Below, piece after piece: positions 1-64,000 of a stretch of DNA of 64,000 nt (position 1 is its first letter; every line of letters begins with the position of its first letter). The stretch is from the NCBI RefSeq assembly GCF_000143415.4, contig NW_003314286.1:803460-867459 (forward strand). The letters are read 5' to 3'. The stretch comes from Selaginella moellendorffii (taxonomy: Eukaryota > Plantae > Lycopodiophyta). Under the pieces are notes generated by a model. That model was not told the DNA's origin and did not search any database. It saw only the letters and a list, made by a program, of their open reading frames with translations. The position numbers and the translations under genes are program-made.

Positions 1-2273
1 CATCGTCCCCCGCGAGCTGCCGGTGCGCGCTCATAGGCTTGAGCTGGATTCCAAATGTCGAGTGCCCGAGTTCCACGCAGTATCCTATGCGAACGGTTGA
101 AGGGACACCATCCACGGGTCAAGCTTTTCCTTTGCAACTGGACCGCTCGTCGTTTCTCATCGGTTTCAACGGTGCCGTTCGGCCACGTCTTGGGGTCAGC
201 GATTGGAAAACATTTGTCTGGAAGCCTATCATCTTCGTTAACGTCCGCATTTAAGGCTGTGTTGACGTGGCTCGTTAGAAAATCAAAGCCACACTGGTTT
301 TTTCCAGTTCCTCGTGAAGTTTTCCAGGCAGGAAAGCATTCTCTCGCCTGCGGAATGAATCGAGCTCATTAGTAGGGAAGTAAAGTACTAAGTTGGTGAA
401 GTTGCGAAGGTCCCGGCGCGAGCCGTTTTCTAGAGAAATTCCACGGGAATATTATGGAAGGACGAGCAAGCAACTGCGACAATTATCATACCTTTGAATC
501 CGGAAAGAGAGATCGATTCCAGTGGCCCCTGCTAGCGTCACTCACCAATACATAAGTGACGAGATTCTGGAGTTTTAGTCAACATTCGGATTCGCGGGAA
601 ACCATTTCTCTGACCAGCTCTCCCCTGTCTCGCTGTCCCGTTGAGACTTGTTCGCTTCCCCAAGACTGTCCGGAATAACATAAACAATGTTTGAGCCAAG
701 AGTAGAAAATGAAACCCACCTGGAATGCTCCTGGTTAAAATGTCTCGCTTTCGGTCAGCGTTCGTGTTCCGCTTCCTTACGTTTCCACGATTCTACAGAT
801 TCCGCCTCGAAAGTTGGTTTTTTCTTTTCTTACATTCCCGAGAAGCGGTGGAGGCCATCATCGCATGAGGACACGGACACTCTACAGGAAAGTTTTCAGC
901 TTTCCGTAGTGGCTCCCAGTAATTTCTTGTTGTCTGCTGCTACTAAAAACAAAATAGTTCTTACGATACGAGAAAAATGAAACTATTTCAAACAAACATG
1001 ATCTTACTCGAGGTTGGAGTTTGAGTACCGCCACCATGTAGTGTAATGTAACTTACATTCTGTGGTCATCATGGAAGCATATTTCCTTCGCTCTTTTACT
1101 CGAGCATGCCAAGCTTGTTTGTTCTTACAATCATTTCGAGACTCCTTTCACGTGGTTATAGTACCACTGCAGCCTCCTGGACGCCTCCCAGAGATATGAG
1201 ATATGTATCAATCCGAGCAGGTCAAATCGCTAAGAGTGTTGTTTACACATTCCTTGTCAATCAAACGCTACAGTTCAGTCTCTCATGAAGAAAAAAACGA
1301 AACATTTCAGAGACCTGTGCGGCGGTAGCAGACTGTGGCACGTTCAGAAGATCAGAGCTGCAAAACGAAGGTGCTAAAGCAAGGGTAGGGATCGAACCTG
1401 CGATGCCACCACTGATTCTGAAAGAGAACTTAAAAAACCAAAAAGAAAAGGAGAAAATAACTATCCTACGAGAGAAAAGAAACTCCCCTCTGGCACAAGA
1501 AGCACGCCTGTAGCTTCGCCCCTGCCAGGCACCCGCTGTAAAACAATCTGTGATCTGAAAAATAAGAACGAAACAAAAGAGACACGGTGAGCATAGGACC
1601 GGTTCTACTCTTAAACTGGCAAAAAGAAGATCAAGGCTTTACCGTGATACTGTGAAACCGCGTTGCATCCAGCTGCGTCCTGGCCATTACCAAGTGTAGT
1701 TTACTCCCGAGCTGCTAAAATGGCCCACAGCTGCACTCACTAAAGAAACCAGCTGGCCGTAGAGACGAGGAGAATTGGCGAATAACAATCTCCAAAGGCC
1801 GGCCGTATGGGGAACGTGGCTCTCACGTTCGTTCATTCTTCTCACACACTTGCCATGTTGTAACGAGCGTCGAGACTACTACCGTCTAGCTGCTGCTACA
1901 GTTTACTGGGGCCCCAAGTCGCCATAGAAGACTTCGGACTAGTCCCCGCCAGTATATATAAGTCCCAGAGGCAATCCACCGGAAGAGCAAGAAGGTTTCA
2001 GGGAGAAACACTTCCTTCTTCGTGGAGGAGGAGGAGAAGCCGGGACTAAAGAGCTTTCTTTTCAGGAATCTTCTGTTGTGTCTGAGACAGCGCTGGTAAG
2101 CTTCTGCTTCTTCAATTCCGCAATGTGTGTGCCTTGCCTGCGATGCAGAGCTCGCCTGTACTTGCTTGCTCTCGAACTGCTCGACAGCCTTCTGACGTTC
2201 TGTTCTTGATGTTTTTCCTTCTGTTCGTTTTTGCTTCTTCCAGCAGCAGGGAAAGAGAAGAGAGCCCGAGACC

Positions 2274-4615
2274 ATGGGGCCGCCCCGACGGACAAGAATG
2301 CCAATGGAGGCAACAGCAGCTCTGAGTTTGGTGGTGATCGCACTTGCGTTCGCTGCACAGGTCGAGGCGTCGCCTTACGAGTACAAGTCTCCACCCCCGC
2401 CTGTTTACGAGACTCCTGCTCCAGTCTACAAGTACAAATCTCCGCCCCCTCCACCACCGGTTTACAAGTACGCTTCTCCTCCCCCACCTGTTTATCACGC
2501 TCCTGCTCCTGTCTACAAATACAAATCCCCACCTCCGCCTGTCTACCACTACAGCTCCCCACCACCACCAGTNNNNNNNNNNNNNNNNNNNNNNNNNNNN
2601 NNNNNNNNNNNNNNNNNNNNNNNNNNNNNNNNNNNNNNNNNNNNNNNNNNNNNNNNNNNNNNNNNNNNNNNNNNNNNNNNNNNNNNNNNNNNNNNNNNNN
2701 NNNNNNNNNNNNNNNNNNNNNNNNNNNNNNNNNNNNNNNNNNNNNNNNNNNNNNNNNNNNNNNNNNNNNNNNNNNNNNNNNNNNNNNNNNNNNNNNNNNN
2801 NNNNNNNNNNNNNNNNNNNNNNNNNNNNNNNNNNNNNNNNNNNNNNNNNNNNNNNNNNNNNNNNNNNNNNNNNNNNNNNNNNNNNNNNNNNNNNNNNNNN
2901 NNNNNNNNNNNNNNNNNNNNNNNNNNNNNNNNNNNNNNNNNNNNNNNNNNNNNNNNNNNNNNNNNNNNNNNNNNNNNNNNNNNNNNNNNNNNNNNNNNNN
3001 NNNNNNNNNNNNNNNNNNNNNNNNNNNNNNNNNNNNNNNNNNNNNNNNNNNNNNNNNNNNNNNNNNNNNNNNNNNNNNNNNNNNNNNNNNNNNNNNNNNN
3101 NNNNNNNNNNNNNNNNNNNNNNNNNNNNNNNNNNNNNNNNNNNNNNNNNNNNNNNNNNNNNNNNNNNNNNNNNNNNNNNNNNNNNNNNNNNNNNNNNNNN
3201 NNNNNNNNNNNNNNNNNNNNNNNNNNNNNNNNNNNNNNNNNNNNNNNNNNNNNNNNNACTCCCCGCCGCCCCCGGTATACAAATATAAGTCACCTCCTCC
3301 CCCCGTCTACCACTACAGCTCGCCACCACCGCCGGTTTACAAGTACAAGTCGCCACCACCACCTGTGTACCATGCCCCGGCTCCTGTTTACAAGTACGAG
3401 TCGCCCCCCCCACCGGTTTACAAGTACAGCTCCCCTCCACCGCCGGTCTACAAATATAAGTCGCCACCACCTCCTGTGTACCACGCCCCGGCTCCTGTTT
3501 ACAAGTACAAGTCACCTCCTCCCCCCGTCTACCACTACAGCTCGCCACCACCGCCGGTTTACAAGTACAAGTCACCACCACCACCTGTGTACCACGCCCC
3601 GGCACCAGTTTACAAGTACAACTCGCCACCACCCCCAGTTTACAAGTACAGCTCGCCACCACCACCTGTTTACAAATACAAGTCGCCACCACCACCTGTG
3701 TACCACACCCCGGCTCCTGTTTACAAGTACGAGTCGCCTCCTCCGCCGGTGTACAAGTACAGCTCCCCGCCGCCACCGGTCTACAAATATAAGTCGCCAC
3801 CACCACCTGTGTACCACGTCCCAGCGCCGGTTTACAAGTACGAATCTCCTCCGCCACCGGTGTACAAGTACAGCTCTCCGCCACCACCAGTCTACAAGTA
3901 TAAGTCGCCACCACCACCTGTGTACCACGCCCCTGCTCCAGTCTACAAGTACAAATCTCCTCCGCCACCGGTGTACAAGTACAGCTCGCCACCACCACCG
4001 GTTTACAAATACAAGTCGCCTCCTCCACCTGTTTACCACGCCCCGGCTCCAGTCTACAAGTACAAATCCCCGCCACCACCGGTGTATCACTACAGCTCCC
4101 CGCCACCACCTGTTTACAAGTATAAGTCTCCACCGCCGCCTGTTTACCACGCTCCCGCCCCAGTCTACAAGTATAAGTCACCGCCGCCACCTGTTTACCA
4201 CTACAGCTCCCCACCACCCCCGGTTTACAAGTACAAATCTCCTCCTCCCCCTGTCTACCACGCTCCAGCACCGGTTTACAAGTATAAGTCTCCGCCGCCA
4301 CCGGTCTATCACTACAGCTCCCCGCCACCACCGGTGTACAAGTACAAGTCGCCACCACCGCCTGTGTACCACGCTCCAGCACCGGTTTACAAGTATAAGT
4401 CGCCTCCTCCACCTGTTTACCACTACAGCTCGCCACCACCGCCGGTCTACAAGTACAAATCCCCGCCACCTCCTGTGTACCACGCCCCGGCTCCAGTTTA
4501 CAAGTATAAGTCACCACCGCCTCCGGTCTACAAGTACCAATCCCCGCCTCCACCGGTGTACCATTCCCCAGCGCCGGTTTACAAGTACCAGTCTCCTCCT
4601 CCTCCTGTTTATTAG
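2274..4615 (+). CDS. Extensin (hydroxyproline-rich cell-wall glycoprotein), interrupted by an assembly gap at 2573-3257
   Basis: Signal peptide (ALSLVVIALAFAAQVEA) then SPPPPVYKYK / SPPPPVYHYS / SPPPPVYHAPAPVYKYK repeats (about 37-aa higher-order unit) with YxY and VYK cross-linking motifs; stop TAG 4613-4615. The frame differs across the N gap, so the gap length is inexact. Confidence 0.95.
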
Positions 4616-5089
4616 CTCGTCGCAAGCTAGAGGCACACGCATAAGGTGAGCAAAATCTCGTCGCTTACCAGGATCTCTGACGAACGTTTCTTTCTCGCTT
4701 TCTTTTCATTTTCTTTGATCCGATCCAGGTAGAAGATGACAACAAGTGCTGCAGGATTTTCCTTGAAATAAGGACACGCGTGGCTGCAGTGGAAACGGAG
4801 CTGCTGCACAGAAAAAGAGAGATGTGAGAACGCGAGTGTATATAGAAAACTGGACAAAAAGAAAACAAAGAAGCATCATCACAGGAGGCCATCCACGAAG
4901 TGTTCAGGGATTCTTTCGAGGGTTGGACGTTACCTTGGTTCATCCCGGTTTTTCATAAAATAAGCTCGACGAGGGCGCAATGTTTTTTTCTTCTTCTTCT
5001 TCTTCGTTGTTTACCTCTGATCGTTTGCTTGTTCTTCTAATGGACGCCTTTCCAGTTTGAACGATATATTCCTTCTGTAGCTTAGCTTT

Positions 5090-5290
5090 GTGATCGTCAA
5101 AGAAAAAATGCTCCTTGCCTGGAAAGATCGGTGATCACAGCCAAGCTTTTGTGTACGTCAAAGAAAAATCCTTCTGGAAAGATCGGTGATCGGAGCCAAT
5201 TTTTGTGTACCCGTGGATAGACATCAAGATAAAAATGCTCCTTGCCTGGAAATGAAAAAATGCTCCTCCTGGAAAGGTCGGTGATGCTCG
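5090..5290. repeat. Three to four imperfect ~55-60 bp tandem units
   Basis: Recurring tcaaagaaaaa(atgc)tcctt(gc)ctggaaagatcggtgat at about 5097, 5158, 5224 and 5254. Confidence 0.7.
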
Positions 5291-5582
5291 TCATTCATGC
5301 AAATCATCGAGTGCCCGCAGCGAAGCAAACTGGATCCTCGCGGCAAAATATTTCCAAATCCGGCGAGAAATCTTTCCATCGTCGCTTCCTCGCATCAAGA
5401 AAAACGCCAGAGATCATAGAATCACCTTTAAAACCTCCAGACGAATGGAAAATCTCCATCGCCAAGCCAGCGCCATCCCCTTCTTTCCGCCCTAGGGCTT
5501 TACTGAATATTCCCCAAATCTTTTCAAACAGTGGGATATGCTTCGAATAGGGCTCGAGCAAATAGGGTTTTGGCCGACGAGC

Positions 5583-5649
5583 ATTCCAGAAGCCTCTAGA
5601 CGTTCTGTTTCTCTCCAAATAGAACGTCGAAGAAACGCGACGTATATAA
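5583..5649 (+). promoter_or_regulatory. Heat-shock element cluster and TATA box of the sHSP gene
   Basis: Alternating nTTCn/nGAAn pentamers (aTTCcaGAAgcCTCtaGAC at 5583-5601; GAAcgTCGaaGAA at 5622-5634), then TATATAA at 5643-5649, about 50 bp before the ATG. Confidence 0.75.
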
Positions 5650-5694
5650 GCATTGTGGGTAGATTTCTTTGCGCATCCATCCACATCCAAGAAC

Positions 5695-6497
5695 ATGGCG
5701 ATCAGGGTTCTAGCGAAGAGCTTCCGCCCTTCCTCCTCCCTCGCGCCTCCCCGCGGCGCGATCTTCCAGCTCCTCCGCGCGAACTCCAATCAATCAGGAG
5801 CAGCGGCAGCGGCGACGCGGGACGCCACTGGAAATCCCCCCTCGGATGGAGGATCATCGGGCGTGGATCTCACCAAGGATGATAATCTCGGTGTCATAGA
5901 CAACGCGAGCATGGGGCGGAGGGGGAGAATCCGAGCGCCGGTGCCGCAGCTCCACCAGCCAGAAGGAATTTTCGGTGAGTAGATCTTTCCCCCCTTCCAA
6001 GAATCGAAATCTCTCCCCTCCTTCCAAGAATCTCACGATATGAGCCAGATCTTTGGAGCCCGTATGCGCCGTCGAGGAGCATGCGCCAGATGGTGGAGAC
6101 GATGAATCGCATCCTCGATCCAGGTTTCTTTCGTGGATTGGACAATGGGCTCTACATCGGGAGGATGCCGTGGGACATCGTCGATGGCAAGGATGCGTTC
6201 CACCTCCGGCTTGACATGCCGGGATTCAACAAGGAGGATGTCAAGGTCCACGTTGAGGACGACGAGCTGGTGATCAAGGCCGAGAGGAGCGGCAGTGGCA
6301 GCGCTGGCGGCGGCGGTGGCGACGAGCCGGGGAGTGTGTTTGATATCCAGAGATCTGTTAACACGCGCATGGCTCTTCCGCCGGAGGCTGCAAGGGACAA
6401 GATCAAAGCGGAGCTCAAGAACGGTGTTCTCACGATCGTGCTTCCAAAGGAGCAAGTTCCAGAAGAGAAGAAGCGCGTGGCTGTGGACGTAGCTTGA
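5695..6497 (+). CDS. Organellar (plastid/mitochondrial) small heat-shock protein, HSP20/alpha-crystallin; exons 5695-5974 and 6049-6497
   Basis: Transit-peptide-like N-terminus MAIRVLAKSFRPSSSLAPPR. A GT-AG intron at 5975-6048 keeps frame into DLWSPYAPSRSMRQMVETMNRIL. Alpha-crystallin motifs GRMPWDI, LRLDMPG and IKAELKNGVLTIVLPK. Confidence 0.93.
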
Positions 6498-7964
6498 GAG
6501 GAGATAGAGAAGAGAGATCTCACACACGTACATTTGTAAGTCTTTCACACTTTAGCTTCTATGCAAAGAGTTCTTTTCTTCACAGAGGTGGTGTTCTTTA
6601 GCTTGCCCTCTTTCCTAGTAGCTCTCGGAGGATTTGCGACGCTTGCTAGCCTCTTCAAACGCTGGGGCCGTGCTGCTACGATGGTCTCAGCGCCAAGCTT
6701 GTCTTCTTTGGGATTCTCCGAGTGATTTTCTCGTGGGCGATCCAGGATTTGCAGGGATCGTGAGCCCAGATGCAGGGCTCATATCCTACTGATCCTACGC
6801 CCACATGGTCGACCAGGGAAGAAACATAACGTCCGGGGTCTCCATTCCTGTGATTGGCAATGGCGATAATGGCTATGGAAATGTGATTAACATCAAGAAA
6901 ACTATCAAGGGTGACTAGGTATCTCTTGCTGAAAACTTGAGATTTCTGCAACACTACTCCAAGTCTTCCCAAGATGGTATGAAAAAAGAATCATATGATG
7001 TTCTTCATTGCTCTTGATTTGCTTGTGTGTTTCTCATGTTTGAAGGTGGTAGAAAGGTCAAAGGAACTAGAGTAGCTAAGGATTTAAATATAAAGAGAAA
7101 ATGTTTATGAATAAGAGTGCACCTTATTTTTTATAGTTTTGATTAAGTGTTTTTAGGTTTGAATAGTATTAAATTTGAGTAATCTTTCAAGAAGTTTAAA
7201 TTTAAAAGTTTACATTTAATATTAAAAAGGTAGGGGAATCACACCACATGTTAACCTAACTAAGCTTGATCCAAAAAGTAGGCAACCCTTCAATTGTTAT
7301 GGCAATTATTCATATTTTTTCTATTGAAACAACAAACAATAATCTCTATTTTTCTGCAAATAAGTTCTAGAAGCTCCAAAAAGCTTTTAATCCATTGAAA
7401 CAGTGAGCCATGGCTATATGACGTAACTAAAGACACTCAATTACACAAATATAAATAACAAGTGGTTAGCATATGACTCAAGTATAAATAAGTTTTGACT
7501 CAATTATGGAGCACATCCTATAGATAACAAAAGAATGAATGGGTTTTAACATTGCTTAATAGTACAATGGTGAAGCTGAAAAAGATATAAACTATGGTAA
7601 CATATATAATGTTTTTAAGGTTGTTTATTATAGAAAAAATTTTAACTAAGTAAAAATGGTCATCCAACTCTAAATAAATTGAAAAGGAACTAAAGGCTTT
7701 GCTAAGAATTTTTTTTTAAGATGACAATCTTGAAAAGGAAGAAAATAAAGAAGGCAATATTATAAAAGAGGTTGGTGGTATAGAAAAAGATGAGGGTCAA
7801 GAAGACAATACATTAAGGATTACAATTCCCCAAGTATAAAGAGTATTAAATATTTAGTTTAACTGTGTTTTTTCTAGAAGGATTCCTTTTTGACTATTCT
7901 TATCATCCTTTATTGAAGGCAAATAAAAATGCCTAAAAAGAGACCCAATCTTTAAATTACAATA

Positions 7965-10900
7965 TGTAAGCGACTAAATTTTCCATTCTACTTTAGTCAC
8001 TTAACGACACCTCTAACCACTTGGAGGAATCTCACTCACAACCTCCATAAATCCTATTCCAATCTTAAGACTTGCCAGGCTCGAGAATGACATGTATGCC
8101 ACTCGACCTTTACATTTGGTCTAAATGCTTCATATGTCCGATCTCATGACCGACACCCAAAGGTACTACTGACATATCGGCCCGTTACTCTAAGGCTATG
8201 CCCATTCACCTTTGTCACTCCGGTGGTCCAACACCATTTATATCACAGTCTTGTCTCTCAAAACTGGGCTATTCATTTGGGAGTGATCATCCCAGATCCA
8301 CTCCTTAGCATCCTTAGAATATCTATAGATGTGGGGAACAACCTTCCCCAATATTCTTTTTTTAGTCCCTATTAAATCCCTTTCTGTCCATGGCCGTGTC
8401 TGCCAACACTGCCACTAGGTCAAGACCAACAGACTTGACCACTAAGTCCCAATGTTTTCTAGGACTTCCTCACCATGTGACGATATCCTTGGTCACTACT
8501 CTACTTTCCATGGTCTGGAATTTTGGGACAACATTTCGAAACACCATAGCCTTACACGAGCCTCATGGGTACTCTCCCCACCTTGTGCGCTCTAGCTATG
8601 GGGCTAGAGAGAGGTTTCGTTGAGCCACACCAGATATCCAAAAAAGTAGTGCCACCCACACTTGGATTGGGAGCATCAACCATTTAATCTCTTAAAGGAA
8701 ATAGAGCTAATTTTTGAACACTTCACCAAACTACTCTGTTTGTTAGTTTGTATTCATTCTAGCCTTGGACTCTTTAATGGATATATCATCACCTAACAGG
8801 TGAGCATAACCTTCCTAGGTCACACTACCTTTTCCTGACCAAACTAGCTCCAATGGGTCCAACCCCACACTCACATGAACATCTGCTAACTTGACTTTAA
8901 GGCATAATACCTTGGCATATTTGGTGTTTCCACACTATCAACTCTACAAATCTACCCTTATTACACTTCCCATTTGTGTCTAGGTCTTTGCCAAGACTAA
9001 AGCAACCATTTCTCATACCAACTATTAGTTAGCATTGCAACATAGTGTTCACACACAACTTTGCGTTAAAGTTGTTTTCTTTCAGGAACACTTTTTTCAC
9101 GACTTTAGTATGGAATATTTTGCCATCAATAAAACATCTATTGTTCTCATACTTGGACTTTTTTATCTTCTCTATCCTTTATAAAGTACAACACATCTCG
9201 TTCCAAATGCTTCCACCAATTCTTTAGGATCATTCTTTGACTCTACTTGAGTTATTCAACTTTCTGGACTTTGCTAATTTGACAACCCATAAGGTCTTAG
9301 CCTCTTGGCTAGTTTTGAAGTGTCAGTTTACTAGAATACATCTCTTTGTATTCATGTCCTATTCATAAGGACCATTTTTGCAAGTGTTACTCCAACACTC
9401 GATTATGTTTGTTCCAGGTGAGCTACTTTTGCATCTTAGGAATATCTGTCCATATGATGAGAACACCAACTCATCCTCTAAGTACACCTCCAACTCCTTG
9501 GATTGTTCTAGCACTTATAAGAGGTAGCTCCAGCTACTATTTCAAGGACTTATGTCCTCATCCGTGTGACTCCTTTACTGTTTTGGAGTTTCTATTTTTT
9601 CTATGATCCCAACTATAGTTATTTACCACAACTACATTAGCTAGTTTGCTAAGTCAAATGCTCATCTATGTCACATCCTCAACTTTCTGAAAAAAACCTT
9701 ATATTGTTCCTAAGATCCTAAATTCGTTCCTTTATTAGTTCTTTTCTATCCACCATATTGCCTACAAATTCACACATGAACTGTAGTGGAAAGCCATGTC
9801 CTCCCAACCTGCTACTCCTCAAGGATAAACCCACTCTTAGTACTTTTCGATGCCAACATAAGTGGTGATATACTTGACCACCAATAAAAGTTAAACTAAG
9901 GAATAACTTTGATACTAAATTGTAAGTTACTAAACTTTTTATTCTACTTTAATCACTTAACCACACCTCTAACCACTTAGAGGAGTTTCACTCACAACCT
10001 CCATAAGTCCTATTCCAGTCTTGGGGCTTGCCAGCCCCGAGAATGGCATCTATACCACTAGACTTTTACATTTGGTCCAAGTGCTCTAAGTGTTTAATCC
10101 TATGACTGACACCCAAAAATACCATCGACATATCGGCCTATTACACTAAAACCATGCCTATTCACCTTTATCACTCCGATAGTCCAACACCACTTATATG
10201 ACAGTCCTATCTCTCAAAGACTATGCCATCCATTTGGGAGTGATCATCCTAAATCCACTCCTTAGCATCCTTAGGATGCCTGTAGATATGGGGAATAACT
10301 TTCCCCAATATTCCTTTTTCAGTCCCCATTAAGTCATTTTTTGTCCATGGCCNNNNNNNNNNNNNNNNNNNNNNNNNNNNNNNNNNNNNNNNNNNNNNNN
10401 NNNNNNNNNNNNNNNNNNNNNNNNNNNNNNNNNNNNNNNNNNNNNNNNNNNNTATCAGCTTCTTTGAACACGATTCTATGCTACACGCGTCCATATTTGC
10501 GCGAACCGTGCATTCCTTAGTGGATATGTCCTCACCCGACATATGGGCATAGCCTTTTTTAAAACAGACTAACCTTTCCTAGCTACATAGGCTCCAATAG
10601 AGTCCAACCCCCCAACACTCTCCCTACTATACTTTTGGAACCCACCCACCCACCCACCCCCGTGTAGAGGGCTTTCACTCAATAGCCTGTATTAGTATTT
10701 GGACTCGGATTCAGACTTAGACTCGGACTCGAACTCAAACTCAAACTCAGACTCAGACTCAGACTTGGACTCGGACTCAATCTCGGTCTCAGTCTTGGTC
10801 TCAGTCTTAGACTCCATCTTGGGTCCATCTCAAGTCCATCTCAGACTCCATCTCAGGTCCATTTTGCCATCTCAAACTCCATCTCAATCTCCATCTCAAA

Positions 10901-11352
10901 CTCCATCTCGGGTCTATCTCGGACTCCATCTTTGGACTCCATCTCGGGTCCATGTCGAACTCCATCTCAGACTCTATCTCAAATCCATCCTGGACTCCAT
11001 GCCATACTCCATCTTAGGTCCATCTCAGACTCCATCTCGGATCCATCTCAGACTCCATCTTAGATTCATCTTAAACTCCATCTTGGGCTCCATCTCAACA
11101 CTTCCACGTGTCATATGTTGGTCCTTTTGTGCTCCTTTTTTAGAGACTCATTTATTGCTTGCTTCATGCATGTTCCTTGAACACTTCATTAAAAGTTCCA
11201 CTCTTGTTCTCAACTTTTCAAGTCAGAGCTTTTAATCCAAAAGTGTTACATTTGTTTGGCTTTCACTTCAACCACTACCATGTGGCACCCTTTTGGCTCC
11301 ACTTAGGAAATAAAATTTTGGCTCCACTTGGAAACAATTCTTATGCCTTATG
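7965..11352 (-). mobile_element. Deleted LTR retrotransposon, family A: 5' LTR 9921-~11352, degenerate PBS, internal remnant 8871-9920, partial LTR 7965-~8870
   Basis: Both LTR pieces start TGTAAG..CTAAA..TT..ATTCTACTTTA.TCACTTAAC and align with the copies at 16819 and 17838. Positions 9907-9917 read TAGTATCAAAG on the minus strand, i.e. the tRNA-iMet PBS TGGTATCAGAG with two G>A changes. No convincing TSD. Confidence 0.7.
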
Positions 11353-12027
11353 AGATGCATAAATTTGTAAAATAACTTGCTCTAAATTGTTAATATTTTT
11401 CCTATTTCAGTCACTTTCTATAATTCCTCTAGTAAGACATATTATAATTAAAATCATTATAGATATAGATATGTACAATTGCTTATTATTGCTCCCTTCT
11501 TTTGATTTGGTTACCAAATCTCTTATTCGGACTGAATTCACCCCTTCATAGTATAACAAACTTGATTGGGGGCAATTGAACAAGTCCAAAGAAAATATAT
11601 GGTTTTTCATTTGAAAAAAGACGGGAGTGTATATTGCAAAAATATTTTTATAAATATTTATACTTAATGTCAAAATAATATTTATCTTTAAGACACAAAT
11701 CCCTAAGCCCCAAAGTAGAGCCAAAAGGGTGCTACATGGCACTAGTTGAAGCTGAAGTCTAACAAGCATAACATGTTTGAACCAAAAACTTTAACTCGGA
11801 AAGTTGAGAATAAAAGTCAAATTCCTAAAGAAATGCTAGAGGAACAAATATGAAATAATTAGTAAAAAAGTCTCTAAAAAAGGACACAAGAAGGACTAAT
11901 AAATGGCAAGTGTCATAACACGTGGAAGTGTTAGGACTGACTTTAAGATGCAAATTGAGATTGGGTTTGAGATGGAGTCCAAAACCAACATCGAAATTGA
12001 AACCGAGTCCAAATACTAATACAAGTT

Positions 12028-13794
12028 TGTAAACCATAAATTTTTCTTTTTCAATTTGCTAGTTTACCATATTTATCCAATCACCACTACCTTAGCCTTA
12101 GTTAAATTCCCCTGCCAAAATTCCCACTTATTGTACTAATTTCTACTTGGTCCTACTTGGTTTTAACTACTCATTACAAGAGCAATAAAGTGTTAACCAT
12201 CCATTCACAAATTCCCAAATTCTTTTTTAATCCCCCTCCCCTAATTAGACTGGATTTAAAATTCAGCTACACTCCCCATAAGCATAAGTAGCCAAGCACA
12301 CCAAACTTTTAAGTTTCTAACATCATGTGATATAGCAAGACTTGATCATGGGACACTCTAATTTGGGTGCATCACTTGTTTTGGGACTCTAAGGGGAAAC
12401 ATTTAGCGTAACAGCTAGTATGGGTACCCCTACTCCCCCACTTCCATCCCAAAAGGAAGGCCCAAGCCTCTAGGAAGGAGCGAGGACCATTGAGTTGTAT
12501 AATATTTATATGGGGCACAACTTCACATGAGCCGGGAGCAATGCTACTGATTTCCCTTCCAAGTGTAAGAGTTTCTCTTAAGCATTTCCTTGGGTGGCCT
12601 CTTTGGCACCACTGTAGCATATGTGATCATGGGATGAGATTTGGATATACTGTCACCGTGGATCCTTGGAACCTTGGGGGATAAATGGGGATAAAATAGC
12701 CACTAAGGGCTCTCTCATCAAGCAATTGCCCCTTTTCCAGTTGGCTTAAGGGGAGAGAGATAAGGTGCGCTACAGTTGGTATCAGAGCAAATGGCACGGG
12801 TTCGATTCCCATTGATTAGTGGCTACTTAATAGTATAATATACCCTTGAGCAAGATATATTCCTACCCCTAAATTTGAAATCGTACGTATTGGGTATCCA
12901 TGCGTACGTCCTTCCTCTTGTGTGGTGTATCCACGGACGAAGGTATCCACCGTGGGACTGCGGTACGAGTGGATAACTAGTTGCCTCACATGGAATAGCT
13001 GGTCTACACAATGGAAGGATTGGTAGATTGAGTGCGGAAATGGAGGTGCTGGTTCCTTTGGCTTAGTAGGGGTTGCTAGTCAATAGTCAATGAGGACATT
13101 GACATCTTTGAAGGGGGGGTGAGTTTAGCGTATGTGATCATGGGATGAGATTTGGATATACTGTCACCGTGGATCCTTGGAACTTTGGAGGATAAATGGG
13201 GATAAAATAGCCACTAAGGGCTCTTTCATCAAGCAATTACCCCTTTTCCAATTGGCTTAAGGGGAGAGAGATAAAGTGCGCTACAACCACAAAGTATATG
13301 TTCACTCCCACCCAAGGCCCCTAACCCCCAATCCCAACTTTAAGTGGGTTTGGAAGTACCACTAAAGAGTTCCTTCAAAATTGGTTTATAGACATCACTG
13401 TCCCTACTATACTTGTGGAACCCCCTACAGCAGCGCCCCCCCCTTTTGGGAGACAATCACTTTGAGCTTTCACCCCATGACTTGTATTAATATTGGTTTT
13501 AAACTTGGTTTCGAACTTGGTCTTGGACTCAACCTTGGACTCAGACTCGATCTCAGACTCAATCTCAAACTTGATCTCAAACCCAATCTTGGATCTCGGA
13601 CTTGGTCTCGAACTCGGTCTCGGACTCAGTCTCAGACTTGGTCTCAAAGTCAACCTTGGAGTTGGTCTTGGAGCTAATCTCAAACTTGGTTTCACAATCA
13701 GTCTTGAACTCAATCTTGGACTTGGTCTCATTTGATAAACTCTTTATCATTCCAGTTGTGGTTTCAGGGATCCTTTAGCTTACAACACCTTACA
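12028..13794. mobile_element. Solo LTR (family B, related to A) nested in the family-A LTR
   Basis: TG...CA termini and a perfect 5-bp TSD AAGTT (12023-12027, 13795-13799). Shares the ccctactatact...gctttcacccc core and the GGACTC-type repeat tract with family A (13400-13730). Confidence 0.8.
12613..13285 (+). mobile_element. TRIM (terminal-repeat retrotransposon in miniature), 673 bp, non-coding
   Basis: 162-bp LTRs at 12613-12774 and 13124-13285 (8 mismatches by eye); PBS TGGTATCAGAGC 12777-12788; PPT AAGGGGGGGTGAG 13111-13123; perfect TSD ACCAC (12608-12612, 13286-13290). Confidence 0.95.
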
Positions 13795-15645
13795 AAGTTG
13801 TGGGGTGAAAGCTCAAAGCAATCATCCCCTAGGTACTAGGGGGGGGGGGGGGGGGGGGCGCTACAAAAGGTCCAAAAATATAGTAGAGAGAGAGTGTGGG
13901 GGTTGGATTCCAATGGAACTAATTTAGCCAAGTGTAACCTAAGAAGGCTACACCCATGTGGTGGGTGATGATATAACTATTGAGGAGTTTAAAGTTAGAA
14001 TGAATATGGATGGATAAGTAGGGTAGTTTGGTGAAAGCCAACTCTAACTCTTTTGGGAGATCGAATGCTTAATGCTCCCAATCTAAGTATGGGTGGCACT
14101 ACCTATTTGGATACCTAGTATAGCTCAATAGAACCTCACTTTAACCACATAGCTGGGGCATATAAGGGAGGAAGGTGGAGAGAGTACCTATGAGGCTTAT
14201 ATAAAGTTGCAGTGTTTTGAATGTCATCCCAAAATCCTAGATTGTAGAAAGGAAAAGGAATAGTCCTCTTGTGCAGTAACTAAAGATACTATCACATGGT
14301 GAGGAAATCCTAGAGGTCAATAGGACTTAGTGGTTGGACCTTCAAGTCTTGACTCAATAACAATGTTAGCAAGCACGGTCATGGATGGAGAGGGACTTAG
14401 TGGGGACTAAAAAGAGATATTAGGGATGGGTGTTCCCCATATCTCCAAGCATCCTGAGGATATTAAAGTGTAATCCAAGGATGTCTACTCATGAATAGAT
14501 GGCCCATTCTTTAAGAGATGGGACTATGGCACAGGTGGTTTTGGACTACCAATGAAACAAGGGTAGATGGAGATAGCCTTACCATAACAAGCTGATATGT
14601 CAGTAGTACCTTTGGGGTGTCTATTATGGGATTGAACATATGGAGCATTTAGACCAAGTGCAAAAGTTAAGTGGTATAGATGCCATTCACAGGGTTAATA
14701 TATCCCCAAGTCAAGAATAGGATTTATAGAGGTTGTGAGTGAGATTTTTTCAAATGGTAAAAAATGTGGTTAAGTGACTAAAATAGAATGGAAAATTTAG
14801 TCGCTTACACTATTGTGACTTTACATAATATCAATTTGATTGAACTTAATGTCAATACAATCTCTATTATGACTTTACTAAATATCAGATTGAGTAAACA
14901 TAATATCTCTTCAGACTTATCTACCATTATGATTTTGATAGTAATAATCTACAAGTGATGCAACCAAGGATTCCACACCACACTTTTTGCACTTGAAATT
15001 AAGTGGATCTTTGAGTGCATGAAATGCTTTTCATTGCTTCTACCTCCTTGTTATTGTTGTCTGTACCTATTTGTCTTCACTTCTAGAAGACACCTAGGTT
15101 GGCAATTTAATGCATAATTGATATCATCAACATCTATCTTAGGACAATAATTTTGTCTTATAGTTCATATGTGTCAAACTGTTTGTTTCACCCCTCTAAT
15201 GACTTCAGCATCAGTAATCTTTGCCATCAACTTTCTTTTCTTCTCCATCCAAGCTAGTAAATCACATTTTAAATTACTTATTTTCATATTTTTTCTTTTG
15301 CATCTTCAAATGTAGCTTCATTAATATTTTATTTCACATTTGTTTCCGACATGATACAATTATAAACATTGGTATACAAAGATCAATGATGGCAAGAAAT
15401 AATTTCTTTGTGATATCATGAAAAGCATAGATATGCATACATACTGAAACTTGAATATCTTTATAATTGCAACTCCATATCAACTAAATACTAATCATTG
15501 TTGGTTGTTAATTTTATTTTGAATGTCATATAAAAGGGATTTGTAAGTTGAATTGTTGTTAAGTCTTCATGCCACTATATTACTATTGCCTCTATAGCTT
15601 GCATTTTCATTATTTGTATCAGCGCACTCTATTAATGATATTTTC

Positions 15646-15879
15646 AAAAATATCATATAATATTCACTTTTTATAATGCTCATAAAGTGTTTCCCCTAAG
15701 TGGGATAGCATATAAAGACTTTTAACTAAAAGTTGAACAAGCTTTACAATTTTTATATTTCTAAAAATATCATATAATACTCACTTTTGGTAATGCTCAT
15801 AAAGTGTTTCCCTTAAGTGGAATGGCATAGAAGGACTTTCAACTAGAAAATGAACAAGCTCCTCAATTTTTATATTTCC
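15646..15879. repeat. 117-bp tandem duplication inside the MULE remnant
   Basis: aaaaatatcatataata...caatttttatatttc repeated at 15646 and 15763, with mostly transition differences. Confidence 0.85.
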
Positions 15880-16818
15880 ATTTTTTATATGTCCAAAATT
15901 TATACTTTGAGAGGTTCCACATAACTTCAATGTGATTTATAGTGTCAAGCATACAATATAGAAATTGTCAAGCATAAGTAGGCCAAATAAGTCTCTAACC
16001 ACACTCTTCACTAGTCTAATATTCCATAAGATTCTTTTTAAAAATATGCACTTGAAAAAGTTTTACTTCAACACAATATAATGATAATTGTACTTAACTT
16101 CAGTCCAAGTATACATCATCTTATCTAGTAGAGAAAAAAAACAGCAGCTTTGTCATCATTCACAATATGTAGAAGTATGTATATAATCCAAGATCATTTC
16201 ACATGTATCTGTGTAGCACATGCGATTTTCACCCTTTATTCTATGGTGATTTACCATAGAAAAACCACAAAGTGGAACCTAAATCCTTTATATGCCACAT
16301 GTCACATGCCACGTGCAATATATTATGTGTCTAAGGACATCATAGTGGAACTCAAACCACTAAAGTCTTTGGGACTAACTTGAAACTTACTAAATATAGA
16401 ATGGTGCTAAATTGTGAATTTTGGCATGGGACAAACACCATTGCATCCATGACATTCTTTACATTCCATAGATATTCTAATTTAGTAAATGTAAATAATT
16501 TCCATAAATAGCAATTGGGACCAAATAGGACTAACACAAGATGCATGATAGCAAGGGTGTTTGGCAGACATGGTAAGCTATTATTTGGCAAATATTGAGG
16601 GACTAAGATCAATATTGTGGGGGTTTCTGACACTAGTAAGTGCAAGTCAACAAATGAATTTATCTAACTAAGTTAAGTATGATTAACTAATAGCACTTAG
16701 GAATTCCATCTTTATGCTCATCTAGTCAAGCGCACACATGAAGACCAATTTCTCAACTAATTTAGGTGGAGATTGATAAAAAATCCAACAATACTAACCT
16801 TTTACCATCGTAACAGTA

Positions 16819-19800
16819 TGTAAGTGATTAATTTTTCCATTTTACTTTAGTCACTTAACCACACCTCTGACCACTTGGAGGAGTCTCATTCACAACCTCC
16901 ACAAGTCCCAGTTAGGACTTGGGGCTTGCTAGCCCCGAGAATGGCATCCATGCCACTCAACCTTTGCACTTGGTCTAAATGCTCCACGTGTCCGATCCCA
17001 TGATCGACACCCCAAGGTACCACTGAAATATCGACCCGTTACGCTAAGGCCATGCCCCTTTACCTTGGTCACACCGGTGGTCTAACACCACCTGCATCAC
17101 AGCCCCATCTCTCAAGGACTGGGCCATCTGTCCATGAGTGATCATTCCAGATCCACTCCTTAGCATCCTTAGGATGCCCACAGACATGGGGAATAGCCTT
17201 CCCCATTATCCCTTTTCCAGTCTCCACCAAGTCCCTTTCTGTCCGTGGCCGTGTTCGCCAACACTGCCACTGGATCAAGGCCTACAGGCCCGACCACTCA
17301 GTCCAACTGTCCTTTGGGACTTCCTCACTGTGTGACTGTGTCCTTGGTCACCACACCAGAGGGCTACTCCTCTTCCTTTCCACAGTCTGGGACTTTCGGG
17401 CAACATTTCGGAACACCGTGGCCCTACGCGGGCCTCTTGGGTACTCTCCTCGCCTTCTGCCCTTGGGTGCTCTAGCCATGGGCTTAGAGCGAGGTTCCGT
17501 TGAGCCACACCAGGTATCTAAGTAGGTAGTGCCACCCACACTTGGACTGGGAGCATTGGCCAGTCGATCTCCTGGGGGAACTAGAGCTAGCTCTTGAACA
17601 CTTCACCAAGCTACCCCACTTGTCGGTACATGTTCACTCTAGTCTTAGACTTCCCAGTGGGCAGCTCATCACCCAACACTGGGTCCGGCCTTCCTGGGCC
17701 AAACTGGCCTTTCCTGGCCAAACTGGCTTCACTGCAGTCCTCCTCCTACTATACTTTTGGAGCTCACCAAACCCCCCAGGGTCTGGGAGATGAACGCTTT
17801 GGGCTTTCACCCTCTCAGACTCGAACTTGGACTCGGATGTAAGCGACTAATTTTTCCATTTTACTTTAGTCACTTAACTGCACCTCCGACCACTTGGAGG
17901 AGTCTCATTCACAACCTCCATAAGTCCCAGTTAGGACTTGGGGCTTGCCAGCCCTGAGAATGGCATCCATGCCACTCAACCTTTGCACTTGGTCCAAGTG
18001 CTCCACGTGTCCGATCCCATGACCGACACCCCAAGGTACCACCGACATACCAGTTTGTTACGCTAGGCCATGCCCATTCACCTTGGTCACACCGGTGGTC
18101 TAACGCCACCTGTATCATAATCCCGTCTCTCGAAGACTGGGCCATCCGTCCATGAGCGATCATCCCAGATCTACTCCTTAGCATCCTTAGGATGCCCACA
18201 GACATGGGGAATAGCCTTCCCCGACAACTCTTTTCCAGTCCCCACCAAGTTCCTTTTAGTCCATGGCCGTGCTCGCCAACACTGCCACTGGATCAAGGCC
18301 CGCAAGCCTAACCGCTAAGTCCCACTATCCTTTGGGACTTCCTCACCATGTGACCGTATCCTTGGTCACTGCATTAGAGGCCTACTCCTCTTCCCTTTCA
18401 CCGTTTGGGACTTTGGGACAACATTTCGGAACACCGTAGCCTTACGCAAGCCTCATGGGTACTCTCCCCGCCTTTCGCCTTTAGGTGCTCTAGCCATGGG
18501 CTTAGAGCGAGGTTCCATTGAGCCACGACAGGTATCCAAGTAGGTAGTGCCACCCACACTTGGACTGAGAGCATCGGCCAGTCGATCTCCCGGGGGAACT
18601 AGAGCCGGCTCTTGAACACTTCACCAAGCTACCCCGCTTGTCGATCTGTGTTCACTCTAGTCTTGGACTTCCCAGTGGGCAGCTCATCACCCAACACTGG
18701 GTCCGGCCTTCCTGGGCCAAACTAGCCTTTCCTGGCCAAACTGGCTCCACTGCAGTCCTCCCCCTACTATACTTTTGGAGCTCACCAAACCCCCCAGGGT
18801 CTGGGAGACGAACGCTTTGGGCTTTCACCCTCTCAGGCTCCGGACTCGGACTCGGACTCGGACTCGGACTCGGACTCGGATTCGGACTCGGACTCGGATT
18901 CGGACTCGGACTCGGATTCGGACTCGGACTCGGACTCGGCCTCGGCCTCGGTCTCGGTCTCGGTCTCGGTCCTGGTCTCGGTCTTGGTCCCGGTCTCGAC
19001 TTCGGACTCCATCTCGGGTCCATCTCGGACTCCAGCTTGGACTCCATCTCGGGTCCATCTCAGACTCCATCTCGGACTCCACCTCGGACTCCATCTCGGG
19101 TCCTTCTCGGACTCCATCTCGGACTCCATCTCGGGTCCATCTCGGGTCCCATCTCGGGTCCATCTCGGGTCCATCTTGGACTCCACTTCGGACTCCAACT
19201 CAGGTCCATCTCAGACACTTCCATGTGTCATGTGTTGGTCCTTTTGGGTCCCTTTTTGGAGCCTCGCTTATTGCTCTCTTTGTGCTTGTTCCTCGAGCAC
19301 TTCATTGGGAGTTCCACTCCCGCCCTTGACCTTTCAAGGTGGAGCTTTTAGTCCAAACGTGTTACGCTCGTTTGGCTTTCGCTTCGGCCACTACCACGTG
19401 GCGCCCCTCCATTTCCACTTTGGGGCCTAGGGATTTTGTGTCTCACATCGGACTCGGACTCGGACTCGGACTCGGACTCGGACTCGGCCTCGGCCTCGGC
19501 CTTGGTCCCGATCTCGGTCTCGGTCTCGGTCTTGGTCCCGGTCCCGGTCCCGGTCTCGGTCTCGGTCCCGGTCTCGGTCTCGACCTCGGACTCCATCTCG
19601 GACTCCATCTCAGGTCCATCTCGGACTCCATCTCGGACTCCATCTCGGGTCCATCTCAGACTCCATCTTGGACTCCATCTCGGGTCCATCTCGAACTCCA
19701 TCTCGGACTCCACCTTGGGTCCATCTCGTACTCCACCTCGGGTCCATCTCAGACTCCATCTCGGGTCCATCTCGGACTCCATCTCGGGTCCATCTCGGAC

Positions 19801-20242
19801 TCCATCTCGGGTCCATCTCGGACTCCACCTCGGGTCCATCTCGAACTCCACCTCGGGTCCATCTCAAACTCCATCTCGGACTCCATCTCAGACTCCATCT
19901 CGGACTCCACCTCAGATCCATCTCAGACTCCATCTCGGGTCCATCTCGGACTCCACCTCGGACTCCACCTTGGACTCCATCTCGGGGTCCTTCTCGGACT
20001 CCACTTCGGACTCTTCCACGTGTCATGTGTTGGTCCTTTAAGGTCCCTTTTTGGAGCCTCATTTATCTCCTCGCTTCGTGCTCATTCCTCGAGCACTTCG
20101 TTGGGAGTTCCACTCCGCTCTTGACTTTTCAAGTCGGAGCTTTTGGTCCAAACGTGTTACGCTTGTTTGGCTCTCGCTTCGGCCACTACCACATGGCGCC
20201 CTTCCGGCTCCACTTTGGGGCCTAGGGATTTTGTGTCTCACA
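16819..20242 (-). mobile_element. Solo LTR of family A (about 1.8 kb; 16819-17837 + 19453-20242) hosting a nested copy
   Basis: TG at 16819, ...gtgtctcaCA at 20242; flanks CAGTA/CAATA (5-bp TSD, one transition); contains (GGACTC)n and GGACTCCATCTC/GGGTCCATCTC arrays. Confidence 0.88.
17838..19447 (-). mobile_element. Solo LTR of family A (1610 bp) nested in a same-family LTR
   Basis: TGTAAGCGAC...GTCTCACA with perfect TSD TCGGA (17833-17837, 19448-19452), inserted in the host's GGACTC microsatellite. Confidence 0.93.
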
Positions 20243-20555
20243 CAATAAAGAAAGAATATCCAAAAGGACTAGCCAATAAATAATTTTCAATACCCACAAT
20301 CATATTTATGACAATCTGGCAAAGAAGAATATGACCAACTACTTGCCTTCCTCTAATGTTAAAGCAAGTTATATCATTTGCAATGACATCTTTGATTAAA
20401 TTATACTCCTATTGAGCTTTATCAATAATTATTGTACCAAGATGCACTATTCCCATCTCTTTGAAACAACTTCAAATGTTTTTTTAATTACAATTGATTT
20501 CTAGCTTGGATCTCTAGAGTCTTCTTTTTTGCTAGAACAAAGCATGAATAAAATA

Positions 20556-23500
20556 GGTGCTGTTGCTACTCGTGTCCAAGGACAAGGGCGAGGACGTGGT
20601 CGTGGCCGTGATGTTCGTTGCTGGGCGTGTGATGAAGTTGGTCATATTTATCGGCGTTGTCGGTGCTTTCCGGATTGGCAACCTCCATTTCCTGGGTGGA
20701 GACTTTGGCGTCAGCAAAGTCCTATTGGTGCTGCTACGGTAGAAGGTTTGGACACTGAGGTGCATTCGGGAAACAAGGAGTCGCGCGAGTAACGAAGGGA
20801 CCTTGCGCGAATAAGTTAGTGACCCCTCCATCTTTCTTTCGGGAGTATCATCAAGGGGTTCACTCGGCACCGGTTCATCCAATGTTTACTTTCCAAGCTC
20901 GTTTTTATAACAAGAGGTCTCCTATTATTCTCTCCGTGTTGGTTGATACAGGTTCGAGTTTATCTTCTATTGCTCGACTTGTTGCCACATGTTTTCATCT
21001 ACATTTGCATCATACGGTGGATTCAGTTTCATTCTTTATGGCAACAACCGTACACATGCACGTGCACGAAATGAGGTGGACCTAGTTGTGCATGTGGGCG
21101 ATCTCGAGCTTGAGTTGCAGTCATTACGAGTGGTGCCGAGTTAAGCTTTTGACCTCATTCTTGGTATGGATTGGTTGCAGCATAATCATGCCAAGTGTGA
21201 CTTTGAGGCTTCTCTCCTTTGTCTCATACTTCCTTATGTTTTATCCATTCCTCTCACTTCCGTACCTCTTCGTCCCTCTACCTCTACCTTTGCTTCCATT
21301 ACTTTTGTTCCCCCATTATTTCCTCCTATGTTTCCATTTTGTTCTACTCTTCCCTTTTCCGATCCCTCTGATAATCTTTGTGTTGCAGCTGTTGACCGGC
21401 TCATGAAGGAATATTCTGATCTCTTTGAATTTGACCTATCGTCTGGGCCAAGATTGCCACACGTCATCTGATTCCAACCAGGGATGCTCATCCAATCAAG
21501 GTGCCTATTCGTCATCGGTCACCCAAGGAGATTAAGATTTTACGTGTAAACGTCAAGGAGATGTTGGAGAAGGGGTGTTATTCAGAAGTCACGGAGTCCT
21601 TGGGCATGTGAACCTCATCTTGTGATGAAGCCTGATGGAAGTATTCATTTCTGCATTGACTATCGTCCATTAAATGAAGTGACAATCCCGGATGTGTACC
21701 CTCTTCCTCACACTGCTGATCTCTTGGATCGTCTGGGGCGAAGTCATTGGTTCACCAAGCTAGATCTTGCTTCTGGGTATTGGCAAGTACCGATGGCTGA
21801 AGAAGATATTCCTAAAACTGTTTTTTGTACACCGTTTGATTTGTATGAGTTCTTGGTGATGCCGTTTGGTTTGAACAATGCTCCAGCAACTTTTCAGCGG
21901 ATGATGGACAAGGTTCTTTGTGATATGCCAGAGGTCACTGCTAACTTCATTGATGATGTCTTGATTCACTCGGAGGGGACGTGGGAGGAGCATATTCGTG
22001 ATGTGTGTAAAGTGTTGGATCAGCTACGGGATGTTGGTTTAAAGCTGAAGCGGTCGAAGTGCGTGTTTGGGTCCAAGGACATAACTTATCTTGGGTACCG
22101 TATTTCTCGTAAGGGTTTGCAAGTTGATCCTGACAAACTTCTAGCCGTTCTAAAGTTCCCTACTCCGAAGTGTGTGAATGATGTGCAGCACTTCCTGGGC
22201 AAGGTGCAGTATCTCGATTGTTTTGTGGATCATCTTTCTGATCGCACTGCACCGTTGCGAGCATTGCTGAAGTCATCAACGTCATCTTTCATCTGGTCTT
22301 TAAATTGTGAGCGGGCGTTTGTGAATCTCAAAGAGCTATTGACGACTCCTCCGGTTTTGGTATATCCTGACTACACTCGACTTTTTATTTTGCGCGTAGA
22401 TGCTTCTGATATTGGTCTTGGAGGTGTATTAATGCAAGAAAGCCCAAGTGTGCCTAGTCAACGCTATCCCATTGCATATATAAGTCATACGTTACAACTA
22501 GCAGAGGTGAACTACTCCACGACAGAGAAGGAGTGTTTAGCGGCAGTTTGGGGTTTCAAGAAACTTCATCTATACCTACCATGATTCTCCTATTCTAGGT
22601 GGGCATATAGGACATCGTCGTGTGACCGAGAAGCTGCGCAGGTCTTTCTATTGGCCGGAGATGTGACGTGATGTTATCCGGTATGTGCGTAGCTACGTTT
22701 GGTGCCAAGCTCGTAATACTCCCCCTTGTGCTGCGGAAGGACGGTTGAAATCAATTGCAGTTTCCCGTCCGTTTGAGTTGGTGGCGTTTGATCTTATTGG
22801 ACCTTTTCCACGGTCGACTGCTAGCAATAAGTATGTTATTATTGTTTTTGACTACTTGACTCATTGGGTGGAAGTTAGTGCTCTTGCTAGTGCCTCTGCA
22901 ACTGCTGTTGGATACTTCCTCCTCAATCGAGTAGTGTTCCAGCATTCTTGTCCAGAACGGATTCTTTCGGATAATGGTCCTGCATTTATGGCTGAGGCAT
23001 TTCATGTTTTGACGTCTTGGTTGGGGATACGCCACACTTTCACAAGTGCTTATCATCCACAATTAGATGGTCAGGTGGAACGGCTCGTTTGGACATTCAA
23101 AGGGATGATTACAAAGTATGTGAACTTTCAGCATTCGGATTGGGATGGTTATTTGCTGTCTCTTCGGTATGCCTATGTCACAAGGGTGTAGAGTTCTGTT
23201 GATGCTTCACCATATAAACTTCTATATGGTCATGATCCAATATTACCAACAGAGCTGGGTTTACCTTCGCGATTGCCACGAGCTGCGGATGCTAGGTCAT
23301 GGGATCAATATTTGATGAGCATTCTTCCACTTATTCGAGCAGTGTCTGATGAACACTTAGGCCGCATACAAGTGGGACAACAACGGCGCTACAACTCCCA
23401 TCATCGTTCACCTGCAAAGTGCAAAGTGGATGATTTGGTGTTAGTCCGTTTTCCCCATCTTACGGTATGTGGTTTATCTAAGGGGCTCCTTGTGCAGTGG

Positions 23501-23911
23501 AAAGGACCGTATCGGGTGTTGCGGCAAGTTAGACCGCAAGTTTATGAGGTTTGGCATGACGTCCAACAGGCCGATCCTCCAGAGATTGTGCATGTGCAGC
23601 GATTGAAATGCTTCATACAAAAGGATCAGGAGCAGTTAATACCATCTACAGATCTGCTGATGCCTCCTCCTGACGTTCCTCCAGATCCCGGCCCGTCTAC
23701 AAGAGAAACCTGACGGCCTTCCATTATTCCGAGAGGAGGGGATGATGTGAGGGCCAAGTGTACGGCTACGATGCTGTATACTAATATTAGCGTAGTGGGA
23801 TTTTAGTAGCCGTCGGATTGGTTTCAATCCGGACCACTCGCTTCTGTATATAAGCTAGGGTTTTTGGGCTAATTGATATACACATTTCTGTATTCCCTTT
23901 CCATATTCACA
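20556..23911 (+). mobile_element. Ty3/gypsy LTR retrotransposon family G, copy I (5'-truncated, least decayed)
   Basis: Gag zinc knuckle CWACDEVGHIYRRC; protease VLVDTGSS; RT ([30 protein letters not shown]); RNase H (VDASDIGLGGVL, YSTTEKECLA); integrase (DLIGPF, ILSDNGPAF, GQVER) and GPY motif, in gypsy order. PPT 23731-23745; 3' LTR 23746-23911. Several stops/frameshifts and an internal deletion near 22575. Confidence 0.95.
20768..20829 (+). promoter_or_regulatory. Predicted -1 ribosomal frameshift signal at the gag/pol junction
   Basis: G GGA AAC in gag phase (20768-20774), 6-nt spacer, 9-bp stem 20781-20789/20802-20810, loop gaaggg pairing with ccctcc at 20824-20829. The -1 frame is open into the protease. 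Confidence 0.8.
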
Positions 23912-24633
23912 ATGGTTGTTATAAAACCAATTAAAGCAATTTGAAATAATGAAAAAAGATAATAAACTTAATAATTAAAAAACCCTAATAATCTAACATG
24001 GAAGGTTGTGAATTTGATCCATATTTTACACTTCCTTTATAAAGTTTTTAATATTAAAGTTTTGAATATGCCCCTAACAGCCCTTGACAATAAATGAGTG
24101 CAATGGAGAATACAATTGATAAGCTTGATACAAATATTCATTGCGTCATCTTGCATCTAGTTTTGAAATAAATCCTCCCCATCTTGAGTAGTCATAGTGC
24201 AAAAGCTAAAACGAAGGATTTCAACCTGTTGACATTATATTAAAACATAACATAATATTTAGTTCATACAGTGATATTAAGCTAAAATAAAGAACATTAA
24301 GTTATATTTTTTGTCAGCCATTTCTACTATACAGAGTCTTTCCAAAATCACCTCTTTCCAATCTAGAAAGAAAAAAGGAAAATAAATAATCTAAATTTTG
24401 AAACCTTTATCTTCTTTACATTGTCAGTATTGGCACTTTGGTCTTGCTTAGTGGAAATATTATTTTCATTCTCACAATTTGATTGTCAAGCTGTAAATAA
24501 AACTTGTTGACAAGAAAAATATTTACAAAGACAACAAACCTACATAAGTAAAAGATCTGGCAAAAAATGCCTCCTTTTACAATGTAACAATTAAGATTTT
24601 TCCATGACACAATCAATCAAGCACAAACTACAC

Positions 24634-24713
24634 TTCCATAGTTGTTTGTGTGGGGTTTTTGTGTTCATCACAATTCCATAGTTGTTTGTGTGAGGTTTTT
24701 GAGTTCCTCACAA
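24634..24713. repeat. 40-bp tandem duplication
   Basis: ttccatagttgtttgtgtg.ggtttttg.gttc.tcacaa twice. Confidence 0.85.
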
Positions 24714-26215
24714 TATGCATTGAACTAAACAATCCTAACCATACCAAAAAGAAGTAAATTGACAAGAAATTCAATTTTTACCTTTTATTGGATTGACATC
24801 CTTAGAAGGAAAACTAACCCATAAGCAATCACAGTATTTTTCTCACAAAACCCTACTAAGTGGCATTTAGTGACATTTAGTGACATTCCAAAAAATATAA
24901 TGTCCTAAAATTTCGAATCTATAGTTTACATCTAGACCGTTTGCAAGAAGTGTGATCATTGTGCATTTGAAGCTCTGCATATCTCAATGAAATACATTTT
25001 CAGTATGTTGCTAGAGCACTTGATTTTGTAAACCTTCCTTAATTTGCCTTTGGAGAAATTACTCCAAGTGTCGTTTCCTCAGTTTCTTGTGGACGAACGA
25101 CGAAGTCCACTGCCACTGCTTCCATACGAGATGAGTGTTCGGCCATGCTTTGCTTCCTTGAGAGGAGAAACCGTGAGTGAGTGCCTGTGGATTCTGAATG
25201 CCTATGCCAAGAACATGATGGAGAACTTTGATGCCGAAGGAGGTTACTGTGCTTGCTTTGGTGCTTCTGAGATATGGACAGCGAGCTTGTTCTATGCTTC
25301 TAAAGCTTGCTCGTTGAATGCATTTACCAGTGTAGATGAGAACCCAATGAAGTAGCCACCCAGACTATGCCTGAGAATGAAACGTAGCTATGTCTTGAAT
25401 GAGTAAATGGTTTGTGCCTCACCTGTCCAGACGTGCGACATAGGTCCTGCGCTTCTGCGATTCTTGTAGCTCGGATGAGCCTTCCAGAAGGCCATCTAAA
25501 AGAGGACCGTAAGGCTGTAAGCTTTAGCATCAGGATTTAAATGTCTGATCCCACAAGCTTATCGTCTCAGTATACGAGACAGCATTCGATCCGTAGACAC
25601 GAAATAATGCAACGTGAGGATGATCTTCACTACGAGCAGATTATGAAAAGGCATGCATACAAAATTTTCCATTCCTCCAAGAAACCATAAAGTCAGCCCC
25701 GTGTAATAAGCGATGCTACCTATTACCAGAGGCAGGAATTTGAGGCTTCTGGCGTGATGCTTCCCAGCTGCCTTGTCTCTGAATAAAAAAAAGCTGCTAT
25801 AACCTTTCAGTTGTCACTTGACTGCCTCCGCTGGCTGCCGGCGAATGTCTTCAAACGCTGTCAAGAACTCGGGCAGTCAAAGCCAAACATGAATTACTTG
25901 AGAAACGAAAGTGGTATAAACCGTTGTATCTGCGAAGCGGTCAAATGAATTTTTCTCTTGCACTGGTTCCTAGATGAAAGGAGAGAAGAATACCAGCAAA
26001 AACCACACCTCTTTGACATAGCTTGATTTGTGGAGCAGCAATCTTGCTTCTCAATCACTGGCTAAGCTGTGGATCGGAACGTCGCTCCACTTTGGCTAGC
26101 TCGGAAGATGCCGTCCATTGCCGCATTTTTGCTTTAATTCTTACTATGAACAGGCAAGTTTTAATCATCTGTTGTTGGATTTGGGCAACTTTAATATTTT
26201 AGCAATGGTGAAGGC

Positions 26216-27378
26216 CATAGTTACCAATTAACGCTTTTGGGTGAAAATTTGCCGTTAGTAACGCGTTCGTAATGTTGTGTTCGTAACACACGTCCGGGTT
26301 TGAGTCCTTGCAATTATCTTCACACAGCATTTGTAATAGAGTCCGGTTCATGAAAAGCAGATGAGCAGTCATATATGCACGAAGAGCAAGGAATAAAAGA
26401 TTGTGTTCAATCTGTGTAGAGGGTGGAAAAGATAAAGCTTTGGAAACCGTGTGTATCATCCATCTATCGACCAAAAGTGTCTCACTGTTTCCGTTTCAGG
26501 AAATGAAACTTACGTGAAGGAGCTGAACGTTCTACAATGCTAGTATATCATAGTTTGCTAGTGAACAGCAAATCTTAGCTTCAGCGAGACACCTGCAAAG
26601 AGAAACAAAATGGTTCCTGACAAGAAGAAATGGAACGGAGCGCACAAAACCTGGCAACGTTCAAGACGAACTCTTTTAAAGATTCTAAATCTTTCCATGA
26701 ATTTAAATTAAGTTTACCATTAAGCTAGGTTTATTATCCATTATGCCTCCACGTAGAGGAGGCAAGAGGAAAGAACCTTTGTGGGAGCTTCATGCCATTG
26801 AAGGTGAAGCATATGCAATTGGCAAAGGAAGCAAACAATGGATCTGCCATTACTGCAACAAAGGACTCGGTGGTAGCTTGAAAAGGCTAAAGTTACCTTG
26901 TGTCAATCTTTGCTGCAAAGAGAAACTGGAGTGTGTATGACATGGTTCAGTCAAAGAGAAGGATGCGTCTCAAGCCTGAGAACATGGAAAAGCTTATCTA
27001 CTACTACACCAGCTTGAGGCTGATGAGAACTATAGAAGACCGAGGCATGCAGCTTATGGAAGTTGATATTGATGACATCAACTTGGAAGCTCAATGGCAA
27101 AGACTGCTTGACATACAGGAGCACATGGAGGAATTTGAGGAGTTCTTAGACTCCATAGAGGAAGAGGAATGACAAAGCTCAGCTATGATTTGGTTTGTTT
27201 CTTTTGTTTTGTGTTTGGTTTGGAGTGGATTTCTTTGTTCAAGTTTTAAAGATTTCTTTCCACTTTCTTTAGGGTTTTTCACGTTCGGTTGGTCTGAAAC
27301 CAAATTTCGCATTCGGATGATAATTTGTCATTCGTAACATGTACGTATGAAACGTTTGGAAGTTCGGCGGTCACTATG
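26216..27378 (+). mobile_element. Non-autonomous hAT DNA transposon, internally deleted (1163 bp)
   Basis: Perfect 8-bp TSD GTGAAGGC (26208-26215, 27379-27386); TIRs CATAGTTACC / GGTCACTATG. Keeps the BED-finger start (WICHYCNKGLGGSLKRLK), joined near 26892 to the hAT C-terminal dimerisation segment (KRNWSVYDMVQSKRRMRLKPENMEKLIYYYTSLRL). Confidence 0.92.
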
Positions 27379-27421
27379 GTGAAGGCATAAGCAGTTTTCC
27401 TACAAGAAAAAAGATCAAAGA

Positions 27422-28816
27422 TCAGAACGATAGCAGTCGATCAGGAAAGGAAGATAAAGAAACGCGACCAGGAAAGACGTCGAACAACACCCGCAAGCCT
27501 GGTGTGAGTGTCAGCTGCGCCACCACGGTGCAGTGAATCACAAACTCTTTGACTTGATGAAATTCAAGTAAATCCCTGAGAACCATCTCGTTGGGCGGTG
27601 TACTAGTGCCCCACACGAAGAGATGAACCGTAAGACCATTGCACTTGGAGACACCGTCAGGCACAAACGACTACAATTACACGATTGGTACAAAGAAGAA
27701 AGGCGAATAAAAGAATAACAGTCGAGATGTATCCAAACCAAGATAACATATCGTCCATGGTCACCGTGTAGAAATGGAGCGAAAGCGTCGAGACTAGAGA
27801 GCTGGACGATGGTATCCATCGCCCAGGATCCCATTAGCGTCAAGCTACGCAGCGTCTCACATGGCCTACAAGAGTTGTATAACACGGCCATCCTCAAATC
27901 CTGGGAGCGCAACCAGATGCTAGTCCTACGCAGTCCCACCAGTAGAATATCCAGCTTCGGGGCGTCGACCGTGAGCTCGCCCAATTCCCCACACAACATG
28001 AGAGACCCGACGAGACTTCCATTCAAGACTGTAAGAGATTGGGCGCCGTCAACTACAGCATTCACACCTTCCAGTCTCGGGCATGATGCTAGAAGCATCT
28101 GGAGAAGCACATGAGAGACGGGCGAGCAAAGCTCGCACATTTCTAGGCACTTGAGAGAGCACCACACCAAGCTCTGGTTGCTAGTGCGCATCCTCCCAAT
28201 TATCTCGAGCCTCCGAATCGTGGTAGAGAACGCGATCAAGGCCCAGACAAACGGTCCCCATGATATGAGCTCCGGGAAAGCATTGAGGGAAAGTGTTGTG
28301 AGGGAGCTAGCAGCCCAGGCAAGCCAGTAACCGCTAGCTTCCATCTGGTCAATGCCATAACCATTCGCCATCACCATCGCCACCATTGCCATCCTCATCG
28401 CCATGGCCACCATCGCCATCCTCATCGTCATCCCAATTGCCATTGCCATTGTCATCGCCACCGAGGAAATACTGGAGCACGATGCTGAGCTCCTTGAGGC
28501 AGTTGGGAGCCTTGTACTTGGTGTGGTGAAGGACGCTGGAGATGGCATCCTCGGCGTTTCTCAGCTCCTCCATGCCATTTACCGCAAACCCGAAGCACAG
28601 GCGAGAGACGGCCCAGCGCAACTTGGACCATCGCTTGCACACCAGCGAGCATTTGGCGAGCTCCCGCGCATCGCCCACCTTGGTGAAGACGTCCACCAGG
28701 AAGCTATCATCCAGCTCCATCCCTCTGACTTTCAGATTCCCAGCAAACCTGAAATTATCTTCGATGTCCAGGTCGATCAATCCAGTGGAGCGGCCAGCAA
28801 TGTCGAGCTGCGGCAT
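27422..28816 (-). pseudogene. F-box/LRR-like gene with two frameshifts
   Basis: F-box motif ELDDSFLVDVFTKVGDARELAKCSLVCKRW in ORF 28349-28816; LRR-like continuation (LLASCPRLE, LTVDAPKL, LRSLTL) in another frame (27538-28548); tail in ORF 27422-27664; no obvious introns. Confidence 0.75.
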
Positions 28817-30887
28817 CTACATAGTTTTATAGTATGATTTTGTACACATTATGTATGATTATATGGAACTCTTCGCGTTCACCACCTTGATGTCATGGAA
28901 CTCAAGGAGGCAAGAAAAATTATTTGAAAGTTATTTTGTGTTTTGATATTTCGCGCACTGCACTTCAGATTGCGCCGTTGGCCAACGCTACATGCCTGCC
29001 GCGAGAAGAATCTCACGAGCAACAGCGTTTCCTCTCAGGTAGAGTGCTGTAAAAACTGTGCTTATGTGCAAAGCCGCCGGCGGCTAGCGGCCTTTTTTTT
29101 GCAGCAAGCCACGGAAGGGGAGGTTCTCTCTGAACATTCCATCGCAAATCTCCTCGGCGCTACCAGCGTTGACGACAGAAGGAAATCACGCTCATGCTCC
29201 TCTGCCGCCTGTGGAAAATTCTCAACCAACACGAAAATCTATAACTTTGAGCTTTTAAAAGTCAGGGAATTTTGATCGTATTAGCACATTTTGAGTTAAG
29301 CCATCGTTTTGGTCGCGTGAGCTCGCCAGGCGAGGCGATCCAAGTCTTTTCAAGAATGATGCATTCTTCATTGCTCTTGATTTGCCTCTGTGTGTTTTTC
29401 ACAGGCTAACATGCTCGACGTTGGCCTGAAGGAGCTGGAAGTGCTGGGCTTTAGATTTGTTGTCCATCTAATCCGCATAAGCAATGTAGGTTTCTCTTTT
29501 CATTGATCACTCACTTGATTCTCTCTAATATTTTCAATGGAAAACATGCTTAATAAAGTTTTTGAGCTTACCAAATCAAGTATAGTTATAGCATGTAGAG
29601 ATTATTTAATATTTTAATTTTGTAAGGACTTTAATATGATACTAAGATTGATGGGAGAACTCTAAAACACTTTCTCTTGAACCCCAACAAGCTTAGAACA
29701 CAATGTTGCTATGACAAACAGCTTGATGTCGTTTTAGCAACTATAGATCGACTATAAATTCAAATTCTAAACTGATAAACTATTTTAAGTGTATGACGAA
29801 TTTTAGAGTAGTTAAATAAAGTCACTTACGTAATAGTTATTTATAATTGACACTTAATATTTAAAGGAATAAAGTTGAGAACACCAAACCTGTCCATGGT
29901 TGTGGGAAACCTGAGCTAAATGGTAGAGCAATTTAACCAACTCAAAGTAAGGGTAAACAAAGTTGCCTTTCATGCAAAAAAAAAAAAACATTTTAAAACA
30001 ACCTTAAATTTGCATAATAGAGCAAAATTACTAACATTTTAAGTAACTTGCACTATAATGCAAAATGTCATCACCCCAAATGCCATCACACTAACCCCTC
30101 TATAGCCATGATATTTCCCTTGGAAAAACTTTTACCATGATATCTTATATATATATATTATGACAAAAGTATAAAGTTGAGAATGAATGAATAAAATTGA
30201 GGGACACATAAAGTTAGGTAAGAGAAATAACCACTGGAAATAAAAATCTTATGCTTCTCAATTGAGCATAACATAACCATAATATTTAGAAGCACGTAAA
30301 TTCAAATGCATCCTTATTATACAACCAATCAGAAATCATTTCAATGAAGAGAAATTATGGTACCATCATCCAGAAAAGCAAACATAATTAATGTCCTATG
30401 TATTGCTCAAGATTATATATAAACAATGATTATTCAAACATAAAAGATAGAGAATAAGATTAATAGAGAAGATCTACATTTGTGATGATATTGTGGAAAC
30501 AAGTGTGAATGAAAAATCTAATATTGTAGGTAAACACAATATTTATAAAATATCAGCACAAATATATTACCATAAAAGTAAAGTTATTATTATAATTTAT
30601 TTTTTATTTTTATATTAGTAGTTTTTGGGGTTTCTTTTTTCTCTATACTACAAGATTTTATTAATTATTTATTTTTGCTAATATATGTGGCTTATTTTCT
30701 GGCATGCATACCTTATTTAATATTTAAAGTTAAAGAAGAAACAAGTTTCTCACAATTTTAATATGTTCCTACTTTATCAAAACCTCTTCTTACATATATA
30801 ACTCTGTCATAGGATTAACTTTAGTATTTTAGATATAATAAAGTATATATAAAGAAAATTAAATAAATATAATTATAAAGTTAGCAA

Positions 30888-33800
30888 TGTGAGTGCCTGG
30901 AATATGGAAAAGGAATATAGAAAATATGTATATCAATTAGCTCAAAAACCCTATCTTATATACAACAGTGAAGGGTCCGGATTAAAACCAATCTGACAGC
31001 TACCAAAATCCTATTATGCTAATATCAATATATGGTATTGTAGCCGTACATTTGGCCCTCACATCATTCCCTCCTTTTGGAATAATGAAAGACCATTAGG
31101 GTTCTCTTGTAGATGGGTTGGGATTTGGAGGAACGTCAGGAGGAGGCATTGGTGGATTTATAAGTGGTATTAACTACTCATGATCCTTTTGTATGAAGCA
31201 TTTCAATCATTGCACATGCACAATCTCTAGAGGATTAGCCTACTGGATGTCATGCCGAACTTTATAAACTTGTGGTCCAACTTGCCGCAACACTCGATAT
31301 GGTTCTTTCCACTGAGCAAGGAACTCCTTAGATAAACTATATACCGTAAGATGGGAAAACGGACTAACACCAAGTCATCCACTTTGTACTCCGTAGGTGA
31401 ACGATGATGGGAGTTGTAGCACCATTGTTGTCCCATTTGTACACAACTTAAGTATTTAGGAAACTCTGCTCAGACAAGTGGAAGAATGCTTGTCAAATAC
31501 TAATCTTACGACCTAGCATCAGCAGCTCATGGCAATCATGAAGGTAAACTTAGCTTCGTTAGTAATATTGGATTATGACCATACAAAAATTTATATGGTG
31601 AAGCACCAATAGAACTCTGGACCCTATGATATATACATATTAAAGAGACGCCAAATAACCATCCCAATCCGAATGTTGAAAGTTCATATACTTCATGATC
31701 GTCCCTTTAAATATCTGAATGAGCTGTTCCACTAGATCATCTGATGTGGATAATAAGCACTCGTAAAAGTGTGGCATATCCCCAATCGAGACGTCAAAAC
31801 ATAAAATGCCTTAGCCATAAATGCGGGACCATTATCCGAAAGAATCCGCTTTGGATAAGAATGCTGGAACACCATTCGATTGAGGAGGAAGTATCCAACA
31901 GCAGTTGCAGAGGCACTAGCAAGAGCACTAACTTCCACCCAACGAGTCAAATAGTCAGAAGCAATAATAACATACTCATTGCCAGCAATCGACTGTGGAA
32001 AAGGTTCCATAATATCAAATGCCACCAACTCAAACATACGGGAAATTGCAATTAATTCCAACCGTCCTTTTGCGGCACAAGAGGGAGTATTACGAGCTTG
32101 GCATTAAATGCAACTACGCACATACCAAATAATATTATGTTGCATCTCCGGCCAATAGAAAGACTTGTGCAGCTTCTTAATTACATGATGATGTTCTATA
32201 TGCCACCTAGAACAGGAGAATTATGGTAGGCATGGAGAAACTGTGAAATAAAGATAGAAGGCACCACCAGTTGTAAATGATTATCAGGATCTGTCCCTAC
32301 AAAATGAAGAAGGCTATATTCAAGGTGATATTGAGAATGTAAATGCCAGAAAAGCAAGTCATCAGTAAATGATGCAAGATTCTCAAACCCATCTCGAAGC
32401 CTTTGAATCCACAGCTTAATATTTTGAGCCTCGCGAACCTCATCAAGAGAAGATAGATCTTGCTCTACGCCTTGTGGACACTGAATGTCAAGTACAACAA
32501 CTATCGACGGCATAAAATCCTCGTTGAGAAAATCCACAGATGCTGAAATAACAAGCTCATTAAAAACATAAAAAGAGAGTAAAGAAGGAAGAGAAGCTCG
32601 ACAAAGGGCATCAACATTAGCCATAGAACTCTCTGAGCGATGAACAACATCAAAATCATATATTTGAAGTTTCAAAGACCACCGAGCAGTATGACCAACC
32701 AGGTTCTTTCACTTTAATAATGAAGGAACGACAGCATGGTCACCTTCAAGTAATGTTTGAGAACCATGTAGATATGCATGAAGTTTCTCGAAACCCCAGA
32801 CTGCTGCTAAACACTCCTTTTTTGTCGTGGAGTAGTTCACCTTTGTTAGTTGTAATGTACGGCTTATATACGTAATAAGATGGCGTTGACCAGGCACACT
32901 TGGGCTCTCTTGCATCAACACATTTCCAAGACTAATATTAGAAGCATTCATGCGCAAAATAAAAGGTGAAGTGTAGTTAGGATATGCCAAAACTAGAGGA
33001 GTCGTCAATAGCTCTTTGAAATCTATGAATGCTTGCTCACAATCCAGAGACCAAATGAAAGATGGCATTGATGACTTCAGCAACACTCGCAATAGTGCAG
33101 TGCGTTAAAAAAAATGATCCACAAAACAACCGAGATACTACACTTTGCCCAAGAAGCGTTGCACATCATTTACACATTTTAGAGTAGGGAACTTTAGAAT
33201 AACCACAAGTTTGTCAAGATTAATTTACAAACCCTCACGAGAAATACAATACCCAAGATAAGTTGAGTCTTTAGACCCAAACATGCACTTTGACCACTTT
33301 AGCTTTAAACCAACATTTTGTAGCTGATCCAACACTTTACAAACATCACAAATGTGCTCTTCTCATATCCCCTCCGAGTGGATCAAGATATTATCAATGA
33401 AGTTAGTAGTCATCTCCAGCATATTGCAAAGAACTTTGTCCATCATTCATTGGAAAGTTGCTGGAGCATTGTTTAAACTAAATGACATCACCAAAAACTC
33501 GTACAAACCAAATGGTGTATGAAAAATAGTTTTAGGAATATCTTCTTCGGCCATCAGTACTTGCTAGTACCCAGAAGCAAGATTTAATTTGGTGAACCAA
33601 TGACTTTGCCTCTGATGATCCAAGAGATCAGCAGTGTAAGGAAAAGGGTACACATTTGGGATTGTCACTTCATTTAACGGAGGATAGTCAATGCAGAAAC
33701 GAATACTCCCATTAGGCTTTATCACAAGATGAAGTTCACATAGCCAAAGACTCCGCGACTTCTGAATAACACCTTTCTCCAACATCTCCTTGACGTTTGC

Positions 33801-35846
33801 ATGTGAAATATTGATTTCTTTGGGTGATTGACAATGAACAAGAACCTTGATTGAACAAGCATCCCTAGTTGGAATCGGATGACATGTGGTAATCTTGGCC
33901 CCAGACTATAGATCAAAGTCAAAGAGATTAGAATACTCTTTCATAAGCCAGTCAACCACTGTAACACAAAAATTGTCAAAGGGATTGGAAAAGGGAAGAG
34001 CAGAATAAAATGGAAATATAAGAGGAAATAGTGGGGGGATAAAAATAATGGAAGCAAAGGTAAAAGTAGGGGGACGAAGGATGAAACATAAGGAAGTATG
34101 AGACAAGGAGGGAGAAACTTTAAAGTCACATTTGGCATGATTGTGCTGCAACCAATTTATACCAAGGATGAGGTAAAAAGTTTGACTCAGCACCACCCGC
34201 AATAATTACAACTCAAGCTCAAAATCACCCATACGCACCACCAGATTTGCCTTATCCCATGCACATGCATGTGTATGGCCGTTGCCATAAAAAATGAAAA
34301 TTGCTCCCATTGCACGATGCAAGTGTAAACGGCAATGTGTGGTAACAGGTTGAGCAATAGAAGATAAACTCAAACTTGTATTAACCAACAAGGAGAGAAT
34401 AATATGAGATTTTTTGTTATAAAAACGAACTTAGAAAGTAAACATTGGATGAACTGGTGCCGAGTGAACCCCTTAATGATACTCCCGAAAGAAAGATGGA
34501 GGGGTCATTGACTTATTCGTGTAAGATCCCTTTGTTACTCGTGTGACTCCTCGTTTCTCGAATGCATCTCGGTGTCCAGAACTTCCACTGCAACAGCACT
34601 AATAGGATGTTGTTGACGCCAAGGTCTCCATCCAGGAAATGGAAGTCACCAATTTGGAAAACATCGACAACACTGATAAGTGTGACCAACTTCATCACAT
34701 GCCCAATAGCGAACGTCACGGCCACGACCACATCCTTGCCCTTGTCCTTGGACTCGAGCAGCAACAACATCAACCTCCATTAAAACAGAACCATCGCCCA
34801 TAGGAAGTGGAGTGGAAGGATGGGCAGTGAGAAGTGGAAGAGGCAATATCTCATAATGTTGTGCCAAGTGAAGAGCATTATCAAGGGTGGCTGGAGCAAG
34901 TGCATGCACAAGTCTGACAAGATCTTGATGAAGTGTTGGGTACAACATTCTTAACTTGATCCGCTCTGATATATTTGGTTCTGCACAAAACAAGAGGCTT
35001 AAAAAATGAATGCCAAATTGCATCACCGGTTTAGATGGCCCTTGACAAAGACAATGCAATTGCTGGAAGGCATCATCACAATTGTCAACATGTTTGAAAA
35101 CGTCAAGTTTGAAAACGTTTAGGAGAACACTCCAATCCCCATGAGTGGCTGCACTAAAACCATTATGCCACTGCAGTGCCGTCCCTTGGAGACACGTGGG
35201 AAATTCATGCAAACATCGAGTATCATCCCAAGAATGATATGTGGTAATCATTGTAAAGTGATTGAACCAATAGTACACATCATCCTTAGGATTCCCACGA
35301 AAGAACTCCAGCCGAACGCAAGGATTGGCACCAAGAGCAGGAGGAGCTATACCACGTGCCGTGAGTGCCACCATCAATTGAGTTTAATTGTTCAATTGCA
35401 ATCACATGGCATCAAGCAATTGCACCAACTGCTGCTCCAGAGTTAAAGGACAAGATTGCTTCTCTGCCATGAAGATGAATGAAGAGGAAAGAGCAAAAGA
35501 AGAGCAATGAGAAGAAAATTAAAAGGAAAGGAATGGAAAAGCTAGATTTAAACCAAAATCTTGAAAGGAAAGAATAAAAAAAAAGAAATGGAAAAAACTA
35601 AATCTAAATGATGTAAAAGCTAAATCTAAACCAAAATCCAAAATCCAACCACTCCTCAGGAATAATAAAAAGTGCCCTTTACCTTCACCAATTTGAGTGT
35701 TTGGAATATGGAAAAAGAATACAAAAAATGTACATATCAATTAGCCCAAAAACCCTAGTTTATATATAGGAGTGAGTGGTCTAGATTGAAATCAATCTGA
35801 CAACTACTAAAATCCCACTACACTGCACGTACACTTGTCCCTCACA
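30888..35846 (-). mobile_element. Ty3/gypsy family G, copy II, full-length but decayed
   Basis: LTRs 35692-35846 (5') and 30888-31063 (3'); PBS 35674-35690; gag ORF 34646-35377; broken PR-RT-RH-IN; 4-bp TSD GCAA (30884-30887, 35847-35850). Confidence 0.95.
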
Positions 35847-36266
35847 GCAAGAATTTATAATTCTTGAGAATATAACAAATGTGTAAATTAGAAGTTAATA
35901 GCATCTTTACTCTTTCTTAAATTAGTCATCAAATAAAACTTGGCTACAAAAAGATTAAATTAGTTTTGAAAAATGTAAATTATGATGATGCTATCTCACC
36001 TAATAATTTTTAATAGTAAAACTATATACATTAATGATTTTAGTAGTCACCTCATATTTCTTTAACAAATCTTGAAATAGAAAAAAGTAAATCCTTGCTA
36101 GTATAAAGTGTTTTAGTACTTAAAATAATGAGTGAAAATTTTCTATTCAAATATATAGAGCCTTCAATTGCCACCTAATATTTAAAATAATAGAATTGAT
36201 TAAAAAAATTCATTTTAACACCTTACTACAAAATTAATTATCATGAAAAATTGGGTACAAATATCA

Positions 36267-37425
36267 TTATACAGCCTTCTGTATTAACTGCAAGCATAAT
36301 AATGTTTAAATAATAAATTTATAAAACTTATAATACCTACCTCTCTTAAATTTGACCATTTTGGAATAACACCTATATTAGGTAGGAGAAACAAAAACAT
36401 AAATATGTAAAATATAAAAGCTTAAATATAATCCTTGTAATACCTCTTAAATTTTTTTGTTTAACTGACTTATCTCCAAAAATCTCCCTTTCATATATTT
36501 CTCTAGACCTCTTTCTCCCCTATTAAATATAAATAAATATAAATTAAAAAACCAAAATATAAAAATATACCTGCTCAAAAGTTACATACTGTGCATCAGA
36601 AGATAATACCTTTACCAAAAATATTAAAATAAAATTAAAAGAATAGAACACTTTTACCTCCCAACTATTCTCCTTTGACCATTTCAAAGATGGTCTCAAA
36701 TAAGACTTCAAAGCTATATATATACCTCCTTCCCCATATGGACGTTCCAAGAGTGCAATCTTAAAAATTATAAATATTAGTATGTAGTAGAATGAAGATT
36801 ATAAATCTCACCTCTATAGTATCCTTTCCTATAAGCTTTCTAATAGTACATTGCCACCAACAACCTGATGTCCACCAATCAACTTGATCCCCAACTTTCC
36901 AATCTTTAGAAATTGTGATAGCTTCTTTGAAACTAGATTGGAAAAACTTATCCTCTCTGAGAAAGGGTGGTGGCATTGGACGAATCATGTGTTGAAGGTG
37001 CTTCTTTGTAGGCTTCCTTGACAAGAAAGGGATTATCTGGTACTCCAATGTCCAATGATCCTCTAAAAGAGAACAAGATATGTCAAATTTACACATAAAA
37101 CCAGAAGAAACCATGTGGAAAACCGCAAGAAACCGTGCGAAAACTCACACGAAACCGCAGTTCTCACACTTTAAATCAGGTGCATACCCTCCTCCTCATA
37201 GTCTAGATACTTCAAAAGATATTTGAGCCTCCCCTCCTTCATCCTCCCATCCTTCACAAGATCAATATCCTGGATCTGAAGAGAATCATGTGATCTATCA
37301 AAGAGAAGATACACTAGAAAGACTCAGACCTTGCATCTAAACCATGCCCCCCTGTAGCCACTAAGATTAGATCTCACTTCCACCTCTTGACCTTTGTAGA
37401 AATCACAACAAGGAGGAGGCGCCAT
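36267..37425 (-). CDS. Agenet (plant Tudor-like) domain protein, 8 predicted exons: 37425-37330, 37275-37188, 37062-36812, 36759-36658, 36609-36571, 36519-36444, 36372-36341, 36287-36267
   Basis: Manual splicing on GT-AG sites gives MAPPPCCDFYKGQEVEVRSNLSGYRGAWFRCK...WKVGDQVDWWTSGCWWQCTI...PYGEGGIY...LRPSLKWS, i.e. two Agenet-type motifs. The last four small exons are less certain. Confidence 0.82.
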
Positions 37426-37782
37426 AAGAACCCTCCGCTCAAGAAGAGGGACTTTCTTTTGCCCTAAGCCCCAAATCCATGAGGCGCATATTCACGCCCA
37501 AAACCGACCTTCCACGTGGCGGCACGTGAGTGGTAGCCATAAGAGGCGAATATTCACTCGAAAGCGCTCGTGCCATTGTAGCGCGGGCTTCTAGGGTTTA
37601 CCGTGTCGTGCAGCAGAAGAAATGGCGCTCTAGAGCAATCGGCTTCGTTTCCTCGCAAGGTATCTATCGATCGCGTCTCTCCTCGGCGCAACCAAAATCG
37701 TGGCCCGCCGGCGCAAATGCGGGGCTTTGAGCTGCTGGAGCGCCCTCGCGATGCCCCCAGCTAAGTCTAGCACCACAGAGCA
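37426..37782. promoter_or_regulatory. Short divergent promoter region (Agenet / SEUSS-like) with tandem G-boxes and a telobox
   Basis: CCACGTGGCGGCACGTG at 37512-37528 and TAGGGTTT at 37592-37599; the two start codons are 357 bp apart. Confidence 0.55.
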
Positions 37783-40421
37783 ATGGCCAGGTACGCACCG
37801 GTGGACGCGCTCCAGCACCAGCTCGGCAAGAACGAAGATTTCTTTCTGGTAGACTCCAATCCCCCGGCGATTTCGGCGCCGAGTTTCTCCTTCCGGGAGG
37901 CCAACGCCTTCCGCTCGGCGCTTAATCCCAGCGACGCCGCCGCCGCCATCTATCACTCCTTGCCAGACGAGTGGTCGGGCACGACAAACGCCGTGCCCGA
38001 TACGCCGCACCAGCAGCAGCAGTGGCTCGCCCAAAACTCCAATCTTTCTGGAGGACCTTTGTGGCCGGGATCGCACGAGAGCTTAGATGGAAGTGGTGGT
38101 GGTAACGACTACGCCCCGGACAAGAAGCCCAGGATAGAAAAACAGGACTCTTTCGACGAGGATCACCATCGCCGCTTGCCGCCAGCGGTGGGACTTCACG
38201 GCTACATAGGTGACGAGAACTTGAGGAAGGTCCAGGCGCTCCAGAGGCAAGGGAGCGCGCTGGAGGCCAACCAGAGGATCATCAACGCCTTGTACAGCTC
38301 CAGGCAGGCTCCAAGCTTGCAAGGAGCGTATCACCAGCTCGATCAACTCAAAGCTCGTCAGCTCACTACCTCGGGACACTTTGTTGATGGAAATCTTTTG
38401 CGGCAGTATGGGATCCAACATCTGGTCGTGGATCCAAGCCACCAGCAGCAGTCACTGTTGGTACGTTACGTAGGAAACAAAAAGAAAAATTTGGTCTCCT
38501 TGTTTGCTAACATATAACTTCCTTTTCGCTGTACCAGCAAGGACACAACTATCAACCTCCTTTCCAGTCAATCAATCATCCAGTCTTTCAAGTACAATAT
38601 CAACAACAAGGAGGAGCAAACCCGTTATACTCTCAGCCAAGGTTGCAAGTGGCTTATGGACTAAAGCCAGAAGGAATCAAGCATCCGTTGTCACTGGCTG
38701 CGTATGCGAAGTGCTCTCAAGTGTTGACTCTCTGCATTCAAGAGCAAAGGCGGAAGCCCAGCGTACGTTTCGTTTCTAGGTTTTGTATCTCTTGCTTCGA
38801 GCTCAATCCACGTTTTTATGTGTGCAGGACAACTCTGTCCAGTTCTGGAGGAATCTCTTTCAAACGTTCTTTGCCGAGAATGCAACGCAGCGCTGGTGTT
38901 TGTCCTGCTATAATTCGTGTCCTGTGGGGCGCCATGCCCAGGGCCTCTTTCCGATGGTGAAAACTTTTGTTGCTTTTACAGTTCGTTTCGTGATACTAAT
39001 AGAGGATCTCTTTCCAGGATCATTGGAAGTGCAATTTGTGCGTGGTGGAACCTGGTCGTGGATTCGGTATGTTGCTCACCTTTCGCAGTAAAGCGTTTTT
39101 ACGATTTTTGTGTTTTCTTTATCATACACGCAGAGGCTGGCGTGGATGTTCTTCCGAGGCTTTTCAAGATCAAGTTCGATAGTGGACTGCTTGAGGAGCT
39201 GTTCTTCTTGGAACTCCCGGACGAGTAATTTTATTTTGCGATGAGTGCAGTGGAGTAACAGATTGTTTCAGGAGGTATGCTTTATCATCAGGATTCGCAG
39301 TTTTCGAGTATGCTAGAGCAGTTCACGAATCCTCTTTCCCGGAAGTCAGGGTAACGCTCGTGATTGTTTTATATATACATTTTGATCAAGCAATCCGCTC
39401 TGCAGATAGTCAAACATGGGCGACTCCGAGTGACATTCAACCATATGTTTAAGGCAAGTGACTGGCTTTGATTATCCCTGTTATAAATTTCTCATCGCAG
39501 ATATGCTCATGGGAGTTTTGTACAAAGTCACACGAAGAGGTGGTACCCCGCAAGAATCTCCTCCAGCAGGTTACATCGCGATGCATAGATTTTCTTTTCT
39601 TTCTCTCCTTATCATGTTATCCTGCTGGGACAGGTGCATCAACTGTCAAATCTCGTTCACGAGGTCGAGAAGGAAAGCTTTGACGCAAGCGTGGAAAACT
39701 TGAAAAACCATTGCAATGCGTAAGCAAGGCGCCTTTTCTTGACGTATTTCCGGCTCAAACGTTCGTTTGCTTGCATTTTAGATTCCATTTGGCAGCCAAG
39801 CAACTTGCGGTAAAGATAGACGCGCCCTCTGTAAACGACCTCGGATTTTCAAAGCGATACATAAGATGCTTGCAGGTAGGCCGTGAGCATATCAGACACT
39901 TGATCATATTTCCGTGTTTAACAGATAGCAGAGGTGGTCAGCAGCATGGAAGATTTAGTAACCTTCTCGAAGAAAGCAGGCCTGGGTCCAATCGGTCAGT
40001 AGTTCCTTAATTCCTTTCATCCTTATCTTACACATTTTTTGTCGTCGCAGAGAGCCTGGCAAAGTTTCCCAATCTTCGAAAGAGGCCTCTGGACGACTCG
40101 TCGCCGCAGTCCTCCATCACTTATCTTCCATCTCATCCAGACAACAACAGGCTCTCCTCGCCGCCGGCGACACCGTATCATCATCCGCCACCGCCAGAGC
40201 TCCGGGGTCATTATCTTCCAGAGCAGCAGCAGCATTCCTTTAGTTTGCAGCAGCAAGCACAGGACTTCGTGGCCCAAGCGCGTGCAAAATCAGGCTTGCA
40301 GCAGCATCCAAACGCGACCCATTCCTCCATGCGGACGGCGACGGTGCTCTCGGCGGGCCAGCAGAGCTTACCCGGCACCCCGCAGAGCGAGATGAGTGAT
40401 CTTCGGTCCAATGCGAATTAA
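37783..40421 (+). CDS. SEUSS/SEUSS-like transcriptional co-regulator (LIM-domain-binding domain), multi-exon
   Basis: Q-rich N-terminus; DNSVQFWRNLFQTFF..RWCLS, WKCNLC...PGRGFE...VLPRLFKIKFDSG..EELF, GRLRVTF...KICSWEFC..SHEE, VNDLGFSKRYIRCLQIAEVVSSMEDL; stop TAA 40419-40421. Confidence 0.92.
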
Positions 40422-42815
40422 AGGAGAAGAACGAGCGAACAAAAAAACGAAAAAAAAAACCAGTCAAGAAGAACTAGGAGGTAACCTCTATTTGGTTTTC
40501 TACGTTTTGCCTGGCCCGGGGAAATTTTGACGACTATATATGTAATGATCGTTTTGAAGGTTAGATGGGAAATCTGCTATGGTTTCCTTTGAGCAATCTT
40601 ATGTTTCTATAAAAATAACATATTTTATAGTCCGGGCAACTCAAACGCCGCCACGCACTCATGTACTTAATAGATATTTCGATTATTATAACTAGATGCC
40701 GTACGACAACACAAATCGTACGAATCTGGTTGGTCCCCCAAGACAAGGGCAACAGAAAGCGCGCTTTTTCTCCACGAGCGCTGGAAGCTACGGCCCTACG
40801 TGGCGGCTCATACGGTTCCACATCACCCGGTACGAATGGCGAATCACGCATCAAATCAACGATAAAAACATTTTTAATTTGGCCAATAGATAAGGATCCG
40901 GGTGTTTGCTTTTAACTGGTTACTTGACTGACCTATGAGGAAAATGGCATGTGTTGCAAGCTGCAAGGTGGCAACGACCAAAACTTAGCGGCGCATTTGC
41001 GTGGCACGCTTGCATGGCGGGCACATAGCACATTCCGGAAGATGCCCGATTCCCAAATATTCTGGAATATTATCTGTACAGTGGTATATGTATTCTTTTT
41101 TCTTTTTGGTTTTTTCTTCTTTTTGTATATCCTGGAGCCCAGCTCGACTTGTTCTTTCCTCTCTGGTGACTTTGCAAGTTGTGCGTTGTTTTTGGTGTTT
41201 ATACGAATGCGTGGGAAAAGTATGGTGCAGATTTGAGATGCTGGGAAGCTTTCATTTTTGCAAACCAAACAGTGGGGACCTGGACCCATATGCATAGATT
41301 CTAAATGTGCGCTGTAAAATGCTAGTACTTTTTACTTGAATTTTCTACTTATCTATACATTTTGTGTTGTTGGGATATGGCCGCAAAGGTTGAGACTTTC
41401 AATTTCTCCATCGCAAATCGATGAGAAGTTTCCTAGTTTCAGACAAACTTGCTTTTCAATGCTCGTGTGTATATGTATTATATTCTCACGTATGGTATAT
41501 CTTTATACACAAAATGATCTAAGCGCCGACACAGGAGTCCCTGTCTCGGGCAGCCACCTTGGAACTTTGATGATGTAGAGAGATTGACCACTGCGTATGA
41601 TCACTGCTGGAGCCTCTGCATCAGTGATCGTGCCAAACCTGATTTTCCCAAAAACGAACCAAACGAGGCGGCAGCTTTCTTCGAAATCAAATATCTCACG
41701 AAACTATATGGCCGCCACTGAAAAATGCCAAGGTGAGACAATTGTTGCATGGAATGCAAGATGCAACAATGGGGGAGTTTGAGTGGGTCTTTTCCAAACG
41801 TATTTTATGGATTTCTTTCTGATATGCCATTATTTGCGGTCACAAAATATTATTAATGTCTTGTTAAGTTTGGCTGGGAGCGGTGACTGATCACCATTAT
41901 ACAAGAATATATGCATTTGTACGCAACGATCTCTCCTCCTCCTCTTGGACGCTTACAACCAAAACAAAAAATCATACCGCCCACCATCGCACTTCTTATT
42001 GTCAAATATATATTTTTTCTAGTAGTGCTTTGTTGCGCCATCACCCAGCCAAGCAAATCGTATGGTCTTTTGCACTTTAAACCTACGTGTCCGTGTGCAT
42101 GGCATCTAAGCCTTGGAAAATCAATTCATCTGGCATACAAGGTTTGAGAATGTTCTACTAATCCAATCAAAAAGACTGTACCACCTTCTGGCTTTTCAGT
42201 CCAATCAATCGCTCCAAAATGTTTAATAGTGTTTATTTCCACCAGAGCGCTCACAACCATCCATCCCTGGGGCATGGGAATCTTTGCCCCTCTCTCACAC
42301 GGCGCATATGCCCTAACAGCGACAAATGATTCCTTCACGTGAACCACTGAAATATCAACCACAGCAAAATTTTGGGGCGGCCGCTCGGACGGAATATTCG
42401 CACCCGATGCTAGGGTTTGTGGGCTGGCACTGACGGACGGAGCCGTCAGTCAGTGGAACGGAGGCCTCCGTGTTGTGGTGTCCCTGTGTAGTATATTGTG
42501 GTGTCCGCATCTTTTCTTTTCTCCCCGTCAAGAACTAGGCAAGAGCTTCGTGCGAAGCTCTTAGCAACCGCCACGGATCATCGATCGATAGGTAAGGGTC
42601 GATATCGATCATCGACGCGAGGGTCTCTCTTCGTGGCGGCAGCGCCGTCTATTTCGCGGCTAGAAGTGATCTCTTGGCAGCCGTTGCGCTAGCTCGATTT
42701 GTCACCGACAATCCCAATCGAGAGCAATCGCGGCTTGGAATCACCGTAATATTTCTTCCTCTCCCCCTTTCTTGTGAGGTCGTGGCGCCGTAGAGCTGGA
42801 GGTGATCGATACAGC

Positions 42816-42905
42816 ATGGTGAAGTTCGTCAAGAAGAAGTCGAGGGTGAGGCGGCCGAGTGCTCGCAAACGCGAGAGCCGCAAGGTTTACAGATAGATGG
42901 AATAA
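42816..42905 (+). promoter_or_regulatory. Candidate tandem upstream ORFs in the CIPK 5' leader
   Basis: ATG 42816 to TAG 42896 ([26 protein letters not shown]), followed immediately by ATG-GAA-TAA at 42897-42905. Confidence 0.5.
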
Positions 42906-42963
42906 TCTGCGCGTTGCCTCGCGATCGATCGCTGGTCGAGGGACAAGAGCAAGGGAGGGAGGG

Positions 42964-45078
42964 ATGGATCCCACCGTAGTGAGGATGGGGCTCAAGAACG
43001 TATCGCCGCCCAGGAAGAGCGCCTCCCCGAGCCGGATTGGCAAGTTCGAGCTGGGGAGGACGCTGGGAGAAGGCACATTTGCCAAGGTGAGGTTTGCGAG
43101 GAACGTCGAGACTGGCGAACACGTTGCCGTCAAGGTGCTTGACAAGGAGAAGATCCTCAAGCACAGGATGGTCGAACAGGTATGCTTTTTTTTTCCTGCT
43201 TTTCTCTTTTTCTGGAACATGTCTGAGCGAGCTTGCGATTTTTTTTCTTTCTTGTGCCACAGATCAAACGAGAAATTTCGACGATGAAGATGGTGAAGCA
43301 CCCAAACATTGTACAGCTTCATGAGGTCGGTGGATGGTCTCTGTCTCTCTCTCTTTCGTTTTTTCTGTTCTGCAAGAGACTAATTCGTTTGGTGGCTCTG
43401 AATTTATGCCAGGTTCTGGCCAGCAAGACGAAAATCTACCTCGTACTCGAGTTCGTTGAAGGTGGTGAGCTCTTTGGCAAAATTGTAAGCACTCGACGGG
43501 CTGACCGACGCTAATCTCTCCCACTGAATCTGCGCTCTTGTGTGTCTCAGGTGAAGCACGGCAGGCTCAAAGAGTCTTATGCCAGGAGGTACTTCCAGCA
43601 GCTTATAAATGCCGTAGATTACTGCCACAGTCTCGGCGTCTACCACCGGGACCTCAAGGTCAGTCAGTGCCTTGTGCATGGAAAAGATCTCGTTTTTGTA
43701 CTGAAGCTCTTTTGGTTTTTCTGTGCAGCCTGAGAATCTGCTCCTAGACTCAAATGGCAATTTGAAGGTGTCCGATTTCGGACTCAGCGCGTTGCCTCAA
43801 CAGTTTCGGGTATGCTGACAAAACTTGCGCTAGCTGGAGATGCATCTTTTGTTTACGTGTTTTTGCTTGCTCAGGCTGACGGCTTGCTGCACACAACATG
43901 TGGGACACCCAACTATGTTGCACCAGAAGTTATTAGCAACAAGGGGTATGATGGTGCTCCAGCGGATTTGTGGTCATGCGGGGTCATTCTTTATGTCCTA
44001 ATGGCCGGGTTCTTGCCGTTCGAGGATTCAAATATTATGAACCTGTACAGAAAGGTAGGCGACGAATTCCCTACTGTTCGACCGCTGACTATCTGGTGTA
44101 GATCTTTCGGGCCGAGTTTAAAGTTCCATCGTGGTTTAGCCCCGGTGTTCGTAAGCTGCTCGCGCAGTTGCTACATCCAAATCCGAAAAAGGTAGGCTCT
44201 GTATTCTCACTACGCATACACAATCCTCATACACGACTCGGTGCTCGGTTATACAGCGCATCACAATACCGCAAATTCTGGAAAACGAATGGTTTAAGAA
44301 GGACTACAAGCCCGCAAAGCTTCACCACGAGGAAGATGTGGTTGTAGGGGACGTGGAGAGCATTTTCAACGAATCAGGGGTACGTTTCCCTGCACTTTTG
44401 TGCTCGAAAGCCGGTCTGATCGTATTTTTCTTGTTGTAGGAGCACACCGGCGCCGGCTCCTCGGCAAAGCCAGGCTTGATCAATGCGTTCGAGCTTATCT
44501 CCATGTCATCGGGACTCGACCTCTCTGGCCTGTTCGAGAAGCAACAGGTAAACCAAACCATTCTCGAGTTTGACAAGCAGGAACTCACGCGAGTATTTTT
44601 ATTCTTGCGCAGGAACCTGTAAAGCAAGAGACTAGATTTACGTCGATGCATTCCGCAAAGGAGATCATCTCGAAGATAGAGGAGACCGCCAAGCCGCTCG
44701 GACTGGATGTCCAACAAAAGCAAAACTTCAAGGTACAAACGAGGCATACAAAATGGTTTTGTTTGGTCTGTGCTTGACCGGTTTTGGCTGCGCCGCCAGA
44801 TGAAGCTACGAAAGTCGAGCTCGCTGGGAAAGAGCTTCTTGTCCATCTCCACGGAGGTGTTTGAAGTGAGCCCGGAACTCTACATGGTGGAGCTGAGGAA
44901 GTCAGAGGGCGACACACTCGAGTACCGCACGGTAAGCAGAGAAGAATTTTAGTTGCCTTTCGTTTTCGGACAGCTGACAGAGGAATCTCTTTGTTGTTTC
45001 GTGTAGTTTTACAAGAGCTTGTCCTCGAGCTTGAAGGACATCATCTGGTCATCAGACGACGATTTGCTGGCGACTTGA
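42964..45078 (+). CDS. CIPK: CBL-interacting Ser/Thr protein kinase (SnRK3), intron-rich clade
   Basis: [46 protein letters not shown]; NAF domain [20 protein letters not shown]; C-terminal [13 protein letters not shown]; stop TGA 45076-45078. Confidence 0.96.
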
Positions 45079-45567
45079 AAGCCACGCTCGGTTCTTTTTT
45101 CGTGTTTTTCATCTTCTTCCTCCTTTTTTTGCGCGAAGGGTCGTCACTTTGTACCATAGCCGGATCGAAAAAAGATCGTCAAAAGATCGTCAAAAGATTC
45201 ATTTTGTCGAGAAAGGAAGATACACACACAACACATATACTGTAAAAAGAGAAAATATATTCCTTTTTTTTCTGACTCCTGTAAAAAGAGAAAGGAAAAA
45301 GCATTATGTTTTTTTTTTCCGACACCTGTAATAAGAGAGGAAAAAACATCATGTTTTTTTTAAGAGGAAAAAAACTATCATTTTTTTTTTCAAGCTTGTC
45401 TCTAGAAACAGCTAAATATTTACAAAAAGAGCCTTGGTTTTCGTCCTTCCCTCTCCGTGTCAAAGTCCTTCAGTCAGGATTAATGTACAAGCTCGTTTTT
45501 TTACTTCTTTACCTCCAAAGCTTTGCCTTGAAGAAGTCTGGACTTCTTACAAACACCGCCACTGCTC

Positions 45568-46797
45568 TCAGCCATCGTCGTCATCTTCACAGTCGTAGTC
45601 GTCTTCTTCCTCGTGGCCCCTCTCGGTGTGCAAATCTAACAGTCCTAACCTCATCTTGTCCGATGGTATTTGCGGCCACTCTTCCTCCTCCTCCGCCGCC
45701 GCCGCCTCCTCTTTCTCTACACCCGCTGCTACTGCCTCTTTCTCCTTCTTCACGTCGCTACACCCTGCTATGTCCCCGTTCTCGTCCAGCCCCATGTTAA
45801 GATCAAAGTCCCGGGGCTGTGACTTCCCAACCTGCGCTTGTCCCTGTCCCTGTTTAGTCGAAGTTGATGTTGTGGTGATCGACGTCGTCGTCTTGGGGCT
45901 CCCTATGTTGCTATCAGTATCGGTGCTACCATCGTTATCCATGTCCGCATCCGCGTCGTCAGATTTGTGGTGAGCTGCTGGTATTTCTAACCTCTCCGGA
46001 ACCACGTCGCCTCTACCGCCAGAGGTTCCGTTCCTACCTCTCCCCCTGCCTCGGCCCCTGCCTCTACCCCTTCCTGCTGTAGTGGACTCCTGCGAAAAAA
46101 ACAAAATTTTTACTCAGTTGGAAGGTTGAAAAAGTAGTTTGGGATCCTGAAGTCTTACCGATTTTGGTCTCTTGACTTCCTCTTCTTCCGAGCCATTGTC
46201 ATCTCCGTCCGAGATTTTCCTACAGCACACACAGCGAGGCATGAGCCGCTGGCCAAAAGAAAATCACCGAAGAAGAAATGGGGGAAACGTAGTTTATACC
46301 TTCGGCGGCTACCATTTCTCTCGTCCGCGGTGTCAGAGCCCATGTCTGGAACCTTGGAAACTATTTCACGAAGAAAATCAAATACGCTATTAGTTTGGAC
46401 ACATTGCTTCCTGCAAGAAAAAAGGATAAGACTGAGAAGGAAAGCAATCTAGTACTTACAAATGAGAAGAACTCATCGTCTTGGCCCCCCTCCCCAGAGT
46501 TATTTCATACGTCTTGTCACAAAGGTCTTGTAAGAAAAGCTCCAGAGCCTTTGCTGCGATTCAAGGCGATGGTAAAACAACTCTAGAAAAAAATTCGAAT
46601 TTTTACTTACAGATCAGCACAGGAGTCGCAAGAGCGATCTTCCCAACTTCCTCGTCTGCTTGCATTATCTTCTTTATCCTTGCCTGAGCAACAAAAGGAA
46701 ACAAACGAGCCCTAGTTAACGGCCAAAGCCAAGGAATCAAAACAAAGAAAAACAAAAATCCTACCGCAGGGAAGCGTGTGTCGAGCTTCTTCCTCAT
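45568..46797 (-). CDS. DRAP1: NC2-alpha / Dr1-associated corepressor (histone-fold, NF-YC11-like), multi-exon
   Basis: MRKKLDTRFPA|ARIKKIMQADEEVGKIALATPVLI...KALELFLQDLCDKTY...KQCVQTNSVFDFLREIVSKVPD; RGRGRG run; DFDLN motif; acidic tail. Confidence 0.93.
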
Positions 46798-47110
46798 CTT
46801 CGCGACCAAAAAGCTGTGCTTAAACTAGTGACAAAGAACCTCTTTGCGGCAGCTCTCTCGCCCAATGCGTGGATCACACCCCCGGCGTCCCCAGCACGGC
46901 CAAACAAAGAACACGAAGAACACGAAGAATCATCGCCCAAACCCTAACCCTAGCTCCCGTTGCTCCAAACAACTGCTATTTTTGAACGCTGTTACCGTCA
47001 GATCATTTACATCAACGGCCAGGGCTAAAGCCGGCCTTTTTTATAAACCGAGGAGAATAGTTTTCTTGGTTTTTAATGTTTCCCGCCAAAGTTTGGGGGA
47101 GCTAGGGTTT
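46798..47110. promoter_or_regulatory. Divergent promoter region with teloboxes
   Basis: AAACCCTAACCCTAG at about 46939-46953 and TAGGGTTT at 47103-47110, between head-to-head ATGs 313 bp apart. Confidence 0.55.
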
Positions 47111-48183
47111 ATGGCTATGGCGGACGATCCAATCCAGGATGTTCTTGTCGAGGCAGGGCAGCGGCAATCTGGGGCTACTGTAGCGGCGCCTATCGAGACG
47201 GAATCGGCCAGCCCTGGAGAAAAGGTCTTGGATGATATCGATGACGGGGTAAGAAGGGATTGAAATTTATTTCTAATGCGGCATTCCCGTTTCAAGAGAG
47301 CGCAAGACGAGGAAGAGTTCAATGGAACATCAGCTGTGCCGCCAGTGGAGCTCGAGAAAGACTCGAGTGAGAATGCGATTGGTGATGATCCAGACGAGGT
47401 GAGAAAGCTTTGTGATCAAAATCGAAGTTCTATAGTTTCCTTCTTTCCAGATTACCGAGAAAGAAGGCGGCAGCGAAGCAGAACAGGTTCCTTCCACTCG
47501 AAAAGGAAAAGAAGAGCAAAGTTTCTGATTGATTCTTATTCTTTAGGAGGATGTCACGAAGGAACAAATGCCCGCAGTAGAGGAAGAAACGAACCGTGAG
47601 CCTGGTGAGTTCTAAGGAAAATAAAATTCTCTCTCACAGGCTTTCTATGACAGATGAATGCATGGAAAGTACTCCGGCAAACGATGGATCCAAGGAAAAG
47701 AACGCCACCAACATCAGTGTTTCATTCCCACTGGCCAGGATCAAAAATATCATCAAGCTCGACAAAGAAATCAAGGTGGTGGCTCGTCCAGCGCTGATGG
47801 CCATCACCCAAGCAGCACAGCAGTTCATCGAGAGCCTAACGTCGATTGCCTTCTCGGAGATGCTCAAAGGCAAGCGCAAGAGTCTCCGGCTCTCACACCT
47901 CGAGGCGGCTGTCAAACGAAAGAGGGAGTTCCTCGACTTCCTGGACGAGTCCATGGACATTTTTGAGGAGAAGAAGGACGACAGTGCCGAAGAAGAAGGA
48001 GAAGAAGAGGAAGAGAACGACGATCCAAAGGCCAAGAGACAGCAGTTTCATCCTCCGCCTCCGGGAACCCGATGCATCACGGATTTCTTTGGCAATCGCC
48101 AAGCTGAGCCATCAGGTGGACAAGCGTCTAGCTCTGGGAGCTATCATCAACAGGACCATCAAGTCGAGTGTGGAGACTACTAA
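47111..48183 (+). CDS. Histone-fold protein of DPB3-2/NF-YC13 type (Pol epsilon / CHRAC small subunit), multi-exon
   Basis: FPLARIKNIIKLDKEI...KRKSLRLSHLEAAVKR..DFL and C-terminal PPPGTRCITDFF resemble Arabidopsis NF-YC13 as I recall it; the acidic N-terminal exons are less certain. Confidence 0.8.
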
Positions 48184-50164
48184 TCGACGTTTACGTGCTG
48201 GTCCAGTGCTGAGAAGTCCTCGAAGAAGAGCTTGAAGTGGCGGTACGAGTAACCAACGTCGTCAACTCCACACATCTCGCGGATGCTGTGCATCGAGAGC
48301 TGGGGAGCGCCAACGTCGACCGTTCGGATGCCAACACCGCTAGCTAAGATTGGCCCGATCGTTGATCCGCAAGCCATATCGTTTCGGACGACGAAATCCT
48401 GCCAGAGAAGAAGAAAAATGTTAGCTTTTCTCACGGTTTTCCCCTGGAAAAAAATTCTTATCACCTGTGTTGGAAGGTCCTGTCGTCTCGCAATCTCCTT
48501 GAAAATAAATGACGTGACTGCGTTTGTGGCGTATCGCTGGTTCGCATTATATTTCACGACGAGGCCTTTGTGCATCTTTGGCTGGTGATTCTCCTCGTGT
48601 TTATCCTGGTCAAGGCGTTTGTTTAGTTCAAAAACATTGTTTTTCCAAGATCCTTACCATATAGTTTGGATGTAAGCAGTGTGCCATATCAGCGGACACT
48701 AGCAGACTTTGCTGGATTGCTTTCTCTACCTGGAAGAGATAACTTCAAGCAAGAGATAAGTGCGAACGAGTTTACTTACGTTCTGGGAGCTTTCCTCTCC
48801 CATGGAGATTGTGATCCGCTTGAGCGCATCCAGCATCACCGGAGAGCCGGCGCCTTGTGCGGAGTTGGATCCGACTTCCTCGTGGTCGAACAGAGCAACC
48901 ATTCGCACGATGGTCTCGTTCTCCAGGGAAGCTTCAGAGGTCGAGTCGATAAGGGCCTGGAGAAAAACGAGTAAGAAAACTGGAAAACAGAGATGGCTTT
49001 TTACCTTCAACGAGCAAAAGGACATGCAAAGATTATCGAGCCTGCCAGAGAAAACAAACTCCTTGAGAGCGCCACCAATGGAGCTGGGCTGGGTGTCACA
49101 GACTTGCAGCTCAAAGTCACAAATATCATCGCTTTCGCAGCCTAGCTCCGAAGAAAGAATCTGAAGACCAGAGTAAACATGAAATTCCTTTGAAGTGTAA
49201 AATACCTTTAGAAGGAGAGAATGATGGTGTGCCTCGGCTTTGCTGTTTGCGTCCTCCGCCACCAAGGCTCCATTTTCATCAGGGAGCGACTTACTCAATT
49301 CATCCTACACAAAAACTATGAAAACAATCATTCACTCCAACATAGAACTTCACCTTTATACAGGAAGCTAAAACTGGAACGAGCTGTGTTTGGGTATTGA
49401 TCTTAAACCCCTCAGAAACAGTCCTGAAAACACGATCCAGCACTCGTTAAGAAAAAGAAGAGGAAAACAAATCGAGCTTTTCGTACTTGTCAAGATGGAT
49501 AGCTAGCGTTGGTATGCGAAGGATTGGCTCCTTGACGTGAACGAGCTCGTGAGAGAAGCCATTTCCACGCCTGACCATAACTCTCCCTGCGACTGTAAGG
49601 TCCCGATCGAACCAGGTATGCCATAAACCACTGCCATACGTCTGGACTCCCAGTTCCAGAAATCCTCCTTTGACAATCTTCCAAGCAAAAAACTAACTTC
49701 ATCAGGGAAGAGAAAAAAATCTACCGGACATGCTAACCTTTGAGCGTGGCTTGAGCTTTGGACACGGACTATCTGTGTGAGCTCCCACGATAGCAAATCC
49801 ACAACCAGGGTAAAACCTGGAAAACAAACAATGAACCAAAACTGGAAAGAAAAAAAAGGAAAAGGTACCTCTTGCCAATAGCAAATGCGACGATAGTGGA
49901 GAAATTCCTCGTGAAATAGTAAGTGCCGCCGGGCAAGAGCGCCCAGGAATCCCTCTCGGACAATTGCGTGAACCCAGCGGCTTCTAGTCTTCGCTTAGCT
50001 TCGGCTGGAGAAGAGAAATGGCAATCAAACGCGCCGGCCAGGCACGAATCGCTAAGTAAAACGATCTTACCGACTGCGTGGAACGGCGTAGGCGCGGCAT
50101 TGAGGAAAGAGATAAAATCCGAAGCAGTTTCCTGAGCTCCCAGAATCGCCGCCTTCATCTCCAT
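48180..50164 (-). CDS. DNPEP: Aspartyl aminopeptidase (peptidase M18), multi-exon
   Basis: [79 protein letters not shown]. Confidence 0.96.
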
Positions 50165-52711
50165 AAACCCTAAATCTGGAAAGATTAAGCTAACCGGTTA
50201 TATTTAATTAGGAACGAAATTTTAATGTCATCACTAATTCAAAAGAAGAAATAAACTTTAATTAAAATTTAATATTTCTAAGTTAAAGGTTTGTTATAAT
50301 TCATCTATTTAAAAAAATTATAGAATTTATTAAATATTACTAAACTAACATAGTTATATATCATTTATACATGCTTCAAAAAATAAAACTTATAATAATG
50401 TTTTGTATTCATCAAAAAGTTATTCTCATAATCAGAATTAACCTTTCTATTGTATTTTGCAAAAATGAACACTTCAAAAGAAAACTAAAAATAATGACAT
50501 TACATCATTCGACTATAATCAATCATATAAAATAAATGATTAATGATACGATTTCATAATTAATTTTGAGAACTAAAAAATATATTTTTAGAAAAATTTC
50601 TTAAGAATCAAACTCAATCTCTCTATAATGAAAATATAAAAAACAATTTAATATTAATTTAAATACCACTTATTTATAACATATTTATATAAAACAATTG
50701 TGAGGTTTATGATGCCATATATTAATATTAGCGTAATGGGATTTTGGTAGCTATCAGATTGGTTTCAATTTAGACCACTCACTCATGTATATAAACTAGA
50801 GTTTTAGGGCTAATTGATATGCACATTTTCTATATTTCCTTTTCATATTCCAAGCACTCACATTGGTGGAGGTGAGGGGCATTTTCCATTGTCCTTAAGA
50901 GTGTTTGGATTTAGGATTTTGGTTTAAATTTAACTTTTGAATTGTTTAGATTTAACATTTTCTATTTCCTTTCTTTTATTCTTTCTTTTCAGGATTTTGG
51001 TTTAAATTTAACTTTTCCATTGTCTAGATCTTCCTTTCTTTCTAGTTTTTTTATGATTTCTCTTCTTTTACTCTTTCCTTTTTATTCATCTTCATGGCAG
51101 AGTAGTAGTCTCTTCCTCTGACTCTAGAGTAGTAGTTGGTGTAATTGTTTGATGCTATGCAATTATAATTGAACAACCAAACTAAGTTGATAGCAACATT
51201 CATAGCACATAGTACAACTCCTCTTTTTTTTGGTGCCAATTTTTGCATTTAACCGGAGTTCTTTCGTAGGAATCCTGGGGATGATATGTACTATTGATTC
51301 AATCACTTCACAATAATTGCCACATATCATTTTTGGAATGATACTCGACATTTACATGAGTTTCCCATGTGTCTCCAAGGGATAGTGTTGTAGTGATACA
51401 ATGGTTTGAGTGCAACCACTCGTGGGGATTGGAGTGTTTTCCATAATGTCTTCAAACGCACATTTGGACATGCTGATGATTATGATAATGATTTCCAGCA
51501 ATTGCATCGTCTTTGTCAAGGGCCATCTGAGGTGGTGATCCAATTTAGCGTTCATTTCCAAAGCCTCTTGCTTCATGTGGAGCTAAATATGTCAGAGAGG
51601 ATCAAACTAGGAATGTTGTGGCTAGCACTTCGTCAAGATCTTGTCGGATTTATACATACACTTGCTCCAGCCACCCTTGACAATACTCTTCGCTTGGCAC
51701 AATATTATAAGATGTCGTCTCTTCCACTTCTCCCTATACATCCTTCCACTCCACTTCTTGTGAGGGATGGTCCTGTTCCAATGGAGGTTGATGCTACTAT
51801 TGCTCGAATTCAAAGACAAGGGCAAAGATGTGGTTGTGGTTGTGACATTTGCTATTAGGCATGTGATGAAGTTGATTACACTTATCGGTGTTGTCAGTGT
51901 TTTCCAGATTGGTGACCTCCATTTCTTGGGTGGACACCTTGGCGTCAACAACATCTTATTGGTGCTGCTGTAGTGGAAGGTCTAAATACTGAGATGCATC
52001 CGGGAAACAAGGAGTCATGCGAGTAACAGAGGGACCTTGCGCGAATAAGTCAGTGACACCTTCATCTTTTTTTTGGGAGTATCATCAAAGGGTCCACTTA
52101 GTACTGATTCATCTAGTGTTTACTTTCCAAGCTCGTTTTTATAACAAAATGTCTCATATTATTCTCTCCGTGTTGGTTGATATAAGTTCGAGTTTATCTT
52201 CTATTGCTCAACCTGTTGCCACATGTTGCCGTCTACACTTGCATCATATGGTAGAACCAATTTTCATTCATTATAGCAACGGCCGTACACATGCATGTGC
52301 ATGAGATGAGGTAAACCTGATTGTGCATGTGGGTGATCTTGAGCTTGAATTACAGTCATTGTAGGTGGTGCCAAGTCAAGCTTTTGACCTCATCATTGGT
52401 ATGGGTTGTAGCGCAATCATGCTAAATATGACTTTGAGGCTTTTCCCCTTTATCTCATACTTCCTTGTATTTCATTTATTCCTCTCACTTTCATACCACT
52501 TCATCCTTCTACTTCTACCTCTACTTCTATTACTTTTGTCTTCCCACTACTTCCTTGTACATTTCTATTTTGTTCTACTCTTCCCTTTTTTATTCTTCCA
52601 ACAATCTTTGTATTATAGTGGTTGACCAGCTTATGAAGGAGTATGCTAATTTCTTTGAATTTGACCTATCATCTGGGGCCAAGATTGCCACATGTCATTT
52701 GATTCCAATTA

Positions 52712-54385
52712 GGTCCAACCCCTACACTCTCCCTACTATACTTTTGGAGTCTCACTCACAACCTTTATAAGTTTTATTCTGGACTTAGGGACTTGTTAGC
52801 CCCAAAAATGGCATCTATGCCACTCAACCTTTGCACTTGGTCTAAATGTTGCATGTGTTTAATCTCATGACCACCCAAAGGTACCACTGACATACCAGCC
52901 TATTACTCTAAAGCTATACCCATTCACCTTTGTCACACTGATGATCCAACACCACCCATATCATAGTCTTGTCTCTCAAAGACTGGGCCATCCGTCCATG
53001 AGTGATCATCCCATATCCACTCGTTACCATCCTTAGGATGCCCATAGATATGGGGAATAACCTTCTCTAATATCCCTTTTTAAGTCCCCACTAAGTCCCT
53101 TTCCGTCCATGATTGTGTTCACCAACATTGCCACTGGATCAAAGCCCATAGTCCTGACCACCAAGTCCCATTGTCCTCTGGGACTTCCTCACCATGTGAC
53201 TGTATCTTTAGTCGCCATACCAAAAGACTACTCCTCTTCCTTTCCACAATCTAGCACTTTGGGACAACATTTTGGAACACTGTGGCCCTATGCGAGCCTT
53301 ATGGGTATTCTCCCCGCCTTCTGTCTTTGGGTGCTCTAGCCATGGACTTAGAGTGAGGTTCCATTAAGCCATGCCAGGTATCCAAGTAGATAATGCCACC
53401 CACGCTTGGACTGGGAGTATCAACCATTCAATTTCCCGGGGGAATTAGAGCCAACTCTTGAACACTTCATCAAGTTACCCCATTTGTCAGTCTGTATTCA
53501 CTTTAGTCTTGGACTTCCCAATGGTTATCTCATCACCCAACATCAGGTATAACTTTCTTGGGCCAAATTGACTCCACTGGGGTCCAACCCCCACACTCTC
53601 CCTACTATAATTTTGGAACCCTTCTATAGCCCTCCGCCCCCCTGGGGGACGATCGCTTTAGACTTTCACCCAATAACTTATATTAGTATTCGGACTCAGA
53701 CTCGGACTCAGATTTGGACTCGGACTTGGTCTTAGTCTTGGACTCGAACTCAATCTTGGTCTCGGACTCAGTCTCGGTCTCGGTCTCGGTCTCTCAGTTT
53801 CAATCTTGATTCCATCTTGGAGTCCATCTTGGGTCTATCTCGAGTCTATCTCAAACTCCATTTTGGACTCCATTTCGGATTGCATCTCAGGTCTATCTTG
53901 GACTCCATCTTGGGTCCATCTCGAACTCCATCTCAGACTTGATCTCGGACTCCATCTCAGGTTCATTTTGGGTCCATCTCGGACTCCATCTCGGGTCCAT
54001 CTTAGGTCCATCTCGGATCCATCTCAGGTTGATCTTAGACTCCATCTTGGGTCCATCTTGGGTCCATCTCAGACTCCATCTCAGGTCCATCTCAGGTCCA
54101 TCTCAGGTCCATCTCAAACTCCATCTCAGGTCCATCTCAGGTCCATTTCAAATCCATTTCGGACTCCATGTGTTAGTCATCTTGTATCCTTTTTCTATAG
54201 ACTCACTTACTGTTTGCTTCATACTTGTTCTCGAGCACTTTGTTGAGAGTTGCACTCCCACTCTCAACTGTCTAAGTCGGAGCTTTTAGTCCAAATGTGT
54301 TATTCCTATTTGGCTTTCATTTCGGCCACTACCATGTGGCACCCTTTTGACTCCACTTTTAGGGTTTTGGGATTTGTGTCTTATA
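52712..54385 (-). mobile_element. Family-A LTR inserted in the PR/RT region of copy III, left end rearranged
   Basis: Aligns to the 16819/17838 LTRs including the GGACTC tracts and ends gatttgtgtcttata at 54385. The left terminus is replaced by an internal LTR piece and about 15 bp of host are missing, so no TSD is visible. Confidence 0.85.
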
Positions 54386-56457
54386 AGTTCCTGTTCCTTG
54401 TCAATCCCCCAAAAAGATCAAGATTTTACGTGCAAATGTCAAAGAAATATTAGAAAAAGGTGTTATTCAAAAGTTGCAAATGGGTATATGAACCTCATCT
54501 TGTGACGAAGCCTGATGGGAGTATTTATTTTTGCATTGACTATCGTCCATTAAACAAAGTGATGATCCCAAATGTGTACCTTTTTCCTCACACTACTAGT
54601 CTCTTGAATCATCTGGGGAGAAGTTGTTTATTCACCAAGCTAAATTTTGTTTTTGGGTACCAACAAGTAGCAATAACTGAAAAAAATATTCCTAAGACTG
54701 CTTTTTGTACACCATTTGGTTTATACAAATTATTAGTGATGCCATTTGGTTTCAACAATGCTTTAACGACTTTTTAGCGGATGATGGATGAGGTTCTTTG
54801 CAATATGCCAAAGGTGACTACTAACTTCATTGATGATGTCTTGATTCACTTGGAGGGACATGGGAGGAACACGTCTATGATGTTTGTAAAGTGTTAGATT
54901 GGCTACGAAACGTTGGTTTAAAGTTAAAACAGTTAAAGTGCATGTTTGGGTCCAAGGATACAACTTATCTTGGGTACCATATTTTTCGTGAGGGTTTGCA
55001 AGTTGATTCTGACAAACTTATGATTATTCTAAAGTTTCCTACTCCGAAGTGTGTGAATAATGATATGTAAAGCTTCTTGGGCAAGGTCTAGTATCTTGGT
55101 TGTTTTGTGGATCATCTTTCTGATCGCACTGCACTATTGCAAGCATTGTTGAGGTCATTAACATTGTTTTTCATTTGGTATGCAGATTGTGAACGGGCAT
55201 TTGTGGATCTTAAAGAGTTATTGACAATTCCTTTGATTTTGGCATATCCTAAATACACTCAATCTTTCATTTTGCACGTGGATGATTTTGATATTAGTCT
55301 TGAAGGTGTGTTAATGCAAAAGAGCCCGAGTGTGCATAGTCAACACTATCCCATTATATATATCAACCGTACATTACAACCGGCGAAGATGAACCACTTT
55401 ATGATAGAGAATGAGTGTTTAGCAGTAGTCTGGGGTTTTGAGAAAATTCATGCATATCTACATAATTCTCGGACCTTACTAAAAGGAAATTATATTGCTG
55501 TTACTTCATTATTGAAGAACTTAGTTAGTCGTATTGCTCAGTGCACTTTAAAGCTTTAGATGATGTTGTTCATCACTTGGGGAGTTCTATGGTTAATGTT
55601 AATGCCCTTTTTTAAGTTTTTCTTCCTCCTTCACTCTCTTTTTATGTTTCTGACAAGCCTATTGTTTTAGCACCTATGAATTTTATAGACGAGGATTTTG
55701 TGCCATTAGCAATTGTTATACTTGACGCTCAATGTCCACAAGGTACAGAGCAAAATCTATTTTCTTTTGATGAGGTTCATGAGGCTCAAAAAATTAAGCC
55801 ATGGATTCAAAACCTTCGAAAAAGGTTTGAAAATCCTATATCACTTGTTGATGACTTGCCATTCTTGCATTTACATTCTTAATATCACCTTAAAGACATT
55901 TTCAATATCAAAAGAAATATTTTAAATCAGAATAAGGTTTTTAAAGCTCACATGAAAAACATAATTATGTTTTTAATCTTTAAACAAGTATTTGTATACT
56001 AGTTAGAAAAACATTATCCACATTAACTCGGTTATTTTCATTGACTTAGATTTTAAATCAATGTTGTGGAGCATAAAAAAAATCTAAATCACCATTGCTT
56101 GGAGTGAATATTGCTAGAAGAAAAATCCACTATAAAAGCATCTCCCAAAGAAGTACACAAAGTTGACTAAGGTAAATAAACTTAAATTACATGTTTTCAG
56201 GGTTTATTAGCATACAACTATTATCTACCTATACTCACTGGGTAACATTATAAAATGACATAAAACCACATAATACGCTAATAACTGCTAAATATTGATA
56301 GATAAATAAAAGTGAAGAATATTTGACATATGAGTTCTTGTAGTACTTAGGATAAACCATTACAGAAATATTGACAAAACTTGGTGTATAATTATAAATA
56401 ATTATGCTTTAATTTGTCAATCAACAGAAATTATTGTCTATTTTATAATTTATTTTC

Positions 56458-57306
56458 TTAACATAAAGAATGAGAACTTAATTCCCACCATATTTTATTT
56501 GGAAATTGTACAGTAGAAATTACCAAATTACAATCATTCTGAACAGTAAAGTAATAAAGATTTAAGGAACTTATATCTTGAGGATAAACTGAATTAGTTC
56601 TCCAAATTATTTGGTAATTATTATATAAAAAGCAAATACCATTAGTTTGAAATTCTAATACACAAGATACATTAACATTTTGTGATGTATGTGACTCCCA
56701 AATTTGAGTCTTCTGGAAATAAAGAACAAGATTACAATCTTTTTTTAACAATAAAATATCTTTTTCATTAGGAGAGACTAAAAAGTTACCACTATAAAGA
56801 ATCATAGGACTAATAAGTGTATTAGATTCAAGAATGCATAAATATAAACCACCAAACAGTTTACTTTTTTGAAGAAGTTCTTCCCGGTTTTCTAGCTCAT
56901 ATTGTATGAAATAACCACTATTTTCATTTAGAAAAAAATCATAAAGATGTAGATTAAGAATACTTATATATGGATATAAAAGTCTTTCAAAACCAGATTT
57001 TAAATTTATTCCCTTTGTTTTTACCACTGTCTCACTTATAGAGCATTGGTATTTTGATTTAATTTCTATATTTACAATTCCACATGAAACACTAACAGAT
57101 CCTCCATCTCCATAAGTACGAGAATAATCTTCTTTGTGGTTAATTTTATTTATTAAATCTGTAATTAAGCCAATAACTTTTACCATATCTTGTGCATTTA
57201 ATATTCTGGCCCTTCCAAATTTCAAATTTAGTGGAGCAATAGTTTCTTTAAAATAGAAAAATACAAGTACTAGTAAAACTATAAATATTTTAACTATGAT
57301 AGCCAT
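56458..57306 (-). CDS. Putative secreted protein: signal peptide + unknown ~130-aa domain + bulb-type (GNA/B-) lectin domain; intronless, 282 aa
   Basis: Hydrophobic N-terminus IVKIFIVLLVLVFFYF; C-terminal LYSGNFLVSPN..ILLLKKDCNLVLY....IWESHT...CVLEFQTNG..LY....IIWRTNS...YYFTVQNDCNLVI matches the three-subdomain B-lectin pattern; TATAAAT about 40 bp upstream (57346-57352, minus). Confidence 0.8.
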   Translation of the reverse strand: MAIIVKIFIVLLVLVFFYFKETIAPLNLKFGRARILNAQDMVKVIGLITDLINKINHKEDYSRTYGDGGSVSVSCGIVNIEIKSKYQCSISETVVKTKGINLKSGFERLLYPYISILNLHLYDFFLNENSGYFIQYELENREELLQKSKLFGGLYLCILESNTLISPMILYSGNFLVSPNEKDILLLKKDCNLVLYFQKTQIWESHTSQNVNVSCVLEFQTNGICFLYNNYQIIWRTNSVYPQDISSLNLYYFTVQNDCNLVISTVQFPNKIWWELSSHSLC

Positions 57307-60300
57307 TATATCTTAGTACCTTTTGTGTTAAAACCTATATATTACATTTATAAGCTTTTGCTGTTTGGAAGTTTCTAAAAATAGAATAATACTATTGTTA
57401 ACATATATATTAATATTTCTAATTCGTGATATGACCTAGGATCCTAATTATAATTTTATATTCTTGAAATGAAGAAGCCTATGTTTATTATTAATAAACC
57501 TTTCGAATGAAGAAAACTTGAATTTACAAGTGAAATATTACCTCACTATATTGAATTTTATATTCTTGTAAACAACAGTTAACACTTAATACAATCCCTT
57601 GAAATTGAATAGAAATGCATATACTTTGCACCATATGATAGCTTTATAATAATATTAGTATTGCCCAATAAATGCACAGTGAATATAAAAACAAAAACGT
57701 TTATACAGCTTTTTGAATATATTAGAACATCCAGGCATAAGTAATAATAAATATTTTTAATAAAGTATGCAAATATAATCTTAAATATGAATATTAGATG
57801 TAAATTATTATTTGGAAAGTCACGCAAGTAATGGAGGGACCTTGCATGAATAAATTAGTGACCCTATCTTTCTTTATCAAAGGGTTTACCTTCTCTTGAT
57901 GACGTTCGTGAGACTTAAAAGCTTGAGGCATGCATTCGAAAGCTTTGAAATGGGTTTAAGAATCTTGCATCATTTGCTTATAATTTGTTATTCCGACATT
58001 CACATTCTCAATATCATCTTAAATACTGCTTTTTTTATTTTGTGGGGATGGATCATGATGATCCTTTATAGCTGGTAATGCCTTTTGTCTTTATTCCATG
58101 GTTTTTTTATGCCTACCATGATTTTCCTATTTTAGGCGGGTATATAGGACATCGTTGTATGACCAAGAAGCGACACAAATCTTTCTATCAGTTAGAAATG
58201 CGACATAATGTTATCCAATATGTGCGTAACTGCGTTTGGTGCCAAATTCGTAATACTCCCCCTAATGCTGCAGAAGGATGGTTAGAATCAATTGCAATTT
58301 CCCATTTGTTTGAGTTGGTGGAGTTAACATTATGGGACTTTTTCCATGATCGATTATTAGCAATGAATATGTTATTATTGCTTTTGATTATTTGACTCAT
58401 TGGGTGGAAGTTGGTACTTTTGCTAGTGCCTCTGCGACTGCTGTTGGATACTTTTTCCTTAATCAAGTGGTATTCTAGCATTTTTGTTTAGAGCAGATTC
58501 TTTAGGATAATGGTCCCGCATTTATGGCTGAGGCATTTCATGTTTTGACATCTCAATTGGATATACACCACACTTTCATGAGTGCTTATCATCCATAGTC
58601 AGATGGTTTGGTGAAATGACTCGTTCGGACATTCAAAAGAATGATCACAAAGTATGTCAACTTTCAACATTCAGATTGGGATGGTTATTTACTGTTTCTT
58701 CAGTATACATATGTCACAAGGGTGTAGAGTTCTATTAGTGCTTCACCATATAAATTCCTGTATGGTCATGATCCAATATTACCAACGGAGCTGGGTTTAC
58801 CTTCGTGATTGCCACAAGCTGCTGATGCTAGGCCATGGGATTAATATTTGACAAACATTCTTCCACTTATCCAAGCAGAGTCTGCTGAATAGTTAGGCCA
58901 TATATAAGTAAGACAACAATGGTGTCACAACTCTTATCATCGTTCACATGTGGAGTACAAAGTGGATAGTCCATTTTCCTCATCTTCTGGTATATGGTTT
59001 ATCTAAAGGGCTTCTTGCTCAGTGAAAAGGACTGTATCGAGTGTTGTGGCAAGTTAGACTACAAGTTTATAAGGTTTGGCATGACGTTTAATAGGCCGAT
59101 CCTCTAGAAATTGTATATGTGTAGTGGTTGAAACACTTCATACAAAGGGATCATGAACAATTGATACCACTTACAAATCCACTAATGCCTCCTTTTGACA
59201 TTCCTCTAAATCCCAACCCATCTATAAGAGAATCCTGATAGTTTTCTATTATTCCGAAAAGAGGGGATGATGTGAGGTTTAAGTGTATGGCTACAATACT
59301 ATATATTAATATTAGTATAGTGGGACTTTAATAATTGTCATATTGGTTTCAATCCAGACCACTAGCTCCTGTATATAAACTAAGGTGTTTAGCCTAATTG
59401 ATATGCACATTTTTCATATTCCCTTTCCATATTCTAGGCATTTACACAATTAAAATTTCTTCCTTATTTCTCTAGATTATTTTAATTTAATTAACTCAAT
59501 ATTTTAATTATGTTATGTTCAGAACTTTTTAAACAAAACCTACCTTATACATAAATTTGAGATATATATATATATGAAAAATATATTTGTTTATCAATAT
59601 AATTGAAATATATTACATGCTATTAAACAATTATTATATTTTTAATTTATTACTTTATTCGAAATTTTAATTCAAAAATAAAGACCAAGATATCTATAAC
59701 AAGTAAATATATAAATTTGGTGACTAACAACTAATTACAAGGTAAAACCATATTTATATAGTAATAGAAAATCCACATTTAAAATGATTATAGTTTATAA
59801 ATTATTTTATAAATCTAAAAAACACATTTTAAACATTTTAAAATAGTTTTGTGATCACTATTTCTAATTTTAAAGTAAAAATAGTTTTAAAGTTTAGTTT
59901 TTACAAACAAGTTATTAACTTTAATGATAAAGTTTAACCGCTATTTTTATACCACAAAAACATATTTTTCAATGATAATTGATAAATAATGAGAGTGTTC
60001 TCAGTAAAAAAGTATAATTTATTATATGTATGTATTATATTTTTTTTATAAATCTAAATTAAACAGCCACTATCATGTAACTTAATTAATATCTAAATTC
60101 TAAAATACTTCGAAATCATAAGTTTTAAAACTTTATTTGTATGCTTTTATAATGAATAATTTTCAGAATTGCCATGCTTATGTATATGAAATAAAATTCT
60201 ATATTAAATAAATATTTATTTGTTATTTGTATCTTCCATGATTTTTTAATCTTTCTATGATAAATTTAATTGATCCAAAAGAAGGACAATCTAAAAACAT

Positions 60301-60665
60301 TATGCAAATTCTATTTTTATTTTTATTTTTGATATATATTTATTTAAATATGTATAACATATCAATAAAAATCAACTATTGAAGTAATTTGACATATATT
60401 TTTTAATAAAAATTACACTTCTATTATTATAGCTAAAATATTTTATTGTATATTTCAATTTTCTAAATATTAATACAAAATATTATAGAATACAATTTCA
60501 CGCAGTACTTTTAAATGTTGTTGCAATTAGTAGATCTCAATTGGTATAATGTTAAAAATATATATATAATGATTTTTTAATGACTGCTTTACAGAACTCA
60601 TTTAAATAAAAAATATAAATCAAAACATATCAAAAGCTACTTATTCGATCATTGTAGAGAGATTT

Positions 60666-61309
60666 CTATTTGTTTTGGTGCCTCCCGAAACGTCTATCCC
60701 TCTCTTGATACTCGGCCAGTGCCACCCGGTACTCATTCTCTCCAAAATCCGGCCATAGCTCGGGCACAAACACGAGCTCCGTGTAGGCCAGCTGCCAGAG
60801 CATGAAGTTACTCAGCCTCTTCTCGCCGCTTGTCCGGATCAGCAAGTCCGGATCGCTGATTTCCTCGTCCCAAGTCGTGAGGAGCTTGCTCTCCAATTTG
60901 GACTCATCAATCTCGTCGAGATCAACACTCCCCCGCTGGACTTCCGCCGCCACAGCCTTGCAAGCCTGGACCAAGTCCTGTCGACCACTGTAGCTTAATC
61001 CCACCACCAGCTTGAGACCTTTGTTGTGGCGCGTTCGCTCCTGGATTTGACACGCCAGCAAGCGTAGAGTGCCTGGAAGCCTGGACAGATCTCCAATGAA
61101 ATGGACACAAATTCCCTTCCTGAGAGAAAAATGCAAAAGAAGAAACAAGAAGCTTATAGCTGTGAAGAAGTCATATATGAATGATAGAGTTCTAGCTTCC
61201 AATCACGAGAAACACTAGGAAAAGAAACTAGAGACTTACGTGAAGATGTTCATGGAGTCCTCCGAGATCACTCTCTCGAACAGTTGCATCAGGAACTGGA
61301 TTTCAATCT
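60666..61309 (-). CDS. cis-prenyltransferase (UPPS/DHDDS family), 3' part; 5' end lost in gap
   Basis: EIQFLMQLFE, FIGDLSRLP, LSYSGRQDLVQA, DPDLLIRTSGEKRLSNFMLWQLAYTEL...LWPDFG...RDRRFG. Confidence 0.95.
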
Positions 61310-61409
61310 NNNNNNNNNNNNNNNNNNNNNNNNNNNNNNNNNNNNNNNNNNNNNNNNNNNNNNNNNNNNNNNNNNNNNNNNNNNNNNNNNNNNNNNNNNN
61401 NNNNNNNNN

Positions 61410-62265
61410 TTTTTGTGGAGCTGTCGGCGCAGCAGCTGCTGGATTGCTCCCGGAGCTACGGCACCGATGGCTGCCACAGCGGCTTTCCCCAGAACGCATT
61501 TGAATACCTCGTCGACACAGGCAATGGCCTCTCGATCGCATCGGATTACCACTTCACAGGTTTCAATGCCACCTGCCGAAAACATGTAAGTACGTGCACC
61601 ATTGTTTTTTACTAAAGTGCTGCTCTCCAGAACCGCTACTCCGTCGGCATTGACGACTACGACAATCTCTATGGCTCCAGCGACGACACGGACATGGTCG
61701 CGCAGGTTGCCAAGCAGCCCGTGACAGCTCTAATCGATGGCAATGCGCCAGAGTTCCTTCGCTACAAAGGGGTCAGTGAAAAATCTTTTTTTTTTTTTTT
61801 TTCTTTTGTGAAGGACAAGTCGCTGAAGCCTTCGAACTAAAAATGCAGGGGATTTACAAGGGCCCATGCAAAGATGACCAGGCAACTCCGTATCTAGCGG
61901 TGCTCATCGTCGGCTATGGATCCGAAAACGGCCAGGACTACTGGATCATCAAAAACTCGGCGGGGACAAGCTGGGGAGAGCAAGGCTACATGAGGCTGCA
62001 GCGTGGAAACCATGGCCTTCCACTGGGTCGATGTGGAGTGAATGGCTTCGTCTACTTTCCCGTCAAACAGAAGCCACCGCCATCTCCACCACCGCCATCT
62101 CCGCCGCCACCCTCTCCTCGACCGCCACCGTCGCCCCCGGTTCCGTGCAGTAAAAGGATTAGCTGCAGGTCGCTGATTCCAACCTTTGCGTGCTGCCCTC
62201 CCAGGGCCAGACCCTGCTGCTGCCCCTGGTGGAAAAGATGTGGTGAGTATGGATGCTCTCTTTAA
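61410..62265 (+). CDS. Papain-family (C1A) cysteine-protease homologue with Pro-rich linker and Cys-rich tail, 3' part; catalytic His absent
   Basis: [65 protein letters not shown]; introns 61586-61630 and about 61772-61848; 5' end in gap. Confidence 0.9.
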
Positions 62266-63024
62266 ACACTTACGTGTATAAGAGCACAAGAGACATTTCA
62301 GCATCTTAAATATCGAGCCTTTCCTTCAAAAGGTCTGGTGGCATGACTTCTCTTATGTCATGGCTCCTTCAGACTTCAAATCGGCAAAATAGGCTTCGGG
62401 TTATCTTTTTCTAAGAGTTTGCTGTGTTCAAGCTTAGATGCCACACCCGCATTGGAAGGTAAGCCAACTTGGAGATCATTCAGCAGCCCACAGCTACAAC
62501 CAGTTCTGGAGATCCATTGTACGTGAAGGAGACTTGCATGTCCGCGTCACACGGTGTCCCAAAGCAAAGTTGATATGTATTTTAATTCTGGCACGCACCA
62601 ATGTAGCGGATATGGTCTTGATTAGCTTTGCAACTGGTGGTTCTACTGGATCTTTCTGGGCAGTCATGCGGCACTCAAACCCGATAACTTAGCTGAGAAC
62701 TTGGACAGCCAAGTTGATCCTCTCGACAACACCAACACCCTCGTATTTTTCCACAATTGCGGGATGCCGCTCAAGCTACTCCTGTCTTGATGCACAGATA
62801 AGATCAAGAGGAAAAGAAAGAACACTTCGTGCCGACGTTGCCATCGCCATTGCTGTGGGGACTCGTGTGTTCTTGTCAATAAAAAGAGCCTTGGTTTAGT
62901 AGACTTGACCTGGTTAGACTGTTTTGACACGGGATCTCGCCACTGTAGAGTTCGCGATTAAATATCTTAAATGTAAAAGTTCCAAAGCAGGAAAAAAAGA
63001 GGAAAAAATGTGTTCTTAAAACTT

Positions 63025-64000
63025 TCATGGCTGCAAGACTTTGGCAGACGACTTTCCTAGAAGTTGAAACACTGCGGATTTCGACGGCAGGGCGGGGATT
63101 GCTCCCCTCTCCGTAGTTGCGATCGCACCGCAAGCATTTGCAAAGAGGAGAGCTTCTCTCAGCCTCGGTTCGTCCTGACACAAAAACATTTGATTCATTC
63201 TCCATTTCTAGGAACGCAACGAATCTTACCTTGTACAAGGATGGCTCTTTTACGAGCTGAGTTAAGGCTCCAGCGACGAACGCATCACCTGCGCCTGTTG
63301 TGTCGACGGCGTCGACTTTGATACCGTCCACACGACCAAGAAACTCCTGTAACAGTAAGCGAACATGAAAACCAAGGAAAGACAAGGCTAAACAAAAGAA
63401 AAACTGGAACCTTTGTGTAATAGCGGCAGCCGCCTTCGCCTTCGGTCACTAGCAAGAGCTTCAAGTTTGGATGCATGAGAGCTTGAGCTGCTTCATCGCT
63501 GTAAGGGTCACCTCCTTCAGTTAGAAATGTGATCTCCTCCTCACTTATCTTCAAATTTTAAAGCCACCGAGCAAACTTAGAAACTTGGAAACTTCGACCT
63601 TTGAAAAATAAAAGAACTCATTCACACAAACCTTGATGATATCGGCTTCGTTCCAAATGCTTTTGATGCCTGTGCGAGCAGCCTCTGCCGAACTCCACAA
63701 CGGAAGTCTTAAGTTGGGGTCATACGAGAGGACCGCTCCAGCTTCTCTGGCGATTTTCATCGCGGCCAAGTGAGCGGATCTGCAAGGCTCCGCGATGAGA
63801 CTGATAGAGCCGTAGTGAAAAATGGACGCCTGGAAGTTATCAAGCCAAGTAAGAACGCAAGTGATGTGAAGTAATACTTTTGATACCTGCTTGATAAGGT
63901 CAGCGTCAAGCTCCTCAGGCTTAAGTAACATATCCGCGCTAGGATTGCGGTAAAACATAAACTCGCGCTCGCCATCCTTGCGGAGAGTCACAAACGCGAG
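63025..64000 (-). CDS. FRK: Fructokinase (pfkB family), 3' part; runs off the window
   Basis: [67 protein letters not shown]; stop TGA 63027-63025. Confidence 0.96.

What the first reader, a model, noticed from the sequence alone, without database searches (positions are those of the whole stretch)
55760..58023. Intact secreted lectin-fusion gene apparently captured inside a dead gypsy element
Seen: an 849-bp intronless ORF (56458-57306, antisense to the element) sits in a ~1.9-kb foreign insert (about 55895-57814). The insert lies between the two LTRs of copy III, which share a TSD (CAAT) and a private start (TGTGAGGTTT). On the right, the insert is followed by ~75 bp of the element's gag/pol junction (57815-57889), then a second copy (57890-58023) of the ~135 bp found to its left (55760-55894). 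The surrounding pol is broken by stops every few hundred bp and the LTRs are roughly 20% diverged by eye. The very AT-rich ORF is nevertheless open and keeps four TGG codons and an upstream TATA. Known: duplicated or out-of-order element sequence around cargo is what RT template switching produces, and B-type lectins are plant defence proteins. Inference: a retro-captured defence gene kept by selection after its vector died. A later insertion into the old element is the alternative.
Basis: partly seen in the sequence, partly recalled or inferred. Interest (0 to 1): 0.88.

Follow-up and report, generated by a model that had tools for sequence, protein, structure and literature searches.

The report
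Lectin gene inside a dead retrotransposon
An intact, unannotated spikemoss gene for a secreted protein with two sugar-binding-type domains sits inside one old, broken jumping gene; it was pasted there by a multi-step copy-and-paste event, which makes it a tidy but not exceptional case of gene movement.

Summary
ORF 56458-57306(-) is intact (282 aa). It lies in a 25% GC block inside one Ty3/gypsy copy (50699-59446). That copy has a 4-bp TSD (CAAT) and an LTR start shared only by its own two LTRs. The block sits between RNase H and integrase and is flanked by a 137-bp duplication of pol plus a roughly 100-bp gag/pol filler.

New details:
- Two extra 15-16-nt copies of the breakpoint motif bracket the cargo proper (55911-57771). 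The junction therefore records four to five template switches.
- There are no TIRs, Helitron ends or poly(A).
- The gene carries its own TATA box, so its own mRNA was not the template.

The protein belongs to a native Selaginella moellendorffii family that this scan has already met on other DNA. I recovered six full-length intronless paralogues (24-29% GC), each in a 1.2-1.5-kb AT-rich island between ordinary genes. None lies inside a gypsy element. The N-domain, previously called orphan, models as a DUF26/Gnk2-like fold (Z about 9, low-confidence model).

Which polymerase did the pasting is unresolved: DNA break repair about 0.5, reverse-transcriptase capture about 0.3. Selection on the ORF is likely (it stays open in 0.1% of neutral simulations if it is as old as the element) but unproven, and expression could not be tested.

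The parts
50699..50862 (+). 5' LTR of gypsy copy III, preceded by the TSD CAAT (50695-50698) and followed by a PBS-like TTGGTGG
52714..54386 (.). Separate nested insertion of another repeat family; not part of the cargo event
   Evidence: matches 17899-19443, 16880-17706, 8026-8798 and others; also matches L004 and L005
55107..55559 (+). Surviving RNase H open stretch of pol, just left of the breakpoint
   Evidence: PF17919, E 1.6e-21
55758..55896 (+). Left copy of the 137-bp pol duplication (RNase H-integrase linker); ends in the breakpoint motif at 55873-55896
55896..55910 (+). Extra partial copy (positions 1-15) of the 24-nt breakpoint motif, directly abutting the left copy
   Evidence: 4 hits in the window against 0.24 expected by chance; the others are the homologous sites
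55911..57771 (-). Cargo proper: a 25% GC block with no detectable donor in the window or the fetched loci
56458..57306 (-). Intact intronless ORF of 282 aa: signal peptide (about residues 1-24), DUF26/Gnk2-like N-domain (about 25-150), GNA-type lectin domain (about 160-278)
57347..57352 (-). TATA box 41-46 bp upstream of the ATG, at the position typical of the family
57772..57787 (+). Extra partial copy (positions 9-24) of the breakpoint motif at the right end of the cargo
   Evidence: 4 hits in the window against 0.19 expected
57790..57889 (+). Filler copied from the element's gag/pol junction, in sense orientation (core 57818-57875), with an 8-bp internal deletion
57890..58025 (+). Right copy of the 137-bp pol duplication; pol continues collinearly from here
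58078..58395 (+). Integrase zinc-binding (H2C2) open stretch, right of the breakpoint
59271..59446 (+). 3' LTR of copy III, preceded by a purine tract and followed by the TSD CAAT (59447-59450)

Best explanation
The ORF is a member of a native, unannotated Selaginella moellendorffii gene family. The genes are compact and intronless, use a TATA promoter, and have extreme AT bias. Each encodes a secreted protein with a DUF26/Gnk2-like N-domain joined to a GNA-type lectin domain. The family lives in AT-rich islands, the same compartment that gypsy family G inserts into.

This copy, promoter included, was pasted as a 1.86-kb genomic segment into the RNase H-integrase linker of one family-G element. 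The pasting took four to five template switches. These left a 137-bp target duplication, two 15-16-nt stutter copies of the breakpoint motif bracketing the cargo, and a roughly 100-nt filler from the element's own gag/pol junction.

I judge the likeliest enzyme to be a DNA repair polymerase patching a staggered double-strand break: synthesis-dependent strand annealing or polymerase-theta-type end joining with templated filler. The event happened early in the element's residence, or it used another family-G copy as template.

Shown: the anatomy, the family, and the age of the duplication. Inferred: which polymerase acted, selection on the ORF since the event, and a sugar-binding, possibly antifungal, role.
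For: Single element: TSD CAAT, an LTR start private to this copy, and collinearity with copy II across the site.

Mosaic junction: the 137-bp duplication; the breakpoint motif found only at homologous sites plus the two cargo ends (chance 0.2); the gag/pol filler. Short stutter copies of the sequence next to a break, and patchwork filler from nearby cis sequence, are what plant break repair and T-DNA junctions show (my own knowledge). Gene-carrying fragments flanked by duplicated or tandem target sequence are the described signature of DSB-repair gene movement (PMC3503983, describing Wicker et al. 2010).

Promoter carried along: TATA about 45 bp upstream of the ATG in this copy and in all six paralogues.

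Family: six full-length single-exon paralogues, 23-36% identical over both domains, at 24-29% GC between genes of 50-57% GC. Homology between paralogous loci stops at the ORF ends.

Shared compartment: all eight visible family-G insertion flanks have 17-33% GC against 43% overall.

Protein: lectin domain; N-domain fold matches to PDLP5, PDLP8 and Gnk2 at Z 9.3, 9.3 and 8.9, then Y3, LDL and KP4, with unrelated rows at 4.4 or below.

ORF maintenance: 4.5e-12 by composition; 0.1% of neutral simulations at copy III's own measured rates.
Against: All four element-derived pieces are in sense orientation, and two of them start exactly at the same position. Reverse transcriptase jumping between sense RNAs would guarantee this; ectopic DNA templates would not.

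The duplication is not younger than the LTR pair (26% against 20% divergence). An event in cis must therefore fall in about the first quarter of the element's life.

No donor locus was found, so the filler model lacks its template.

The selection inference assumes that TE-like C-to-T decay applies to the cargo. At a quarter of the age or rate, 15% of simulations stay open.

The window protein has no fully canonical QxDxNxVxY site, and it has lost 4 of 27 residues that are invariant in the other six paralogues. That is about what neutral drift would give.

The structure model is low confidence (mean pLDDT 58), and there is no sequence-level link to DUF26.
Confidence: 0.5

Rival explanations
1. 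Reverse-transcriptase capture. During reverse transcription of a family-G RNA, the enzyme jumped from pol to gag/pol, back to pol, onto a co-packaged read-through or antisense transcript covering the lectin island, and back to pol. The chimeric cDNA then integrated as copy III. A variant is target-primed reverse transcription at staggered nicks 137 bp apart.
For: The duplication is as old as the LTR pair and as copy III's own lineage divergence. The filler lacks two of copy III's private substitutions. All element pieces are in sense orientation. Two acceptor pieces begin at the same nucleotide (about pol 3505), as end-to-end template jumping onto a broken template would give (the enzymology is my own knowledge). 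Antisense orientation lets a cassette with its own poly(A) signal survive an RNA stage (inference). Gene capture by plant LTR elements is documented, for example Bs1 and rice and sorghum surveys (PMC13317346).
Against: Four to five non-homologous switches in one replication cycle is a lot. Neither cargo end abuts an LTR, as read-through transduction predicts. The cargo holds the promoter, so the gene's own mRNA is excluded. Copy II has no cargo at the site, and no second cargo-bearing copy was seen. Six paralogues are not in gypsy elements. The age argument is void if the duplicated piece came from another G copy.
Confidence: 0.3
2. The AT-rich lectin block is itself a mobile cassette, or a LINE-mediated retrocopy, that inserted into the old element with its own target duplication.
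For: The family is dispersed in sharply bounded 1.2-1.9-kb AT-rich blocks and is intronless. The cargo is bracketed by overlapping copies of the target motif sharing AATATCA / AATATAA, which resembles a 7-bp TSD.
Against: There are no TIRs, Helitron ends or hairpin, no poly(A) at either end, and no conserved termini. Homology between paralogous loci ends within tens of bp of the ORF. The promoter is included, which an mRNA retrocopy would lack. No flanking direct repeats were found at the six other loci.
Confidence: 0.07
3. Two independent truncated family-G insertions happen to flank an ordinary resident gene.
For: Family G favours AT-rich islands, where these genes live. L003 has a G solo LTR 260 bp upstream of a paralogue.
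Against: The outer LTRs share the 4-bp TSD and a private start variant. The two halves are in the same orientation and complementary to within 137 bp of a 4.9-kb element. The joint chance is roughly 3e-4.
Confidence: 0.01
4. The ORF is no longer under selection. It is a silent copy that has not yet been hit by a stop, either because it arrived late or because the cargo decays more slowly than the element.
For: An earlier scan report on another family member saw no RNA (s1-341470; not tested here). The window protein has the most degenerate sugar-binding motifs of the seven and has lost both cysteines of a loop that the paralogues keep. Its loss of residues invariant in the other six (4 of 27) equals the neutral expectation. 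At a quarter of the rate or age, 15% of simulations stay open.
Against: At copy III's measured decay the ORF stays open in only 0.1% of runs (0.04% with indels). It holds 16 codons that are one C-to-T or G-to-A step from a stop, and all are intact. The duplication that came with the cargo is as old as the element. Both cysteines of the loop were lost together, which suits a working protein.
Confidence: 0.3

Closest known systems
DSB-repair 'patch' gene movement in plants (Wicker, Buchmann and Keller 2010, as described in PMC3503983) and templated filler DNA at plant break and T-DNA junctions
   Same: A gene-carrying genomic fragment is copied into a non-collinear site. The site is flanked by duplicated or tandem target sequence, shows microhomology, and holds patchwork filler taken from nearby sequence.
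   Different: The donor locus is not identified here. The target is the interior of an LTR retrotransposon. The 137-bp duplication is long. All filler pieces keep the element's orientation.
Gene capture (transduction) by plant LTR retrotransposons, such as maize Bs1 and the rice and sorghum surveys (PMC13317346)
   Same: Host sequence lies between the two LTRs of a single element with a TSD, and the junctions suggest template switching.
   Different: Known cases are mostly gene fragments, often spliced, present in several element copies and often in sense orientation. Here the cargo is a whole gene with its promoter, antisense, seen in one copy only, with no LTR-adjacent junction.
GNA-related (bulb-type, B-type) lectins, such as gastrodianin GAFP-1 (1xd5) and snowdrop agglutinin (1msa)
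   Same: Same beta-prism II fold (Z 10-11), sequence similarity (E 9e-9), and the conserved cysteine pair.
   Different: The domain is fused to an N-terminal domain. None of the three QxDxNxVxY sites is fully canonical in the window copy. Codon bias is extreme (GC3 14%).
DUF26 / Gnk2 domain (ginkbilobin-2, PDLP5/8 ectodomains) and the related fungal lectins Y3 and LDL (PMC6368629)
   Same: The predicted alpha+beta fold of residues 22-147 matches all of these (Z 9.3 down to 5.3). The protein is secreted and comes from a land plant, and the domain type is carbohydrate-binding and antifungal.
   Different: No sequence similarity, no C-X8-C-X2-C motif, and only two conserved cysteines. The model is low confidence. 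A DUF26-like domain joined to a GNA domain is not an architecture I found described.

Membership tests
GNA-related / B-type lectin domain (PF01453) | Sequence match to the family | tested here: met
   PDB phmmer E 9e-9. 635 hits at E<=1e-3 among 1.84e9 representatives, all to residues about 160-275. The single sequence is below Pfam's gathering score (18.9 against 32.4 bits).
GNA-related / B-type lectin domain (PF01453) | Beta-prism II fold | tested here: met
   Foldseek E 6.5e-7 and TM-score 0.63-0.71 normalised to the target. VIA Z 10-11 over residues 158-282. pLDDT in this domain is about 70-75.
GNA-related / B-type lectin domain (PF01453) | At least one canonical QxDxNxVxY mannose-binding site | tested here: not met
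   The window copy has KxDxNxVxY, QxNxIxFxY and QxDxNxVxS. Paralogues L001, L002, L004 and L005 keep one or two intact sites.
DUF26 / Gnk2 (PF01657) | Alpha+beta fold of Gnk2 and PDLP ectodomains | tested here: met
   6gre_B Z 9.3 (rmsd 2.8, 100 aa); 6grf_A Z 9.3; 4xre_A Z 8.9 (102 of 108 aa); then Y3, LDL and KP4. Unrelated rows are at 4.4 or below. Foldseek 3a2e_A E 3.4e-4. Caveats: model pLDDT is 55-75 here, and the N-domain folded alone failed (pLDDT 45).
DUF26 / Gnk2 (PF01657) | Sequence match and the C-X8-C-X2-C cysteine motif | tested here: not met
   No Pfam hit for any of the seven N-domains. No PDB profile hit at E<=10. Only two cysteines are conserved (C88 and C157).
LTR-retrotransposon gene capture (Bs1-like transduction) | Cargo lies between the LTRs of one element that has a TSD | tested here: met
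LTR-retrotransposon gene capture (Bs1-like transduction) | The same cargo in further copies of the element, showing passage through retrotransposition | tested here: inconclusive
   Copy II lacks it. Copy I is deleted at the site. The L006 copy is cut off 100 bp before the site. The whole genome could not be searched.
LTR-retrotransposon gene capture (Bs1-like transduction) | RNA origin of the cargo: spliced, or a read-through junction at an LTR | tested here: not met
   The family is intronless, so splicing says nothing. The promoter TATA is included. Neither cargo end abuts LTR sequence.
DSB-repair patch / filler-DNA gene movement | Foreign gene-bearing fragment flanked by duplicated target, microhomology and patchwork filler | tested here: met
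DSB-repair patch / filler-DNA gene movement | A donor locus with homology to the whole fragment | not testable with these tools
   No donor in the window or in seven fetched loci. A paralogue reported 13 kb beyond the window end (s1-433299) could not be fetched.
DNA transposon, Helitron or LINE retrocopy | TIRs, or 5'-TC...CTRR-3' with a hairpin, or a poly(A) tail | tested here: not met

The most novel reading that the evidence does not exclude
A complete, promoter-bearing gene for a secreted two-lectin-domain protein was carried in antisense inside a Ty3/gypsy element through reverse transcription, and was then kept by selection after its vector died. LTR retrotransposons that target AT-rich islands would then be a route by which this compositionally extreme gene family spreads through the spikemoss genome.
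Probability: 0.25. Interest if true: 0.55.

Novelty: new member of a known kind. Interest (0 to 1): 0.35.

Why it matters
The locus is a well-preserved junction that records a gene being pasted, promoter and all, into a retrotransposon. It keeps enough internal markers (a 137-bp duplication, stutter copies, filler) to decide between reverse-transcriptase capture and break-repair patching once the whole genome and a donor locus can be searched.

The gene also belongs to a family that public annotation reduces to lectin-only fragments (EFJ38584.1, EFJ36847.1). The fold result suggests the family joins two domain types known from antifungal plant proteins. Its extreme AT bias, set among GC-rich neighbouring genes, remains unexplained.

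Tried and rejected
Expression and presence/absence polymorphism remain untested.
- The search for homologous proteins with the whole protein and with the lectin part alone found nothing. Only a three-sequence profile found the partial S. moellendorffii models.
- No gene with exactly this product is on record.
- ESM Atlas feature searches gave only sub-threshold leads: aerolysin/ETX 0.82 and DUF6414 0.78. I discarded both.
- The Atlas shape search returned only bacterial B-lectin fusions with TM-score below 0.5.
- The N-domain folded alone was unusable (pLDDT 45).
- Transition-tolerant alignment of the cargo's 3' flank and of the ORF to the element found nothing. The 5' flank gave a weak signal to antisense pol with no protein-level support. 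I leave that open.
- Pairwise dN/dS of the window copy against the paralogues is saturated and uninformative (0.66-0.95).
- Giant-virus origin: Maumus et al. 2014 report only an exoribonuclease family of clear NCLDV (giant-virus) origin in S. moellendorffii and no lectin. Nothing here supports a viral origin.
- No fetched locus overlaps the window or its other haplotype.

Full report
**1. What is there**

ORF 56458-57306 on the minus strand is open for 282 codons at 26% GC. With its own base composition, the chance of 282 stop-free codons is about 4.5e-12. The other five frames over the same span carry 18-30 stops. GC falls from 36% to 28% to 14% across codon positions 1 to 3, as expected for a real coding sequence under AT pressure.

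The region sits in a 25% GC block, while the element on either side has 36-38% GC.

**2. The element**

Self-comparison of the window shows three copies of one Ty3/gypsy family:
- copy I, about 20569-23908;
- copy II, 35824-30885 on the minus strand;
- copy III, 50699-59446.

Copy III has these features:
- LTRs at 50699-50862 and 59271-59446, 80.1% identical.
- Both LTRs start TGTGAGGTTT, where copies I and II have TGTGAGGGCC or TGTGAGGGAC.
- CAAT on both outer sides. Copy II also has a 4-bp TSD, so 4 bp is the family's habit.
- An RNase H open stretch (55107-55556, E 1.6e-21) to the left of the block and an integrase zinc-binding stretch (58078-58392, E 1.7e-7) to the right. The block therefore interrupts the RNase H-integrase linker.
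- An unrelated second nested insertion at 52714-54386.

The idea of two independent truncated insertions is effectively excluded.

**3. The junction**

Both flanks of the block map to the same 137 bp of copy II (32319-32455), so the duplication is real. The gag/pol piece is real too and probably spans 57790-57889 with an 8-bp internal deletion.

One feature is new. The 24-nt motif at which the left copy ends (55873-55896) recurs twice more. Its first 15 nt lie at 55896-55910, directly after the left copy. Its last 16 nt lie at 57772-57787, just before the filler. In the whole 64-kb window these patterns otherwise occur only at the homologous sites of copy II and of the right copy, against about 0.2 chance hits expected.

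From left to right the order is:
1. pol up to about element position 3505;
2. pol 3482-3496;
3. cargo 55911-57771;
4. pol 3490-3505;
5. the dinucleotide TG;
6. gag/pol, about 1270-1370;
7. pol from 3369 onward.

That makes four to five template switches, and every element-derived piece is in sense orientation. The block has no TIRs, no Helitron ends and no poly(A) at either end.

**4. Age**

- The two 137-bp copies are 73.7% identical to each other. They are 81.8% and 79.6% identical to copy II.
- Sites shared by the two copies against copy II (8) are no more numerous than sites private to each (16 and 19). This fits a star-like history.
- Copy III's own lineage has diverged 12.3% from the state shared by copies I and II.
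- The filler lacks two substitutions private to copy III.

So the rearrangement dates from about the time the element arrived, or its templates were other family-G copies. These data cannot separate the two possibilities.

**5. The gene family**

An exhaustive HMMER search found relatives only for residues about 160-275. Two short hits are S. moellendorffii partial models, EFJ38584.1 and EFJ36847.1.

I fetched these and five further annotated lectin fragments from GCA_000143415.2. The fetched loci contain six full-length single-exon paralogues of 280-300 aa (a seventh locus, L007, has only a lectin-domain fragment):
- They are 23-36% identical to the window protein over both domains.
- They have 24-29% GC overall and 10-15% at third codon positions.
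- Each lies in a sharply bounded AT-rich island of 1.2-1.5 kb between ordinary genes of 50-57% GC, such as PPR/rhodanese and SET/SET.
- Homology between paralogous loci stops within tens of bp of the ORF.
- All have a TATA box about 45 bp upstream of the ATG, as does the window copy.
- None lies inside a family-G element. L003 has a G solo LTR 260 bp upstream, and L006 has a G copy 6 kb downstream.
- All eight visible family-G insertion flanks have 17-33% GC, so element and gene family share a compartment.
- dN/dS for the two closest pairs is 0.53 and 0.65 by NG86. This method overestimates the ratio at such codon bias.

Earlier reports of this scan describe the same family on other DNA.

**6. 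The protein**

The N-terminus is a hydrophobic signal peptide.

The C-domain is a GNA-type lectin. In the window copy its three sugar-site motifs are each one or more residues off the canonical QxDxNxVxY.

An AlphaFold model from the seven-sequence alignment is weak (mean pLDDT 58). Even so, residues 22-147 match the following:
- PDLP5 at Z 9.3, PDLP8 at Z 9.3 and Gnk2 at Z 8.9;
- then the fungal lectins Y3 (Z 6.2) and LDL (Z 5.3), and KP4 toxins (Z about 4.3);
- unrelated rows at Z 4.4 or below.

This is the same set of structures that Vaattovaara et al. 2019 link together (PMC6368629). There is no sequence-level support and no C-X8-C-X2-C motif. I therefore call the N-domain DUF26-like in fold, not a member of the DUF26 family.

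**7. Selection**

I measured copy III's lineage-specific rates: C to T 0.23, G to A 0.22, A to G 0.035, T to C 0.026 and indels 0.003 per site. I then decayed the present ORF in silico at those rates. It stays open in:
- 0.1% of runs at full age (0.04% with indels);
- 2.5% at half the age;
- 15% at a quarter of the age.

Sixteen codons (4 TGG, 10 CAA, 2 CAG) are one such step from a stop, and all are intact.

Against this, the window protein has lost 4 of the 27 residues that are invariant in the other six paralogues, about the neutral expectation. Selection is likely but not shown.

**8. Mechanism**

The cargo carries its promoter and is antisense, so the gene's own mRNA was not the template. 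Two models fit the anatomy.

(a) DNA-level repair of a staggered break, with templated filler. Stutter copies of the break flank and patchwork filler are typical of this route (my own knowledge). Gene movement by such patches is described for grasses (PMC3503983).

(b) Reverse-transcriptase jumping, either in the virus-like particle or at a nicked target. This explains the uniform sense orientation and the two pieces that start at the same nucleotide. Capture by LTR elements is documented (PMC13317346).

Neither model is excluded. I weight them about 0.5 and 0.3.

**9. Limits**

- The rest of the genome could not be searched, so I could not look for the donor or for further cargo-bearing copies.

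Noticed in passing
window 57346-57773: The ORF's 5' flank aligns weakly to the antisense strand of family-G pol (about 54795-55172 in copy III, with homologous sites in copies I and II) when transitions are tolerated. The score is 109 against a dinucleotide-shuffle mean of 68 (sd 10; 1 of 200 shuffles reach it). The alignment has 45% identity plus 30% transitions, biased from C to T and G to A. There is no protein-level support. It may be a much older, deaminated relative of the element that came with the cargo.
   Followed up: partly
window 30585-30884, 35825-36124, 50408-50707, 59447-59746, 23909-24208; L006 15926-16225; L003 8730-9507: Every visible insertion flank of gypsy family G has 17-33% GC (window mean 43%), and the family makes 4-bp TSDs. 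The family appears to target, or survive only in, AT-rich islands.
   Followed up: partly
window 50699-59446 compared with copies I and II: Decay of copy III is overwhelmingly C to T and G to A (about 0.23 per C or G, against 0.03 for A to G and T to C, with few transversions). This is the signature of deamination of methylated cytosine, and it may underlie the AT-rich islands.
   Followed up: partly
L001 9491-10354; L002 9446-10312 (GCA_000143415.2, GL377565.1 and GL377566.1): Public models EFJ38584.1 (117 aa) and EFJ36847.1 (103 aa) cover only the lectin half of 287- and 288-aa single-exon ORFs. The family is systematically under-annotated.
   Followed up: yes
L004 9270-9506 and 9461-10303: This paralogue has its signal-peptide-like start in a different frame from the rest of the ORF. 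That indicates a frameshift, a sequencing error or a young pseudogene.
   Followed up: no
L002 6503-8119 and 12396-10770: The lectin island lies exactly between two inverted, 82% identical copies of a SET-domain gene.
   Followed up: no
window 22571-22589: Copy I lacks the pol segment that corresponds to 55470-58108 of copy III. This internal deletion removes the breakpoint region.
   Followed up: no
window about 61400-61520: There is a run of N (assembly gap) inside the gene-rich right end of the window. That end holds fragments of a cis-prenyltransferase-like, a papain-type protease and a pfkB-kinase gene.
   Followed up: no
window 57818-57875, 52013-52073, 20779-20839: The filler fragment is a copy of the stretch that another note (s1-405419) reads as the family's gag/pol frameshift cassette.
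   Followed up: partly
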